From contig OY762721.1 of the NCBI GenBank assembly GCA_963666345.1, positions 3,904,001-3,968,000 of the forward strand: DNA of 64,000 bases, given 5' to 3'. Positions 1 to 64,000 of the stretch are shown here, one piece after another (the stretch's first letter is position 1; each line of letters starts with the position of its first letter). Both the position numbers and the translations under genes were made by a program. Under the pieces are notes generated by a model. It saw only the letters and a program-made list of their open reading frames with translations, searched no databases and was not told where the DNA came from. This stretch comes from Desulfatiglandales bacterium (lineage in GTDB: Bacteria; Desulfobacterota; DSM-4660; Desulfatiglandales; Desulfatiglandaceae).

Positions 1-114
1 GGATTATCATTTATCCTTGAGGCAAATCGTACTTAGTAATACAATGAAATTAATGAGATAGCCAATATTCATTTTTTTAGGTTGAAATACCACATCATAT
101 AAGAAAATAGCGAT

Positions 115-1083
115 ATGGATGACTTCGAAGTTATTATAATTGGTGGAGGACCAGCGGGATTGACTGCAGGACTGTACGCTGCACGTGCTCATCTTAATAC
201 TGTTCTCCTCGAGGCCAAAGTCCCTAGTGGTCAAGTAGCGATGGCTAATACCATAGAAAACTATCCGGGTTTCCCAAAGGGTATTTCAGGGGTTGAGCTC
301 ATTGATAGGTTTGCCCAGCAGGCATTGGGAGTCGGCTTGACAATTCGTAAATTTAATATTGTAGAAAAAATGGAGCTGAAAAATGGTAGCAAGATCATCA
401 CTACGGGGCGCGATAAATATTCAACGTCAACCCTTATAGTTGCAACCGGTGCTCAGTGGAACAAATTAAATATCCCAGGGGAAAAGCAGCTCGCCAATAA
501 AGGAGTCTCCTATTGTGCAACTTGCGATGGTGCTTTCTTCGAAAATCTGGAAGTAGCTGTAGTAGGTGGAGGAGACACTGCAGTAGAAGATGCCCTCTAC
601 CTATCTAAAATTGTCAGCAAGGTGTTTCTGGTACATCGTAGAGACAACCTGCGCGCTCAAAAAATATTACAGGACAGGGCGTTAAACAATCCTAAAATTG
701 AACCTATTTGGGACACTGTCGTCAGGGAGATAAAGGGTGAGGAAATGGTGCGCAGTTTGCTGCTGCAAAACCTCAAAGATTCCAGCACTGCGGAATTATC
801 GGTCAGCGGTGTTTTTATAGCTGTAGGCCAGCAACCAAATGTGGAATATTTGCGTGGTTTAGTCGATATGGATAAAACGGGCTATATCCTCACTGATGAA
901 CACTGCGCTACCTCTGTGCCTGGGATTTTTGCTGCGGGAGATGTTCGAAAAAAAGATCTTCGGCAAATTTCCACGGCTGTTGGTGACGGTGCCATCGCAG
1001 CAATGGCAGCGGAGAGGTACATCGAGGAGCAGATACAAGATGAAATTGTTAGTCTAAAAGGAATAGAAGCTTCTCTTCTTTGA
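115..1083 (+). CDS. trxB: Thioredoxin-disulfide reductase
   Basis: GGGPAGLTAG FAD motif, GVSYCATCDG redox CxxC, GGGDTA NADPH motif, C-terminal GIFAAGDV. Confidence 0.95.
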   Translation: MDDFEVIIIGGGPAGLTAGLYAARAHLNTVLLEAKVPSGQVAMANTIENYPGFPKGISGVELIDRFAQQALGVGLTIRKFNIVEKMELKNGSKIITTGRDKYSTSTLIVATGAQWNKLNIPGEKQLANKGVSYCATCDGAFFENLEVAVVGGGDTAVEDALYLSKIVSKVFLVHRRDNLRAQKILQDRALNNPKIEPIWDTVVREIKGEEMVRSLLLQNLKDSSTAELSVSGVFIAVGQQPNVEYLRGLVDMDKTGYILTDEHCATSVPGIFAAGDVRKKDLRQISTAVGDGAIAAMAAERYIEEQIQDEIVSLKGIEASLL

Positions 1084-1186
1084 ATTGATTAACCAAGAAA
1101 ATAAGAGGGAATGATATTTATTAGGTGAACAGGGGCCAAATTTGAAACCAAAATACTCTAACTACATTAAAAGGGAGGGAAACGAT

Positions 1187-2134
1187 ATGAAAAAATTTGG
1201 AGCCTTTTTAGTCTTGATATTTTGTTTAGGCCTAATAATTTTGCCTTCAGAGAGAGCATTTAGTAAAGATCTATATGTGTCAATAGCAACCGGAGGGACG
1301 GGAGGAGTCTTTTACCCGGCAGGAGGGGCTATATCCGATTTAATCCGAAAACATTGTCCGTCGGTAAAAGGTGCTACTGCCGAAGTTACAGCTGCGTCTT
1401 TAGAAAATGTAAAACTCGTCAATTCGGGACAAAGTGATTTTGCAATGATGTCTTGGGTCGCTGTTGTATCAGCGGGCATGAAAGACAAAATACCAAACGT
1501 GAGGTCTGTCTTCTTGTTGCACGGAAGTCCACGTCAGTGGATAGTACTCGCAGATAGCAAAATCCACTCTCTTTTGGACTTCAAGGGGAAAAGAGTTGTA
1601 GTAGGTGCTCCCGGAAGTGCTACAGAAGAATGCTCTCGAGCAGTATTTGAATTGATTGGATTGAGTTTTGATGACATTAAGCCAGCATTTCTATCGTTTA
1701 GGGAAGGCGTAGAAGCACTTAAGGATAACCGTGTTGATGTGGCATGTGTCCAAGCGGGGTTTCCAACCTCGACGGTGATGGACATAAACACTGTGCGTGA
1801 TATTAGGCTTATTAACATTAGTAAGAAGAATTTAGAGAAAATAGAGAAGGCATTCCCTTCTATGCCGCCAATTACGATACCAGCGGGAACTTACCGTGGA
1901 CAAGATCAAGATGTTCATACTTGGAACACGCCGGGGCCGATGATTTGTAATAAGGATTTGCCGGAGCAAGCTGTGTATGAAATAGTCAAAGTATTACACA
2001 AGCATAAAGACTGGCTGGTAGAAAATGTACACAGGTTCTGTAAATATTGGGAATTTAGTCCGGTAGTTCAAAAATACTGTCCGCTTCACCCTGGAGCAGC
2101 GAGGTATTACAAGGAAATTGGGTTGTTGAAGTAG
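1187..2134 (+). CDS. TAXI-family TRAP transporter solute-binding subunit
   Basis: Signal peptide, IATGGTGGVFYP, C-terminal PLHPGAARYYKE; ATG at 1187 follows GGGAGG RBS. Confidence 0.92.
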   Translation: MKKFGAFLVLIFCLGLIILPSERAFSKDLYVSIATGGTGGVFYPAGGAISDLIRKHCPSVKGATAEVTAASLENVKLVNSGQSDFAMMSWVAVVSAGMKDKIPNVRSVFLLHGSPRQWIVLADSKIHSLLDFKGKRVVVGAPGSATEECSRAVFELIGLSFDDIKPAFLSFREGVEALKDNRVDVACVQAGFPTSTVMDINTVRDIRLINISKKNLEKIEKAFPSMPPITIPAGTYRGQDQDVHTWNTPGPMICNKDLPEQAVYEIVKVLHKHKDWLVENVHRFCKYWEFSPVVQKYCPLHPGAARYYKEIGLLK

Positions 2135-2558
2135 AAAAACAATGAGGGACACTGGATGTTAGCCTTTCCTATTTGTACTAACGCAGAGCTTTGATGAATA
2201 AAACATATTAATATTATATTAATGAGTTGTTTTTAATAGTGTTCTGTTCGTATTGATGGGTCGATTATTGGGGAATAGTGGCCAAAAGCCTTTTCATGAT
2301 TGGTAAGATTTTCATAAGGATGCGAAAAAGATGGAAAAGGAGATATATGATATCAATTTGTACTAATATAACCAGCGGAAACGCTAAATATTAAATAGTT
2401 AAGCTATCTAATGCTCTATGTCAGTAATTTATAGTTAGCATTTTAATTAAATCAAACAGACCTAAATATGTTAGGAAATAGTATAAATTATCAGAAATAT
2501 AATTGCTTATTGCATTGAATTTAATCTAAAATATTAAACGATATTGAGTTTGAAAACA

Positions 2559-3086
2559 ATGAAGCACTTTATATTTTTATTACTACTAATATTTAGTATA
2601 GCACCAGGCACTAATGTGTTTGCATCAGTGTGTGGCAGCGAATTTCATATAGAACTTATAAACCATTCCAAAGGCAATAGCCTAATATTGTCTATGATAG
2701 CATCTCCCGAGGATACATTCGAACTCAAATACATCCATTCTGTAGAGAAAACGCCTGTTTTTGAAATCTATAACTTTGATAGTAAGGGACAAATCTATCT
2801 AACTGAAACCACCGTGGAATCATCAGGTTACGGCCTGCCGTTGGCTGAAGATGGGGATAAGGTTGTTTATGGTGAAAAAACTATGACAATCACTGGAATG
2901 CACAAGAGAATCGATTGTTTGTTGATGAGGGTGAGTTATTTGAATGATATGTTCCTCTCTTTTTCTCTATGCAGCATTAACCTGCGTGATGTGGCTTGTA
3001 GTGGGGATCAGATTGAAATAAAAATAAGTGTTGCTGTCAAAAGGGAGATTTTGAATGAGGGAAGTTGCCAATACAGGTGGCGGTGA
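2559..3086 (+). CDS. DUF1850-family protein (TAXI-TRAP accessory)
   Basis: FELKYIHSVEKTPVFE and SSGYGLP motifs; lies between the TAXI binding protein and the permease. Confidence 0.85.
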   Translation: MKHFIFLLLLIFSIAPGTNVFASVCGSEFHIELINHSKGNSLILSMIASPEDTFELKYIHSVEKTPVFEIYNFDSKGQIYLTETTVESSGYGLPLAEDGDKVVYGEKTMTITGMHKRIDCLLMRVSYLNDMFLSFSLCSINLRDVACSGDQIEIKISVAVKREILNEGSCQYRWR

Positions 3087-4998
3087 AAACGAACTTGCGT
3101 CAGGAGAAAAGGCTCAGGGTTTTTTGGGAAAGCTTATTTTTCTTTTGGGCATTGGAATGTCTTTGTTTCACATCTACTTCAGCACGATCGGTCTCATTTC
3201 GACAATAAGTGTGAGAAGCGGGCATCTAATTTTTGCCATGGCCATAATTTTTCTCTCTTACCCGCTGACCAAAAAAGGGGGAAAGGTGAGATTTATAGAT
3301 TGGCTATTTGTTTTTTTGGCCTGTATTAGTGGCTTCTATATTATCTTTATGTATCCAGAAATGCGATATCATATTGGAAATTTGACTTTAGCTGACAAAA
3401 TATGTGGCGTTATTTTAATTTTTCTGACTGTAGAAATTACCCGTCGAACCATCGGATTGTCGTTAACTCTCATCGCATTGGCAGCTTTAGCCTATGGTAT
3501 TCTTGGGCCTTATGTGCCCGGTATCTTAGGCCATCGCGGATACAACCTCTCTCGAATTATAAGTCAGATGTATTGTTGCTTGGAAGGCATTTATGGGATC
3601 CCCTTAGGGGTTATGGCGACAATGGTGTATCTGTTTGTTTTGTTCGGTGCATTTCTGGAAAAAACAGGGGCGTCTGAGTTTTTTATTGACCTAGCCTATG
3701 CTCTTACAGGGAAATACGCAGGAGGCCCTGCTAAAACTGCCCTTATTGCCTCTGGCTTAATGGGGTCGGTATCTGGCAGTGCGGTTGCGAATACAGTTAC
3801 AACGGGATCGGTGACTATTCCACTAATGAAATCGGTGGGGTACAAGCCTGAAGTTGCAGGAGGTATTGAAGCTGCAGCATCGACAGGAGGGCAGCTTATG
3901 CCTCCCTTAATGGGAGCAGGCGCTTTCATTATGTCAGAGTACACTGGAATACCTTATTTGACTATTATCACCGTTTCAGTAATTCCTGCCCTACTCTACT
4001 ATTTAACATTAGGATTTTTTGTCCACAACGCCGCAGTGTCTACAGGGTTAAAGGGGATGTCAAAAGAACAGCTTCCTCATTTAGGGAAGGTTTTACTAAG
4101 TGGATGGCATTTGTTTGTTCCTCTTGGAACTCTAATTTGGTTATTGGTAAGTGGATATTCGCCTACTTTCTCTGCTAGCATCTCTATTCTTGTATTAATT
4201 GTCGTAAGCATGTTTCGATCTAGTAGCCGATTAAGTGTACGAGACTTTTTCGAAGCTCTTGCAGCCGCCTCTAAAATGGCTGTACCTATTTCTGCCGCGT
4301 GTGCTGCTGCAGGACTTGTGGTAGGCATTGTTGGTTTAACCGGTCTAGGGCTGAAGTTTTCAACAATGATTCTAGAAATTGCTGGAAATAGTGTGTTTAT
4401 TGCTATGATACTTGTAATGTTTGCTTCGCTCATATTGGGGATGGGACTTCCCGTTACGGCCGCCTATATCATGCTTGCAGTTTTGGCCGTGCCAGCATTA
4501 GTTAAGTTGGGCATTACAATGTTAGCTGCCCATTTAATTGTATTTTGGTATAGCCAGGATTCTAATGTAACCCCACCAGTTTGTCTGGCAGCGTATGCAG
4601 GAGCTGGTATTGCAGAGGCTAATCCAATGAAAACCGGTTTTTATGCCTGGAAGTTGTCTAAGGGTTTATATCTAATTCCTTTCCTTTTTGCCTATCGACC
4701 TGAGATTCTGGTAACTCAAGGATGGTATCAAGCAATTATTATAGGGCTTCAAGGTCTCGTTGCACTAATGGCAGGTGTTGCCGCGTTAGACGGCTTCTTG
4801 TTTGTGCGCTTGAATATTTGGTATAGATTAATTTTAGGTTGTATATGCATAGTTATATTTTGCCCGAGTTTAACCTTGAGGCTTATAGGACTTTTCACAT
4901 TTTTTGGTATTTTTGTGTTTATGTTTATAGTCAAAGCTTATTCAAAAATGAAAGCTGAAAAGGGAGAAGAGTTATATGAGTCTTTAGTTAAACATTGA
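3055..4998 (+). CDS. TRAP transporter fused permease (4TM/12TM)
   Basis: GGPAK, SGSAVANTVTTG, ASTGGQLMPPLMG, VTPPVCLAAYAGA motifs; strongly hydrophobic. Confidence 0.95.
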   Translation: MREVANTGGGENELASGEKAQGFLGKLIFLLGIGMSLFHIYFSTIGLISTISVRSGHLIFAMAIIFLSYPLTKKGGKVRFIDWLFVFLACISGFYIIFMYPEMRYHIGNLTLADKICGVILIFLTVEITRRTIGLSLTLIALAALAYGILGPYVPGILGHRGYNLSRIISQMYCCLEGIYGIPLGVMATMVYLFVLFGAFLEKTGASEFFIDLAYALTGKYAGGPAKTALIASGLMGSVSGSAVANTVTTGSVTIPLMKSVGYKPEVAGGIEAAASTGGQLMPPLMGAGAFIMSEYTGIPYLTIITVSVIPALLYYLTLGFFVHNAAVSTGLKGMSKEQLPHLGKVLLSGWHLFVPLGTLIWLLVSGYSPTFSASISILVLIVVSMFRSSSRLSVRDFFEALAAASKMAVPISAACAAAGLVVGIVGLTGLGLKFSTMILEIAGNSVFIAMILVMFASLILGMGLPVTAAYIMLAVLAVPALVKLGITMLAAHLIVFWYSQDSNVTPPVCLAAYAGAGIAEANPMKTGFYAWKLSKGLYLIPFLFAYRPEILVTQGWYQAIIIGLQGLVALMAGVAALDGFLFVRLNIWYRLILGCICIVIFCPSLTLRLIGLFTFFGIFVFMFIVKAYSKMKAEKGEELYESLVKH

Positions 4999-5148
4999 TT
5001 TGTTTCAAGTTCCTATTAGAAGAAACGGTACGCTGTAACAATATGAGTGGAGCTACTTAAATTTTTTTAAATGGCAGAAAAATGAACTTAGCTTGGGTAT
5101 ATAGTTGGGATTGTAGAAATATTATTAAAAAATTCAGGAGGGATAATT

Positions 5149-5571
5149 ATGAAAAGATTTATCAACAGCAAGGCAACCCAATTTGCTCTAGTTTCGATGT
5201 TCTTTATTTTGGCGGTAATCTTTCATTGTTATGGAGTGCAAGCAGAAGCTTCGAGTACGCCTGCCTTTACTGGGGATGTGACATGGAAAGTCGATGCCGA
5301 AGTTGAAGCTACTCTTTTAAGCTGCGAGGTAAAGCCTTATAAGGGATGGAAAAAATCCGTATGTCACTTTGAATTAAACATTAAAAACAAGGCTGATCGC
5401 TCTTTGCGCTTTCGTGTAAGAATTATGTTATCAGAAGAAGGACTTGGATGTGGTGGGTTTGTGCCTCGTAAAACTAAACTTAAGCCAGGCGAAGAAATGA
5501 AAGTAGTATATCCTGTGAGATACGAGAAGATACCTGAGGCCATTGTCATTACTGTTAATACAGTAGAATAA
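5149..5571 (+). CDS. Exported hypothetical protein (probably beta-rich)
   Basis: AGGAGG RBS, N-terminal signal peptide, 140 aa. Confidence 0.7.
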   Translation: MKRFINSKATQFALVSMFFILAVIFHCYGVQAEASSTPAFTGDVTWKVDAEVEATLLSCEVKPYKGWKKSVCHFELNIKNKADRSLRFRVRIMLSEEGLGCGGFVPRKTKLKPGEEMKVVYPVRYEKIPEAIVITVNTVE

Positions 5572-5891
5572 AAAACCAGGGTCATGAGATGACAGTTGCA
5601 TCTAGCAAAGTTATCGGTAACATGGTTGACTCTGAAACGCTTTTTATAACCAAGATCAACAAAGCCAGCATAGCCCCTCCAGTCATAACCATGAATGACT
5701 GTTGCATAATTTATGCGTCCTTTGATAGCCTATTGCAGTGTAGTTATGGAATGCTATGATGTTTTGAATACTTGCTTTTAACAGCCACAGCTAAAATTTC
5801 TACTACTTTTTAGTGCCTTGTACTAATCGGGGTATTTTATAAAACGCAACCGGCATGGTTAGCTAAAGTAATAAATACAAAGGAGTTGGGT

Positions 5892-7373
5892 ATGAGCTTA
5901 AAGGAAGTAAAGGAAAATTATGGAATGCTGAAGTTATTCATCAATGGGGAATGGGTTGAATCGGAAGCTACAGAAATAAATCAGACCGTAAATCCGGCGA
6001 CAGGTGAGGTTATTGCGGAATTCCCAACCGCAACCATGAAAGAAGCTCGATCTGCAGTTGATGCAGCGCATGGAGCCTTCAAGGAATGGAGAGAGATGCC
6101 TTTGCGAGATAGGGCAACATTGCTCTTCAACATGCGGGGAAAAGTTGTTGAAAAATACGATGAGCTTTGCCGTATCCTGACTCAGGATCATGGAAGGACA
6201 ATGGCGGAATCAAAAGGTTCGTTAAGCCGCGTTATTGAAAACATTGAGTCGGCGTGCTCTGCGCTCTACGGTTTGGTCAAGCGTAACGAGCATATGGATC
6301 AAGTAGCGACCGGTATTGACCAATATCTTATATGGGAACCGCTGGGCGCATTTCTCATCATAACTCCAAGCAATATTCCTATGCATGCTTGGTCATCTTT
6401 TGTTCCATATGCCATGGCGGCTGGCTGCACGGTCGTGGTGAGTCCAAGCAGACAAGATCCTGTCGCTGGGGAAGCTATGTGCAAAGTGGCACAAGAGGTG
6501 GGCTTCCCCCCTGGGGTGATAAACATGATCCACGGTGGAAGGGATATTAACAAGGAAATACTCCTCCAGCCTGAAATTAAAGGGGTTGGGTTTATAGGCT
6601 CTAATAGGGCAGGGTGGGAGCTGTTTGAATTATGCGGGAAACTTGGAAAGACTTCATCTATGAACGGTAATGGTAAAAACCACTGTGTTATTATGCCAGA
6701 TGCCGACGTTGATCAATCTGTTGAATGGCTTGTCAGGGCATGCTTTGGATTGACAGGACAGCGCTGTCTCGGTGTCGATAACGTAGTCATCATTGGGGAC
6801 ATCTACGATGAGGTAAAAACTAAGTTTAGAGAGGCTGCCGCAGCTATGAGGCTCGGATATGGACTTGATGAGGAAACTACACTTGGGCCAATGACCACTC
6901 AGACCGGAAAAGAGAAAGTGATCAACTGGATTGAGCAATCAGTCGCCGAAGGCGCTAAAGTATTACTTGATGGAAGAAATGTGCAGGTTAAGGACTATTC
7001 AGATGGATACTTTATTGGCCCCACTATCCTTGAAGAGGTGAATGTTGATATGTCGATGGCCAAAGAGGAGGCTTTTGGACCAGTGGCGAGCCTGATCCGA
7101 GGAGATAGCCTCGATCAGGCGATAGAATGGATTAACAGCAAGACAAATCTTGGACACTCTGCTTCCATAATGACCCAGGATGGTAAGAAGGCGCGTAAGT
7201 TTATCAGGGAGGTTAACGTGGGCAATGTTGCAGTGAATGTGGCCGTTGCTCAACCTTACGCATTCTTCCCACTGGGGTCTAGGAGAGAATCCTTTTTGGG
7301 TACTGCTAAATCGAGAATGTCTTCTATGAGGATGTTTATGGATGAAAAAACGGTTGTTTCGCGCTGGATATGA
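5892..7373 (+). CDS. Aldehyde dehydrogenase, (methyl)malonate-semialdehyde dehydrogenase-like (CoA-acylating type)
   Basis: GQRC catalytic Cys, EEAFGPV; GNGKNH replaces the ELGGK of hydrolytic ALDHs; AGGAG RBS before ATG 5892. Confidence 0.85.
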   Translation: MSLKEVKENYGMLKLFINGEWVESEATEINQTVNPATGEVIAEFPTATMKEARSAVDAAHGAFKEWREMPLRDRATLLFNMRGKVVEKYDELCRILTQDHGRTMAESKGSLSRVIENIESACSALYGLVKRNEHMDQVATGIDQYLIWEPLGAFLIITPSNIPMHAWSSFVPYAMAAGCTVVVSPSRQDPVAGEAMCKVAQEVGFPPGVINMIHGGRDINKEILLQPEIKGVGFIGSNRAGWELFELCGKLGKTSSMNGNGKNHCVIMPDADVDQSVEWLVRACFGLTGQRCLGVDNVVIIGDIYDEVKTKFREAAAAMRLGYGLDEETTLGPMTTQTGKEKVINWIEQSVAEGAKVLLDGRNVQVKDYSDGYFIGPTILEEVNVDMSMAKEEAFGPVASLIRGDSLDQAIEWINSKTNLGHSASIMTQDGKKARKFIREVNVGNVAVNVAVAQPYAFFPLGSRRESFLGTAKSRMSSMRMFMDEKTVVSRWI

Positions 7374-7422
7374 TTTTTGGGAGCGCTATTAGTTCTTAAC
7401 CAGTATAAATGAAGACATGTAA

Positions 7423-8367
7423 TTGAATAAAATCCTCAAATGTGACAAGGGAGTAAAAGAATTGGGAGATGTAATTGGGTTTATTGGTCTCGGCATAATG
7501 GGGATGCCTATGTCGAAGAGATTGCGAGAGACTGGTTATGAGGTGATTGTTTACGATATATCGTCAGAGCCTGTAGAAAAACTGGTTGAAGTGGGTGCTA
7601 AGAAAAGTGCGTCTCCAAAAGATGTCGCATGTCGAAGCGATGTGGTGATATCAATGCTACCAACGCCTACTATTACAAAGAAAGTCATCTTTGGGGAAGA
7701 TGGTGTCAATGCCGGGATTCGGAGAGGCTCAGTGTACATTGATATGAGCACATCTGACCCTTTGCTGACGAGTCATATTGCTGAAGTATTTGAAGAGAAA
7801 GGTGTGCGAACGTTAGATGCGCCAGTAAGTGGCGGAATAAAAGGAGCTAGAGAGGGAACCTTGACAATCATGGTTGGGGGATGTCGGGCTACCTTCGAGA
7901 GAGTTAAAGATGTATTGTCTTGCATGGGTAAGAATATCATGTACACGGGTAGGGTAGGATCTGCGCATACACTTAAAGTTATCAACAATATGTTATTAGC
8001 AATGAATATGGCCGCCACTTCTGAGGCTCTAGCCTTGGGGGTAAAAGCTGGGATTGAACCGACGATGATGCGAGATATTATGTCTGTTAGCTCGGGCAGA
8101 TCCTATGCCTTAGAAGTAAAAGTTAGAGATTTTGTTTTTCCACGAAACTTCGCTCCGGGTTTTACGGTAGATCTTCTAAACAAAGATATAGATATTGCTT
8201 TGAATCTTGGGAGAAGATTAGGAACCCCAGTGCTATTAGGAAACTCGATCAGACAATTGTATGAATCTTTAGTGGCTAAAGGGCAAGGGGGGAAGGATGC
8301 TTCTATCATTATAACCTTTTTTGAGGAAATGATGCATACGAAAAAAATCAAAGGCAAACCAAGTTAA
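7423..8367 (+). CDS. NAD(P)-dependent beta-hydroxyacid dehydrogenase (3-hydroxyisobutyrate dehydrogenase / tartronate semialdehyde reductase family)
   Basis: GFIGLGIMG, DAPVSGG, catalytic K in LKVINN, KDI motif; true start may be TTG 7462. Confidence 0.9.
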   Translation: MNKILKCDKGVKELGDVIGFIGLGIMGMPMSKRLRETGYEVIVYDISSEPVEKLVEVGAKKSASPKDVACRSDVVISMLPTPTITKKVIFGEDGVNAGIRRGSVYIDMSTSDPLLTSHIAEVFEEKGVRTLDAPVSGGIKGAREGTLTIMVGGCRATFERVKDVLSCMGKNIMYTGRVGSAHTLKVINNMLLAMNMAATSEALALGVKAGIEPTMMRDIMSVSSGRSYALEVKVRDFVFPRNFAPGFTVDLLNKDIDIALNLGRRLGTPVLLGNSIRQLYESLVAKGQGGKDASIIITFFEEMMHTKKIKGKPS

Positions 8368-8587
8368 TGAGTGGTAAGAGAGATTGTTGATAATGGAATT
8401 TTTTCACCTGCTTTTTAGTGGTTTAAAGAGATTTAGCGGAACGGATAAACCATTAAGTGATAGAGCTGTGCATTTTTAGAGAAAAATTAAAAACAAAAGT
8501 GAATGAGGAGCAATCAAAGATTTATAGAGGACGCCGAGCCTGAACTTGAAGATGAACATATAAGTTTAATCCTACTGGAGAAAACAA

Positions 8588-9865
8588 ATGAAACTGAGTA
8601 GAGAACAAGAAGACATGCTGGCAGGAAATGAAGGCTATGGTGTGCAAAAGGCCATGGAGATCCTTACAGCTATGGGAGATGCAGTTGGAGCGGAAAAGAT
8701 GGAACGGATCACCTATGCCCACCTTATGCCCCCGGATCTCATGTTTTTCCCTTATGGTAAGCAGGGCGCATGGGCACATGACATGACTGCAGAGTTAACA
8801 AAAGACCTCAAAGGTTTCAAAGTTATCACAACTGTGGAACCTAAATTCTGTGATCTTTGTATTGCAAAGGACCTTCAATTCACTGATGACATAATAGAGG
8901 AAATGCACAGAATCCAAGGAAATGCCGTGAACTTCTATGAGCGGCTCGGAATTATGACTACCTATACTGCGATGCCTTTTCTTTATTACCAGACCAAACT
9001 AGGAGACCACGTAAGCATTTCTGAGTCAATTGCCACTCTGTGGTCCAATACTATGTTCGGCTCCCGTTGCGAGCGTGACGATGGTGTAACTTCTTTAGCT
9101 GCTGCCATAACTGGTTATATACCCCTATCGGGTGCCCATTTAGATGAACAGCGTTATGCCGAAGTGGTTATAAGACCTGGAGAAGATATCAGCTTTGCCA
9201 AGTTCAACGATGCGGACTGGGATGCCTACAGCCTAGCCGCTAGCCGCAAATGCAAGGAAAAGAGGCCCGTATTTGTAGGGTTACCACCTAAGCCCGGAAT
9301 CACGGCGCTGAAGCACCTTTTGTCGGTTATCGCAGTGGAATCGGGACTTGCTGTCATGCACATCGTAGGCATCACGCCGGAAGCTCCAACTCTAGAAGCT
9401 TCTTTGGCGGGGCACTCGCCCTTGGATGAGTGCATTGTCGGACAAAGGGAAATTGATGAAGCTTACCAGCTTGCCAATACGGCAAAGGGAAGAGACATTG
9501 ACTTCATTCTGCTTGGGTGTCCACATGTAACTATGAGTGAGATGAGAGACTTGGCTCAAACACTTGACGGAAAGAAGCTAAGCAAAGATGTCACCATGAT
9601 CGTCTCCACCACTCGGCTCCTGCTGGAACAGGCAGAGGATATGGGGTATGCCGATATAATCCGCAATGCCGGAGGCATCATGACCAGCGACATGTGTATT
9701 GCCTTTGCTGGATCTAATGTTAAAGGAACCATCGCAACCAATTCCATTAAGGCAGTGTTTTTCTATGCTGGTTTCTGTGCAAGCGCCCCGAACGAAGTGA
9801 AATTTGGAAGCATGACGGAATGTGCTCGATCCGCAGTGAGCGGGAAATGGGAAGGGAGGTTTTAA
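8588..9865 (+). CDS. Aconitase X catalytic subunit (DUF521), divergent
   Basis: MKLSREQEDMLAG start, KAMEIL, AAAITG, HIVGITPEA, GCPH, TNSIKA. Confidence 0.88.
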   Translation: MKLSREQEDMLAGNEGYGVQKAMEILTAMGDAVGAEKMERITYAHLMPPDLMFFPYGKQGAWAHDMTAELTKDLKGFKVITTVEPKFCDLCIAKDLQFTDDIIEEMHRIQGNAVNFYERLGIMTTYTAMPFLYYQTKLGDHVSISESIATLWSNTMFGSRCERDDGVTSLAAAITGYIPLSGAHLDEQRYAEVVIRPGEDISFAKFNDADWDAYSLAASRKCKEKRPVFVGLPPKPGITALKHLLSVIAVESGLAVMHIVGITPEAPTLEASLAGHSPLDECIVGQREIDEAYQLANTAKGRDIDFILLGCPHVTMSEMRDLAQTLDGKKLSKDVTMIVSTTRLLLEQAEDMGYADIIRNAGGIMTSDMCIAFAGSNVKGTIATNSIKAVFFYAGFCASAPNEVKFGSMTECARSAVSGKWEGRF

Positions 9866-9868
9866 TTT

Positions 9869-10282
9869 ATGGCCGTATTTAAGGGAAAGAGTGTCGTGAA
9901 AATGGGAGTGGTTGAAGGAGAGGCTTTGGTAACCAAAGATTTGGTTGCTTTCTGGGGAGGAGCGGACTGGGAAACTGGAGAAATTGTGGAAGTAGGCCAT
10001 GACGCAAGAGGTAAGATAGTGGCTGATAAGATATTGGTTTTTCCTATTGGTAAGGGAGGAGGAGGTGAAACCTTTGGTTATTACTATCTGGGCCGTAGCG
10101 GCAAGGCGCCGAAGGCCATTGTGTGTAATCGTTCTCTAGGCCAGACCGTAGCCGGAGCTTTGCTTATTGGAACCCCCATGGTGTATGGTTTCCAGGAAGA
10201 TGTCACTGCCGAGATTGAAAGCGGCGATTGGGTTCGAGTAGATACCGAAAATGGTCAAGTGGAAGTTTTGAAAAAAGGATAA
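9869..10282 (+). CDS. Aconitase X swivel subunit (DUF126), divergent
   Basis: VEGEALVT..FWGG.D.ETG.I...GH, KILVFP.GKG, KAPKAIV; adjacent to DUF521 gene. Confidence 0.88.
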   Translation: MAVFKGKSVVKMGVVEGEALVTKDLVAFWGGADWETGEIVEVGHDARGKIVADKILVFPIGKGGGGETFGYYYLGRSGKAPKAIVCNRSLGQTVAGALLIGTPMVYGFQEDVTAEIESGDWVRVDTENGQVEVLKKG

Positions 10283-10286
10283 GGAT

Positions 10287-10595
10287 ATGCCAATTGATGC
10301 AATAATGATAAAGCCTAGTGACAATGTCGCTACAGCTCTAAGGGAGCTTTCACCCGGTGATATTGCCAGAGTTGGGATTGGAAAGGATACGAAGGAAATT
10401 ACCATAAGGGATAACATAGCTTACGGTCATAAGTTTGCGACTAGGGATATTGTGCAGGGTGAGCATATTGTAAAGTACGGGGAAATCATGGGCTGTGCAA
10501 CTTTAGATATCGGTGCTGGTTTTCATGCTCACATTCAGAATATAGAAAGCTTAAGAGGAAGAGGCGATCTTGGAGATGCGAGGATTAAAAAATAG
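10287..10595 (+). CDS. UxaA-family dehydratase small subunit (SAF domain)
   Basis: DNVATAL, GHKFA, IVKYGE, HIQN..SLRGRGD. Confidence 0.9.
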   Translation: MPIDAIMIKPSDNVATALRELSPGDIARVGIGKDTKEITIRDNIAYGHKFATRDIVQGEHIVKYGEIMGCATLDIGAGFHAHIQNIESLRGRGDLGDARIKK

Positions 10596-10596
10596 C

Positions 10597-11757
10597 ATGG
10601 AATTTATGGGCTACAGGCGAGCTGATGGGCGCATTGGTACACGAAACTACGTGGGGATAATTTCGACCGTAGTTTGCGCTAATGAAGTTACCGATTCAAT
10701 ATCAAGGGCAGTTGCCGGAACTACTGCTTTTTTACACCAGCAGGGGTGCTGTCAGACACCGGTTGATATTCAAAGGGTAAATGACACCCTGACCAACCTT
10801 GGAAAAAATCCCAACTTGGCTTCTGTACTCCTGGTGAGCCTGGGTTGCGAGAGCACTGAGGTGACTGCGGTAGAGGAAGCAATAGCTGGGACAGGAAAGC
10901 GTGTTGAAACAGTAGTAATCCAGGATATAGGAGGCTCTGCAAGAACCTTAGCAGAAGGTTCGCTAATTGCACAGGACATGGTTCAGGAAGCGTCTAGCCT
11001 CAAGCGTGTAGCTTGCCCCTTGTCGGAACTCATGCTGGGACTCAAATGCGGGAGCTCGGATACTACATCCGGGCTTGCACCTAATCCTGCAATGGGAATT
11101 GCATCAGACATGATCGTGGAACAGGAGGGTACCTCTATACTAGGCGAGGTAACCGAATTCATAGGGGCTGAGCATATCCTTGCCGGACATGCTAGAGATG
11201 AAAAAATTGCAGGTCAGATTCTCTCTCTGGTGGAACGCATGGAGGCAAGGGCTAAATCCGTGGGAGCTGATATTAGGGGCGGTCAGCCGACTGGGGGAAA
11301 TATCAAGGGAGGGCTTACCACCATTGAGGAAAAATCCCTGGGTGCCATCGCCAAGGCAGGTAATGCTCCGATTCAGGCAGTGTATGAATACGGAGAAATA
11401 CCAAAGGTCAAGGGCCTAGTGGTTATGGATTCTCCGGGAAGGGAACCTGAAATTCTAACAGGCCTTGCGGCGGCCGGATGCACGGTAATTGCTTTTGCCA
11501 CAGGTCGGGGAGCACCTCAGGGATTTCCTTTCGTGCCTGTGATTAAAATAACGGGCAATCCCTTGACTTGGGAAAAACTTCGCGATCATATGGACCTGAA
11601 TGTAAGTGGTTTGATGGAAGGAAATAGTTCACTTCCGAAGGAAGGCGAGAAGATTTTCAATGAAATTCTTGCGGTTGCCTCTGGAAAACTCACCAAGGCT
11701 GAAATCTCCGGGTACACTAAGGCTATGGATATATACATGGTTGGACCGGTGATTTAA
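10597..11757 (+). CDS. UxaA-family (altronate/galactarate-type) dehydratase large subunit
   Basis: GYRRADGRIGTRN, HQQGC, SLGCE, KCGSSD, GNIKGGLTTIEEKSLGA. Confidence 0.92.
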   Translation: MEFMGYRRADGRIGTRNYVGIISTVVCANEVTDSISRAVAGTTAFLHQQGCCQTPVDIQRVNDTLTNLGKNPNLASVLLVSLGCESTEVTAVEEAIAGTGKRVETVVIQDIGGSARTLAEGSLIAQDMVQEASSLKRVACPLSELMLGLKCGSSDTTSGLAPNPAMGIASDMIVEQEGTSILGEVTEFIGAEHILAGHARDEKIAGQILSLVERMEARAKSVGADIRGGQPTGGNIKGGLTTIEEKSLGAIAKAGNAPIQAVYEYGEIPKVKGLVVMDSPGREPEILTGLAAAGCTVIAFATGRGAPQGFPFVPVIKITGNPLTWEKLRDHMDLNVSGLMEGNSSLPKEGEKIFNEILAVASGKLTKAEISGYTKAMDIYMVGPVI

Positions 11758-11907
11758 GAATCGTTTCAATCACTATCTAGCGACTTTTGAATTGTAAAAT
11801 ATTATGACCAGTATTTATTTACACATACACGTGAATTTTTTTAAGGGCGCATTCATATTGGTAGATAACAGCTGCGCCCCGGTTAACCTGTCAAAGTGGA
11901 GCGATCA

Positions 11908-13161
11908 ATGGCCTACCCGAGCATGATAATGCTTCGTCAACAGCTGGACAATACTGAGGTGGGTGATGTCCATGCCGCAGTTAAAGAAGAGCTGAAACGA
12001 ATTAATCTCCCCGCACGCATCACTCCTGACTCCAAGGTGGCTATCACCGCTGGTAGCCGCGGGATTACCGACATTGTTCCCGTGCTGGGTGCTATTGTTA
12101 GGGAGGTGAAAGAAATTGGGGCGCAGCCCTTCCTGGTGCCTGCGATGGGCTCCCACGGCGGTGCCACTGCAGAAGGCCAGCTGGAGATACTCAAAGACTA
12201 TGGCATTACCGAGCAAAGCGTGGGTGCATCCATAGTTTCTTCCATGGAAGTTCTTGCCATCGGGAAAACCGAAGACGGAATATCTGTTATGATAGACCGA
12301 AATGCCGCAGACGCTGACCACATAATAGTCGTAAACCGGATTAAGCCTCATACCGAGTTCCAGGGAAGTGTCGAGAGCGGCCTAATGAAAATGATGGTGA
12401 TTGGGCTTGGTAAGCACGAGGGAACAATCATTGCACACGACTATGCTGTCAAATATGGATATGAGCACACTATCCTCTCCATCGGCCAGTGCATCCTGGA
12501 CAACGCCCCCATAGCATGCGGTGTGGGAATAATAGAAAACGGCTATGGTAAAACCGCTCGAATTGCAGCAGTCTCGCCCGAGGTTTTTGCTGATAGCGAA
12601 AGAGCCCTCTTGACAGAAGCAATTAAAAAAACTCCCAAACTGCCCTTCAATAAAATAGATGTTCTCATAGTTGATGAATGCGGAAAAGAAATCAGCGGGA
12701 CCGGTATGGACACCAAGGTTGTGGGCCGTATAATGAATATCTATGAACTGGAGGTTGATAAACCTTCAATAACACGTATCATTTTGAGGGATTTAACTCA
12801 AAAGACTCATGGGAACGCTTTGGGTATGGGGCTTGCTGATTTTATAACAAGAAGGGCTGCTGACAAAGTTGATTTCCGTTCGACCTATGTTAACTGCGTC
12901 ACTGCCGTGACCCCGGAAAAGGGACGTCTACCAATAGTATGTGAGACAGACCGTGATGCAATTGACTTTGCTATCGCAACTGCAGGCCCGGTTGACGCCA
13001 AGAGCCTTAGGCTTGTCTGGATCAAGAATACCTCCAAACTGGGAGAGATGTTTGTTTCAGAGGCCCTTATGGCTGTTGGCAAGAAAATGAGAGGGATTAC
13101 CCTGTACGGAGAACCGTGCACCATGGACTTCGATGATGAAGGAAATCTCAAGAGGCCCTGA
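11908..13161 (+). CDS. Lactate racemase (LarA N-terminal / DUF2088)-like protein
   Basis: AITAGSRGI, PAMGSHGGAT, NRIKPHT, ESGLMKM, GKEISGTGMD motifs. Confidence 0.8.
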   Translation: MAYPSMIMLRQQLDNTEVGDVHAAVKEELKRINLPARITPDSKVAITAGSRGITDIVPVLGAIVREVKEIGAQPFLVPAMGSHGGATAEGQLEILKDYGITEQSVGASIVSSMEVLAIGKTEDGISVMIDRNAADADHIIVVNRIKPHTEFQGSVESGLMKMMVIGLGKHEGTIIAHDYAVKYGYEHTILSIGQCILDNAPIACGVGIIENGYGKTARIAAVSPEVFADSERALLTEAIKKTPKLPFNKIDVLIVDECGKEISGTGMDTKVVGRIMNIYELEVDKPSITRIILRDLTQKTHGNALGMGLADFITRRAADKVDFRSTYVNCVTAVTPEKGRLPIVCETDRDAIDFAIATAGPVDAKSLRLVWIKNTSKLGEMFVSEALMAVGKKMRGITLYGEPCTMDFDDEGNLKRP

Positions 13162-13399
13162 TCGATCAATGCTTTCGCATTATGGAGATTGCTTTTTATC
13201 TCGAACGCGGATGGATAGCAGGACCAATCCTCCGATTCATGGAGTCATCTCACAAACCCTCGTCAAGTTGGTGGTATCCAGCATTGATGAAGTCCCTTAG
13301 TGAAAGAGAGACATTCCCCACGTCCATCCCGGAGATTTCTAAAAGACAATTTGTGGTGGTATTCATTTTTTTCTTAAAGCCATAGCATCCTCCATCGGT

Positions 13400-13906
13400 T
13401 TAGTTTAGCTGGCATTTCTGAGGCATCGCCCTTGTTGATTTATTTACCAATTTGACCACCTTGTCGTTACCCATGGGGAGAGCCTCGACCTCTGTGGCCT
13501 TTTTCTTGAGAAGTTTATATTCCCTCTCAAATTCCCGCTGTATAAAGGGGACCTCCTTTTCCGTAATCAAGCTCAACCTGTGGGGACCTAACACATTGTA
13601 GACCCTAGTTGCGATAGGGTCTTCAAGTTGCTCTATCCGTTTAGATCCTGTCAGCACATCTTGGAATTTCATCCATGCGGTAAGGGCTTGATCATCGTTT
13701 GATTCCAAGAAATCCATTAAGTCAGGAAGCAGGTCTTTATAAAACCGCCCCTTTCGGATTACCGATCCAAACGCTGCCGAGCAGGCTTGATCATCATAAG
13801 GTGATAGGGAATTCCAAATAAGTTTTGCCATTATTTGAGATACCTCAACTTGATATTTTTCTGAAACCAATGTGATAAATTGCTTGAACATCTTTTGATC
13901 TTTCAT
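13400..13906 (-). CDS. Phage hypothetical protein coupled to the replication initiator (possible loader/accessory)
   Basis: ATGA overlap with the upstream initiator gene; position typical of phage replication modules. Confidence 0.6.
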   Translation of the reverse strand: MKDQKMFKQFITLVSEKYQVEVSQIMAKLIWNSLSPYDDQACSAAFGSVIRKGRFYKDLLPDLMDFLESNDDQALTAWMKFQDVLTGSKRIEQLEDPIATRVYNVLGPHRLSLITEKEVPFIQREFEREYKLLKKKATEVEALPMGNDKVVKLVNKSTRAMPQKCQLN

Positions 13907-14748
13907 GATAGCTCCAATCCCTTGAGGTTATTTATTGTGTCCACGGTCTTGTTTGAGAAGATACTCCGTGGCTTAACTGCATCGAACCACCGGCCTTGAT
14001 TAATGTATGTCGATGGATTTGGGATGTATCTCCCGTTTTCCTTGGTCCAGTCATAGCTCTCTTTTTGAGCTTCAAGTTTATCGAGAATATCCTGAAGAGA
14101 GGGCATCCTATTTTTCTTCTTAGGAACGCACCAACATTTGTATGCATATTCCTTCCCAACTTTTTTGGGATAGGCCTCCCAGAAAGTTTCAAAATCTTTC
14201 GAGTAAAAAGTCTGGGGGTTTGGGGGTGTAGTAGTTATATCAGTATTAGTATTAGTATCTTTAGTAGTGGCACGCCCCCTGTCCCCCTTCTGTCCTCGAT
14301 CTGTCCTTACCATGTCCTTTCTCTCTTCTAATCCATTGATATCATTAAAATTCGCCTGCCCCTGATCTGCCCCTGATCTGTCCAATATCTGTCCAATATC
14401 TGTCCTTTTTTCTTCAGCCTCATTTTTCCATGATAAATCCTTGTTATCAATAAGCTTTGGCTGAGCTTTGCAGCTTGAACTTGGTAGGATCGAGAGCGTT
14501 CCTTTCTGATTTTGCTTATAGCGTGATTCATCGGGATAGGTGATTTCTACGTTGATGCGGTTGAGAAAATTCCGCGCTTTATTCCTGGACCATCTCCAGC
14601 ATTTTGCCAACCCGGCTATTGTGACATTGTTGTCAGCATCAAAATCAAGCTGGAGAGAATACATAGCTTCCAACTCTGTATATCCCCGATCAAGAGGTAA
14701 TGAGCTCCGCAGGGCTTTAGATATCGGCACCCAATTCCCCGATCTCAT
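13903..14748 (-). CDS. Phage replication initiator / replisome organizer-like protein
   Basis: N-terminal HTH-like LAKCWRWSRNKARNFL, low-complexity linker carrying iterons, FETFWEAYPKKVGK and YIPNPSTYINQGRW motifs; ATG 14748 overlaps the stop of the upstream small ORF. Confidence 0.8.
   Translation of the reverse strand: MRSGNWVPISKALRSSLPLDRGYTELEAMYSLQLDFDADNNVTIAGLAKCWRWSRNKARNFLNRINVEITYPDESRYKQNQKGTLSILPSSSCKAQPKLIDNKDLSWKNEAEEKRTDIGQILDRSGADQGQANFNDINGLEERKDMVRTDRGQKGDRGRATTKDTNTNTDITTTPPNPQTFYSKDFETFWEAYPKKVGKEYAYKCWCVPKKKNRMPSLQDILDKLEAQKESYDWTKENGRYIPNPSTYINQGRWFDAVKPRSIFSNKTVDTINNLKGLELS
14279..14405. repeat. Two blocks of 11-bp-period iterons (putative phage origin)
   Basis: 14356-14405: CTGCCCCTGAT x2, CTGTCCAATAT x2, CTGTCC. 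14279-14317: CTGTCCCCCTT, CTGTCCTCGAT, CTGTCCTTACC, ATGTCC. AT-rich tract at about 14229-14267. Confidence 0.75.
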
Positions 14749-14921
14749 TCCGCCCTCCACCAATCTGGAGAATTGCGATGGCTTTCCTCTCTCCTTACAT
14801 CTTTTGCTTCCAGGCACCGCTCGCAAAAAAAGCGGTCGATACGATAGAAAAGGTAATGGTAGGGTCCATCTGCCCTCATTCCATAGGCAGTCTCGATGTG
14901 AATAAATTTATGGTCAGCCAT
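14745..14921 (-). CDS. Small phage-like protein with CxxC (58 aa, below the ORF-track cutoff)
   Basis: Manual translation MADHKFIHIETAYG...RIDRFFCERCLE...PDWWRAE*; AAGGAGG RBS; ATGA coupling to the initiator gene. Confidence 0.7.
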   Translation of the reverse strand: MADHKFIHIETAYGMRADGPYHYLFYRIDRFFCERCLEAKDVRREESHRNSPDWWRAE

Positions 14922-15061
14922 TGGTCCCCTCCTTGTGGAAGGAACCAGACTTCCCTGAAAATTCTTCTTTATGATATTGAGATTGATTTACGGTGTGATG
15001 TTGGGGGGCAAGACTACAACCCCCTTGGGGTTTGAATTTCTGCATAATTTATGCTCCTATA

Positions 15062-15317
15062 GCGTAGCGGTTGCGTAGCGCTTTATCTACGCGGCACCCG
15101 TCGGCACCCGTTTAGTGACGTTCTTACGCTAAATCTGGATAAATGTTGCTTAATATCAGATACTTACAAGGGGGTTCCTTGGCCTGCTAAGCGAGTGTGG
15201 GGAGAAATCTCCACCGAGGGTTCGAATCCCTCTCTCTCCGCCACTTCAATAACTTAGCACCTCTTTTATCACCTACCTTATCATTCACTCAGCTTATTTA
15301 TCGTAGTAGATCGTAGT
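15062..15317. mobile_element. Integrase attachment region (core = tRNA-Ser 3' half; arm-type and IHF-like sites on both sides)
   Basis: GCGTAGCG x2 (15062, 15073), inverted CTACGC (15087), CGGCACCCGT x2 (15092-15111), ATCGTAGT x2 (15300, 15310); IHF-like TATCAGATACTTA and CTTCAATAACTTA flank the core. Confidence 0.7.
15182..15243 (+). tRNA. 3' fragment of tRNA-Ser(GCT), not a complete gene
   Basis: Anticodon loop CTGCTAA, long variable arm GTGGGGA-GAAA-TCTCCAC, T arm GAGGG-TTCGAAT-CCCTC, TCTCTCCGCCA end; 5' acceptor strand and D arm absent. Confidence 0.9.
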
Positions 15318-15419
15318 GTTTTTTTCAGAAAGTGAATCTATGGTGCTATGAAATTCCCATTGCTGTTTATAGACTCCTGCCACAAAGTTCTTATTTCCAT
15401 GCACCTACTCCCTGATTAG

Positions 15420-15487
15420 TGCAAATATGACATCCCTTTATTTGCAGAAAGGCACTTTTGTGCAAATATGCATTTTTATTATTTGCA
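15420..15487. promoter_or_regulatory. Twin palindromic operators TGCAAATA-N11-TATTTGCA
   Basis: Copies at 15420-15446 and 15461-15487 with identical arms and different 11-bp spacers. Confidence 0.7.
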
Positions 15488-15670
15488 CTTGCAAAGTGAA
15501 ATTATCCACTTTTGACCGTATCTCTCTCATCCCCCTGTTAAAATGTCTTAAAATTTTGTGAATCGGCATGCAAAAATGACCCACCTATAGGGCGAATCGG
15601 CGTCCAAAATTGACCCACCCCTGAAAGCCTTCTATTCTGCTGTGACTATGGTAGAAGGAGGCGGAAAGGG

Positions 15671-17188
15671 ATGCTCACAGTGGAAACAATCCGTAAGATA
15701 CGATTAGCTGTTCTCAGAGATGGCAAATCCATACGTCAGACAGCGAAGGATCTGCGCCTTAGCAAAAATACAGTAAAAAAGGCGATAAGGAGCGGAGAAA
15801 CATCTTTTCAGTACGAACGAAGCAACCAGCCGAGACCCAAGCTAGGACCGTTTATAGACATGCTGAAAGGCTTTCTGGAAGAAGATGAGAAACTGCCCAG
15901 AAAACTGCGCAGGACAGCCCAGATACTTTTTGAAGAGCTGCAACTCAACGGCTACGAAGGTGGCTATGACAGCGTAAGGAGATATGTTCAAAGATGGCAC
16001 CAGGATCAAAGGAGCTTGCCAAAGGAGGTATTTATACCTTTGGTATTTGATCCTGCAGAAGCCTTTCAGTTTGACTGGAGTCATGAGTGGGTAGATCTGG
16101 ACGGAAGCAGAGTAAAGGCAAAGGTCGCACATATAAGGTTATGTCACAGCCGCTACTTCCTTTGTATTGCCTACCCCAGAGAGACCCAGGAGATGGTGTT
16201 TGATGCCCATATCAGGGCCTTTGAGTTTTTTGGAGGAGTTTGCCGTAAAGGCATATATGACAATCTCAAAACAGTGGTTAACAAGATCCTGGGAGGAAGG
16301 GAAAGACAGTTCAACAGCCGCTTCAGCCAACTGTGTTCCCATTATTTATTTGAACCGGTAAGCTGCACCCCTGCTGCAGGCTGGGAAAAGGGTCAGGTGG
16401 AAAACCAGGTAGGTGTGGTCAGAAGGAGATTTTTCACTCCCCGAATCAAGGCCAGGGATTTCACACACCTAAACGAGCTGCTTAGAGAACAATGCATCAC
16501 CTGGGCAAAGACCCGTAAGCATCCAACAATATCTGATAAGACGGTTTGGCAGGTCTACAGTGAAGAGAGACCCTATCTGATAAATCTACCACCTCCCTTT
16601 GATGGATATGCACAACGTCCAGCCAGGGTTACCCCCAGCTCACTTGTAACCTATGACCGGAACCGATACAGCGTTAATTGCAGCCAGGTGGGTAAAGCGG
16701 TCTATATGAGAGTATATGCCGATCGGATAGTGATAGTAAATAACGGTTGTATCGTAGGAGAGCATGATAGGCATTTTGGAAAGAACAAGACTATTTTTAA
16801 TCCCTGGCATTATGTCCCGGTCCTTGAACGTAAGCCCGGGGCTCTCCGTAATGGAGCACCCTTTAAAGACTGGCAACTTCCTCATCCTGTGCAAGGCGTC
16901 CTTAATGGGCTTCAAAACCGTTTTTCCGACTGGGACCGTCAGTTTGTGGCCATTCTAAATGCTGTCCCTTTCTACGGACTTGAGGCTGTAAGTAAAGCCT
17001 GTAAGGAGGCCCTAGAGATCAGGGCCGTAAGTAAAGAGGTGGTTCTCAATCTTTTAAACAGGGATCAGGATCAGGATTGCACGCCTGATTTGGGTATCCC
17101 CTCCCATCTGATTCTCAAGCAAGAGCCCATAGCAGACTGCCACCGCTATGAACGTTTGGTAAGGGAGGGATACCATGCTGCGCAATGA
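15671..17188 (+). CDS. istA: IS21 transposase
   Basis: N-terminal HTH; DDE motifs [19 protein letters not shown]. Confidence 0.95.
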
Positions 17189-17906
17189 TATCATGGACCA
17201 TATGGAAAAACTAAAGTTGCGGGGTATGCAGTCCATTTATGATGAAGTTGTCTCCAATGGACGCAAGAGCCATTCAACGCCTGAAAAGGTAATCCTGGAA
17301 CTGCTCAAGGCTGAAGCTGCCGAAAGATATATAAGGAGTATCCGATATCGTATGGGACAGGCCAGGTTTCCTGTCCTTAAAGATATCGATGGCTTTGATT
17401 TTAACGGGGCCTGTGTTGATGAAGCCCAGATTAGGTCTATTTATCAGGGTGATTTTATAGCCGAACATATCAACCTGATTTTTGTAGGTGGCACCGGTAC
17501 GGGCAAAACCCATTTAGCCATAACTATAGCGGCCCAGGCCATAAGGAATGGCAGGAAGTGCAAGTTTTATAACCTGGTGGATCTGGCAAATGAGCTTGAG
17601 CAGGAAAAAATGATTGGATTGGCCGGCAAAATCACAGCAAGACTACTTCGATTTGATCTTGTGGTCCTCGATGAACTGGGTTATCTGCCTTTTTCCAAAA
17701 ACGGCAGTCAACTGCTCTTTCATCTTATATCAAAACTCTACGAACAGACATCCATAGTGATTACCACCAACTTGACCTTCGGTGAATGGCCCCAAGTCTT
17801 TGGAGATAAAAAGATGACTACGGCCATGCTTGATCGATTGACTCATCATTGTGAAATTATAGAAACAGGTAACGAAAGCTGGAGAATGAAACACGCAGCT
17901 TCATAG
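17175..17906 (+). CDS. istB: IS21 helper ATPase
   Basis: GGTGTGKTH Walker A, LDELGY Walker B, DRLTHH. Confidence 0.95.
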
Positions 17907-18009
17907 ATAAAGAAGGGATCAACTACTCAACTATTTAACCATATTTTTTTCTCAGGGGTGGGTCAATTTTGGACGCCGATGATGGGTCAATTTTCAACGC
18001 CTATTGACA

Positions 18010-18201
18010 CACTTACTCGGGAAAGAAGATTTGTTACGGCTCGATCCCAAAGTGCCGGACGGCCTGTTCGCTCTTGATCGAATGAAAGAAGAAGAACTGC
18101 TCAGCAAAGCAGCCCATGAAAGCCGGCCTATCGCACCTTTGTTCAAACAAGGATTTACCAGACATATAGCTGAAAAATTTAAACCTTTTCACCTTGTATA
18201 A
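18010..18201 (+). pseudogene. C-terminal remnant of a CBASS patatin-like phospholipase effector
   Basis: Open frame starts exactly at the IS end (HLLG...LRLDPKVPDGLFALD...KAAHESR...FKPFH*), resembles the tail of CBASS patatins, ends 14 bp before the CD-NTase; GxSxG region absent. Confidence 0.65.
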
Positions 18202-18215
18202 AAGGAGGTCCCTCA

Positions 18216-19424
18216 ATGCTTGATCAGGAAAGAAAAAATCAATTCGGCAGGATACTTGGCTACATTGCGGATTCACTTGATATTTCAGAAGCATGTTTTG
18301 AGGAGGCAGAGGAGAGATATCAGGCTGTTGGTAAATGGCTGGAGCGGGACGGATCCATCGTCGAAAAATATAATCCTGCCATCTATACCCAGGGCTCTTT
18401 TCGACTTGGTACGGTTATTAAGCCTATTACAGACGAGGAAAAATACGACATTGATCTCGTCTGCGAATTGAATCTTACTAAAAAACAGGTCAGTCAGAAA
18501 TTATTAAAGGACCTGGTAGGCATTGAAATCAAAGCCTATGCCCGTGCCAACAACATGAAGCATCCGGCCGAAGAAGCAAGAAGATGCTGGACCCTGAATT
18601 ATGCTGATGGGACTCAATTCCACATGGATATCCTTCCCTGCATTCCTGACAGCGCGGCCTTTAAATTGATACTCGAATCTCGGGGCGTTCCCCGCAGCAT
18701 ATCCGACCATGCAATTGCCATTACAGATAATACCCTGCCAAATTATGACTACCTTGATAAAAATTGGCTGAGAAGCAACCCAAAAGGTTACGCTGAATGG
18801 TTTAAAGAGCGCATGAAAATCCAGTTTGAAGCCAGGCGGATGATTGTGGCTAAATCAATCAGCGCCAAAGCTGAAGATGTTCCTGATTATAAAGTTAAAA
18901 CAACACTGCAGAGGGCTGTCCAGATCCTTAAGCGGCATCGTGACATAATGTTTGAAAAGACACCGGATGATAAGCCGATCTCCATGATTATCACAACACT
19001 TGCGGCCCACACATATAATAATGAGGCCGATCTTTTTGATGCGCTTTCTTCGATTATTGATGGTATGCCCAATTACATATTAGAGAAAGGTGGAAATGCA
19101 TGGATTCCCAATCCGGTGAACCCCGACGAAAATTTTGCGGATAAATGGAAGGAAGATCCCAAAAAGGAATTAAATTTTAGAAGATGGCTTGACCGGGTAG
19201 AAAAAGATCTGGTATCCGCATTCAATAAAATAGGGATTCATAGGGTGGCGGATAGATTAAAGCCGGTATTCGGAGATCGAACAGTAAATGAAGCAATGAA
19301 AAGAATGGGTCATGATTTTCGATCAAAACGCGAATCAGGTCTACTCAGTATGGCAGCGGGGACGGGGATTCTTGGTAATATGGGCGCCACATCAGTCAGG
19401 GACCACACATTCTATGGCAAGTAA
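18216..19424 (+). CDS. CBASS cGAS/DncV-like nucleotidyltransferase (CD-NTase)
   Basis: QGSFRLGT..KP...YDIDL, FHMDILP, SNPKGY, LKRHRD, PNPVNPDENFADKW; C-terminus HTFYGK. Confidence 0.93.
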   Translation: MLDQERKNQFGRILGYIADSLDISEACFEEAEERYQAVGKWLERDGSIVEKYNPAIYTQGSFRLGTVIKPITDEEKYDIDLVCELNLTKKQVSQKLLKDLVGIEIKAYARANNMKHPAEEARRCWTLNYADGTQFHMDILPCIPDSAAFKLILESRGVPRSISDHAIAITDNTLPNYDYLDKNWLRSNPKGYAEWFKERMKIQFEARRMIVAKSISAKAEDVPDYKVKTTLQRAVQILKRHRDIMFEKTPDDKPISMIITTLAAHTYNNEADLFDALSSIIDGMPNYILEKGGNAWIPNPVNPDENFADKWKEDPKKELNFRRWLDRVEKDLVSAFNKIGIHRVADRLKPVFGDRTVNEAMKRMGHDFRSKRESGLLSMAAGTGILGNMGATSVRDHTFYGK

Positions 19425-19833
19425 GATCGGGAATAAAAAAATCAACCTTGCCGTTCAGTTACATCACCTGAAAAGGTTATTTCCCCGGTCACATGTCCGG
19501 ATTCAACGTAATTGCCTGGTTTGGCATGGTGATTTGATGCCAACGGTACTTAGTCAAGCATACACAGTCAGATTGAGCTATAAGCTTGCCAAGTCCCCTC
19601 AAGTTAATGTCCTGAAGCCTGAATTAATTATTCCTGAAGGCAAAAGGCTCCCTCATACCTACCCTGGAAAGAGTCTTTGTCTATATTATCCAGGAATAGA
19701 TGATTGGCGCGGGGATATGCTTCTTGCTGAAACAGTCATTCCCTGGATTTCAGAATGGCTTTATTTTTATGAAATCTGGCTTGTCACCGGCGAATGGTAT
19801 GGTGGAGGTATACATCCCAAAAAGCAGTTTTGA
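19414..19833 (+). CDS. Stand-alone prokaryotic E2 (short type II CBASS ancillary protein)
   Basis: LPHTY...LCLYYP (catalytic Cys), IPWISEWLYFYEIWLVTGEWYGGGIHP; ATG overlaps the CD-NTase end. Confidence 0.85.
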   Translation: MASKIGNKKINLAVQLHHLKRLFPRSHVRIQRNCLVWHGDLMPTVLSQAYTVRLSYKLAKSPQVNVLKPELIIPEGKRLPHTYPGKSLCLYYPGIDDWRGDMLLAETVIPWISEWLYFYEIWLVTGEWYGGGIHPKKQF

Positions 19834-20338
19834 ATATCAGCAGATTGTTTAGGTTTTGTCCTGTTTAATGGCTTTATATTGCGAATACAATTTGACCATC
19901 AATGCTGACATCGTAAAGGAATAACAGCTTCTATGCCGAATCTCGAATTATGGGTCGGACCACGGACCACGGCAACTGATAGAAAATAAAAGATAAAAGG
20001 CCAAAATTATAGCTGACCAGGGCTTAAAAGGCCATTTTTGATACCGAAATGAACCTTCTAAAAATCGTGAGAAAGCCGTTACAGGTCACATCGCGGTAAC
20101 TGAAAATGATTGGTAAACTCCATAAGGGGAGATATGGGCAGACTCATCTGTATTCTGCCGGGGGGCAAACGGAGCTTTCCGGCCGCTGATGCAATGCCAG
20201 AGTGGTCTGCAGGTAGTGCGGAATGGAAGCGAAAGCCGGATGATTACCGGGATCAGATCGAGGAGCGATTGGTGATTGGGGGGGGGGGGGGAGCAGCTAT
20301 CAAAGGGAAATATTTCCCTCATTAATTTGATTAAAAAA

Positions 20339-20413
20339 ATGAGTAAAATCACCTATAATCTACTTTACTCATGAGTAAAATCGTGTTATGTCTATTTTAC
20401 CATGGCGAAAATC
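20339..20413. promoter_or_regulatory. Repeat/palindrome set upstream of the AAA ATPase
   Basis: Perfect palindrome TTTACTCATGAGTAAA (20364-20379); ATGAGTAAAATC at 20339 and 20371; variant ATGGCGAAAATC over the start codon. Confidence 0.55.
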
Positions 20414-21541
20414 AAGGCACGGTACCTAAAAAAACCGGTAAAAGAAGACCTAAAAAGCAAGATGGTTTTTGTCGGTGGCCCCAGACAGATTGGAAAGACG
20501 ACTTTTGCCTTGACCTTTCTGCCCAAAGCCTCTGAAAAGCATCCAGCCTACCTCAATTGGGATGACATATCCATTAGAAGTGGCCTTTTAAAGGGTGAAT
20601 TGCCCGGAAGACAAAAGTTGTTAATTTTTGATGAGATTCATAAATTTGCAGGATGGCGAGGCCTGGTTAAAGGCTTCTATGATACAAACAAGTCCGAGTT
20701 GTCATTTATCGTTACGGGTTCCGCGAGGCTGGATTATTACAAAAAGGGTGGGGATTCCCTTCAGGGAAGGTACCATTATTACAGACTCCATCCCTTTTCA
20801 ATGACTGAGTTAAATACAAATCCAACGATTAATGATTTTAATCTTTTACTGAAATTCGGAGGGTTCCCTGAGCCTTGTTTGCGAGGGGAAGAGAGATTCT
20901 GGAGGAGGTGGCAGAGGGAGAGACTTCAAAGGGTAATTTATGATGACATCAGGGATCTGGAAAATGTCAAGGAAATAAGTCTTCTCGAACTTCTGGCGGG
21001 GGAACTTCCAAACAGGGTTGGCGCACCCCTCTCAGTTAAAAATTTAAAAGAACTTCTACAGGTCGCTCATGAAACTGTTGATCGGTGGATAAATATATTT
21101 GAAAGGATGTATTACTGTTTTCGTATCCCTCCCTATGGCACCAAGAGGATCCGAGCCGTAAAAAAAGAACAAAAGTTATATCTGTGGGACTGGTCCATCA
21201 TATCGGATTCAGGCCCCAGATTTGAAAACTTTGTTGCATCTCATCTATTGAAATACTGTCATTTTATGGAAGACACTCAGGGATTTGAGATGGATCTGAG
21301 ATTTCTGCGTGACACGGATAAAAGGGAGATAGATTTTGTGGTACTTAAAGACAAAAAGCCTTTATTCGCGGTTGAATGCAAGACCGGCGAAAAAAATATA
21401 AATCCTTCCATGTTTTACTTTATGGAAAGGACACAAATCCCAAAATTTTTCCAGGTGCATACCGGAACGCGGGATTATGAAAAAAAGGGAGTAAGGGTAA
21501 TCCCTTTTAGAAAGCTTATGAGAGAACTTTCCTTACCATAA
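20402..21541 (+). CDS. AAA_14 ATPase with DUF4143 domain
   Basis: GPRQIGKT, FDEIHK, TGSARL, SLQGRY, GGFPE, FENFV, REIDFV..AVECK (PD-(D/E)xK-like tail). Confidence 0.92.
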   Translation: MAKIKARYLKKPVKEDLKSKMVFVGGPRQIGKTTFALTFLPKASEKHPAYLNWDDISIRSGLLKGELPGRQKLLIFDEIHKFAGWRGLVKGFYDTNKSELSFIVTGSARLDYYKKGGDSLQGRYHYYRLHPFSMTELNTNPTINDFNLLLKFGGFPEPCLRGEERFWRRWQRERLQRVIYDDIRDLENVKEISLLELLAGELPNRVGAPLSVKNLKELLQVAHETVDRWINIFERMYYCFRIPPYGTKRIRAVKKEQKLYLWDWSIISDSGPRFENFVASHLLKYCHFMEDTQGFEMDLRFLRDTDKREIDFVVLKDKKPLFAVECKTGEKNINPSMFYFMERTQIPKFFQVHTGTRDYEKKGVRVIPFRKLMRELSLP

Positions 21542-21668
21542 ATCAGCGAACCGGAGGCGGTACCAAATATATAAGATAGAGGGATGAGGATTTCCTACTG
21601 GCATGGTTTGGGGAAGAAAACTACCGCAAGCAGTTTACAGATGCCCTGAAAAATTATAAGGAGGCTCT

Positions 21669-21887
21669 ATGAAGGATATCATCGTTCAATGCACGTGCGG
21701 GCGGAAATGCCGGGTTGATGCCTCGGATGGATCCACCTGGCGATGCCCAGAGTGTGGAAAAATCGTCAGCCTTCCCAGCAAGGAGAAGGACCCTGCCCGG
21801 AGGGACAGCATGGAAAGCTTTGTGGATGCAACTTTTGAGCTTTTAAACGAGGTAGACGGGGCTTTTCCCACGTCCGGTGCTCGGTGA
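21669..21887 (+). CDS. Small zinc-ribbon protein
   Basis: CTCG...CPECG; AGGAGG RBS. Confidence 0.65.
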   Translation: MKDIIVQCTCGRKCRVDASDGSTWRCPECGKIVSLPSKEKDPARRDSMESFVDATFELLNEVDGAFPTSGAR

Positions 21888-21947
21888 TTACCAGGCGCTG
21901 GATTTAGAGGAAGACAGCCGGTTGCCTGACGTCACCCACTTTTTATT

Positions 21948-22142
21948 TCAGGCTGTTTGCAGTTTATGTCCCGACTGTATATTGCTTGAAAAGCGCTTTA
22001 TCTTTTCACCCGGCCTTCGGCGGATAATATTGCCGGTACCTGATTGAGGTATCTGCTGCTTTTGTTCATCTTTGGTTTGATCCAGCTTATTAAGCATCTT
22101 CTTAAGTTGTGCTTCCAATTCATTCCTTGTATCTTCGTTCAT
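21948..22142 (-). CDS. Small hypothetical protein
   Basis: AAGGAG RBS, 64 aa, coiled-coil-like N-terminus. Confidence 0.5.
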   Translation of the reverse strand: MNEDTRNELEAQLKKMLNKLDQTKDEQKQQIPQSGTGNIIRRRPGEKIKRFSSNIQSGHKLQTA

Positions 22143-22747
22143 TACTGCTCCTTATTTCCTTCAATATTAAGTATTTCGAGATTTGCATCTCTGAATTTTG
22201 TCCATCTCATTACGGAGAGAGATCCGCGCAGGGGCGAGTGATAATGTCACTCCGATTCGTGCGCGCAAGCAACATATAGAGTTTTGAGAGTTCTATGTCT
22301 GAATTGTCTCTAGGTTAAAATGAAAAGTATAATGAGAGAAAGTCTCGATTATTCCTTACTATAAACTAATCAATCATTGGTGAAAATCAAGCCCTTTTCC
22401 GAGAGCTTATATCCGAAGGCCGATAAAATCTTTTCCTCCGGTCTAAAACCTGTCAATAGTCAATGGGGAAGCCCCCTGATATCTCACCGGTTTGCCTACA
22501 ACCGGAGAGCACCCCATGGGCTTTTCCATGGAACAGGAAAACAACCCGGAAAGAAACTATCTTTTTTTCACCATAAACGCAAGGAAATATTCTCAGTTGT
22601 TTTTCCTACTACCACCCACTGCGATATTTATATGTAATGATCTTGAGTTAGCCCTAATAAATTGCTATATATAAGATTGGGTCATCTCCAAAAGAGTTGG
22701 TCTAAATGAAGGATTGGAGGGGTCAAGGGGCCGCGGGTTCGAGTGAA

Positions 22748-23191
22748 AAGCTTAAAGATCATAGGAAGTTAAACGTTCGGCAAAAATTGTATACACCTTG
22801 TTTGCATATGGATAAAGGAGTTAAACGTTTTTTTAAAGATGAGCAATACTATTTTACCTCCCGAATCAGAAGATCCGCTGTTTTCATATCAAGGGATACC
22901 GCCTGAGGGTATGGGAAAAAAACGGCTATAGAGTATATGCAATTTTTCTTTATTGCATATGGTTCAGACTGTGAATTGGAAACCCGGGACATGACATCAG
23001 CTGGCCTGGGTTATTTGAAAGAAGAGCGGCTTCAGAGATTAAGAAGGGAAATAAGGGGTGTCGGGGCAATGTCCAAAGCGATGATCAAATCCCTGGAAAG
23101 AAAACCCTTGAAACCGGGAACCCGCCCTGAGCTGGCCGAAGGGTGGGACTGCGCGAAGCGTAAGCGAAGCAAAGAATCCTTGACTCCTTGA
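22748..23191 (+). pseudogene. Four-helix-bundle (23S rRNA IVS protein-like) pseudogene
   Basis: ORFs 22706 and 22937 share a frame across TGA 22904-22906: L.V.QK...TSRIRRSAV.I...A*GYGKK...IAYGS.CELET; flanked by inverted 8-mer repeats. Confidence 0.8.
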
Positions 23192-23311
23192 CTCCTTGGC
23201 CCCTCTTAGACAACTAAGTTGGAGAATAACCATCAATTTCAATAGATGAGATGTCTTTAATGGAGAAATATTTGATCAGCCTTTGATAGAAGTAGAAGGG
23301 AATCGCTAAAA

Positions 23312-23683
23312 ATGAAGCAGGAAAAGGGGATGAAGGGCCTGATCGGTCTTGCAGTGGAATCCTTGGGAGTGGCGGTGACCATTATTGATACAAAGGGAAT
23401 CCTTCTTTATTACAATGAAAAGGCGGCGCAGATCCTGGACCGCAGGCCTGAATACATCGGAAAGGATGTCTATTCACACCACAAGAAGGCGGCTTCCAGC
23501 AAGAAACTTGAAACGATGATTCAAGCGTTCAGTAAAGGCAGGAGGGAGCCCTTTCACTATAAAGCCAGGCCGTATGGAAAAGACATTCTTGTTACTCTTT
23601 CACCGATTTTAGAAAATGACGAATTCATCGGTTGCGCTCAAATTGTGCATCTTAAAGAGGATCTTGAGTCCAATTTTTCATAG
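23312..23683 (+). CDS. Stand-alone PAS domain protein
   Basis: VTIIDTKGILLYYNEKA...IGKDV..HH, VTLSPI...FIG. Confidence 0.85.
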   Translation: MKQEKGMKGLIGLAVESLGVAVTIIDTKGILLYYNEKAAQILDRRPEYIGKDVYSHHKKAASSKKLETMIQAFSKGRREPFHYKARPYGKDILVTLSPILENDEFIGCAQIVHLKEDLESNFS

Positions 23684-23847
23684 GGAAACGGATCTGTCAG
23701 CAGCAGGGTTATTATATGTCTGAATAAAGATTCGAGATAAGGTCAAAAAGATGCCCTGTATGTTGCCCTGTTTGATTCCGGACGGGTGGTTACCGCCTGC
23801 TGTTAATGACGGGATCGAGGAGGTTGATCCCTGAAAGGAGGATAAAC

Positions 23848-24369
23848 ATGAAAGGATGGACTGAAGAAGAGATCGGAAACAGGGACCTGATGGCGCCGTG
23901 CGGAATGTACTGTGGTGCCTGCGCGATTTACATGGCGACAAGGGATGGAAACGAGAAGCTGAAGGGTATTCTCAGTAAGATATATGGAACCGGGCCTGAG
24001 GAGATAGAATGCTACGGATGCATGCAGGTCGACCCGCCTGAGAAGCTTTTCAGCTTGTGTGAAAAATGTGATATAAGGCAGTGCATAAGGTCCAAAGGGT
24101 ATTATTCCTGTCACCAGTGCGGCGAATGGCCATGCGCCCTGGTGGAGAACTTCCCGTATGCTACAGGCGTAAGGGTTATGAAAAGGGCAATTCCCGACAG
24201 GCTTGCCAAAGAGGCCGAACTTGGATATGAGAAGGGGGCGGTGGAATGGGCACGATCGGAATGTGAAAGATATCATTGCCCGGCTTGCGGCGAACCGCTG
24301 TTCAGGGGCGCGCAACAGTGCAGGAAGTGCAAAAGATCAGTGGCTGATGAACTTGACGGGTCGCTTTAG
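23848..24369 (+). CDS. DUF3795-family Cys-rich protein
   Basis: APCGMYCGAC, CYGC, C..CDIRQC, CHQCGEWPC, CPACG; AGGAGG RBS. Confidence 0.85.
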   Translation: MKGWTEEEIGNRDLMAPCGMYCGACAIYMATRDGNEKLKGILSKIYGTGPEEIECYGCMQVDPPEKLFSLCEKCDIRQCIRSKGYYSCHQCGEWPCALVENFPYATGVRVMKRAIPDRLAKEAELGYEKGAVEWARSECERYHCPACGEPLFRGAQQCRKCKRSVADELDGSL

Positions 24370-24587
24370 AGTAAAATACGGGAAGAGCCGCCAATGGGTT
24401 TTCCCTTATGAAATATCGTTCATTGCCCGATAGCTCCTGAGCGGACATGGAAAAAGTGGTATTTAAAAACTTCGGACCGTATGGGCTTTTCCATTGACCC
24501 AGTTACTGTGAACCGGTAAAATTAATTGTAAACATGGGGCCGTGTCCGGAACCAATCCGGGGACGGCATCTTTTTTTGAGGAAAAAC

Positions 24588-25781
24588 ATGAGTAACGATT
24601 CATCAATCAAATCAACGGACTCCCGTTTTAATTACAAGGTTATCTTCGCCCTTTTCCTGGTGCATTTCCTGGGTGATTTCTACATGTCGTTTATCAGCCC
24701 GCTGCTTCCCGTGCTGGCGGAAACCTATTCTCTCACCCTCACCCAGGTGGGCATGATCACCGGCACCAGCATGTTGATGGCCTTCATTGTCCAGCCTTCG
24801 GTGGGTTACCTGGCCGACCGCTACAGGACCAGGGTCTTTGTGCTGGGAGGGCCTCTTCTTACGGCTGTTTTCATACCCCTGTTCGGGTGGGCCGGAGGAT
24901 TCATAACCATACTGGCCTTCACCGTTCTGGGTTCCATCGGTCAGTCCATGTTCCACCCCCCGGCCGCCGGCATGGTCCCATCTTACGCGGGCCGCCGTCT
25001 GGGTTTTTCCATGGCCCTGTTTATTCTTGGCGGGACCATCGCGTTTGCCGCCGGACCTGTCTTTGTCACCTGGTATGTGAGCCGGTTTGAACTGGTCAAT
25101 CTGCCGTACGTGGGTCTGGCCGGGGCAGGGCTGGTAAGTATACTGTTTCTGATCGTGCCCAGGCCTGAAGGGGAGGGGTTGAAAAAGCTGGGGTTCCGGG
25201 GGGCCGTAAAGGACGCGCTCGGCCCGGTCTGGAAGCCCCTTCTGATAATCTGGCTCATTATCGTATTCAGGGTATACGTGGTTCAGTCGATCATGACCTT
25301 TATGCCGATCATGCTCAAGGCGGAGGGCTGCTCTCTTATAACCGTGGGAGGTATAATCTCATCCTTTGTGGTGGGAGGATCACTCAGCAGCCTGGCGGCC
25401 GGATGGCTGGCCGACCGGGTGGGCTACAAACCGGTCTTTCTGGCGGGGTATCTGCTTGCAACTCCCAGCCTGTACCTGTTTTTGCATCTGCAGGGATCAA
25501 TGATCCTGGCAGGGGCCTTTGTTGCGGGATTTTTCACCCTGGCCACCATGCCCCTTGCAACCGCCATGGCCCAGACCTTTGTGAAGCGGGGAAAATCTCT
25601 TGTAGCAAGCCTGACCATGGGCCTGGCCTTTGGGACGGGCGGAATCCTCTCGCCCTTTACAGGCAGGATGGCCGAGATCTTCGGAATCCGCCCGGTCTTG
25701 GGGGTGGTGATTTTGGTGCCGCTGGCCGCCACCGTGCTGATACTGTTTCTACCCAGGCCCGAGGACTTTAACAACGAATAG
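24588..25781 (+). CDS. MFS transporter (Fsr-like)
   Basis: HFLGD, QPSVGYLADR, MFHP, GWLADRVG; about 12 hydrophobic segments. Confidence 0.9.
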   Translation: MSNDSSIKSTDSRFNYKVIFALFLVHFLGDFYMSFISPLLPVLAETYSLTLTQVGMITGTSMLMAFIVQPSVGYLADRYRTRVFVLGGPLLTAVFIPLFGWAGGFITILAFTVLGSIGQSMFHPPAAGMVPSYAGRRLGFSMALFILGGTIAFAAGPVFVTWYVSRFELVNLPYVGLAGAGLVSILFLIVPRPEGEGLKKLGFRGAVKDALGPVWKPLLIIWLIIVFRVYVVQSIMTFMPIMLKAEGCSLITVGGIISSFVVGGSLSSLAAGWLADRVGYKPVFLAGYLLATPSLYLFLHLQGSMILAGAFVAGFFTLATMPLATAMAQTFVKRGKSLVASLTMGLAFGTGGILSPFTGRMAEIFGIRPVLGVVILVPLAATVLILFLPRPEDFNNE

Positions 25782-25851
25782 TATTGATTCATTAGGCGGC
25801 CGGAGTGAAATCCGTTGCTGATCATTTTGAATCCAACCGCCTTGCGCCGCT

Positions 25852-26694
25852 TCAGGCCGCGATCAGGGCGAGTGCGGCGATCGCCGCGGCAACTCCCGCC
25901 CACTGCTGGGGGAGCAGCTTTTCCTTCAGTATGAGCCAGGCCAGGAGCACGGTTGAACCGGGATAGAGGGAAGAAAGCACCGCTGATACGTCCAGGCGGC
26001 CGATATGGGCGGCAAGGGCGAAAAAGGCGTTGCCGGCGGCATCCAGGATGCCTGCCAGGACAATGAAAGGGACCTGCCTTTTTGAGGGTGCCCCTATCTT
26101 ACGGGTTGTAACAAGAATCGCAGATATAAGGATTATGGATGCGATCCTGGCCGCCACGAGCGGCCACAGGATTGACAGTGTGCTCGCCTGATCCATAAAG
26201 ATAAAAAATAACCCGAAGCAGACCCCTGCCGTAAGCGAAAGACGGAGTTCCTCCCCTTTTATTTTCAAGCCCCTGCCGGGATAAGAAAGAAGCCATACCG
26301 AAACAATAGCCACCGCGAATCCTGAAACCTGCGGGAGGCGTGGCAGCCCTTCAAAAAGAAAGGAAAATGTCATGGGCAGGAGTGCCGTTATCACGGCTGA
26401 AAGGGGTGCCACTATCCCCATCCGACCCAGGGCCAGACCCTTATACAGCGCGGTTAATCCAAGGACACCCGAGATGCCTGCCATGGCCCCGAAGATGAGA
26501 TGTCGAACCTCCGGGACCTGCTCAGCGAAGAAAAGGGCAAGTGAGAAGAGAAGCAGGGCGCCCAGAAGCTGGGAAAGGAGGATAACCATCAGGACCTTAC
26601 CCCGCTTTGTAGCAAAACCGCCGCTGAAATCACCCGCCCCCCATGTCAGCGCGGAGGCAAGGCCGTATGTGATTGCAAGTGTTTCATTGGTCAT
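25852..26694 (-). CDS. DMT/EamA-family transporter
   Basis: WGAGDFSGG, GRMGIVAPLSA, LSSLYP.STVLLA..ILKE. Confidence 0.88.
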   Translation of the reverse strand: MTNETLAITYGLASALTWGAGDFSGGFATKRGKVLMVILLSQLLGALLLFSLALFFAEQVPEVRHLIFGAMAGISGVLGLTALYKGLALGRMGIVAPLSAVITALLPMTFSFLFEGLPRLPQVSGFAVAIVSVWLLSYPGRGLKIKGEELRLSLTAGVCFGLFFIFMDQASTLSILWPLVAARIASIILISAILVTTRKIGAPSKRQVPFIVLAGILDAAGNAFFALAAHIGRLDVSAVLSSLYPGSTVLLAWLILKEKLLPQQWAGVAAAIAALALIAA

Positions 26695-26904
26695 GATTCA
26701 TTCCGCTGTAAATCGATTTATCAGCCTTTACCCGATTATCCTGGAGGCTGCCACAGTGATGACGGGGTGAACCACACCCCCGGGCGTTTTAATTTGAGGG
26801 CTGGTCAGATTCAGAAAAAATCAGCTCAACATACCCCGCTGCGTGCAGCGGGGGGCTTCATCGGGTTTGACCATCCCCGCCCGAAAAAAGTATTAATCAA
26901 AGAC

Positions 26905-28419
26905 TCATGGAATGAACAGGTCCTTTGAAGAGAAATTGGGGTCGCTTGTCAGGTTGACTCCAAGGCGCCTCAGGCCGCCTTCATCGCCCGGGGTAGGGAT
27001 GTGCGTCATGTGGACCTCGCAACCCTGGAGATCTTTCAGCTTCTCCATGGCAAGCTGGGCCGCCGGGTTTGCCGTAGCGCTTATGCTGAGAGCTATGAGC
27101 GCTTCTTCAAGGTCGAGACTCAGGGTCTTTTCGTTTAGGATCTCCGTCTTGAGATCCCTTATGGAGTCGATAATATAAGGGGGCAGCAGCTTTATCTTGG
27201 CCGGGATCTCTGCCAGGTGCTTTACGGCGTGAATAATGAGGCTCGATGCCGCATGCATGTGAGGCGAGTTGCTGCCCGTAATAATGGATCCGTCTTTAAG
27301 CTCCAGGGCGGCACCGCAATAGATCCCCTCGTTTCCTTTTTCAGCTTCCCTTGCCTCCACTGAGGCCTTGCGGGCCGGTTCGACCACACGCCTGTATTCC
27401 GGTGTGAGGTTGAAATCCTTGATAAAAAGCTCCACCCTCTGGACCGTTTCCCTGTCGGTGAAACCCATGACATATTCACAGCGGTATCTGAAATAACGCC
27501 TGATGATTTCCTGCTTGGCAGCCTCCATCGTGATTCCATCATCCGTAATGGCGAATCCAACCCGGTTGACGCCCATGTCCGTGGGTGATTTATAAAAGAC
27601 CTCTCCATTCATTATCCTTTTAAGTATCCTCTTAACAACGGGAAAGACCTCCACATCGCGATTGTAATTAATCGCCTTCAGATCATATGCCTCCAGGTGA
27701 AAGGGATCTATGAGATTAAAATCCCTGATATCGGCTGTTGCGGCCTCGTAGGCCACGTTGACCGGATGCTTGAGCGGGAGATTCCATATGGGGAAGGTCT
27801 CAAACTTGGCATAGCCTGATTTTTTTCCTCTTTTGTGTTCATGGTATAATTGAGAAAGGCAGGTGGCCAGCTTGCCGCTGCCGGGGCCGGGACCAGTCAC
27901 GATAACCAGGGGGTTTTCCGTTTCAATATAATCGTTGGCCCCGTAGCCTTCATCACTGGCGATCAGCTCGACATCGGTGGGATAACCCTTTGTGAATCGA
28001 TGTGTATAGACCTTGATGTTATTTCTTTCCAGTTTATTTTTGAACATCTTGGCGGCCGGCTGGTTATCAAAGCGTGTTATGACCACTCCCAGCACATTTA
28101 TATCCCAGCTCCTGAGGTCATCGATCAGTTTGAGGGCGTCCGAATCATATGTTATGCCGAAATCGGCTCTTATCTTTTTCCTCTCGATATCTCCGGCATA
28201 GATGCACAGGAGTATATCCGCCTTGTCTTTAAGCTGCTGCAGGAGTTTCATCTTAATGTTGGGATTGTACCCTGGCAGTACCCTGGAGGCATGATAATCA
28301 TAAAGGAGCTTTCCGCCGAACTCGAGGTAAAGCTTGTTATCGAATCTTTCAACCCTTTTGAGGATCTCTTCGGTCTGTTCGCTTATGTATTTGTCGTTGT
28401 CAAAAACGTTTCTATTCAC
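26905..28419 (-). CDS. DUF1846-family protein
   Basis: KLYLEFGGKL.YDYHASRVLPG, GPGSGKLATCLSQLYHE, YAKFETFPIWN, SPTDMGVN. Confidence 0.93.
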   Translation of the reverse strand: MNRNVFDNDKYISEQTEEILKRVERFDNKLYLEFGGKLLYDYHASRVLPGYNPNIKMKLLQQLKDKADILLCIYAGDIERKKIRADFGITYDSDALKLIDDLRSWDINVLGVVITRFDNQPAAKMFKNKLERNNIKVYTHRFTKGYPTDVELIASDEGYGANDYIETENPLVIVTGPGPGSGKLATCLSQLYHEHKRGKKSGYAKFETFPIWNLPLKHPVNVAYEAATADIRDFNLIDPFHLEAYDLKAINYNRDVEVFPVVKRILKRIMNGEVFYKSPTDMGVNRVGFAITDDGITMEAAKQEIIRRYFRYRCEYVMGFTDRETVQRVELFIKDFNLTPEYRRVVEPARKASVEAREAEKGNEGIYCGAALELKDGSIITGSNSPHMHAASSLIIHAVKHLAEIPAKIKLLPPYIIDSIRDLKTEILNEKTLSLDLEEALIALSISATANPAAQLAMEKLKDLQGCEVHMTHIPTPGDEGGLRRLGVNLTSDPNFSSKDLFIP

Positions 28420-28998
28420 CTTGGCTCCCCTGTCTAATCATATGGTTTTTCCTGAAGGACTCGTAAAAGGCTCAATTGCGCCCCGCTTCAGCGAGAGGGC
28501 CTTTAGATTGCCTCCAAATTTTGACTCTTTACGAACGCATCTTTTTCCTCTTTCAAATTCGTTTAAAAACCTACTTTATGGATGAAGATAATTCAAGAAA
28601 GAAACCGCTATCAGATCGGAATGTCGAGCCGGTTGATACTTCCCGGAGACCTTCGAAGTCTGTAACGGCGCGGAAATCCGATATTTCGAGGGTAAGACGG
28701 TTTGCAAAAAGAGCATGAATTGAATAAAATCGATTCATCGTTTTGCATGCTTTGCCGTCTCTTTTTTGGGGGGGACATGGCCTTGCTTCGGTTTGTAGGA
28801 TGAATGGTCTGCCGCACCAGGGATATGGTCAGGGCCCGGTTTGCCGACCTGCGCGCCTATCTCCTTTCCATTGAAAAATAACGGTTTTGACCTGTCATAA
28901 ACCTGTCACTCTTCCAGTATTGTATTATGCCTACCCTTTTGATTATATTGACAGAAAGATATAAGACCATGATAATCCAACGATAGGGAGGTGAAAAA

Positions 28999-29186
28999 AT
29001 GCTGTGCAGCCTTTCCTGAAGGATCAGGACCTTGACGGAATCCGTTCCCTGGAAACTGAGATGGGGAAAACCGTCCTCGCCTTTTCATGTCATTCGGCGG
29101 CACCCGCAAAACTGGATGAGCCGGATCTTGCGAAAATCCAGGGTTTGGAAAATGATCCGGGATTGTCTCTGGTCGCGGTTGATTAG
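28999..29186 (+). pseudogene. Small tandem-repeat protein with an apparent frameshift after codon 6
   Basis: GGAGGTG RBS precedes ATG 28999 (MLCSLS*); the body with two similar halves (L..IRSLE.EMG.TVLAF / L.KIQGLE...GLSLVAV) is in another frame. Confidence 0.5.
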
Positions 29187-29238
29187 ATATGAGCGGATCG
29201 GCGTGGGACCGCAGGCGGAACCGGCCTTATTCCACCGC

Positions 29239-31131
29239 TTACTGATGCCCTATGAGAGATATGGTTATGGTGCATCCGGGGCCGTCATTATTCCTGGCCG
29301 AGATGGAGCCTCCCATGGCGGTCACGAATTTTTTGACCAGTGAAAGACCTATACCTGTCCCGCTGGTGCTTCGCGTGAGCGGTCCTTCCACCCGGTAGAA
29401 ATCATCAAAGACCTTTTTCAGGGCATGCCTGGGGATACCGGGTCCTGTATCGGATACCCTTATCCTTATCCACTTTCCCTCGGGTCTCACCGATATGGTG
29501 ATCTCCTTTCGAGGGAGGGCCTTTCCGAATTTTACGCTGTTCTCGATAAGGTTGATAAGTATCTGTATCATTACCTCCCGGTCGTATCTGAAGCCTGGAA
29601 TATCCACCTCCTCCACATTGAGAGCAAAGCCTTCCTGCCTCAGCTTTTCCTGCATGATTTCCACGGTTTCCTTGATGACATCCGCAAGATTTCCTTCCCG
29701 CATGTCAAAGGAACGCTGTCTGTTTTCCAGCTTTGAAAACTCGAGTACATTGTCTATCAGGCGGGAGAGCCTGGCGCTTTCAGATCCCAGTATGCGGAAA
29801 TAACTCTGCTCTTTTTCAGGATCGGAAGCCATCTTCTGCTCAAGCATTTCCGCGTACATCCTTATATTGGTGAGTGGAGTTTTCACTTCATGGGTAACCG
29901 AGGAAACGAATCTCGTGCGCCTGTCGGCGAGATCCACCACGGCCCGGGCGCTTTTGTAGATCGCAAAAAGACCGATAAGCATTGTTACTGCAAGGGCGGT
30001 CAGCATTATATTGAGTGTCTGTCTGCCTTCGGATAAGGGGATCCGGTCACAGGCCAGCTCAGCCTGCAAAAAGGCAAAGGGCCTGGGAAAACCCCTGTTG
30101 AGAGAGTATCCGGGGCGTTTTGAGAATGCCCCTGTCTGAATGAATCTGACTTCCCTTTCCCTGTCCATGACCTTGAGGCGAAGTTGTGAAAAACGTGACA
30201 TAGGCTGGCTTGAAAAGTAGTTGTCCGCCAGGTGACTGAGAAGTCCATCTATCTTGATAACCAGGCCCTGACGGTAGATCTGGTTGTGAATCATTATCCG
30301 TCTGAAGAGAAGGACCCTTTCATCATCTATAAAGACGGACTGCATCGGATCGACTTCAACCCGAAGATCATTGGAGTGGAGTTCTTTTTCAGGCGATGAT
30401 TTCCGGTCGTCCTCTTGCGCAGGGCTTCGGCCAAGTAGATCTTCACGATAGAATTCAGCCTTTTCTGAAAGCATCATATCCCGGTTCTCGTCGACCGGTT
30501 TGCTCCGTACTCTTTTTGAAATGTTCAGGGCCTTTTTGGCGGGAACCTGCTCTATCCTTTTCTGTTCCTGCCCAAGGGTGTCCTTCTGTCTTTTCGATCT
30601 GGAAAAACTGAGATATCTGTCGGCAAAACCGGCCTGTTTATCGGTCCTTTCCTTATCCGGTGCCTTCTGTTGTTCAACAGCAGGGCTTTCCGCCTCTGAA
30701 GTCCGTTTGAGATTGAAGATCTCGTTTGTCTGTCTCAGCATTGAAAACAGATTGCTTCGATCCTCTGGTACGGCATCCTGGTTCTCTACCAGGGGGGTTT
30801 CAAAGGTGCCGTCCGGATTGTTCTGAAGGTATCCAAGAATATAAGGTTTATCCGGGATCTTCGATAAGGGCGACCTCGATATCCCTTCAAAACCGGGCAC
30901 CTGGTCCGACGGTATGTAATTGTAACGGTATTGATCTATGTCGCGTTTTTCTTCTCTAAGGACAAGGCCTTCCAGCTCCTTTTCCATTTCCCTGAACATG
31001 GCCTCTGCGAAGTAACGAAGCTGGCTGATTTCCTCATGCTGCAGACTTTGATATGTCCTCAATACAAGGTAGGAAAGAGGAATAGATAGCGCCAGGCAAA
31101 AGATGATAATAAGTAGTTTAAGCCTCTTCAC
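29239..31131 (-). CDS. Membrane sensor histidine kinase
   Basis: Two TM segments, H-box VTHEVKTPL, NLIENSVKF, DTGPGI, GTGIGL. Confidence 0.95.
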   Translation of the reverse strand: MKRLKLLIIIFCLALSIPLSYLVLRTYQSLQHEEISQLRYFAEAMFREMEKELEGLVLREEKRDIDQYRYNYIPSDQVPGFEGISRSPLSKIPDKPYILGYLQNNPDGTFETPLVENQDAVPEDRSNLFSMLRQTNEIFNLKRTSEAESPAVEQQKAPDKERTDKQAGFADRYLSFSRSKRQKDTLGQEQKRIEQVPAKKALNISKRVRSKPVDENRDMMLSEKAEFYREDLLGRSPAQEDDRKSSPEKELHSNDLRVEVDPMQSVFIDDERVLLFRRIMIHNQIYRQGLVIKIDGLLSHLADNYFSSQPMSRFSQLRLKVMDREREVRFIQTGAFSKRPGYSLNRGFPRPFAFLQAELACDRIPLSEGRQTLNIMLTALAVTMLIGLFAIYKSARAVVDLADRRTRFVSSVTHEVKTPLTNIRMYAEMLEQKMASDPEKEQSYFRILGSESARLSRLIDNVLEFSKLENRQRSFDMREGNLADVIKETVEIMQEKLRQEGFALNVEEVDIPGFRYDREVMIQILINLIENSVKFGKALPRKEITISVRPEGKWIRIRVSDTGPGIPRHALKKVFDDFYRVEGPLTRSTSGTGIGLSLVKKFVTAMGGSISARNNDGPGCTITISLIGHQ

Positions 31132-31829
31132 GGTTCAGGCTCCAGGCGGTATCCCTCACCGCGGATTGTTAGAATTATCGGATTATCCTTTTCGGCCAGG
31201 GAGGTGATTTTTTTTCGAAGTTTGATGATATGGATATCCACGGTTCTGGTTTCAACGGTAGTGTCGGCATAATGCCAGACTTCTTTCAGGAGTTCCTTTT
31301 TTGAGACGATTCTATCCTTGTTATGATACAGGTAAGCGATTATATCCATCTCCCGTCTGGTCAGTTCCCTGGAGCGATTCTTAAAGCTTGCCGTGAGAGT
31401 CTTTCCGTTGAAGAATATACCGAAATAGCTGATCTGTTCGTTTCCGAAAGATTTGCCGCTTCTCCTGAGAAGCGCTTCGATCCGTACAATCAGTTCTCTT
31501 AGCGAAAAGGGTTTGCTTATATAATCATCGGCTCCTGCCCTGAACCCTGTTACAATATCCTCCTCAGCCCCCTTGGCCGTCAGCATGATTATGCCCTGTC
31601 CCGGCATTTTCCTGCGCAGCTCCGAACATATTGAGAAGCCGTCAAGGCTGGGCAGCATCACATCAAGTAAGATCAGATCGAAGTGCTCTTTCAATGCCTT
31701 CTGAAGTCCTTTCTCACCGTCTTTTTCCCCAACGGCCCCGTATCCGTTAAACACAAGGACATCTAAAAGACCTTCCAGGATGGCAGGGTCATCCTCAACA
31801 ACAAGGATCATGGCTTTAGGATCTTTCAT
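31128..31829 (-). CDS. OmpR-family response regulator
   Basis: VVEDD, LLDVMLP, KPF, RTVDIHI..LRKK, TIRGEGY; AAGGAG RBS before ATG 31829. Confidence 0.95.
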   Translation of the reverse strand: MKDPKAMILVVEDDPAILEGLLDVLVFNGYGAVGEKDGEKGLQKALKEHFDLILLDVMLPSLDGFSICSELRRKMPGQGIIMLTAKGAEEDIVTGFRAGADDYISKPFSLRELIVRIEALLRRSGKSFGNEQISYFGIFFNGKTLTASFKNRSRELTRREMDIIAYLYHNKDRIVSKKELLKEVWHYADTTVETRTVDIHIIKLRKKITSLAEKDNPIILTIRGEGYRLEPEP

Positions 31830-32075
31830 GGAATCTCCTTTGATATTAAACAAAGAACGCTAGTTTGTGCCCATCCGGAAATTAAACCAAGGGTACTAAT
31901 AAGATTTCCGCACGGAAACTAGGTCAGTTTATAACAAACAAGGGAGGTTTAAAAGCAAAAGTTATGCAAAAAAATCCTGTTTCTTTTTACAATTCTTTGA
32001 ATTGCCTTTCAGTTCGTATCAGATACTATGAATAACAAGACCGGACTTATTAATCTCAAAAAGAGGAGAAAGGCC

Positions 32076-33494
32076 ATGAAAAGGAAATATTTTAAATCGT
32101 TGATGGTAATCGGACTCATTGCGCTTACTTGCGTGGCAATGGCATATTCGGGCAGGAAAACTGTACGGAACCCGGTGAGCAGCGAGAGAAAGGGGATTGT
32201 CGCTCTTGCCGGGAATCTTTCGCAGGAAAAGGTCCTCCTGGGTAAGGAAGGGCGTGTGAGCCTGTCCCTGACCATGACCGCCGACGATGTAATCGATTTT
32301 GCCGGAGGAGACGAGAGCCCGGTTGACCTGGTAATCGTTCTGGACCGCAGTGGTTCAATGAAAGGCCTGAAGATAGACGATGCAAAGGATGCGATTCACA
32401 GGCTGCTTTCCACTCTGTCTGCCGGGGACAGAATCGCCCTTGTGTCATACTCGAACCGGGTAACAAGGCATTCCAACTTCATGAAAGTTACACCTGCCAA
32501 CAGAGTATATCTGCGGTCGATGATTGATACGATATCCGCCGGCGGCGGAACAAACCTGGGGGGCGGCCTGAAAGAATCGATAGATCTGTTCCTGGGCTCA
32601 AAGACAGATGGTCGGATGGGGAAGGTGATTCTAATATCAGACGGGCTGGCCAATCACGGGGTAACGAATCCTGAAACCTTGGGCCGGATGGCATCGGTTG
32701 CTGTAAAAGAGGAATTTGGAATAAGTACCCTGGGAGTGGGCAGAGACTTTAACGAGGTTCTCATGACCGCCATAGCGGACAGGGGAGCAGGCCGTTATTA
32801 CTATCTGGAGGACCCGGGAGCCTTTGCAGCTGTCTTCCAGAAAGAGTTTCAACGCACAAGGGCGGTTGCGGCCTCAGCTGTTGAAATCAGGATTCCCTTG
32901 AAAAATGGCATGTCTCTAATAGACGCGGCCGGATATCCTTTTGAGATCAGAAACGGTAACGCCTGTCTGAATCCAGGGAATATTCTTTCAGGTGAAAAAA
33001 GAAAACTTTTTTTCACCTTCAGGGTGCCTACGGACCGGGAAAGGGAATTTAGCATAGAGGGTATAACGGTATCTTATCGGTATAAAGGTTTAAATTACGC
33101 AGCAGCCCTTAATGAGCCTTTCAGAATAGCCTGCGTGAAAGACAGAAAAGAGGTGTTCGCCTCTATAGACAAAAACGAATGGGAGGAGAAGGTCATTCGT
33201 GACAGTTACAACAGATTGAGACAAGGGGTGGCGGCATTGATCACGCACGGCAAAAAAGAAGAGGCACTTGAGAGCATTAAACAATACGCCGATGAACAGA
33301 GTGCAATCAATTCAGTTGTCGGTTCGGCCAGGGTTTCAGAAAATCTGGATAAGGATGTCAAGGAAATGAAAAAGGCTGTACAGGATACATTCCACGGGGT
33401 GCCTTCCGAAGTGGCTCAAAAACAAAAAGAAAGGGCAAAGGCCCTGCAGTATAAGGGATATTTGGGCAGGCGTGAAGGCAGTGTTTCTAATTAG
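32076..33494 (+). CDS. Exported von Willebrand factor A domain protein
   Basis: Signal peptide, MIDAS motif DRSGS, GGGTN, ISDGLAN. Confidence 0.92.
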   Translation: MKRKYFKSLMVIGLIALTCVAMAYSGRKTVRNPVSSERKGIVALAGNLSQEKVLLGKEGRVSLSLTMTADDVIDFAGGDESPVDLVIVLDRSGSMKGLKIDDAKDAIHRLLSTLSAGDRIALVSYSNRVTRHSNFMKVTPANRVYLRSMIDTISAGGGTNLGGGLKESIDLFLGSKTDGRMGKVILISDGLANHGVTNPETLGRMASVAVKEEFGISTLGVGRDFNEVLMTAIADRGAGRYYYLEDPGAFAAVFQKEFQRTRAVAASAVEIRIPLKNGMSLIDAAGYPFEIRNGNACLNPGNILSGEKRKLFFTFRVPTDREREFSIEGITVSYRYKGLNYAAALNEPFRIACVKDRKEVFASIDKNEWEEKVIRDSYNRLRQGVAALITHGKKEEALESIKQYADEQSAINSVVGSARVSENLDKDVKEMKKAVQDTFHGVPSEVAQKQKERAKALQYKGYLGRREGSVSN

Positions 33495-33650
33495 TGTTCA
33501 TCCGTAAATCAAGATTTACGGACTCACGCTATCAGCAGCCAGCTCTCAGCGGTCAGTAAAACACTTGAGATATCAATTTGTTGGCTACTTGCTGACAGCT
33601 GACGGCTGAAGGCAACATCCGGAAATGGATCATTTCTGGAATGGAACTAG
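33492..33650. repeat. Miniature palindromic (REP/MITE-like) element
   Basis: Hairpins TCCGTAAATC-AA-GATTTACGGA and TCCGGAAATG-GAT-CATTTCTGGA enclose inverted heptamer repeats; related sequence at 31860-31922. Confidence 0.65.
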
Positions 33651-33744
33651 TTAAGAAGAATCAGAGATGAATTTTATGAGTTCACTTTGGATTTGAACAG
33701 GTGAGGCGGTCTCGTGAGGAGACGGTACTTAAGAGGAGGGAAAA

Positions 33745-34305
33745 ATGGCGATAATGACAAGAATAGTTCGGCTTTGCAGGGCGGATATCCATGGCGTAGT
33801 GGACCAAATGGAGAACAAGGGGCTGATCCTGAAGCAATATCTCAGGGATATGGAACGGGAACTTGACCAGAACGAGTCTATGTTGAAAAAGATTCTGTTA
33901 TCCAGGGATCAGGCGAAAAAAGAATATGACATATATTACAACGAAACCGAAAATGTGGAACAGGACCTGAAAATGGCCTTGGAAAAGGATAAGGACAATA
34001 TAGCCCGCCAGTTGATAAAAAAGCTTAAACCGCTGAGCCGCTACTTGAAGGAAATCGGTTGTTATATCGAAACACTTGATAAAGAAATCGTCCGGCATGA
34101 GGAATGTCTCAAAGAACGGAGGCTTCAGCACGAGCGATTAAGATTAAGGTCCCTGGAATATGGTCGGGGGTTGGTGCGCAGCAAATGGGAGAAATCAATT
34201 AATTCCACGATCCCGAGGGAAATCTCCGTTGAAACCTCTGATGCGGAAATAGAAATGGAATTGCTTAAACGAAAAGAAGCCATCAAGGGAGGTGAACAGA
34301 GATGA
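33745..34305 (+). CDS. PspA/IM30-family protein
   Basis: MAIMTRIVRL.RADIH..VD..E....LKQYLRDME, coiled coil, A...D.DNIAR, EIE.EL tail. Confidence 0.88.
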   Translation: MAIMTRIVRLCRADIHGVVDQMENKGLILKQYLRDMERELDQNESMLKKILLSRDQAKKEYDIYYNETENVEQDLKMALEKDKDNIARQLIKKLKPLSRYLKEIGCYIETLDKEIVRHEECLKERRLQHERLRLRSLEYGRGLVRSKWEKSINSTIPREISVETSDAEIEMELLKRKEAIKGGEQR

Positions 34306-34856
34306 ATATAACGAAAAGACCGGTCAGGGCTACAGTGCTATTGGGTCTGGCGTGCGGGATCTCCTTTGTACCGGCTACCATGCTTTTTGCCTGTATGGTC
34401 TCCTGGTCAACGGCGTTTTGTCTTACCATATGGGTCTATCTTGTCATATACGGGGCCTTCTTGGCAAGGTGGGCCGGGAAGAGTTTCGCTTCTAGCATCT
34501 TTCCACTCCTGATCCCTTTCCCTTTTATAGTATGGGGGAATCCTGAAATGTCTTTTATGATGATGTCTCTGATTATTTTAAGCTGGGTCCGGAGCGGTAT
34601 ATGCTTTACAGACTTACCGTATCGCAGGTTAGGAGTCGAAGTGATGCTGTCCATGGGCGGAGGAGCACTCGTAGCCTTTTTCGCATCCGGTTCCCCTGCG
34701 AGTTGGGCTCTGGGTGTTTGGATGTTTTTCCTGATCCAGGCGCTCTATTTTATTTTGATCGGAGATAAGCTTATTGCTGAAACAGGTGAGCCTGTCGATC
34801 CTTTTGATCTGGCACGAAGGGGGGCGGAAAGAATCCTGGCTTCAGAAGACAGTTGA
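34302..34856 (+). CDS. Multi-pass membrane protein coupled to pspA
   Basis: ATGA overlap; about 6 hydrophobic segments; DPFDLARR.AE.IL tail. Confidence 0.75.
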   Translation: MNITKRPVRATVLLGLACGISFVPATMLFACMVSWSTAFCLTIWVYLVIYGAFLARWAGKSFASSIFPLLIPFPFIVWGNPEMSFMMMSLIILSWVRSGICFTDLPYRRLGVEVMLSMGGGALVAFFASGSPASWALGVWMFFLIQALYFILIGDKLIAETGEPVDPFDLARRGAERILASEDS

Positions 34857-34866
34857 GGGCCTATTT

Positions 34867-35865
34867 TCAACCTAACTTGAACCACTTCCATATCTCGTTG
34901 AATTTGTCCTCACAGGACAAAAATGCGTCTACTATGCTAGGATCGAAGTGAGAACCTTTTCCTGCAAGTATTATGGCCTTTGCCATATCATCGGAAAATG
35001 CCTCTTTGTAGACCCTTTTATTTATGAGTGCGTCATATACATCGGCAAGCGCGACTATCCGAGCGGGGAGCGGGATATCCTCTCCCTTGAGCCCGTTAGG
35101 ATAACCGCTTCCGTCAAATTTTTCATGATGGAAACGGGCGATCTGTGCACTCATTTTTAGGTATTCCGCTTTTGGATATCTTTTTTGGGCCTCGTTAAGT
35201 GTTTCCCATCCGACTATCGAATGGTTTTTCATTATCGTGAATTCCTTATCATCAAGCCTGCCCTGTTTCAGCAGGATGTGGTCGGGGATCCCGACCTTTC
35301 CTATGTCATGAAGAGGGCTCGTAAGGAAGATGTTTTCAATGAAAAGGCCGTCTATTTCATTATGATTATCTTCTTCAGCCAGAAACTGGGCCAATATCTT
35401 GGAATAATGACGAATCCTTTCCAGATGATTTCCTGTTTCCGGATCGCGTGATTCGGCAAGTTTGGCAAGGGAAAAAATGACGATATCTCTGCTTTCAAAG
35501 CCCAATATCCGTTCTCCGGCACGTATCCTTACCGAAAGTTCATCCTTTTGAAAGGGTTTTGTTATATAATCATCCGCTCCGAAATTTATCGCTTCAACCA
35601 CGTCGCTTATATCATTTTTTGATGTAAGCATTATGATGTATGTGTATTGGCTTCCTTCCTGTTCCCTTATCCTTTTACAGAGTTCCAGTCCGTCCATTCC
35701 GGGCATTACCCAGTCGGTGATAACCATTCTGGGTCTTTGGTACTGCCAGATCTTTAGCGCCTCTTCTCCACTTTCAGCCACTATTGTTTCGTATTCAAGG
35801 CTGCTTACAAGCTTGTTCAACTTTTCACGACTTACCAGTTCATCATCCACAAGCAGTATTTTCAT
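34867..35865 (-). CDS. Response regulator with HD-GYP phosphodiesterase domain (RpfG-like)
   Basis: REC domain; HDIGK, HHEKFDGSGYP, ADVYDAL. Confidence 0.95.
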   Translation of the reverse strand: MKILLVDDELVSREKLNKLVSSLEYETIVAESGEEALKIWQYQRPRMVITDWVMPGMDGLELCKRIREQEGSQYTYIIMLTSKNDISDVVEAINFGADDYITKPFQKDELSVRIRAGERILGFESRDIVIFSLAKLAESRDPETGNHLERIRHYSKILAQFLAEEDNHNEIDGLFIENIFLTSPLHDIGKVGIPDHILLKQGRLDDKEFTIMKNHSIVGWETLNEAQKRYPKAEYLKMSAQIARFHHEKFDGSGYPNGLKGEDIPLPARIVALADVYDALINKRVYKEAFSDDMAKAIILAGKGSHFDPSIVDAFLSCEDKFNEIWKWFKLG

Positions 35866-35902
35866 ATAATTACCTCTATCTATATGTTATGATAAAACAT
35901 AA

Positions 35903-38900
35903 TTAAGACAAAAAGTCTTTGAGCCTCAGCATTTCCTGCTCGAGTTGATCAATCAGTTCATGACAATTATCGAGCAGCCGTGATTTGCCCGCATCAACAA
36001 GATCATGGGCTACTTGGGCCAGTTGTTTCGCAGTAAGATTCGCCGCGCCACCTTTTATCTTGTGAGCTTCCTTCCAGATTTTCGTAAAGTCTCCATGATT
36101 AATAGCTGCTCTTATATTTACAATTTGAACTTCCAGGTTTTCCAAAAAGCCCTTGAGAAGATTATCTAAAAAGACCTTGTCTCCATCAAATTCCTTTACC
36201 GCCTCCTCATATACAAATGGAAGATTTTTTTCCGATATCCTGCCATTCGTGATGTTCTGCCTTTTGTCCGCACTGTTTCCGGTTACAATAGATTCGGTAA
36301 AACCTCGCTTACCGGACGTATCCGCTCGGACAGCCCATTTATTAACGATTGTTGTCAGGTCCTTTTTCCTCAATGGTTTTGTTATGAAATCGTTCATGCC
36401 GATAGACATGCATTTTTCCTCGTCACTCTTAAGCGCGTGGGCGGTCATTGCGATAATCGGCGTTTTGTTGCCCGGGTTTTGGGAATATTTTTCGTTTTCC
36501 ATCCTTCTTATTTTTTCAGTGGCTTCATAACCGTCCATTACAGGCATTTGTATATCCATAAGCACTACGTCATAAAGGCCCTTTTTGAATAGTTCGACGG
36601 CCTGGAGACCGTTCTGAGCCAGGTCCACCTGAAAACCGGCTCCAAGGAGATGTCTCATGGCCACTTCCTGATTGGTCTGATAGTCTTCAACAAGCAGAAC
36701 TTTTATCGTCTTTTCCTGGTGCGCTTCCATGGTCTGCCTGGTTACTACGGGCTGTATATGTGCGGGCTCTCGTTCCTTTGTAAGGCCCAATACCGATCTT
36801 ACTACATTATTAAGCTCGTTTTTTCTTACAGGTTTGCTGAAGTAACCGTTAATGCCTATATCGATGCAAAGATCGGAGTCGCCCTTTTCAGTTGCCGAGG
36901 TAAGGGCTATAATAGGTATTTTATCAAAACCGTCCCTCGTTTTTATCTCTTCCGCCAGTTCAAAACCGTTGCAGGACGGCATGTTTATATCGGTAATTAT
37001 AAGATCGATTGCGGTGCCCGAGTCACTCGAACCTTGGATCACGTCAAGCGCTTCGGTCCTGCCGGAAGCTTCAACGCAATGGCATCCCCATGACTTAAGA
37101 TATTCCGATAAAATGAATTTATTGGTTTCATTATCCTCGATTACCAGAACGGTGAGCCCTGCCAGTCCGTGGTATTCGGTTTTAGGAATATGCACGCCTT
37201 CCGTGGATTCCTTGAAACTTACGGAAAACCTGAAGGTCGTACCTTTTCCTTCCTCGCTTTCAACAGAGATGTCCCCGCCCATCAATTCAACCAGCTGTTT
37301 TGATATGGTGGTTCCAAGTCCTGATCCTCCATATTTTCTGGTTGTCGAGCTGTCCGCCTGAGTGAAGCTTTCAAATATCTTGTCTATTTCTTCGGTAGAT
37401 ATTCCTATGCCGGTATCCTTTATCTGAAATGAAACCTCTATTTGACCGGTGCCGGCGCTGGCAAGATCTGCCAGCAGGTGAATTTCACCTTTTTGAGTAA
37501 ACTTGATGGCATTATCCAGGAGATTTACCAGGATCTGTCGAAGTCTTCCCGGGTCGCCTTCAACTATCGGAGGAATTTTAGAGGAGAGAAAAAACAGAAG
37601 TTCAAGTCCCTTTTTTTCAGCTCTCATGGCCGCGCCTTTGGCAATGCCTTCGACAAGGGCCCTGAGATCGAAAGAAACCACCTCAAGCTCCAGTTTCCCG
37701 GATTCGATTTTTGAAAAATCGAGGATGTCGTTTATGAGATCGAGCAGGGAATTCGCCTCGGTGTTAAGCGTTGAAAGCAGGCTCTTCTGGTTTTCATTAA
37801 GTTCCGTATCCATAACAAGTTCGGTCATCCCTATGATCCCGTTTAACGGAGTTCTTATCTCATGGCTCATCTTGGCCAGGAATTCACTTTTGGCTTCATT
37901 GGCCGCTTCTGCGGCAGCTTTGGCCTGCTGGAGTTCATCCGCTCTCATCTTTTCGCTTATATCTCTTGAGAATTCCCTGAAACCGATGATTTTTCCCTCC
38001 TGATCTTTCATCAGGACGACAGAAAGTTCCAGATATCCCTTTTTACCGTCTTTTCTGGCAATTTCAAACCATATCCGCCTGGAAGGAATTCCGGTTTTGT
38101 ATACATTGTCGAACAACTTGAAGAGTTGTTTGGCGTTGTCTTCGTCCATAAAGTGACTGTAGTTCATCCCGAGCATTTCTTTTTTTTCATAGCCGAAAAA
38201 TTTGCATGTCGCGCTATTTACGAAAGTGAAATTACCCTCAAGGTCGAGTTCAACATACCCGTCTTCCATGTTTTCCAAAATATTTCGATATTTTTCTTCG
38301 CTTTTCCTGAGTTTTTGTTCCGCCTGCTTTATGTCGGAGATATCATGTACGACCAGCATAAGCCTGGATGGCTTGCCCCTTTTGTCATAAATATGTCTTG
38401 TATTTATAACTACATAAAGAATCTTGTTGTTATTGCCCTTGATATTGTATTCAGCCGGGTAGGGTGAGGATCTGCCCTCTGTCATTCTTGACATTCTTTC
38501 TAAAAACGCCTGTCTGCTCTCATCTGTCAGAAGATCAGTGAATTTCATTGAAAGGAGTTTGCTTTTCTTGTAACCGCAGTATTCACATATGACATCGTTA
38601 AGACTCAAGAACCGATGAGTTTTCAGCTCAAGTTCCGCAATCCCTGCAGGAGCATGTTTAACGAGAAGCCGGTAGTTTTCTTCGCTGTTTCTCAGCGCCA
38701 GTTCAACCTGAGTCCTTTCTGCTATTTCATTTGAAAGGATATCACGTGAGGTCATGGAATTTTTTAATTCCTGGGTCATCTCGTTAAAGGAATTGGCCAG
38801 CATGCCGATTTCATCATTGCTGTTTATGGCGATGTAATGATCAAGATTCCCTTTGGCGATCTCTTTTGTTCCCTTCATCAAATTAGTGATCGGCTTTGTG

Positions 38901-39484
38901 AAATATCTGGCGAATCTGAAGGACAAAAGAACGCCCACCAGAAAGATTATGCTTCCATAGTAAATGCTGTCCCTGAAAATAACGATGTTGGCTTTTTTGA
39001 CCTTCTGCATTGAAACACCCGTCAGCAGATGCCATCTGCCTTTTCCCAGTTCAATGGGCGTTATGATAATTTTGATGTGTTCTCCGGTTTCAGGTAGTAA
39101 TGCATCTCTTGAAACGCTGTTCGAACCAACTGTGGCGGCTTTATCATGAAATAGCTTCCCCAGTTCTTTTTCGCCTGAGGTCAGGTATTCCTTGCCGTCA
39201 GGCTTCAGAAGAGTTAAGAAAATGATATCTTTGGATGAAGTTATTTCTTTGAATTGTTTTTCCAAAAATTGCCAGTTCGAGGAGCTGAAAGCATTTTCCA
39301 CGCTGGATGAAAGGTGCCGTGAGATAAGGATGCTCTTGCCTATAAGTTCATCTTTTATGATTTTGGTTTGTATTTTGATAGATCCGAACATGGATATGCA
39401 GATACTGAATATCAGCAATACTGAAACCAGTAATGTGATTTTGAAAAGGAGCCCTTTTGTTGGCGATAAAGAAGTCTTTTTCAT
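35903..39484 (-). CDS. Hybrid sensor kinase (HAMP, 2 PAS, HisKA/HATPase, 2 REC, Hpt)
   Basis: SHEIRTPLNG, GDPGRLRQIL, GSGLG, two REC domains, AHKIKG Hpt motif. Confidence 0.95.
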   Translation of the reverse strand: MKKTSLSPTKGLLFKITLLVSVLLIFSICISMFGSIKIQTKIIKDELIGKSILISRHLSSSVENAFSSSNWQFLEKQFKEITSSKDIIFLTLLKPDGKEYLTSGEKELGKLFHDKAATVGSNSVSRDALLPETGEHIKIIITPIELGKGRWHLLTGVSMQKVKKANIVIFRDSIYYGSIIFLVGVLLSFRFARYFTKPITNLMKGTKEIAKGNLDHYIAINSNDEIGMLANSFNEMTQELKNSMTSRDILSNEIAERTQVELALRNSEENYRLLVKHAPAGIAELELKTHRFLSLNDVICEYCGYKKSKLLSMKFTDLLTDESRQAFLERMSRMTEGRSSPYPAEYNIKGNNNKILYVVINTRHIYDKRGKPSRLMLVVHDISDIKQAEQKLRKSEEKYRNILENMEDGYVELDLEGNFTFVNSATCKFFGYEKKEMLGMNYSHFMDEDNAKQLFKLFDNVYKTGIPSRRIWFEIARKDGKKGYLELSVVLMKDQEGKIIGFREFSRDISEKMRADELQQAKAAAEAANEAKSEFLAKMSHEIRTPLNGIIGMTELVMDTELNENQKSLLSTLNTEANSLLDLINDILDFSKIESGKLELEVVSFDLRALVEGIAKGAAMRAEKKGLELLFFLSSKIPPIVEGDPGRLRQILVNLLDNAIKFTQKGEIHLLADLASAGTGQIEVSFQIKDTGIGISTEEIDKIFESFTQADSSTTRKYGGSGLGTTISKQLVELMGGDISVESEEGKGTTFRFSVSFKESTEGVHIPKTEYHGLAGLTVLVIEDNETNKFILSEYLKSWGCHCVEASGRTEALDVIQGSSDSGTAIDLIITDINMPSCNGFELAEEIKTRDGFDKIPIIALTSATEKGDSDLCIDIGINGYFSKPVRKNELNNVVRSVLGLTKEREPAHIQPVVTRQTMEAHQEKTIKVLLVEDYQTNQEVAMRHLLGAGFQVDLAQNGLQAVELFKKGLYDVVLMDIQMPVMDGYEATEKIRRMENEKYSQNPGNKTPIIAMTAHALKSDEEKCMSIGMNDFITKPLRKKDLTTIVNKWAVRADTSGKRGFTESIVTGNSADKRQNITNGRISEKNLPFVYEEAVKEFDGDKVFLDNLLKGFLENLEVQIVNIRAAINHGDFTKIWKEAHKIKGGAANLTAKQLAQVAHDLVDAGKSRLLDNCHELIDQLEQEMLRLKDFLS

Positions 39485-39699
39485 ATCAAATTTTTCATGT
39501 TGAAACTGAGGATTGAATGTCCTGGTTCCCTTTAAGGGGTTAACCCCACGCACGGTCCTTTGGCTCCCGACTCTTTACTGTTTGAATTCCGGAAATATGT
39601 CATATTCCAAAGCCCTAAGATCGGCCGTTGCGGTTACCCGCAAAATCGGGTCTGTCCGAAATTACTGTTTTGCACTTTGGAAATTCACCATCTCCCATT

Positions 39700-39815
39700 A
39701 TTATATTTCGGGATAGATATTCATCAGGTCGTGAAGGCTTGATCATATAACCGTAAGCTTTGATATCCAGGGCAGTCTCTGACATTTCAGGCTTATCCAT
39801 GCCGGTTTCCTTCAT
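39700..39815 (-). pseudogene. Receiver-domain fragment
   Basis: ETALDIKAYGYMIKP resembles the end of a REC domain; no intact gene around it. Confidence 0.4.
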
Positions 39816-40278
39816 TATTGCAGCGTCAGAAATTTCGGAATGCGTGTATTAATAGCCATTTATAAGCTTAGACAAGTATGAGTTAAAACAAATAAATATT
39901 TGAAAAACATAATATGCCGTTTTTTTCTTCATGGTGAAGTGCGATTAATCACACTATTTTATTATTAGTTTAAATAACTTAAATCAGAATAATATAAGGA
40001 AAAATAGAAATCAAGATAATTCGATCCTGCAACCGGCTGTCCTACATTGAATAGATGAGACAAGTGTCCGGGACTTGATTTGACTTGTAATGACAGATTG
40101 ACATTTTATGCCAAAATGCCGTGTGTATGTGATATATTACCATTTCAATTCAGTCGGTTGGGGGAGAATGGAATAGACCCTGAAGGATCGTCCGAGGAAG
40201 ACCGAGATCGGCGGAAAGTCCTTTTAGGCGGTTAATGCGGCGTGTTTTAAGACCTCAGAGATATGGGAGATAAAGATC

Positions 40279-41112
40279 ATGCGCTGGAGACAATTTCTGA
40301 CCCCGGTGGAAAATATGGACGGTGAAGAGGTAAGAAGCTATATAGACAAGCATGAAGCGGGAACCTATACCCTCCTTGATGTTCGTCAGCCGTCCGAGTA
40401 TGAAAAAGAGAGGATTCCGGGTGCGATTCTGATCCCCCTGCCAGAGCTAGCCGAACGAGTCAAAGAAATCGAACATGATAAACCGGTCATAACCTATTGC
40501 GCCATTGGGGGAAGAAGCCGGGCCGGGGCGCAGATTCTTTCGGGTAAGGGATTCGATGAGGTATATAATCTCAAGGGAGGGATAAAGGCCTGGAACGGGG
40601 GGACAGCTTACGGCCCCGCGGAAGCCGGGATGACGTTTTTGAAGGGTGATGAGACGGCAAGGGATGTAATAATTATCGCCTACGGCATGGAAGAGGGCCT
40701 CAGAGGTTTTTACAGGGAACTTTTTGATACGATTAACGACAAGGAGGCAAGTGATCTTTTAAGGAGACTTTCCGAAATAGAGGAAAGGCACAAGGAGAGG
40801 CTCTTTGAAAAGTATCTTGAGCTCGATTCCTCTGTCGCCGACAGGGAGGTATTTGAAAAGGAAATCTCACCCGATATAATGGAGGGGGGCTTCACCGCGA
40901 AGGAATTCATTGAAAAGAACAGGGAGACGACAAAGAGCGTCCCCGATATCCTAAGTCTCGCTATGATGCTGGAGGCCCAGGCCCTTGATCTGTACATGCG
41001 ATATTCCGTCTCATTAAAGGACAAAGGGACGAAACGCCTGCTGTTTGATATAGCGGAGGAGGAAAAGGCCCATCTGGTCAGCCTCGGTCGCCTGATGGGG
41101 GAAAATGCGTGA
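40279..41112 (+). CDS. Rhodanese plus ferritin/rubrerythrin-like fusion protein
   Basis: LLDVRQPSEY, YCAIGGRS, LKGGIKAW; ExxH motifs EERH and EKAH. Confidence 0.88.
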   Translation: MRWRQFLTPVENMDGEEVRSYIDKHEAGTYTLLDVRQPSEYEKERIPGAILIPLPELAERVKEIEHDKPVITYCAIGGRSRAGAQILSGKGFDEVYNLKGGIKAWNGGTAYGPAEAGMTFLKGDETARDVIIIAYGMEEGLRGFYRELFDTINDKEASDLLRRLSEIEERHKERLFEKYLELDSSVADREVFEKEISPDIMEGGFTAKEFIEKNRETTKSVPDILSLAMMLEAQALDLYMRYSVSLKDKGTKRLLFDIAEEEKAHLVSLGRLMGENA

Positions 41113-41356
41113 AACCTGAAAATTCTATGTAAGATTGTGACGTATTTCGGGTTCAGATTGTATGAACCATGCGTGGCAGGGCCTAAGCCATTAAAAGGAA
41201 TCCAGCTTCAGCGGGGCAGATGACGCCTTGGTGGTGGATTTGGGGGCCGGTTCAATCATTGACAGGCACGCCTGACTCACTTATAATTCCTTGATGAATA
41301 TTTTTTTCTTTAGGCTGGGAGCGGTTGGCTTGTAATATCCTATAAGGGGCGAATGG

Positions 41357-42277
41357 GTGAACACCTCATCAGCAGATGAAGACAAAAGGGTTGAATCAAG
41401 GCTCAAGGAGGCTGACGTTTATTATTCCATGGGTCTGTATGAGGAGGCCCTGGGGGTTTACGAAGGGATTATTTCTGACCCCACCCGGCCTGATCCCAAG
41501 ATTGTTGAGACCGTAAAGGGTAAAATAGCCTCTATTAAAGAAGACCTCCATGTTCAGGATAAGGAGCTGGGAGTTCCAGCCCTTTCAATGAGAGAAAAAG
41601 ATATCCTTGACTCTGCCATGGGTAGCAGAGAAAACGCCTTGTCCAATCTGGACAAGGCGAACGCCTACCTGGAGCAGGGACTCTACAAGGAGGCGCTTTT
41701 TGATTATAAAAATCTTATCAACGCAGACTGCCCCCTGGATAAGGTTGTCCCGGGGATTGTTCAATCTATCCTCGAGACGGAAACATCCGACAATTTGCTC
41801 GACAGGCTCCAAGACATAATCAAAGAAGCCTCGATCAATGATCAGAAAAAGGGGGAGTTAGTTTCCCTACTGGGATCCGAACTGCAGGAGCGGGGGAATA
41901 AAAGTGGGGCTTCAGCCCTGATGAACAGCCTTGAAGAATTGATTAAAAAAAGCCCTGAAGTTGAGATGATCGAGGTATCTTCAGGCCCCTTGCTCAATTT
42001 TATTTCAGCTGACATCTTTACCCCCTCCCCTGGAGGAGGAAAGAGGGTGTACCATCTAGGCGTACATGAGCAGAGGAATAATCTTGTCGAGCTCATGGTT
42101 GCTGACAGTGAAGCGGAACTGCTGGAAGACATAACCAAGGGCGATTCTTTAAATGAGGTGATGTTTTACGCTCATTCAGCCATCAGGAAGATGAGTGTGG
42201 TTGTGAAGTACATTACCGAGATAAGCAAGGGGCCCAATAAAGGCAGCCATGTCGTAGGCCTGGTAGTGGGAGACTGA
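41357..42277 (+). CDS. TPR-containing hypothetical protein
   Basis: ADVYYSMGLYEEALGVY and ANAYLEQGLYKEAL repeats. Confidence 0.7.
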   Translation: MNTSSADEDKRVESRLKEADVYYSMGLYEEALGVYEGIISDPTRPDPKIVETVKGKIASIKEDLHVQDKELGVPALSMREKDILDSAMGSRENALSNLDKANAYLEQGLYKEALFDYKNLINADCPLDKVVPGIVQSILETETSDNLLDRLQDIIKEASINDQKKGELVSLLGSELQERGNKSGASALMNSLEELIKKSPEVEMIEVSSGPLLNFISADIFTPSPGGGKRVYHLGVHEQRNNLVELMVADSEAELLEDITKGDSLNEVMFYAHSAIRKMSVVVKYITEISKGPNKGSHVVGLVVGD

Positions 42278-42355
42278 TGATCCATTTAAGTGCGGGAAGA
42301 GAGCCGGATATAATTTTGATCACGCAGAAAAAATCTGTTCCCCGAGGTTAATAAA

Positions 42356-42631
42356 ATGTCTACAAAGTATATTGTGCTCCTTTTTATCTCTTTTATTTAC
42401 ATACTGGTACTCGTAGGTTTCAACAAGGCGAGGGTCAAATTTGCGGGCGGAAAGCTTGCCGGACTCATAAATATAGTTATCTTAACCGTTGTGCTTTTGT
42501 TTGCTGCCGACTATATCCTTTTATTTGAACAATATTTTCCTGAGGATGCCATTTTTATCGGACAGACTGTGCTGAGAACTGCGGCATTATCAGTGCTTGC
42601 CTTTGGAGGGATAAAGATATCAGGTGAGTGA
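42356..42631 (+). CDS. Small membrane protein (3 TM)
   Basis: GAGG RBS, three hydrophobic segments. Confidence 0.65.
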   Translation: MSTKYIVLLFISFIYILVLVGFNKARVKFAGGKLAGLINIVILTVVLLFAADYILLFEQYFPEDAIFIGQTVLRTAALSVLAFGGIKISGE

Positions 42632-42761
42632 TTAAACGCCTTTCCTGTCCAAACCTCGTATCAGTGTGAAGCCTCGGGTTGAGTCCTTCAGCCTGAACGA
42701 TCCTAGGGACACGAATCCTGCAGGTACTCAGGCTGTCGGTTTCGGCCTATAGTCGTTGACA

Positions 42762-43985
42762 TCATTTCTTTTTGAAAAAAGAGAACTTGCCTCCGGATGA
42801 CCTTGCGGAATCCTTCCCATCATCCAGATCTGAATCGAATCGTTCCAGAAAAACCTGAAGCCCCTGCGTATGCTTTTTCTTTTCAGGGGTTTCCCTGTGA
42901 TAATGGTCGGCGGCAGACACTATCTGATTTATTTCCCTGATGGTGCCTTTGGTTATCTGTTTTCCGAGCATACTGTTTTCCTTGCCTAAAAGACTGTCAA
43001 AGAGACTTATGAAACCGTCTTGAAGGATTTCGCTTCCATCCTCTATCTTCTCATGACATTGCAGGGCTTCAAGCAATGATCTGCGATTTTCTTCATGTTC
43101 GCTCTGCAGATGCATGTCTTTGAAAAAGGAGTTCTGATCCGATAGGAGGTCTTCTTTGCACTGTTCAAAAAAACTATGTGTCCTGTCTCCCAGTTCTTTT
43201 TGAAGGGCCATTTGGATGACTTCGACAATTTCAAGATATAGATCTATTATTTCAGGAAATATTTCTTCTATATCCTCTCCTTTTTTCGCTTTTTCGATTA
43301 GGCCGGAGGAGAACAGTGAATAAAGATTCTTGAAAACTTCGAATTCATCCTGCCTGCTTTTCTCAATGAGATGTCTTACAGAGCTATTGCCGTCTATTAG
43401 GGAGAGGACGTTCCATTCCTCGTTATTCAGTTTTACTTCATCTCTATCCCGTGACTTGTCGGATATCTTGAAAACAATGTCATCACTCGGGATAAGTTCC
43501 GTAATAAGCGACCACTCATCGATTCGTCTGGATGCCTCGAGAAGTATTTCCATCGTATTTATTACGGTTAAGAGCTTGCCCTCTACATTGAGATTTACAT
43601 CCTTGTACTCGAACTGGCCCGAATTCCATAAAAACAGGGTATAAAGGATCTCTTTCACCTGGTAATGAAGGAGTTCTCTAAGATCCTCCTTGGAGCAGAA
43701 ACCATTTTTTATGAGTACTCCTCCAAGTTTCCGCTTCTGCTCCTTTGCCTCTTTCAGACACCCCATCAGATCCTCGTGGGAGATAATCTTTCTGGACAGC
43801 ATGAGGTTTCCCAGCTGCATATTGGTCTGGGTGCTTGTGGCCGATACTATGATGCCGTCCTTCATGAATATCTTTACGCTGTTTTCATTGTTGTTTACCT
43901 GGAGGACACCTGTCTTTTGATCATCAGAGAGCAGCTGTAAAAGGCTGGTGAGATTAAATGTTTCCAGATTACCTTGAAGGGACAT
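42762..43985 (-). CDS. DUF4388 (PATAN-like) domain protein
   Basis: MSLQGNLETFNL.SLLQLL...KTGVL, LF.W.SGQFEY, LLEASRRIDEW. Confidence 0.88.
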   Translation of the reverse strand: MSLQGNLETFNLTSLLQLLSDDQKTGVLQVNNNENSVKIFMKDGIIVSATSTQTNMQLGNLMLSRKIISHEDLMGCLKEAKEQKRKLGGVLIKNGFCSKEDLRELLHYQVKEILYTLFLWNSGQFEYKDVNLNVEGKLLTVINTMEILLEASRRIDEWSLITELIPSDDIVFKISDKSRDRDEVKLNNEEWNVLSLIDGNSSVRHLIEKSRQDEFEVFKNLYSLFSSGLIEKAKKGEDIEEIFPEIIDLYLEIVEVIQMALQKELGDRTHSFFEQCKEDLLSDQNSFFKDMHLQSEHEENRRSLLEALQCHEKIEDGSEILQDGFISLFDSLLGKENSMLGKQITKGTIREINQIVSAADHYHRETPEKKKHTQGLQVFLERFDSDLDDGKDSARSSGGKFSFFKKK

Positions 43986-44626
43986 ATCAGTAATTAACCT
44001 CTTTTCGACCCCGTGTCCGATTCGGTGCGGCCTTTCCTGTCCATGGCACCACACGTTTCGTGTGAAAAGGATGTGCCTTTGCTGCCGGGCAATGTTTGGT
44101 TTTCTGATGGGCACTAATTACCAAATCTATAGGATTGTCAAGAAACTTGTCAACTGTTTTGGAACGGCTTGATCCTGAAAACCCCGGCCCTTATGGCTGT
44201 TCTCCGATCATAAGAAATTGTCGGTAAATATTACTCATGGTAAATCGATAAAAGAAATAATCCGGAATCGGCCCTCTAATTCAGGCGGATGATACGCCGC
44301 CGGTCGTAAGTGATCGAAGGCAATCCCGTTGGGGCGGGACGGGTGGTGCCTTAATGGTGGATCAAGAGGCTCAGGAAGACAGATTATACTGGCAAAAAAA
44401 AACATGGTAGGATAAAATTGATATATTTGTGAAAATCAGAGTCATAGAATAAAAAGGCACCTAGTTGAGCTTGGTATTCGGTAATGAATGTTTGCGGTTG
44501 GCAATGGAATATCCTTCCCCGGACAGCCACGGGAAATTAATCGGGATGCTTTGGCTGCCCCGGTGTACTTTATCATTTCCCGCCTCCGGCGGATCATGAT
44601 GTTGAATGAGACTTGAAGACAATGGC

Positions 44627-44642
44627 TGGCAGAGGGGTTGCA
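44627..44642 (+). promoter_or_regulatory. Possible sigma54 -24/-12 promoter for mglBA
   Basis: TGGCAGAGGGGTTGCA (GG-N10-GC); an extended -10 TGGTATAAT lies just downstream, so the assignment is ambiguous. Confidence 0.35.
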
Positions 44643-44696
44643 TCCCTTCTATGGTATAATTGACTTGAAAATGAGCTTTTCTGAGGAAATATCCAA

Positions 44697-45089
44697 ATGG
44701 AATTAGCCCTTGGTCAGGAGGAATTGGACAAGATAGAAGATATCTTGACTGAAGACCTAATTAAGATCGGCGTAAGATGTGTGCTGGTGATAGACATGGC
44801 CGGCAACATGGTCTCAAACTGCGACAACGGAAAATGCGGGTATGACATTTACTCTCTGGCGGCCCTTTCGGCAGCCAATTTCGGAGCCGTGGACGCCATG
44901 GCAAAGATATTGGGAGAGGACAAGTTTTCCCTGCTTTTTCACGAGGGGGAAAATGAAAGCATCCACTCGAGCCGGGTAGGAGATGGTTTTCTCCTTTTGG
45001 CCATATTCGGAAAGGATGTTTCTCTTGGTTTTTTGCGACTAAGGATAAAAAAGGCCGCAGGGAGACTGAAAGAGGTATTCAATAGATAA
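44697..45089 (+). CDS. mglB: Roadblock/LC7 protein, MglB-like
   Basis: SLAALSAANFGA, FSLLFHEGE, SLGFLRL; directly upstream of mglA. Confidence 0.85.
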   Translation: MELALGQEELDKIEDILTEDLIKIGVRCVLVIDMAGNMVSNCDNGKCGYDIYSLAALSAANFGAVDAMAKILGEDKFSLLFHEGENESIHSSRVGDGFLLLAIFGKDVSLGFLRLRIKKAAGRLKEVFNR

Positions 45090-45153
45090 TTATAACCGGG
45101 TGCCTGCCGGAATCCGTTGATAATGACCCGAAAAATATCATGAGGGAGCAATC

Positions 45154-45759
45154 TTGGCTTTTATCAATCTGAAAAAGAAGGAGCTTCAGGTAAAGATCGT
45201 ATATTACGGCCCGGGAAGGGGCGGTAAGACAACCAACCTTGAATATATAAACAAAAAATTCAAGGAGCGTATAAAATCTGAAATGGTCAGCATTAAGACC
45301 CATGGTGACAGGACCCTGTTTTTTGACTTCCTTCCATTTGAGATCGGGAAAATTAAGGGATTCGACGTTAAAATCCAGATGTACACTGTTCCCGGCCAGG
45401 TAAAGTACAATGCCACAAGAAAACTGGTGCTTCAGGGTGTGGACGGGGTTGTTTTTGTGGCCGATTCCATGCAGGTACAGAGAAAGAAAAATCTGATTTC
45501 CCTGAAAAACCTTCAGGAAAATCTCGCAGAATACCACAAGAGTATATTCAAAATTCCCCTGGTGTTGCAGTACAACAAACAGGACCTGCGGAAAATGGAT
45601 ATCCCCCTGATGTCTCTTGAGACAATGGATAAAGATATGAACAGTCGCCTTAAGGTTCCTTCCTTTCCTGCCAGCGCCATAACCGGGGAAAATGTGGTTG
45701 CAACCCTGAAAAAGATTATTTCGTTAACCGTCAGTTCCCTGCAAAAGGAACTTCATTGA
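45154..45759 (+). CDS. mglA: Small GTPase MglA
   Basis: KIVYYGPGRGGKTTNL, DRTLFFDF, YTVPGQ, NKQD. Confidence 0.93.
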   Translation: MAFINLKKKELQVKIVYYGPGRGGKTTNLEYINKKFKERIKSEMVSIKTHGDRTLFFDFLPFEIGKIKGFDVKIQMYTVPGQVKYNATRKLVLQGVDGVVFVADSMQVQRKKNLISLKNLQENLAEYHKSIFKIPLVLQYNKQDLRKMDIPLMSLETMDKDMNSRLKVPSFPASAITGENVVATLKKIISLTVSSLQKELH

Positions 45760-45765
45760 GGAGGG

Positions 45766-46452
45766 GTGCAAGTGAACTCAGAAAAAGATGAGAGCATCGT
45801 AACCGAGGTGGACGGAAGGCTTAACAGCCTGTTTGCGGATGAGGACAGCGAAGAGGTGGGGGCCGCGCCGATAGAAGGGTTAAAGGCGGCTGTACTGGCC
45901 ATTGACTGGGAGATAACCGAAGGTGCCATGGCCAGGTTCGGGGAAGAAATTGAGGCTGTGTCGGAGGAGCTGAAAGATGACATGATGCTTCTTACCTTCC
46001 TTAAGTTACTTAAATCTCTAGGTAAATATCTAAATATCAAAAAAGGGGATGCCCATCCTGATTCCGTAAAACTGCTGCACTCGGTATATGCCGATTTTGA
46101 AAGGATTACAGGTTCGCCGGAAATGGGTGAAAAGGATATTCAGCAGATTCTCTCAAAAGATATAAACAGGTTCAAGGAGCTGAAGGAGCAGGTATCATAT
46201 GCGGGAAATTCTGCCGCCCGGAAGGAATCGGAAAAGGACGTCGAATCCAGGCAGGGTACTGAAGAGGTCCTTGAGGAAGAACCTGCACCTGTGCCCGTTT
46301 ATGAGCAGGATGGCAGGAGGGAAGTTGAAGAAAGGGACCTGAGACAGGCGCATGAGGCCTTTGCTTATGCCCTCGATGAATTGAAAGAGGTTATAAAGAG
46401 CGAATTCAGGGCCTTGAGAGCGGAGATAAGACTCTGGAGAGATGGAAAATAG
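45766..46452 (+). CDS. Hypothetical protein of the mglBA operon
   Basis: GAGG RBS, LKAAVLAIDWEIT and AHPDS segments, acidic linker. Confidence 0.75.
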   Translation: MQVNSEKDESIVTEVDGRLNSLFADEDSEEVGAAPIEGLKAAVLAIDWEITEGAMARFGEEIEAVSEELKDDMMLLTFLKLLKSLGKYLNIKKGDAHPDSVKLLHSVYADFERITGSPEMGEKDIQQILSKDINRFKELKEQVSYAGNSAARKESEKDVESRQGTEEVLEEEPAPVPVYEQDGRREVEERDLRQAHEAFAYALDELKEVIKSEFRALRAEIRLWRDGK

Positions 46453-46464
46453 GGGGGCGTCCAG

Positions 46465-46641
46465 ATGATAGTATTTTGCGAGGAATGCGGGGAAAAATAT
46501 GTGATTGCCCCGGAAAAGATCAAAAAGGATGCTGTCAGTTTCAGGTGCCGGGTGTGCGACGAGTTGATCATCGTAAGGAGACCGGCCGATAGTTCCGAGT
46601 CCGATCCGGACGATAAAAGCAGCAGACAGGACAAGCCTTGA
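46465..46641 (+). CDS. Small zinc-ribbon protein (58 aa, below the ORF-track cutoff)
   Basis: Manual translation MIVFCEECGEKY...FRCRVCDE... Confidence 0.75.
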   Translation: MIVFCEECGEKYVIAPEKIKKDAVSFRCRVCDELIIVRRPADSSESDPDDKSSRQDKP

Positions 46642-46847
46642 CCCGCCTGGAATTATCCGGTTTCCATCCCTGAACGGCTATCTTTCCAATTCCACATCAA
46701 TCTGCGGGATCACTTGTGAATCGTCCTATAGTTCGCCTTTGTTCCCGATATGCTGCGGCAAAGCGCTATGAGCAGGCTTTTTACGGAGCTGTCCTGTTTC
46801 ATTTATGAATGCCAGACAATAAAGCCTGAACACAGGGAAGAAGGACC

Positions 46848-47807
46848 TTGAAGAAATCAGCCAGCTTAAATACCGGCATGATCCGCAAGGTGGTTAAGAA
46901 GCTGCCTGCCTGGAGCGTGATCATTGCCAGGTGGCTCTTAGCGGACAGCCCGACTGCCGCGGCAATCGATATAACGAATCGCTGCAACCTAAGATGCACT
47001 CATTGCTACTGGTGGAGGCAGGAGCATCCCCAGGAGATGGACGACGTTCAAATTATCTCATTTATGAAGTCGTTGAGGAAGAAGGGATTCAGGGCGGCCA
47101 TACTGTACGGCGGTGAACCTGCTCTGCGACCGGAGGTGTGCATAAGGGCCGGAACGATATTCGATACCCTGCTTGCCTTCACAAACGGCACAAAAGGCTT
47201 TCCGGAACTTGAAAACGGTCAGTGGGTACTTTCCCTTGAGGGCACCAGGGAGGTCAATGATCGTATCAGGGGAAAAGGGGTGTTTGACACTGCGGTAGAA
47301 AATCTGAAAAAGGCGAAAAGACCGCCTATCGTTCATATGACTGTCTCGGCAATGAACAGCGGATGTATAGAAGAATTCGCCTATGAAATGATGAGTCTTC
47401 CGGTAAAGGGGGTGGGCTTTTCCTTTTATACTCCCAACCGGTCTTCATCGGGCCCGGATCTTTTAATCCCCCTTGAGCAGCGAAACCTGATAATAAGAAG
47501 GCTTGTCCGTTTAAGAAAGAGGTTCGGTGAAAAGATCGCATTTACCGGTGCAATGGCGAGACAATTTTCCACACGGGGCGATTTTTCGAAATGGAACGGT
47601 TTTTCGGCATGCCCTGTATCCAGCATAGTTAGATGTTTCAGGTCTGATGGGAGCGTAAAATTATGCACCTATGGTGACGACGCGGATTGCGCCCGTTGCG
47701 GTTGCGCTGCTGTTGCGGCATATCGAGGGGCCTTTAAACCTTTTGATTATATGACATTCAGGGTAATACTCGGTCTGATGATACCTGAGGCGAATGTAAA
47801 AGACTGA
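46848..47807 (+). CDS. Radical SAM protein with C-terminal Cys cluster
   Basis: CNLRCTHC, GGEP, FTNG; C-terminal C...C...DCARCGC. Confidence 0.9.
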   Translation: MKKSASLNTGMIRKVVKKLPAWSVIIARWLLADSPTAAAIDITNRCNLRCTHCYWWRQEHPQEMDDVQIISFMKSLRKKGFRAAILYGGEPALRPEVCIRAGTIFDTLLAFTNGTKGFPELENGQWVLSLEGTREVNDRIRGKGVFDTAVENLKKAKRPPIVHMTVSAMNSGCIEEFAYEMMSLPVKGVGFSFYTPNRSSSGPDLLIPLEQRNLIIRRLVRLRKRFGEKIAFTGAMARQFSTRGDFSKWNGFSACPVSSIVRCFRSDGSVKLCTYGDDADCARCGCAAVAAYRGAFKPFDYMTFRVILGLMIPEANVKD

Positions 47808-48070
47808 GCGCCTGAGGACGATTCATCATGCTTCATGGGAGGATTTTATGCGCGATTTTTTTAGAGCAGCCCCCTTGACATTTCCAATGCCGACCTTAAT
47901 TTTTTGCTGTTAAGATCAAATATGGCACGTAAAAGTTGTATGACGATTGATCTGTTATTAACAGGTGTTAATTTGCCTCTGTGAATTTCCGGGGACCTTT
48001 TCGGTTTTTGATGTTACCCGGTATTTATAAAAAAGCTCTACAAAAAAAATATCAGGAGGAGATAGAAAAA

Positions 48071-48358
48071 ATGAAAGTAAAACCATTGCATGACAGAGTA
48101 ATAGTCAAGAGGGTTGATGAAGAGGAAAAGACGAAGGGTGGGATTATCATACCTGATACCGCCAAAGAAAAACCCGTTGAAGGGGAAATAATAGCTGTTG
48201 GTGATGGTAAGGTCGCGGATGATGGTAAGAAAATTGCACTCGAAGTAAAGGCCGGAGACAAGGTGCTTTTCGGAAAATATGCCGGTACCGAGATCAAGAT
48301 TGAGGGCGAAGAATACCTTATTATGAGGGAAGACGATATAATTGCCATCATTGAGTAA
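48071..48358 (+). CDS. groES: Co-chaperonin GroES
   Basis: [23 protein letters not shown]. Confidence 0.98.
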
Positions 48359-48393
48359 CGTTCATCCTATTCCAATCAGTTTGAAAATATTAG

Positions 48394-50061
<1,668 letters not shown>

Positions 50062-50117
50062 GTCAAATCTCCTTTAACATAGAGCAGGAAAGATATCTTT
50101 CCTGCCGGAAACAATAG

Positions 50118-50166
50118 AAAAAGATCGCATCGGGAATATACGGTATTCCGGTGCGATCTTTTTTTT
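50118..50166 (+). terminator. Rho-independent terminator after groEL (probably bidirectional)
   Basis: AAAAAGATCGCATCGG...CCGGTGCGATCTTTTTTTT; a perfect 22-bp palindrome precedes it at 50084-50105. Confidence 0.85.
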
Positions 50167-50383
50167 GAGCCCGGATGAGTAGATGAAAACCCTGTCCTCC
50201 GGATGATAAGGATTCACCGGCCGGCATTTAATCCGAGACATTCAAGACTTATTGAACCTTTGTTGTTGAAAGGATATTCGAAGATATAGAGACAAGTCAC
50301 GGAAAGTAGACCATGCAAAAACTTGAAGGATGTCAAATAAGATTTTGCCGCCAGGCAGGATGATATTCAAGGAAGAACTCTAT

Positions 50384-50902
50384 TCAGAAAAGCCTCAACT
50401 GTCCGCCTTTCGTTTGATCTACCGCCCGGATTCTTATCCAGGCCATTATAAGTTCGACAATGAATGATATCTGCCTATCGGACAGGTTGCGGCCCTTTTT
50501 TATTCCATGCCATTTCTCAAGACAGCTCCTGCAGCAGGTCGCCGTGGCGTGTTGCGCCTTGAAGACTGGATGTCCCTTCATGGGAGTCTGTTTGCGGTCA
50601 TTCAGGGGAAAAGAGGCGGACAATCCATCTGTTATAAATCTCCGGGCGTGTGCGTTTATGCAAGACAGGCCTCTGTTGTTTACGTATGCGCATTCCTCCG
50701 GGGTCAGACTGAACCGGGATCTGAAATCAGATCTTTTGAGACGGTCAAGCGCGCTTTTGACTTCGGGTGGAACTCCGTTTTGAGGGAGGCTGTAGACATG
50801 CGATTCTTTCAGTAAAAAAAAAGACGTCATAAGCGACTTCGAGATGGAGATTCTTACTGAAACTGCAGTAACGAAAAAATGTGGTCTCACTATGTCTGAC
50901 AA
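50384..50902 (-). CDS. DUF4186-family protein
   Basis: S.FRSRF.L, NDRKQTPMKGHPVFKAQHATATCCRSCLEKWH; start uncertain. Confidence 0.88.
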   Translation of the reverse strand: MSDIVRPHFFVTAVSVRISISKSLMTSFFLLKESHVYSLPQNGVPPEVKSALDRLKRSDFRSRFSLTPEECAYVNNRGLSCINAHARRFITDGLSASFPLNDRKQTPMKGHPVFKAQHATATCCRSCLEKWHGIKKGRNLSDRQISFIVELIMAWIRIRAVDQTKGGQLRLF

Positions 50903-50927
50903 GCTGTTTTATACGTGTGGGCGTGAT

Positions 50928-51218
50928 TCAGGACCTGTCTTTATTCAGCTTGTCTTTTAAGACTGAAGAGCATTTGAACGTTACGACGTTTCTTGCAGCG
51001 AGTGTAAGCTCTTCGCCTGTTGCCGGATTTCTACCCCTGCGATTTCTCTTGCCTTTCACGCAGAACTTTCCAAATCCGCTTATCAAAAGATCATCCCGGC
51101 TTTCAAGGGTGGCCTTGATCAATTCCAGAAGTGATTCCAGAACGCCGGAGGCATCGTCTCTTGACAGGTCGTTTTTTGTAAACAAGGAATCTGTAAGTGT
51201 CTCTTTAGTCACGGTCAT
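50928..51218 (-). CDS. ihfA: Integration host factor subunit alpha
   Basis: LISGFGKF, RRGRNPATGE, VVTFKCS..LK. Confidence 0.88.
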   Translation of the reverse strand: MTVTKETLTDSLFTKNDLSRDDASGVLESLLELIKATLESRDDLLISGFGKFCVKGKRNRRGRNPATGEELTLAARNVVTFKCSSVLKDKLNKDRS

Positions 51219-51266
51219 GAACTATTTCTCCTGTAAAAATCTGTTATCAGCCTCAGGTTTTTTTGT

Positions 51267-51581
51267 TTACTTCTCGATCTTGATATGCGCATCTTGCGGC
51301 AGTGCAAGACCCGCCTCAACCTCTATCGTCTTCAATATCCCCGATCCGACGATACAGGAAGGATGTGGGCTGTGTTTACTCATGATCTCGTATACCTTCG
51401 TTGAGGCCGCCCTTTTGAATATCTCCTCCATCGGATCAATTTCGGTAAGCTCTTCAGCCACCTTTTTTATGTTCGGACATGCGCTGGTAATCTTGAGATT
51501 TATTTTTCCTGTCTCTGCTTTTTCAGCCTTGACCACAGTAACAAAACCGCATACCCCCCCCTTGATTTCACCTCGAGTCAT
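51267..51581 (-). CDS. Small conserved hypothetical protein (DUF6951-like)
   Basis: GVCGF, S.CPNI, HPSCIV.SGILK..EVEAGLALP. Confidence 0.7.
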   Translation of the reverse strand: MTRGEIKGGVCGFVTVVKAEKAETGKINLKITSACPNIKKVAEELTEIDPMEEIFKRAASTKVYEIMSKHSPHPSCIVGSGILKTIEVEAGLALPQDAHIKIEK

Positions 51582-51974
51582 TTTCCGTCCTTTCACATCC
51601 GCCCCGTAGAAGCACCCGGCCTTTTCGTGGATAATGGATCATTGATATTCTGATTCAGATTCCAAAATATTATGAAGGAACGCTATTTTCTTCTCCTTTA
51701 TTTGTCAAGTATTTATAGCTGTTGGGGCATGATATGCCGTCAAGAAGGCTCCCGCGGCGTATAAATCCTGCGCCTTACTCGTGGTTCCCGGGCTCCACCG
51801 GCTCCTCGAACGGGTCCCCGTTTCTCGGCCTAGCCCCTGTTGGGCTTGTTCGATGCCACGGCTCGACAGGCTCGGAGCGGGTTCGGGGATAAATTTCTAC
51901 CGTACCGTCTGAATCTTGATTTTTTATGAATGGATCCAGGTTGAGTTTATCGCATGTAGACGGTGTATCCTGGG

Positions 51975-52025
51975 TTGACATGCGGGCGTTACCATGTAAT
52001 ATTTAGAAGTATTACTTAATATTAC
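51975..52025 (+). promoter_or_regulatory. Sigma70 promoter overlapped by a palindromic operator
   Basis: TTGACA (51975)-N16-TAATAT; GTAATA-N8-TATTAC (51996-52015) and an extra TATTAC (52020). Confidence 0.6.
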
Positions 52026-52046
52026 TGTGCCGGAGGACTGCACCAT

Positions 52047-52307
52047 ATGAAAAAGAAGCTGGAAATAATCACATTCAAGGTGGACGAAGATCTGGGAAAG
52101 ATGATCAAGGATCTTCCCAACAGATCTCAATTTATCCGCACCGCCATAGTGAACGCCCTGGGAAGCACCTGTCCTCTCTGCAATGGAACAGGCATCCTGT
52201 CTCCTAATCAGAAGCGTCACTGGGATGATTTTTCTACAGATCACCCTTTTGAAAATTGTGTGTACTGCAATGAGCCGGTACTGGTATGCGCCAATGTCAA
52301 GGGCTGA
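52047..52307 (+). CDS. CopG/ribbon-helix-helix regulator with C-terminal Cys cluster
   Basis: IITFKVD, NRSQFIRTAI, CPLC...H..CVYC...C; GGAGG RBS. Confidence 0.82.
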   Translation: MKKKLEIITFKVDEDLGKMIKDLPNRSQFIRTAIVNALGSTCPLCNGTGILSPNQKRHWDDFSTDHPFENCVYCNEPVLVCANVKG

Positions 52308-52398
52308 CGTCAATCAAATCAAGGGGTCTGATGAATTTCCGGATGAAAACCGGATTGGATTAGAACCAGGATCAGAAAGATAATAAAGGGATATGTAA

Positions 52399-53256
52399 AT
52401 GAAAAAACCGTTTCTGTGGGTGCTCCTTTTCTGTTGGATAAGTGCCCTGTTCAGTCCCTGTTGCCAGGCAGGTGAAGGTGAAAGGATAAAGGCCTTTGTG
52501 AGCATCCTGCCGCAGGCCTGCTTTGTTGAGCGTATAGGAGGCGATCATGTCGATGTGGAGGTTATGGTAGGGCCTGGCAGATCACCCGCCACCTATGAAC
52601 CGACGCCGAAGCAGCTCTCACGGCTTGCAGGTGCGCAGATCTATTTCAGAATAGGTACGCCCTTCGAAGAAGGCTTCATAAAGAAGATCCGCAATACACA
52701 CAAGGACCTCATTATTGTTGACATGAGAAAGGGAATCGAACTGAGGTATTTCAATGATCGGAAAGGGGGGCAAAGACCTGATCCTCACATATGGCTTGAT
52801 CCCAAAAGGGTAAAGAGGCAGGCGGAAACGATATGCAGTGCCCTTTCACGATTAAACCCCGGCTGGTCCGCCGGGTTCGAGAGAAATTTCAAGGTTTTTC
52901 AGGATGACCTTGACGTCCTTGACGCCGGGATAACGAAAAATCTTGCCCCGTTTAGAGGGCGGAGCATATTTGTATTTCACCCGGCCTTCGGATATTTTGC
53001 CGAATCCTATGGCCTGGTACAGGTGGCTGTGGAGATGGAAGGAAAGCAGCCGGGTGCGAAACAGATTGCAAGGCTGATTGAAAGGGCACGAAAAGGAGGT
53101 GTAAAGGTGATCTTTGTGCAGCCCCAGTTCTCCGAAAGGGATGCCGGAACCATAGCTGAGGCTATCGGAGGGGCGGTTATAAAGATGGATCCTCTTCCAA
53201 GGGATTATATCGGCGGTCTGGCGACAATGGCCGAGAGCATCAGGGAGAATCTCTAA
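52399..53256 (+). CDS. znuA: Zn/Mn ABC transporter substrate-binding protein (ZnuA-like)
   Basis: SPATYEP, DPHIWLDP, VFHPAFGYFA. Confidence 0.88.
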   Translation: MKKPFLWVLLFCWISALFSPCCQAGEGERIKAFVSILPQACFVERIGGDHVDVEVMVGPGRSPATYEPTPKQLSRLAGAQIYFRIGTPFEEGFIKKIRNTHKDLIIVDMRKGIELRYFNDRKGGQRPDPHIWLDPKRVKRQAETICSALSRLNPGWSAGFERNFKVFQDDLDVLDAGITKNLAPFRGRSIFVFHPAFGYFAESYGLVQVAVEMEGKQPGAKQIARLIERARKGGVKVIFVQPQFSERDAGTIAEAIGGAVIKMDPLPRDYIGGLATMAESIRENL

Positions 53257-54035
53257 TGGCAACGGAAATCGGAAAAAGGCCTGTTATCAACCTGGCCGAT
53301 GTGTCGTTTTCATATAACGGCCACACGGTTTTAAGGGATGTCAACATGAGTGTCTATGAAAAGGACTTCCTCTCCGTGGTGGGTCCGAACGCAGGAGGCA
53401 AGACCACACTCCTGAAATTGATTCTGGGGTTGTTAAAACCGACCAGGGGCAGGGTAACGGTCTTTGGAGAGCAGCCGTCAAGGGTGCGTCGCCGGATAGG
53501 TTATATGCCTCAACAGGCGTCTCTTGATCCGCTTTTCCCTGTCTCGGTCAGGGATGTCGTTTTGATGGGGCGGATGGGTAGCGGCATGGGGCTGGGGCCT
53601 TTCAGGAGAAAGGACAAGGCGGCGGCAGACGGTGCGCTCAAAAAGGTGGGATTAAGCGAAGTGAAGAACCGATCCTTCTCAGATCTTTCAGGTGGCCAGA
53701 GGCAGCGCGTCCTAATTGCAAGGGCTCTCGCCTCGGAACCGGAACTGCTTCTGCTGGATGAGCCTACCTCAAATGTCGATTCAGTGATGGAAACGGCATT
53801 TTTTGAGATCCTCAAGGAGTTAAACGACAGCATCACGCTGCTGCTGGTTACTCATGATCTCGGCTTTGTATCATGCTATGTCAAGAGCGTTGCATGCGTA
53901 AATATGAGGGTAATCGTTCATCCCACAAGTGAGATCTCCGGTGAGATGATAAATGAAATCTACGGGGCTGACATGAGGATGGTGAGACATGATCACCGAT
54001 GCTCGGAGGAGGGGCATGAATGGTTGAATTCCTGA
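53256..54035 (+). CDS. znuC: Zn/Mn ABC transporter ATPase
   Basis: GPNAGGKT, LSGGQRQR, LLDEP. Confidence 0.88.
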   Translation: MATEIGKRPVINLADVSFSYNGHTVLRDVNMSVYEKDFLSVVGPNAGGKTTLLKLILGLLKPTRGRVTVFGEQPSRVRRRIGYMPQQASLDPLFPVSVRDVVLMGRMGSGMGLGPFRRKDKAAADGALKKVGLSEVKNRSFSDLSGGQRQRVLIARALASEPELLLLDEPTSNVDSVMETAFFEILKELNDSITLLLVTHDLGFVSCYVKSVACVNMRVIVHPTSEISGEMINEIYGADMRMVRHDHRCSEEGHEWLNS

Positions 54036-54871
54036 CAGACCTTCAGGTTCATGCCTTTCTGCAAAACGCGCTTTTGACCGGCATTTTGGCAAGCATAGCC
54101 TGTGGAATTATCGGAAGTTATGTGGTTACCAGGAGAATCACCTATGTCGCCGGTGGTATCGCACACAGTGTCCTGGGGGGTATGGGCGCGGCCAGGTATC
54201 TTGAGGTCGTCTATGACTGGGAGTGGATTCATCCTCTTTACGGTGCGGTTGCGGCGGCACTTTTGTCCGCCGCCGTCATAGGACTTGTGGGCCTGAAGGC
54301 CAGGCAGAGGGAGGATACCGTCATAGGGGCTGTCTGGGCCATCGGCATGGCAACCGGTATCTTATTCATATTCAAGACACCGGGATACAACGAAGACCTT
54401 ATGAGCTATCTGTTCGGTAATATCCTCATGGTTTCATCTTCCGAACTTTGGCTGATAGGGGGTCTTGATCTGCTCGTCGTTGTTGCGGGACTCCTGTTTT
54501 ACAACCAGTTGATGGCGGTCTGTTTTGATGAGGAGTTCGCAAGACTGAGGGGTATCCATGTGGAGTTCTTTTACCTGCTGCTTCTCTGCCTAACCGCCTT
54601 GACCGTGGTATTGCTTGTTACAGTGGTGGGTATCGTCATGGTAATAGCCCTTCTTACGCTTCCCGTCGCTGTTGCAGGGCACTTTTCACGTAGATTGTGG
54701 CAGATGATGGGCCTTTCCGTGATATTTACCTCCGCCGTAACAACAGGGGGGCTCGTATTGAGTTACGGTCCTGACCTGCCGGCAGGGGCGACAACCATCG
54801 TGCTGGCAGGTGTCTTATATATTCTGGTTTCGGTATGTTCCAGGTTTCGGAGAATAAGGCGAAGTGAGTGA
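54020..54871 (+). CDS. znuB: Zn/Mn ABC transporter permease
   Basis: GIAHSVLGG, SYLFGNIL, FDEEFA. Confidence 0.88.
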   Translation: MVEFLTDLQVHAFLQNALLTGILASIACGIIGSYVVTRRITYVAGGIAHSVLGGMGAARYLEVVYDWEWIHPLYGAVAAALLSAAVIGLVGLKARQREDTVIGAVWAIGMATGILFIFKTPGYNEDLMSYLFGNILMVSSSELWLIGGLDLLVVVAGLLFYNQLMAVCFDEEFARLRGIHVEFFYLLLLCLTALTVVLLVTVVGIVMVIALLTLPVAVAGHFSRRLWQMMGLSVIFTSAVTTGGLVLSYGPDLPAGATTIVLAGVLYILVSVCSRFRRIRRSE

Positions 54872-54921
54872 TGTCTCGGCAAGGTTTGCAGATTCAAGCC
54901 ATTGGAAGCGGCAGACCTGTT

Positions 54922-55704
54922 TTATAAGGGGCCTTCGAACAACCTTGCGACAGCATCAAATGAATCCCTTATCTTTTTACCCACCTCTGCCAGCCTTGAT
55001 TTTGAGGACATGTGGGAACTTCCGTCCAGGTAAAGGTCTTGATTGAGTTCGATCTGGATACCTATCTTTCCTGTCGTTTCAAAATCATGGCCGTAATGAT
55101 ACATGATATATCCGCCCCTGTAGGGGTAATTGAGAGAAACTGAGAAACCGGATTTTTCAAAGGCCTCTTTTATGCCGTTCATGGTGTCGGGCGGGCAGGT
55201 GATGCCGCCTGCGCCGGGAACCCTTTTCCCATGTCCGTCTCCATAGTTGCTGAGGGTGATGTCACTTCTTTTCCTGCCGGCATCAGGGGCATCCCTTGGG
55301 CCGGTACCATTGAGCGAATGACAGTCAAAAATAGCCTTTATCCCCGGATTTTCAAAACGGCCGGAAAGTTTTTCGTGAAATGGCCGGTAATACATGTCGA
55401 TTCTGTCTTCAGTTTGCTCCTTATCCGGCTCAGAGCCTCTGTAAAAGATCCTCCTTCCATGGTAATCCGTCTTTGCTATTACGCCCTTTTCATCAAGCCT
55501 GCCCGGAGTCCTGTTAAGATCCACAACCAGACGGCTCCATTCTGCGCGCAGGACCGCGGCGGCCGGCAGTGCCCCGAATATCTCACCTGTTCCTCTGTCG
55601 ACGGATTCCAGTATCTCCTTGTCGGTGAGTGCTATGGCGGGCCTGATATCATCCGGAACGCGGTGAGAGCAGTGGGGTATGGATAAAACAAAAGGGTAGG
55701 GCAT
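54922..55704 (-). CDS. N-formylglutamate amidohydrolase-family protein
   Basis: SIPH, SRLVVDLNR, YYRPFH, DCHS, NYPYRGGYI, QIELNQDLY. Confidence 0.9.
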   Translation of the reverse strand: MPYPFVLSIPHCSHRVPDDIRPAIALTDKEILESVDRGTGEIFGALPAAAVLRAEWSRLVVDLNRTPGRLDEKGVIAKTDYHGRRIFYRGSEPDKEQTEDRIDMYYRPFHEKLSGRFENPGIKAIFDCHSLNGTGPRDAPDAGRKRSDITLSNYGDGHGKRVPGAGGITCPPDTMNGIKEAFEKSGFSVSLNYPYRGGYIMYHYGHDFETTGKIGIQIELNQDLYLDGSSHMSSKSRLAEVGKKIRDSFDAVARLFEGPL

Positions 55705-55838
55705 AAGACATCTCCTTGAATTGACTTGATAAACCTATTAATTCCTTTCAGTGAACCTGGCCACTTGAAAATGGTTTCTGCCGAGATTGTGGAGCCTTTC
55801 GGCCTGCGCGTCCGTACATCCGGGCCGGGATTGTTCAA

Positions 55839-56831
55839 TCAATCCTCCGTCTGAAAACAGGCGACAAAATGATCCTTCTCAATCTCCTTTAAAAGGGGCC
55901 TTTGTCTGCTGCATTCAAGCCCTTTTGAAACTGCGCACCTTTCATGAAAGGGGCAACCCTGCAGATCGTAGTGGCCCCTGTGCCGATTGGTGAGAAGCGT
56001 CCCGTACGGCTCAAAGCCCCTTGGATTGCCGTAGCTGGGAAGGGCATCTATGAGGGCCTTTGTGTAGGGGTGAGCCGGGTTGTTTATGAGATCTTTTCCC
56101 GGCCCGAGCTCAACCATGTTTCCCCTGTATATCACGGCTATACGGTCACAGAGATAGCGGGCCGCGGCAAGACTGTGGCTGATGAAGAAAATGGTCACAT
56201 GGAACCTGTCTCTCATATCAAGAAGGATATTGAAGATCTGAGCCGATATGGAGGCGTCCAGCATGGATGTCGGCTCATCGGCCACGACGAAACCGGGTCG
56301 GATGACCATTGCCCTGGCAATTGCGACCCTTTGTCTCTGACCTCCGCTTAACTGATGCGGAAAGCTTTGGAAATAGTCCTGAGGCGGTGAGAGCCCGACT
56401 GTCTTGATGGCCTCTTCAGCCATCTCTTTTATCTTCCACCTGTCTCCTTTCCTGTGGATTGAAAGGGGTTCGGATACCGTGTCGATAACCGACATATGGG
56501 GATTCAGCGACTGGTAAGGATCCTGGAATATCATCTGGACCTTTTGTCTGAATTCTTTAAGAGCCTTCCCCTTAAGCCCGCCTATGTCAATCCCATCAAG
56601 ATATATATTACCCTTTTCAGGCTCCTCCAGCTTGGTTATCAGACGGCCTGCGGTGGTCTTGCCGCTGCCGCTTTCCCCAATAAGCCCGAATATTTCTCCC
56701 TTCATGACGGCAAGAGAGATCCTGTCAAGGGCTGTTACGTCTTTGCGCCTTTTACCCATCAGGTTCCTTTTGCCCCTGTAGGTCTTACTTACCTGTTCGA
56801 GTCTGATTATGTGTTCTTTTTGGGGTGCCAT
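55839..56831 (-). CDS. Peptide ABC transporter ATPase (DppF/OppF-like)
   Basis: GESGSGKT, QMIFQDPY, LSGGQRQR, HPYT. Confidence 0.92.
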   Translation of the reverse strand: MAPQKEHIIRLEQVSKTYRGKRNLMGKRRKDVTALDRISLAVMKGEIFGLIGESGSGKTTAGRLITKLEEPEKGNIYLDGIDIGGLKGKALKEFRQKVQMIFQDPYQSLNPHMSVIDTVSEPLSIHRKGDRWKIKEMAEEAIKTVGLSPPQDYFQSFPHQLSGGQRQRVAIARAMVIRPGFVVADEPTSMLDASISAQIFNILLDMRDRFHVTIFFISHSLAAARYLCDRIAVIYRGNMVELGPGKDLINNPAHPYTKALIDALPSYGNPRGFEPYGTLLTNRHRGHYDLQGCPFHERCAVSKGLECSRQRPLLKEIEKDHFVACFQTED

Positions 56832-56851
56832 TTTTTGCCTGTATGAAACGA

Positions 56852-57802
56852 TCAGCCGAAGCAAAGTGCCTTATGTGTCCGGGTAATTTCAACCCAGGGC
56901 GGAGGTTCATTGCGGCACTTATCCGTTGCGGTCGTACACCTGTCACAGAACCTGCATCCTTTAAGGACGCAGACCAGATTGGGGGCCTCACCGGGTATCG
57001 GCTCAAGTCGGAGCTTTTCCCCGGTAAGCGTAGGAAAGGATGCCAGAAGCGCCTTTGTGTAGGGATGAACAGGATTGTCGAAGACTTCTTCCCTCCTGCC
57101 GATTTCAATAATCTGACCCGCGTACATTACCGCAATGTTATGACAGATATCCGCTACCACGGATATGTCGTGTGAGATATAGATGATCCCAATGTGAAAT
57201 CCATCCTGAAGTTTTTTGATCTCCCCGAGTATCTGATCCTGGACTATGACATCCAGGGCTGTGGTCGGCTCATCGGCGATTATTAGATTCGGACGGCACG
57301 AAAGCGCCATGGCAATTACGGCACGCTGCTTCATGCCCCCGCTGTATTGATGAGGATAGTCATTTATGCGCTCTGCCGGGATGCCTACGAGGTCAAAGAG
57401 TTCTTCGACATTTTTTGAGACCTCCTTTGCGGGCATTTCACTGTTATGGGCCTTTATGGCCTCACCTATCTGCGCACCGACCTTGTGAACCGGGTTAAGC
57501 GCATTCATTGCCGCCTGGAAGATCATTGCGATCTTACTCCACCTGATTGATCTAAACTCGTTTTCCGGTATTGCATTTAAGTCTTTTTCCTGAAAGAAGA
57601 TGTTCCCTCCGGTTACGGATGCATTCGGCGGCAGGAGCCCCATGATCGCCTTTCCTATGGTCGTCTTTCCGCACCCGGATTCTCCGACCAGCCCAAGCGA
57701 CCTGCCTGAATCAAGGGAAAAAGAGACATCATCCACCGCCTTGAGGAAGCCCTTTTTCGTCTGGTATCCCACGTTCAGTTTTTTGACGTCGAGTAGAGCC
57801 AT
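56852..57802 (-). CDS. Peptide ABC transporter ATPase (DppD/OppD-like)
   Basis: GESGCGKT, YSGGMKQR, DEPTTALD. Confidence 0.92.
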   Translation of the reverse strand: MALLDVKKLNVGYQTKKGFLKAVDDVSFSLDSGRSLGLVGESGCGKTTIGKAIMGLLPPNASVTGGNIFFQEKDLNAIPENEFRSIRWSKIAMIFQAAMNALNPVHKVGAQIGEAIKAHNSEMPAKEVSKNVEELFDLVGIPAERINDYPHQYSGGMKQRAVIAMALSCRPNLIIADEPTTALDVIVQDQILGEIKKLQDGFHIGIIYISHDISVVADICHNIAVMYAGQIIEIGRREEVFDNPVHPYTKALLASFPTLTGEKLRLEPIPGEAPNLVCVLKGCRFCDRCTTATDKCRNEPPPWVEITRTHKALCFG

Positions 57803-57803
57803 A

Positions 57804-58724
57804 TCATCCGGCCTCGGAATTCCTTCTGAGCCTCGGGTCAAGGACTTCATCCATGGCACGACCCAGCATGTAAAAGGAAAGGGTGATCATGGAGATGCAT
57901 ATCCCGGGGGGCAGGAGCCAGTAGGGGGCCTGAAACATGTGGCCGGTTTTCCAGACCCACTGCAGCATCATTCCCCAGCTGACCGTGCCTGGATCTCCAA
58001 AGCCCAGAAAGGCCAGTGCCGCCTCTATAATGATAGCGGAGGTCACCCTGAAGGTCATATACAGAAATGCCAGGGGCAGGACGTTCGGCATGATATGCCT
58101 GAAGATGATTCTCAGATGCCCTGCGCCGGCAACCTTTGCCGCGTCGATAAAAGGCCTTTGTTTGAGCGAGAGGGTCTGTGCCCTTATTACGCGCGCAACC
58201 CCGGGCCACCTGAAAAGCGCAATCAATATTACGATGACCCATATATTGAGCTGCCCGAAAAGAGATGAAAGGATGAGTACCACCAGCAGTGTGGGCATTA
58301 CCATTATCATGTCGGCCGATCTCATCAGGAATGCGTCCGTGGATCTGCCCGAATAGCCGGCGACCATGCCTATGGTCGTCCCGATAACTATGCTCATAAA
58401 GGCCGCTGAGATGCCGACTATGAAGGCCACTCTCGCACCTGCCAGAAGCTGACTCAGAATATCCCTTCCGATGAAATCGGTGCCCAGCCAGTGCCTGAAA
58501 CTGGGGCCGGTTGAAAAAGATATCTGGGGGTCGACCCCCGTCATGGGATGATACATGGGGCTGATCATGGGAGGGATGAAACTGCCCAGGGCCATAAAGG
58601 CGAATACTACCAGGAGGGTGAGGCCTATCTTTCCCACAAGGCTTTCCCTGAACAGTGCCCATCCTTCAAGGAAGCGTTGTATCCAGTGGTATCTGTCCGT
58701 AAGTCGAGCCGGTCTTGAAGTCAA
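57804..58724 (-). CDS. Peptide ABC transporter permease (DppC-like)
   Basis: HWLGTD..GRD, FIDAAK..GA, AALAFLG, SWG.ML. Confidence 0.92.
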   Translation of the reverse strand: MTSRPARLTDRYHWIQRFLEGWALFRESLVGKIGLTLLVVFAFMALGSFIPPMISPMYHPMTGVDPQISFSTGPSFRHWLGTDFIGRDILSQLLAGARVAFIVGISAAFMSIVIGTTIGMVAGYSGRSTDAFLMRSADMIMVMPTLLVVLILSSLFGQLNIWVIVILIALFRWPGVARVIRAQTLSLKQRPFIDAAKVAGAGHLRIIFRHIMPNVLPLAFLYMTFRVTSAIIIEAALAFLGFGDPGTVSWGMMLQWVWKTGHMFQAPYWLLPPGICISMITLSFYMLGRAMDEVLDPRLRRNSEAG

Positions 58725-58763
58725 ATCTGAAACCTCCGTATAGACTGAAGGTGTTTCAGCCTT

Positions 58764-59741
58764 TTAATATCTTATCCTGGGGTCCAGGTATGCATAAAGT
58801 ACATCGACGATAACATTTGCCACAAGCACGACTGCCGCTATGAGCAGAAAGGATGCCTGGGCAAGCGGATAGTCATTGTTGCTTACAGAGAAAACCAGCT
58901 CCCTGCCCAGACCGGGCCAGGTGAATACGGTTTCGGTCAGCGCGCCGCCGTTTATGGAAAAGGCGAGACTGAGCCCTATGCTTGTGACTACCGGCAGGGC
59001 GGCATTAGGGGCCGCGTGATGGTTCCGTATGATCTTTTCTTCAAGCCCTTTTGCCCTTGCCGTTAATATGTAGTCCTCTTTGAGGGTCTCAAGCATGCTG
59101 CTCCTCATAATAAGGAGGTAGCTGCCGAAATGGATGAGAAAAAGCGTCCCGAGGGGGAGTATCATGTGATGTATTATGTCCAGTGCCTTTTTCAGGGACC
59201 CTGAACCGGGATCCAGCCAGATCTCGGGTGTGATCATTCCGGTCAGGGGAAACCAGCCGACCTTGTAGGCAAAAAACCAGATCATCAAAAGGGCGATCCA
59301 GGGCAGAAACATTGTATGACAGACGAGCGCCCCGATGGTCATGGCCGTATCCTTAAAGCTTCCCTTGGCCCATGAGGCGATCTTTCCCAGAAAAACCCCG
59401 AAAAAGGCTGAAAGCATAATCGATGTTGTGAAAAGAAGAATAGTGTTGGGCAGACGGTCCAGGATTATCTTGAGCACCGGCCTTCCGTAATGAAAGGACG
59501 TCCCCATGTTTCCCGAGAAAAAATTCTTGAGATAGTAAAGATACTGGACGCTTATCGGTTTATCAAGGCCGAGCTGGGAAATCAGTATCTCGGCGTCTTC
59601 AGGTGTCATGGTGGGGTCCACCATCCTTTCGATCGGATCACCCGGCGCGATTCGGAACAGGACAAAGAGCACCGTCAATATAATAAAAAAGATTATTATA
59701 ATCTGTCCGAGCCTCAGGGCCACGTATCTGTTGAGTGCCAT
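58764..59741 (-). CDS. Peptide ABC transporter permease (DppB-like)
   Basis: PGDP, LGLDKP, DYILTARAKGL, ETVFTWPGLG, LDPRI. Confidence 0.92.
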   Translation of the reverse strand: MALNRYVALRLGQIIIIFFIILTVLFVLFRIAPGDPIERMVDPTMTPEDAEILISQLGLDKPISVQYLYYLKNFFSGNMGTSFHYGRPVLKIILDRLPNTILLFTTSIMLSAFFGVFLGKIASWAKGSFKDTAMTIGALVCHTMFLPWIALLMIWFFAYKVGWFPLTGMITPEIWLDPGSGSLKKALDIIHHMILPLGTLFLIHFGSYLLIMRSSMLETLKEDYILTARAKGLEEKIIRNHHAAPNAALPVVTSIGLSLAFSINGGALTETVFTWPGLGRELVFSVSNNDYPLAQASFLLIAAVVLVANVIVDVLYAYLDPRIRY

Positions 59742-59914
59742 ATGAGAGTCCTGTGGTTTATTGCATTGAGCCTTCGGTTTTCAGGCCAGCGGCTTGTTTC
59801 CTTATCTGTTTTGCAGGCAGCCGACGGCTGCTCGCCTCTGGTGCCGAACCGGAAAAAGGCGTTTTTGTTGCTCCGACCTGGATCCATCGTCCAATTCAGG
59901 TCTTGATTCAAAGA

Positions 59915-61618
59915 TCAATCGGTTACTTCGACTGCCCTGACCTGGCAGAAGGACCATATGTTCCCGATCCCTCCCAGCGTCTCGACCCATCCGGTAAACC
60001 TGTCGGTCCTTACCGCTTCACTGATCATAGGGTTATAGATCGGAACATAGGGGACGTCTCCAAGTATTATCCTTTGCATCTCCAGGATAACATCCCTTCT
60101 TCTGTTGATGTCCATTAAGCCTGTTGAGCGCTCAGCCAGTCTGTCGAAACGGGGATTGTTGTAACCGCTCATGTTCCAGCCTCTCTCCCTGTCGTTTGCC
60201 GAATGGAAAAAGACCCCCAGATATCCGGCATCAAGGGACAGCCTTCCGTAACCCAGTATAAAGAGGTCGAAGTCGTGCCGGGCCTTGACCTGCTGCAGAA
60301 GAGAACTGAAAGACATCGGTCTGGCAAAGGCCGGCATTCCGAAGGCCCTGAGCCATTCCTGTATCATCATTCCGCACATGGCGCGGTGGGGGTCATAGTC
60401 GGCCGGGGGCGTAAGTATGGTGAATCTTCCCATAGGCTTACCCCCGGGCAGACGAAGGCCGTTAGCCTTGACCACGTTCCCGTTGTCATCAACAGGAGGA
60501 AGATCCCAGTCGTAACCCGACCGTTTGAGAATATGGTACGCCTTTTTTACGCGTGCCTCAGCTGTAAGGCCTTCACCGTATAAGGGCAGATCGGGGCAGT
60601 ACCAGAACCTGTTACCGGGCGGGACGACCGAATGCATCTTGATTGCGTAACCCTGAAGGATTCGCGATATTATAAAATCCTTGTCAATAAGAGTGGCCAC
60701 AGCCCTCCTGAGATTCGCGTCGTCAAAGGGGCCTCTTCGCAGATTGAATCCCATGAAGTAAAGCGCGCTTTTTTCACTCAGAAAGACCTTTATGTCCTTG
60801 TGCTCTTTCAGTTCGTCAAGGTACCCGGGCTGAATTCCCCACCAGGACATATCTATGCTTCCCTTTTTAAGGGAAAGGATTGCAACATCCGTGGTCCCGT
60901 AGATCTTGAAAATCAGATCGTTCACGTGCGGCCCAAGCAGTCGGCCGTTTATGGTTTTTCCCCGGCCGAAAAAATGCCTGTTTCTCTGCATGTGAACATA
61001 TGCCCCCTGTCTCCACTCCTTAAGCATATAGGGGCCGCAACCCACAGGATCCTCAGGATGGTGGTTCAACAACGCCCTTAAGGGTTTCATGCTCTTTGCG
61101 GCCTTTTGAACCACCTTTGCCCATTGCCTTTTCTGGACGATGGGAGTGGTTAGTGTCCTGCTCAGAAAAACGGCCTTGGGCCTGGTAAGGAAAAACCTTA
61201 CGGTGCGTTTGTCAGGGGTCTCGATCCTCTTTATGAACTCCCACCTGGATCTGAACCTGGGTATCTTGAAATCCTTGATAAGATTTCCGGTAAAGGCTAT
61301 GTCTTCCGAGGTTACATCGGTTCCGTCCGACCACTTCGCATGCCTGAGCCTGACGGTGTATGACAGATTCGCGGGATCAAATTGAGGCATCTGCTCCGCC
61401 AGCCACGGCACCATTTTGAGTGAAACAGGGTCCCTTAAATAAAGGGGCTGATAGATAAGCGAGAGCACCTTCCCGGAGTTGGCGTCGGTTGCAAACCAGA
61501 TATTGAGTGTCCTCGGTTCTTCCGAAAGACCTATCTTTAACGGCAGCCCTTTGTTTTCCACGGTACAGGAAAAGGTGCAGAGGATGATCATGATCAGGGC
61601 AGCAAGGCGCCTATTCAT
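59915..61618 (-). CDS. Peptide ABC transporter substrate-binding protein (family 5, probable lipoprotein)
   Basis: Lipobox-like FSC, KWSDG, PVGCGPY, PFDD.NLRRA, N.SGYNNP.FD. Confidence 0.92.
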   Translation of the reverse strand: MNRRLAALIMIILCTFSCTVENKGLPLKIGLSEEPRTLNIWFATDANSGKVLSLIYQPLYLRDPVSLKMVPWLAEQMPQFDPANLSYTVRLRHAKWSDGTDVTSEDIAFTGNLIKDFKIPRFRSRWEFIKRIETPDKRTVRFFLTRPKAVFLSRTLTTPIVQKRQWAKVVQKAAKSMKPLRALLNHHPEDPVGCGPYMLKEWRQGAYVHMQRNRHFFGRGKTINGRLLGPHVNDLIFKIYGTTDVAILSLKKGSIDMSWWGIQPGYLDELKEHKDIKVFLSEKSALYFMGFNLRRGPFDDANLRRAVATLIDKDFIISRILQGYAIKMHSVVPPGNRFWYCPDLPLYGEGLTAEARVKKAYHILKRSGYDWDLPPVDDNGNVVKANGLRLPGGKPMGRFTILTPPADYDPHRAMCGMMIQEWLRAFGMPAFARPMSFSSLLQQVKARHDFDLFILGYGRLSLDAGYLGVFFHSANDRERGWNMSGYNNPRFDRLAERSTGLMDINRRRDVILEMQRIILGDVPYVPIYNPMISEAVRTDRFTGWVETLGGIGNIWSFCQVRAVEVTD

Positions 61619-61684
61619 AGGTTCATGATATTCTTTTACGGCAGATAAGATTCCTATGGCTCTTCCCTCTTTTCGGATTCCACA

Positions 61685-62686
61685 CTATCTCTTGTGACCG
61701 CGATTTAAATCCCTGACCCGTTCCTCGATAAAATCTATCACATCCCGTTCGATTTTTACATCGTCAAGCCGGTTTATCCGGGGTATCCCTCCGGGGCTTA
61801 CGCAGTTTACTTCAACCAGTTTGTCTCCTATGACGTCTATGCCCACAAAAAAGAGGCCATCCTTTATCAAACGGTCCTTTATGATAAGACAGATCTGTTT
61901 TTCCTTTTCAGTGACCTTGTGCTTGTATGCCTTTGCCCCGGCATGGATATTCGTCCTGAAGTCTCCCTTTTTTGGTTTCCTCCTCATTGCGCCCACAATT
62001 TCACCGTTTAAGAGCAATATCCTGACGTCTCCCTGTATTTTTACGATATCAAGATATTCCTGCACCATTATAGGTTCCCGGCTGTGGTAGGCATTGTATG
62101 CCTTCACGTAGTAGTTTGTCAGAGAGATCAGATTCTCCTCATCCCTTGTGCTTACCTTGATAACCCCCTCTCCTCCGTATCGTTGAAGGGGTTTGACCAC
62201 CATTGCTCCGCCGAACCCCTCGATTACCCTCTTGAGCCTTCCTGGGTCCCTGGACACATGCGTTTGAGGGATGATTTCGGGAAAATTGAGAGTATAGAGT
62301 TTGCTGTTTCCGAGAATCTGTCCAAGGGTGTCGTTTATGATAAACACCTTGTCTCTGACAAGGGACAGAAATTCCAATGACTGATAGACAAGGGGAGGGT
62401 CTTTTCTAAGAAACAGGGCGTCCAGATCGGTGAGGGTTTCAAATATCAGCTCCTCCCGTTTTGTGCACTGAATTATTGAACGCCAGTATTTTTTCATGGA
62501 AAGATCGCGGGTAACCGAGATGTCTCTCATCCTGGCCACTACTTCATCCTTTCTTATGTAGACATCATGGGGTTCCAGAAAATACACACTGTGCCCCCTC
62601 TGGTTGCATTCATACATGAGATGACTGGTGGTTTCATTCGTGGGTTCAATAGATCTAAGGGGGTCCATCACAAATGCGATTTTCAT
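61685..62686 (-). CDS. Glutathione synthase (GshB)-like ATP-grasp ligase
   Basis: MKIAFVMDP, FLRKDPP, VVKPL..YGGEG, GDVRILL, DFRTNIHAG, EVNCVSPGG. Confidence 0.9.
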   Translation of the reverse strand: MKIAFVMDPLRSIEPTNETTSHLMYECNQRGHSVYFLEPHDVYIRKDEVVARMRDISVTRDLSMKKYWRSIIQCTKREELIFETLTDLDALFLRKDPPLVYQSLEFLSLVRDKVFIINDTLGQILGNSKLYTLNFPEIIPQTHVSRDPGRLKRVIEGFGGAMVVKPLQRYGGEGVIKVSTRDEENLISLTNYYVKAYNAYHSREPIMVQEYLDIVKIQGDVRILLLNGEIVGAMRRKPKKGDFRTNIHAGAKAYKHKVTEKEKQICLIIKDRLIKDGLFFVGIDVIGDKLVEVNCVSPGGIPRINRLDDVKIERDVIDFIEERVRDLNRGHKR

Positions 62687-62789
62687 AAGACAACTCCTGT
62701 TCTACCACTAAGCGCTTTCGGCATAATATGGCATGGATTGCGAATTTCAAGATCTTAAGGCACGGGGAAAATCGGGAACAGTTGGATTT

Positions 62790-63737
62790 CTAAGGGCCGT
62801 CCGGGTCTTCGTCTATCCATCTGTGCCTTGCCTGGTGTTCCTCCAGGCAGATACAGTCGGGCTTGTCACACCATATAAGTCTGAATCCGGTGGTCCTGAA
62901 TCTGCTTGCCGGGTGACCTGAGTTTCGATTGGCCGATCTGCACCTTTCAGCGGGACCGAACCAGCTCCCACCCCTGCGAACCCTGTTGGTACCATCTTTA
63001 GGTCCGCAAGGGTCAGTGACCCGGTTTTCAGGGTAATCCCCGTATCGGTCGTGACACCATTCCCACACATTCCCATGCATGTCGTATATGCCCCATGCAT
63101 TAGGGCTGAAGCTTCCTACAGGGGCCGGTTGATCTGAGTAAAGCCCCCTGGACCTGAAATATTGGACACAACTCTTTCCCTTCAGGCTGTTATTGCAGAA
63201 CATAGCCGTTGTACAATCAAGGACATCCCCCCACGCATATGCATCACTGCTGCCCGCCCTGCAGGCATATTCCCACTCCGCTTCCGTAGGGAGCCTGTAA
63301 TACCCGTTGCCCTTTTTGTTGAGCCTTTCAATGAAATCCACGCAGTCATACCAGGATACCCTTACAACCGGCATATTATCCTCGCCCTTTCTCGGGAAGA
63401 AAAACCGCCTGCCCATGACTGCCCGCCACTGGCCCAGAGTGACTTCGGTTTTTTGGATATAAAATGGCCTGCCTATCGTAACCTTATGCTGGATTTCCCC
63501 CGGGTCACCCCCCTCGGCGGGGGGGCTTCCCATTGTAAAGGTGCCACCTGGAATAAGGAGGAATTCCATGCCGATTGAATTTTTAAGGGCCCTTTGATCA
63601 GCCTCGCACTGACCCGGAAAGCTGAAATGGGCCCCCGTCAAAAAAAAGACCATGATAAAATATTTCAGAGTTCGGTGTATTTTAATCTGCATGATCACAC
63701 CTTTTTCAGGGTTAAAAGTACCGGGCCAAAAAAACAA
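62790..63737 (-). CDS. Exported formylglycine-generating enzyme (FGE-sulfatase) domain protein
   Basis: F.MGS, TEVT, LPTEAEWEYACR, DMHGNVWEW, RGGSW, GFRL; lacks the FGE CxxxxC after RGGS. Confidence 0.9.
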   Translation of the reverse strand: MFFWPGTFNPEKGVIMQIKIHRTLKYFIMVFFLTGAHFSFPGQCEADQRALKNSIGMEFLLIPGGTFTMGSPPAEGGDPGEIQHKVTIGRPFYIQKTEVTLGQWRAVMGRRFFFPRKGEDNMPVVRVSWYDCVDFIERLNKKGNGYYRLPTEAEWEYACRAGSSDAYAWGDVLDCTTAMFCNNSLKGKSCVQYFRSRGLYSDQPAPVGSFSPNAWGIYDMHGNVWEWCHDRYGDYPENRVTDPCGPKDGTNRVRRGGSWFGPAERCRSANRNSGHPASRFRTTGFRLIWCDKPDCICLEEHQARHRWIDEDPDGP

Positions 63738-63740
63738 GTC

Positions 63741-64000
63741 CTATCTCATCTCATATCTTTTCAGTTTTTCATGGGATTTTCTCAATCTCGCGCTCAATAC
63801 ACGGCATATGTGAAGGGCGATCTGAGGATATTCCTTTACGATTTCCTCAAATTCACGTTTGTGAAGAAAAAGGAATCTGCATTCACTCAGGGTACGGATA
63901 GTGGCGGATCTTACCGTGTTTTCAATGAGTGCCATTTCTCCAAAATAGTCACCTGCCGTTATATGATCGAGTTCAAGCGTTTCCTTTTCCCCCCAGTCCT
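63741..64000 (-). CDS. Cyclic nucleotide-binding domain protein (C-terminal part; runs off the window)
   Basis: GDYFGEMALI...RSATI phosphate-binding cassette. Confidence 0.85.
   Translation of the reverse strand, partial: DWGEKETLELDHITAGDYFGEMALIENTVRSATIRTLSECRFLFLHKREFEEIVKEYPQIALHICRVLSARLRKSHEKLKRYEMR

Follow-up and report, generated by a model that had tools for sequence, protein, structure and literature searches.

The AcnX Gene Pair and Its Genomic Neighborhood

The window, which is the whole stretch of 64,000 nucleotides that was analyzed, carries on its + strand a pair of aconitase X (AcnX) genes: one ORF for a large subunit of 425 amino acids that comprises domains 1–3 (8588..9865), and one for a small (swivel) subunit of 137 amino acids (9869..10282), separated by 3 bp. 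The original prediction had described both ORFs as intact and adjacent, as they are, and the motifs it quoted, including TYTAMPF, GCPH, DMC, KFCDLC, and SRCER, are all present as written. Both subunits score above the Pfam gathering thresholds (PF04412 and PF01989), the large subunit with 307.6 bits for AcnX (cut-off 31.5) and the small subunit with 69 bits for the AcnX swivel domain (cut-off 27). The predicted model of the large subunit (pLDDT 95.4) has a solved AcnX as its best match, with TM-scores of 0.83–0.85 to 7CNR/7CNP, and the model of the small subunit (pLDDT 89.6) best matches chain B of 7CNR with a TM-score of 0.89. Separate, adjacent genes for a large and a small subunit constitute the type II AcnX architecture, and the two subunits probably form a heterodimer, by analogy with the AcnX of Thermococcus kodakarensis (TkAcnX). 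A weak search among longer proteins returned two matches, neither of them a credible AcnX fusion (P0391, with a frame-broken C-terminus, and P0392, of a distant type). The ESM Atlas returned generic AcnX clusters only, and a promoter and terminator scan gave counts not above those of shuffled sequences. The pair is AcnX by profile and by fold, yet it lacks the defining residues of both characterized types.

The genes that follow on the same strand encode a split UxaA/GarD dehydratase and a nickel-pincer (LarA) isomerase. The N-terminal (SAF-type) subunit of the dehydratase (10287..10595) resembles the N-terminus of TIGR03248 weakly (E 3.8e-7) and has no Pfam match; the catalytic subunit occupies 10570..11757, although translation may in fact begin at the ATG at 10597; and the LarA isomerase (11896..13161) belongs to group 22 (NF052515, 512.5 bits, cut-off 400). 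Upstream of the pair, also on the + strand, lie a 3-hydroxyacid dehydrogenase of the tartronate-semialdehyde reductase/3-hydroxyisobutyrate dehydrogenase family (7423..8367), which scores below the curated cut-offs, an aldehyde dehydrogenase that resembles methylmalonate-semialdehyde dehydrogenase (5886..7373; 396 bits, below the cut-off of 448.5), and a TAXI-type TRAP transporter consisting of a binding protein, DUF1850, and a fused permease (1142..4998), which may belong to an upstream reductase operon. The aldehyde dehydrogenase and the transporter are local context only, and the 3-hydroxyacid dehydrogenase family occurs in only 2 of the 89 loci of the clade defined below.

Altered and Retained Active-Site Residues

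In both solved AcnX types, Ser has been proposed to act as the general base and the site-A Cys has been reported as an iron ligand; this Ser is also described as the sole catalytic residue common to the solved AcnX enzymes and aconitase (PMC8184944). The At S70A mutant is almost inactive and At C273A is colorless (PMC8184944), Ap C122A retains <4% activity and loses its cluster absorbance (PMC10040528), and in the Pseudomonas enzyme S66A is inactive and C275A is not expressed (PMC5144071). The original prediction was correct in naming the site-A Cys as a ligand of the two-subunit type, but the role is not limited to that type, as this Cys is also a ligand in the one-subunit type.

The residues of the window pair were mapped by gap-free local alignment to PDB chains, using the numbering of the papers and allowing for PDB tag offsets, and their conservation was counted in the 120 best of 220 small-subunit matches and the 120 best of 497 large-subunit matches, ranked by similarity and including the query. 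Alignment to the Agrobacterium and Thermococcus structures revealed no equivalent Ser or site-A Cys. In the small subunit, Gly64 (10058..10060) occupies the position that the catalytic Ser holds in the solved enzymes (Tk Ser62, At Ser70) and is found in 120/120 of the best homologues; in the large subunit, Ala128 (8969..8971) stands in place of the site-A ligand (Tk Cys110, At Cys273), and this position holds Ala in 119, Pro in 1, and Cys in none of the best 120. The changes are thus not private to this genome, since close homologues never keep the Ser (0/120) or the Cys (0/120). The absence of the swivel Ser was correctly foreseen in the original prediction, which further stated that a Glu follows; this Glu67 (10067..10069) lies three residues past the lost Ser, aligns with Tk Gly65, and is the third residue of a predicted helix (65–76); the 120 small subunits are split at this position between Asp (61) and Glu (59).

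Three further positions of the large subunit are altered. The Asn of the solved enzymes (Tk Asn79, At Asn233) has been reported to form a hydrogen bond with the Glu in contact with the iron-bound water or the substrate hydroxyl (PMC8184944); its place is taken by Glu84 (8837..8839), a candidate new ligand or base judging from the alignment, with Glu in 113 and Asp in 4 of the 117 sequences that cover the position. Tk Ser131 is replaced by Ile148 (113/120), so that both Asn/Ser hydrogen-bond partners of this Glu are changed in the clade. Phe392, four residues past Lys388, replaces a Tyr (Tk Tyr365, At Tyr534) whose Ala mutant is almost inactive in the At enzyme (PMC8184944); among 119 sequences this position is Phe in 117, Trp in 2, and Tyr in none. 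The replacements of Asn by Glu at 84 and of Tyr by Phe at 392, together with the recurrent UxaA link described below, are features beyond those of the original prediction. Glu162, Asp165, and Glu251 are further acids specific to the clade.

Other key positions are retained. Glu146-Ser147 (9023..9028) corresponds to Tk Glu129-Ser130 and At Glu292 and Ser293, which have been described as binding the substrate hydroxyl and carboxylate in the solved enzymes (PMC8184944); position 146 is Glu in 117 and Asp in 3 of 120, and Ser147 is invariant (120/120). Three related sequences, which belong to one nested branch and represent a single event, have Asp at 84 as well as at 146. The iron-ligand positions Cys311 (9518..9520; Tk Cys283) and Cys370 (9695..9697; Tk Cys342, At Cys508) are kept in 120/120 and 119/119 sequences, respectively, as is Lys388 (9749..9751; Tk Lys361, At Lys530) in 119/119.

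A Monophyletic AcnX Clade under Purifying Selection

The co-occurrence of the two losses was examined in 158 adjacent gene pairs, drawn from 160 fetched loci, the second AcnX pair of the genome, and the window, with L001 and L004, which duplicate the window, and the duplicate L003 left out. Gly64 is present in 89 of these pairs; position 128 is covered in 79 of them and is Ala in all 79. The remaining 69 pairs have the site-A Cys in 68 and do not cover the position in 1. The original prediction had proposed checking homologues for such co-occurrence; both losses occur together in 79/79 locus pairs in which both positions are covered and at least one change is present. The 89 clade loci collapse into 46 clusters at 90% identity. 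All four Ala codons are used at position 128 (79 loci) and all four Gly codons at position 64 (89 loci). The median dN/dS is 0.099 for the large subunit (275 pairs) and 0.146 for the small subunit (412 pairs), with a maximum of 0.33; these values are from non-independent pairs with a dS of 0.05–1.5, and dS between the window and its nearest loci is saturated.

In a tree of 52 selected large subunits, which omitted the two solved AcnX enzymes, the clade has a support of 100/100 and a long stem, and a Dehalococcoidia clade is its sister. This sister clade keeps the Ser, the site-A Cys, and the Asn, and carries Asp at small-subunit position 67 (12/12 loci). Glu84 is specific to the clade. The named clade records come from Thermodesulfobacteriota, Chloroflexota, Atribacterota, Bacillota, and Ca. 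Moduliflexota, which are intermixed in the tree. The clade is rare: this genome is the only one to carry it among 401 sampled from its phylum, it was found in 2 of 301 genomes sampled around G001 (one being G001 itself), and it is present in 2 of 41 relatives including this genome. Its distribution suggests horizontal spread. With Gly64 in 120/120, Ala128 in 119/120, and a dN/dS of ~0.10–0.15, the clade is a monophyletic AcnX subfamily under purifying selection and not a case of decay; the original prediction had likewise favored a subfamily over decay. Our literature search, which had most subscription papers outside its coverage, found no paper describing the clade or the operon.

Loss of the Ser is not unique to the clade. 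In that alignment column, 28 of 150 family representatives are without Ser, a count that takes in some misaligned rows and three sequences that probably belong to the clade. A second sample comprised 60 loci, three of them from the clade and one fetched twice. Here 10 of 57 non-clade small subunits lack the Ser, including those of a distinct lineage in which the Cys of GCPH is missing as well; non-clade large subunits that cover the site keep the site-A Cys in 56/56 cases. Ser loss thus recurs in AcnX, whereas loss of the site-A Cys is seen in this clade only.

Candidate Replacement Residues

A conserved replacement for the lost ligand was sought among the cysteines of the large subunit, and no third conserved Cys ligand was found among the best 120 homologues. 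The extra cysteines of KFCDLC and SRCER, to which the original prediction had drawn attention, do not qualify: the KFCDLC residues Cys88 and Cys91 are found in 75/118 and 13/119 sequences, respectively, and the SRCER residue Cys161 is Cys in 117/120 but gives way to Thr or Ser in the other 3, the Thr occurring in a nested branch. Cys222 is present in 90/120. Cys412 is kept in 119/119 but also occurs in AtAcnX, which has three ligands of its own. Glu251, which we take to match a conserved aconitase Glu, was likewise rejected as a ligand, being Met or Lys in 3/120; the alignment to homoaconitase extended only to domain 3 of that enzyme.

Nor is there support for the acid that follows the glycine loop as a clade-specific substitute for the lost base. 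Asp and Glu interchange freely at position 67, and Glu67 is no evident stand-in for the Ser because in the sister clade an Asp at this position coexists with both Ser and Cys (12/12 loci); the residue is retained here solely as a possible water relay. Glu84, which replaces a conserved Asn beside the kept Glu146, is on the alignment a stronger candidate than Glu67 or the extra cysteines.

Linkage to UxaA/GarD Dehydratases

The dehydratase genes downstream of the window pair recur across the clade. Among 68 loci with at least 900 bp of downstream sequence, SAF/UxaA genes lie directly downstream of the AcnX pair in 56, and 12 are without an adjacent UxaA; in all, the SAF-type subunit is present in 65 and UxaA genes in 67 of the 89 clade loci. 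Counted by clusters at 90% identity, the linkage holds in 36 of 46, compared with none of the 12 sister loci and none of 52 other AcnX loci, the latter being mostly from related actinobacteria. Across 48 loci, the pairwise identity of UxaA correlates with that of AcnX (Spearman 0.66, with pairs that are not independent). GntR-type regulators are often found within clade operons.

Four cysteines have been reported in all UxaA/GarD members except SuyAB (PMC6336799). In the catalytic subunits of the clade, Cys36, Cys60, and Cys93 are each conserved in 59/60 and Cys160 in 60/60, and they align with the Cys residues of GarD (6U7L); the neighbor at 10570–11757 is thus of the sugar-acid type rather than SuyB, and a sulfolactate lyase (SuyAB) is excluded by its four Cys.

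LarA isomerases of three sequence groups are present in 31 of the 89 clade loci, and a LarC-type nickel-insertion gene lies elsewhere in the genome. The LarA enzymes characterized to date are reported to invert C2 of 2-hydroxy acids (PMC7583248, PMC11770544), and genome context analysis has linked LarA group 5 to COG2721 in 100% and group 22 to IlvD/EDD dehydratases in 30% of cases (PMC7583248). The UxaA/GarD link and the recurrent LarA together narrow the candidate substrates to 2-hydroxy sugar acids. Other neighbors are more sporadic: aldehyde:ferredoxin oxidoreductase (AOR) occurs in 18/89 loci but in 6/46 clusters only, TRAP permeases in 11 and FGGY kinases in 9 of the 89 loci, and a glycerate kinase (L120), a phosphoglycerate mutase (L009), and a 2-oxoacid oxidoreductase domain (L006) at single loci.

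UxaA itself has no need of the AcnX pair, because close UxaA relatives occur without it: a paralogue of 74% identity in the same genome, and relatives of 79% and 68% in G145 and G359, where the small-subunit search of the same sample found no clade member. A scan of 50 neighboring ORFs, 40 of them from the 108 listed, covered 13 regions with a UxaA but without an adjacent AcnX; AOR is present in 8 and another dehydratase family upstream in 3 (enolase type in L233 and L237, IlvD/EDD in L238), and neither AOR nor a second dehydratase was found in the two regions with the closest UxaA (L229 and L230; 79% and 68%). These 3 regions speak for the notion that the AcnX pair takes the place of such a second dehydratase; against it, they are only 3 of 13, all have a more distant UxaA (48–53% identity), and the two closest regions are without one.

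A Putative Iron-Dependent Sugar-Acid Dehydratase

The active-site changes suggest that the subfamily has a different metal ligation or chemistry, as the original prediction proposed. The reading that we favor, with a probability of about 45%, is that the clade represents an iron-dependent dehydratase with a Cys2/Glu site that acts on a small 2,3-dihydroxy carboxylic acid and works alongside the UxaA/GarD dehydratase. The metal, either a [2Fe–2S] or [4Fe–4S] cluster or a single Fe, would be held by Cys311 and Cys370 together with Glu146 and/or Glu84. As in the solved enzymes, Ser147, Lys388, and Glu146 would bind the carboxylate and the leaving hydroxyl; the metal, too, would bind this hydroxyl, and the C2 proton would be taken by Glu84, or by a water molecule in the cavity left by the Ser-to-Gly change and relayed to Asp/Glu67. 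In the corresponding pathway, aldehyde oxidation would yield a sugar acid, LarA would interconvert its C2 forms, and the two dehydratases would take different stereoisomers or chain lengths to give a 2-oxo acid. As for the substrate, our guess is a C3–C4 acid, for example, glycerate, a tetronate, or tartrate. The glycerate clues come from single loci, and the AOR genes from 6/46 clusters only.

The dehydratase reading draws on the conservation, purifying selection, and monophyly of the clade, on the retention of the residues to which the carboxylate and the C3-OH bind in both solved enzymes, on the altered hydrogen-bond partners of Glu146 and the joint Asp at 84 and 146, and on the gene context, namely the UxaA link, the recurrent LarA, the second dehydratases of 3 of 13 UxaA regions, the AOR genes, and the glycerate kinase, phosphoglycerate mutase, and 2-oxoacid oxidoreductase domain of single loci. 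A site with fewer Cys has precedents: active type IIa AcnX is reported to have two candidate Cys only, and in the crystal of At S449C/C510V, which contains a [2Fe–2S] cluster, Glu292 ligates Fe directly (PMC8184944). Against it stand the findings that each loss alone inactivates the studied enzymes, that the Tyr is also gone, that no conserved third Cys turned up, that 12 of 68 loci have no adjacent UxaA, and that the At mutant with Glu-ligated iron is itself inactive. A fuller picture, somewhat short of even odds in our view, is that the catalytic core has been rebuilt around a two-Cys, Glu-ligated iron and a carboxylate or water base, that the enzyme would be a sugar-acid dehydratase, possibly for glycerate or tetronate, and that horizontal transfer may have carried it between anaerobes in a cassette of four genes that includes UxaA.

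The clade could instead be an active metalloenzyme with another chemistry, whose substrate would be more acidic and would not require an alkoxide base. It might, for instance, carry out a second dehydration on the 2-keto-3-deoxy acid formed by UxaA, or catalyze the isomerization or hydration of an unsaturated acid. Loss of a strong base and gain of acids (Glu84, Glu162, Asp165, and Glu251) would fit such weaker-base chemistry; against it, Glu251 is Met or Lys in 3/120. The step downstream of UxaA often has no assigned enzyme: BLAST of the ORFs at the 89 clade loci gave no FAH-family protein, the only one being at a sister locus (L025), and 76 further neighboring ORFs gave no match to FAH or DapA at E 1e-12, while the other, fused UxaA of the genome adjoins an FAH protein. 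This absence says little, however, because many loci are short contigs; moreover, pyruvate or oxaloacetate as the UxaA product would require no further step, and some clade loci do have aldolases (HpcH type in 3/89, KDPG type in L138). We regard this chemistry as rather unlikely, though a credible competitor to dehydration.

It is also unlikely, although not far-fetched, that the pair is a catalytically dead but selected partner that binds a sugar acid, carries iron or a cluster for UxaA, or acts as a sensor. The Ser, the site-A Cys, and the Tyr, all essential in the studied enzymes, are all gone, purifying selection cannot tell catalysis from binding, and the linkage is mostly one-way, the pair usually lying beside UxaA. 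A partner of this kind is difficult to reconcile with the close UxaA relatives (74%, 79%, and 68%) that lack the pair, with pairs located away from UxaA (12/68), with the new invariant acids at active-site positions, and with operons that often have GntR-type regulators of their own.

Far less probable is that the pair dehydrates a hydroxy-imino or hydroxy-amino acid, as type I/IIa AcnX does, in connection with the glycine/betaine reductase genes that lie upstream. At Trp35 has been described as contacting the pyrrolidine ring (PMC8184944), and its equivalent, small-subunit Trp29, is invariant in 120/120; in addition, genes for a reductase component B and a thioredoxin reductase lie just upstream of the window pair on the same strand. 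However, the ring-nitrogen binders At Asp203 and Thr72 (PMC8184944) are replaced by Met47 and Gly66, the NF051439 score is 175 against a cut-off of 700, and the reductase genes are not among the recurrent or scanned neighbors of other loci. Decay of genes with private changes, which might be suspected from the loss of residues essential elsewhere and from the second AcnX pair of the genome, which retains the Ser and the site-A Cys, is refuted by the 120/120 and 119/120 conservation, the use of all four codons at both sites, a dN/dS of 0.10–0.15, and intact genes across several phyla.

A clade under purifying selection that has dispensed with both the Ser and the site-A Cys offers a natural experiment on the limits of the metal site and the base, and it bears on the proposal put forward in PMC8184944 that Glu can serve as a cluster ligand. 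If the catalytic core has indeed been rebuilt as a dehydratase, the clade would add a further metal-site design and a new function to the AcnX family; if the pair is non-catalytic, it would be a bacterial pseudoenzyme of the aconitase fold with a conserved partner. These implications are tempered by the wide variation of AcnX active sites and the recurrence of Ser loss in other lineages, and the function is proposed from sequence.

Comparison with Known AcnX and UxaA/GarD Systems

The clade resembles the type IIb mevalonate-5-phosphate (MVA5P) dehydratases of Thermococcus kodakarensis (7CNR/7CNS) and Aeropyrum pernix (PMC8184944, PMC10040528) in having two subunits of the same fold (TM 0.83 and 0.89), and the positions of TkAcnX Cys283, Cys342, Glu129, Ser130, and Lys361 are kept. 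Unlike TkAcnX, it has Gly for Ser62, Ala for Cys110, Glu for Asn79, and Phe for Tyr365, and the phosphate-binding loop of TkAcnX corresponds to a longer invariant segment (residues 45–62). The full type IIb set of three Cys ligands (Cys110, Cys283, and Cys342), Ser62, and the phosphate-binding Ser50, Asn53, and Asn79 is not found, and the NF003046 score of 93.9 falls short of the cut-off of 163. The genomic context is also unlike that of type IIb, being one of sugar-acid catabolism with no mevalonate genes among the neighbors examined.

With AtAcnX (type I/IIa) the clade shares the fold and the positions of Trp35, Glu292, Ser293, Cys508, and Lys530, whereas those of Ser70, Cys273, Cys510, Asp203, Thr72, and Tyr534 are not kept. 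The two-Cys pair of type IIa is formed by sites A and B, while that of the clade is formed by site 1 and site B. Types IIc–IIf are likewise described as bacterial AcnX with two subunits in which the landmark residues of both known activities are missing (PMC8184944); the main text of that study does not mention that they have lost the Ser or the site-A Cys, and the clade may overlap with these types.

The AcnX COGs COG1679 and COG1786 and the term "aconitase" are absent from the searchable supplements of PMC7583248. In its four-Cys UxaA/GarD enzyme, the operon of the window resembles the UxaA/GarD operons reported to contain a second dehydratase or LarA (PMC6336799, PMC7583248); unlike in those operons, the companion here is an AcnX pair.

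Other AcnX lineages

The same genome encodes a second aconitase X (AcnX) pair at G000:C1:4143410-4145052 (loci L002 and L167), and pairs of this type also occur in L106, L107, and L278-L283. In Thermococcus kodakarensis numbering, this type retains both the catalytic Ser (Ser62) and the site-A Cys (Cys110), and carries Gly at the Glu129 position, His in place of Asn79, and Arg at the Lys361 position. In L106 and L107, the cassette of the clade, which comprises the AcnX pair lacking the Ser and site-A Cys together with the split UxaA/GarD dehydratase genes, lies immediately downstream of the second-type pair. A separate lineage (L259, L260, L263, L265, L267, and L271), a further rewired type, lacks both the Ser and GCPH Cys, retains the site-A Cys, and carries Asp at the Glu129 position. 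The Dehalococcoidia sister clade (L024-L026, L028-L031, L157, L159, L161, L162, and L164) has the Ser and all three Cys, with an additional Cys adjoining site A, and its linked genes are PrpD-like, SDR, cyclase, and TatD-like.

Gene neighbourhoods

Mycofactocin-type genes (MftF glycosyltransferase, radical SAM/SPASM, and ETF) precede the cassette in L007, L090, L093, and L126. Aldehyde:ferredoxin oxidoreductase genes recurrently adjoin the split UxaA genes in L231-L237 and L240, several of which also have 2-oxoacid:ferredoxin oxidoreductase or pyruvate phosphate dikinase genes beside them.

Upstream in the genome that contains the window, genes for glycine/sarcosine/betaine reductase component B, DUF5940, and thioredoxin reductase (G000:C1:3899500-3904000, L168, and window 115-1083) share their strand with the TAXI transporter (1142-4998) and lead into it; this transporter may serve the reductase operon. 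The interval from the transporter to the aldehyde dehydrogenase (5886-7373) contains a 140-aa ORF (5149-5571) whose N-terminus looks hydrophobic and for which Pfam and NCBIfam searches gave no match.

Immediately beyond the LarA gene, two minus-strand ORFs (13400-14826) gave no match in family searches; by eye, the longer resembles a phage- or plasmid-type replication initiator. An IS21-family transposase pair (15671-17906) immediately precedes genes for a CBASS-like cyclase and then an E2-like protein (18216-19833), for which no effector was identified among the ORFs scanned. The cyclase matches its PADLOC model at 488 bits, and the E2-like protein scores 163 bits.
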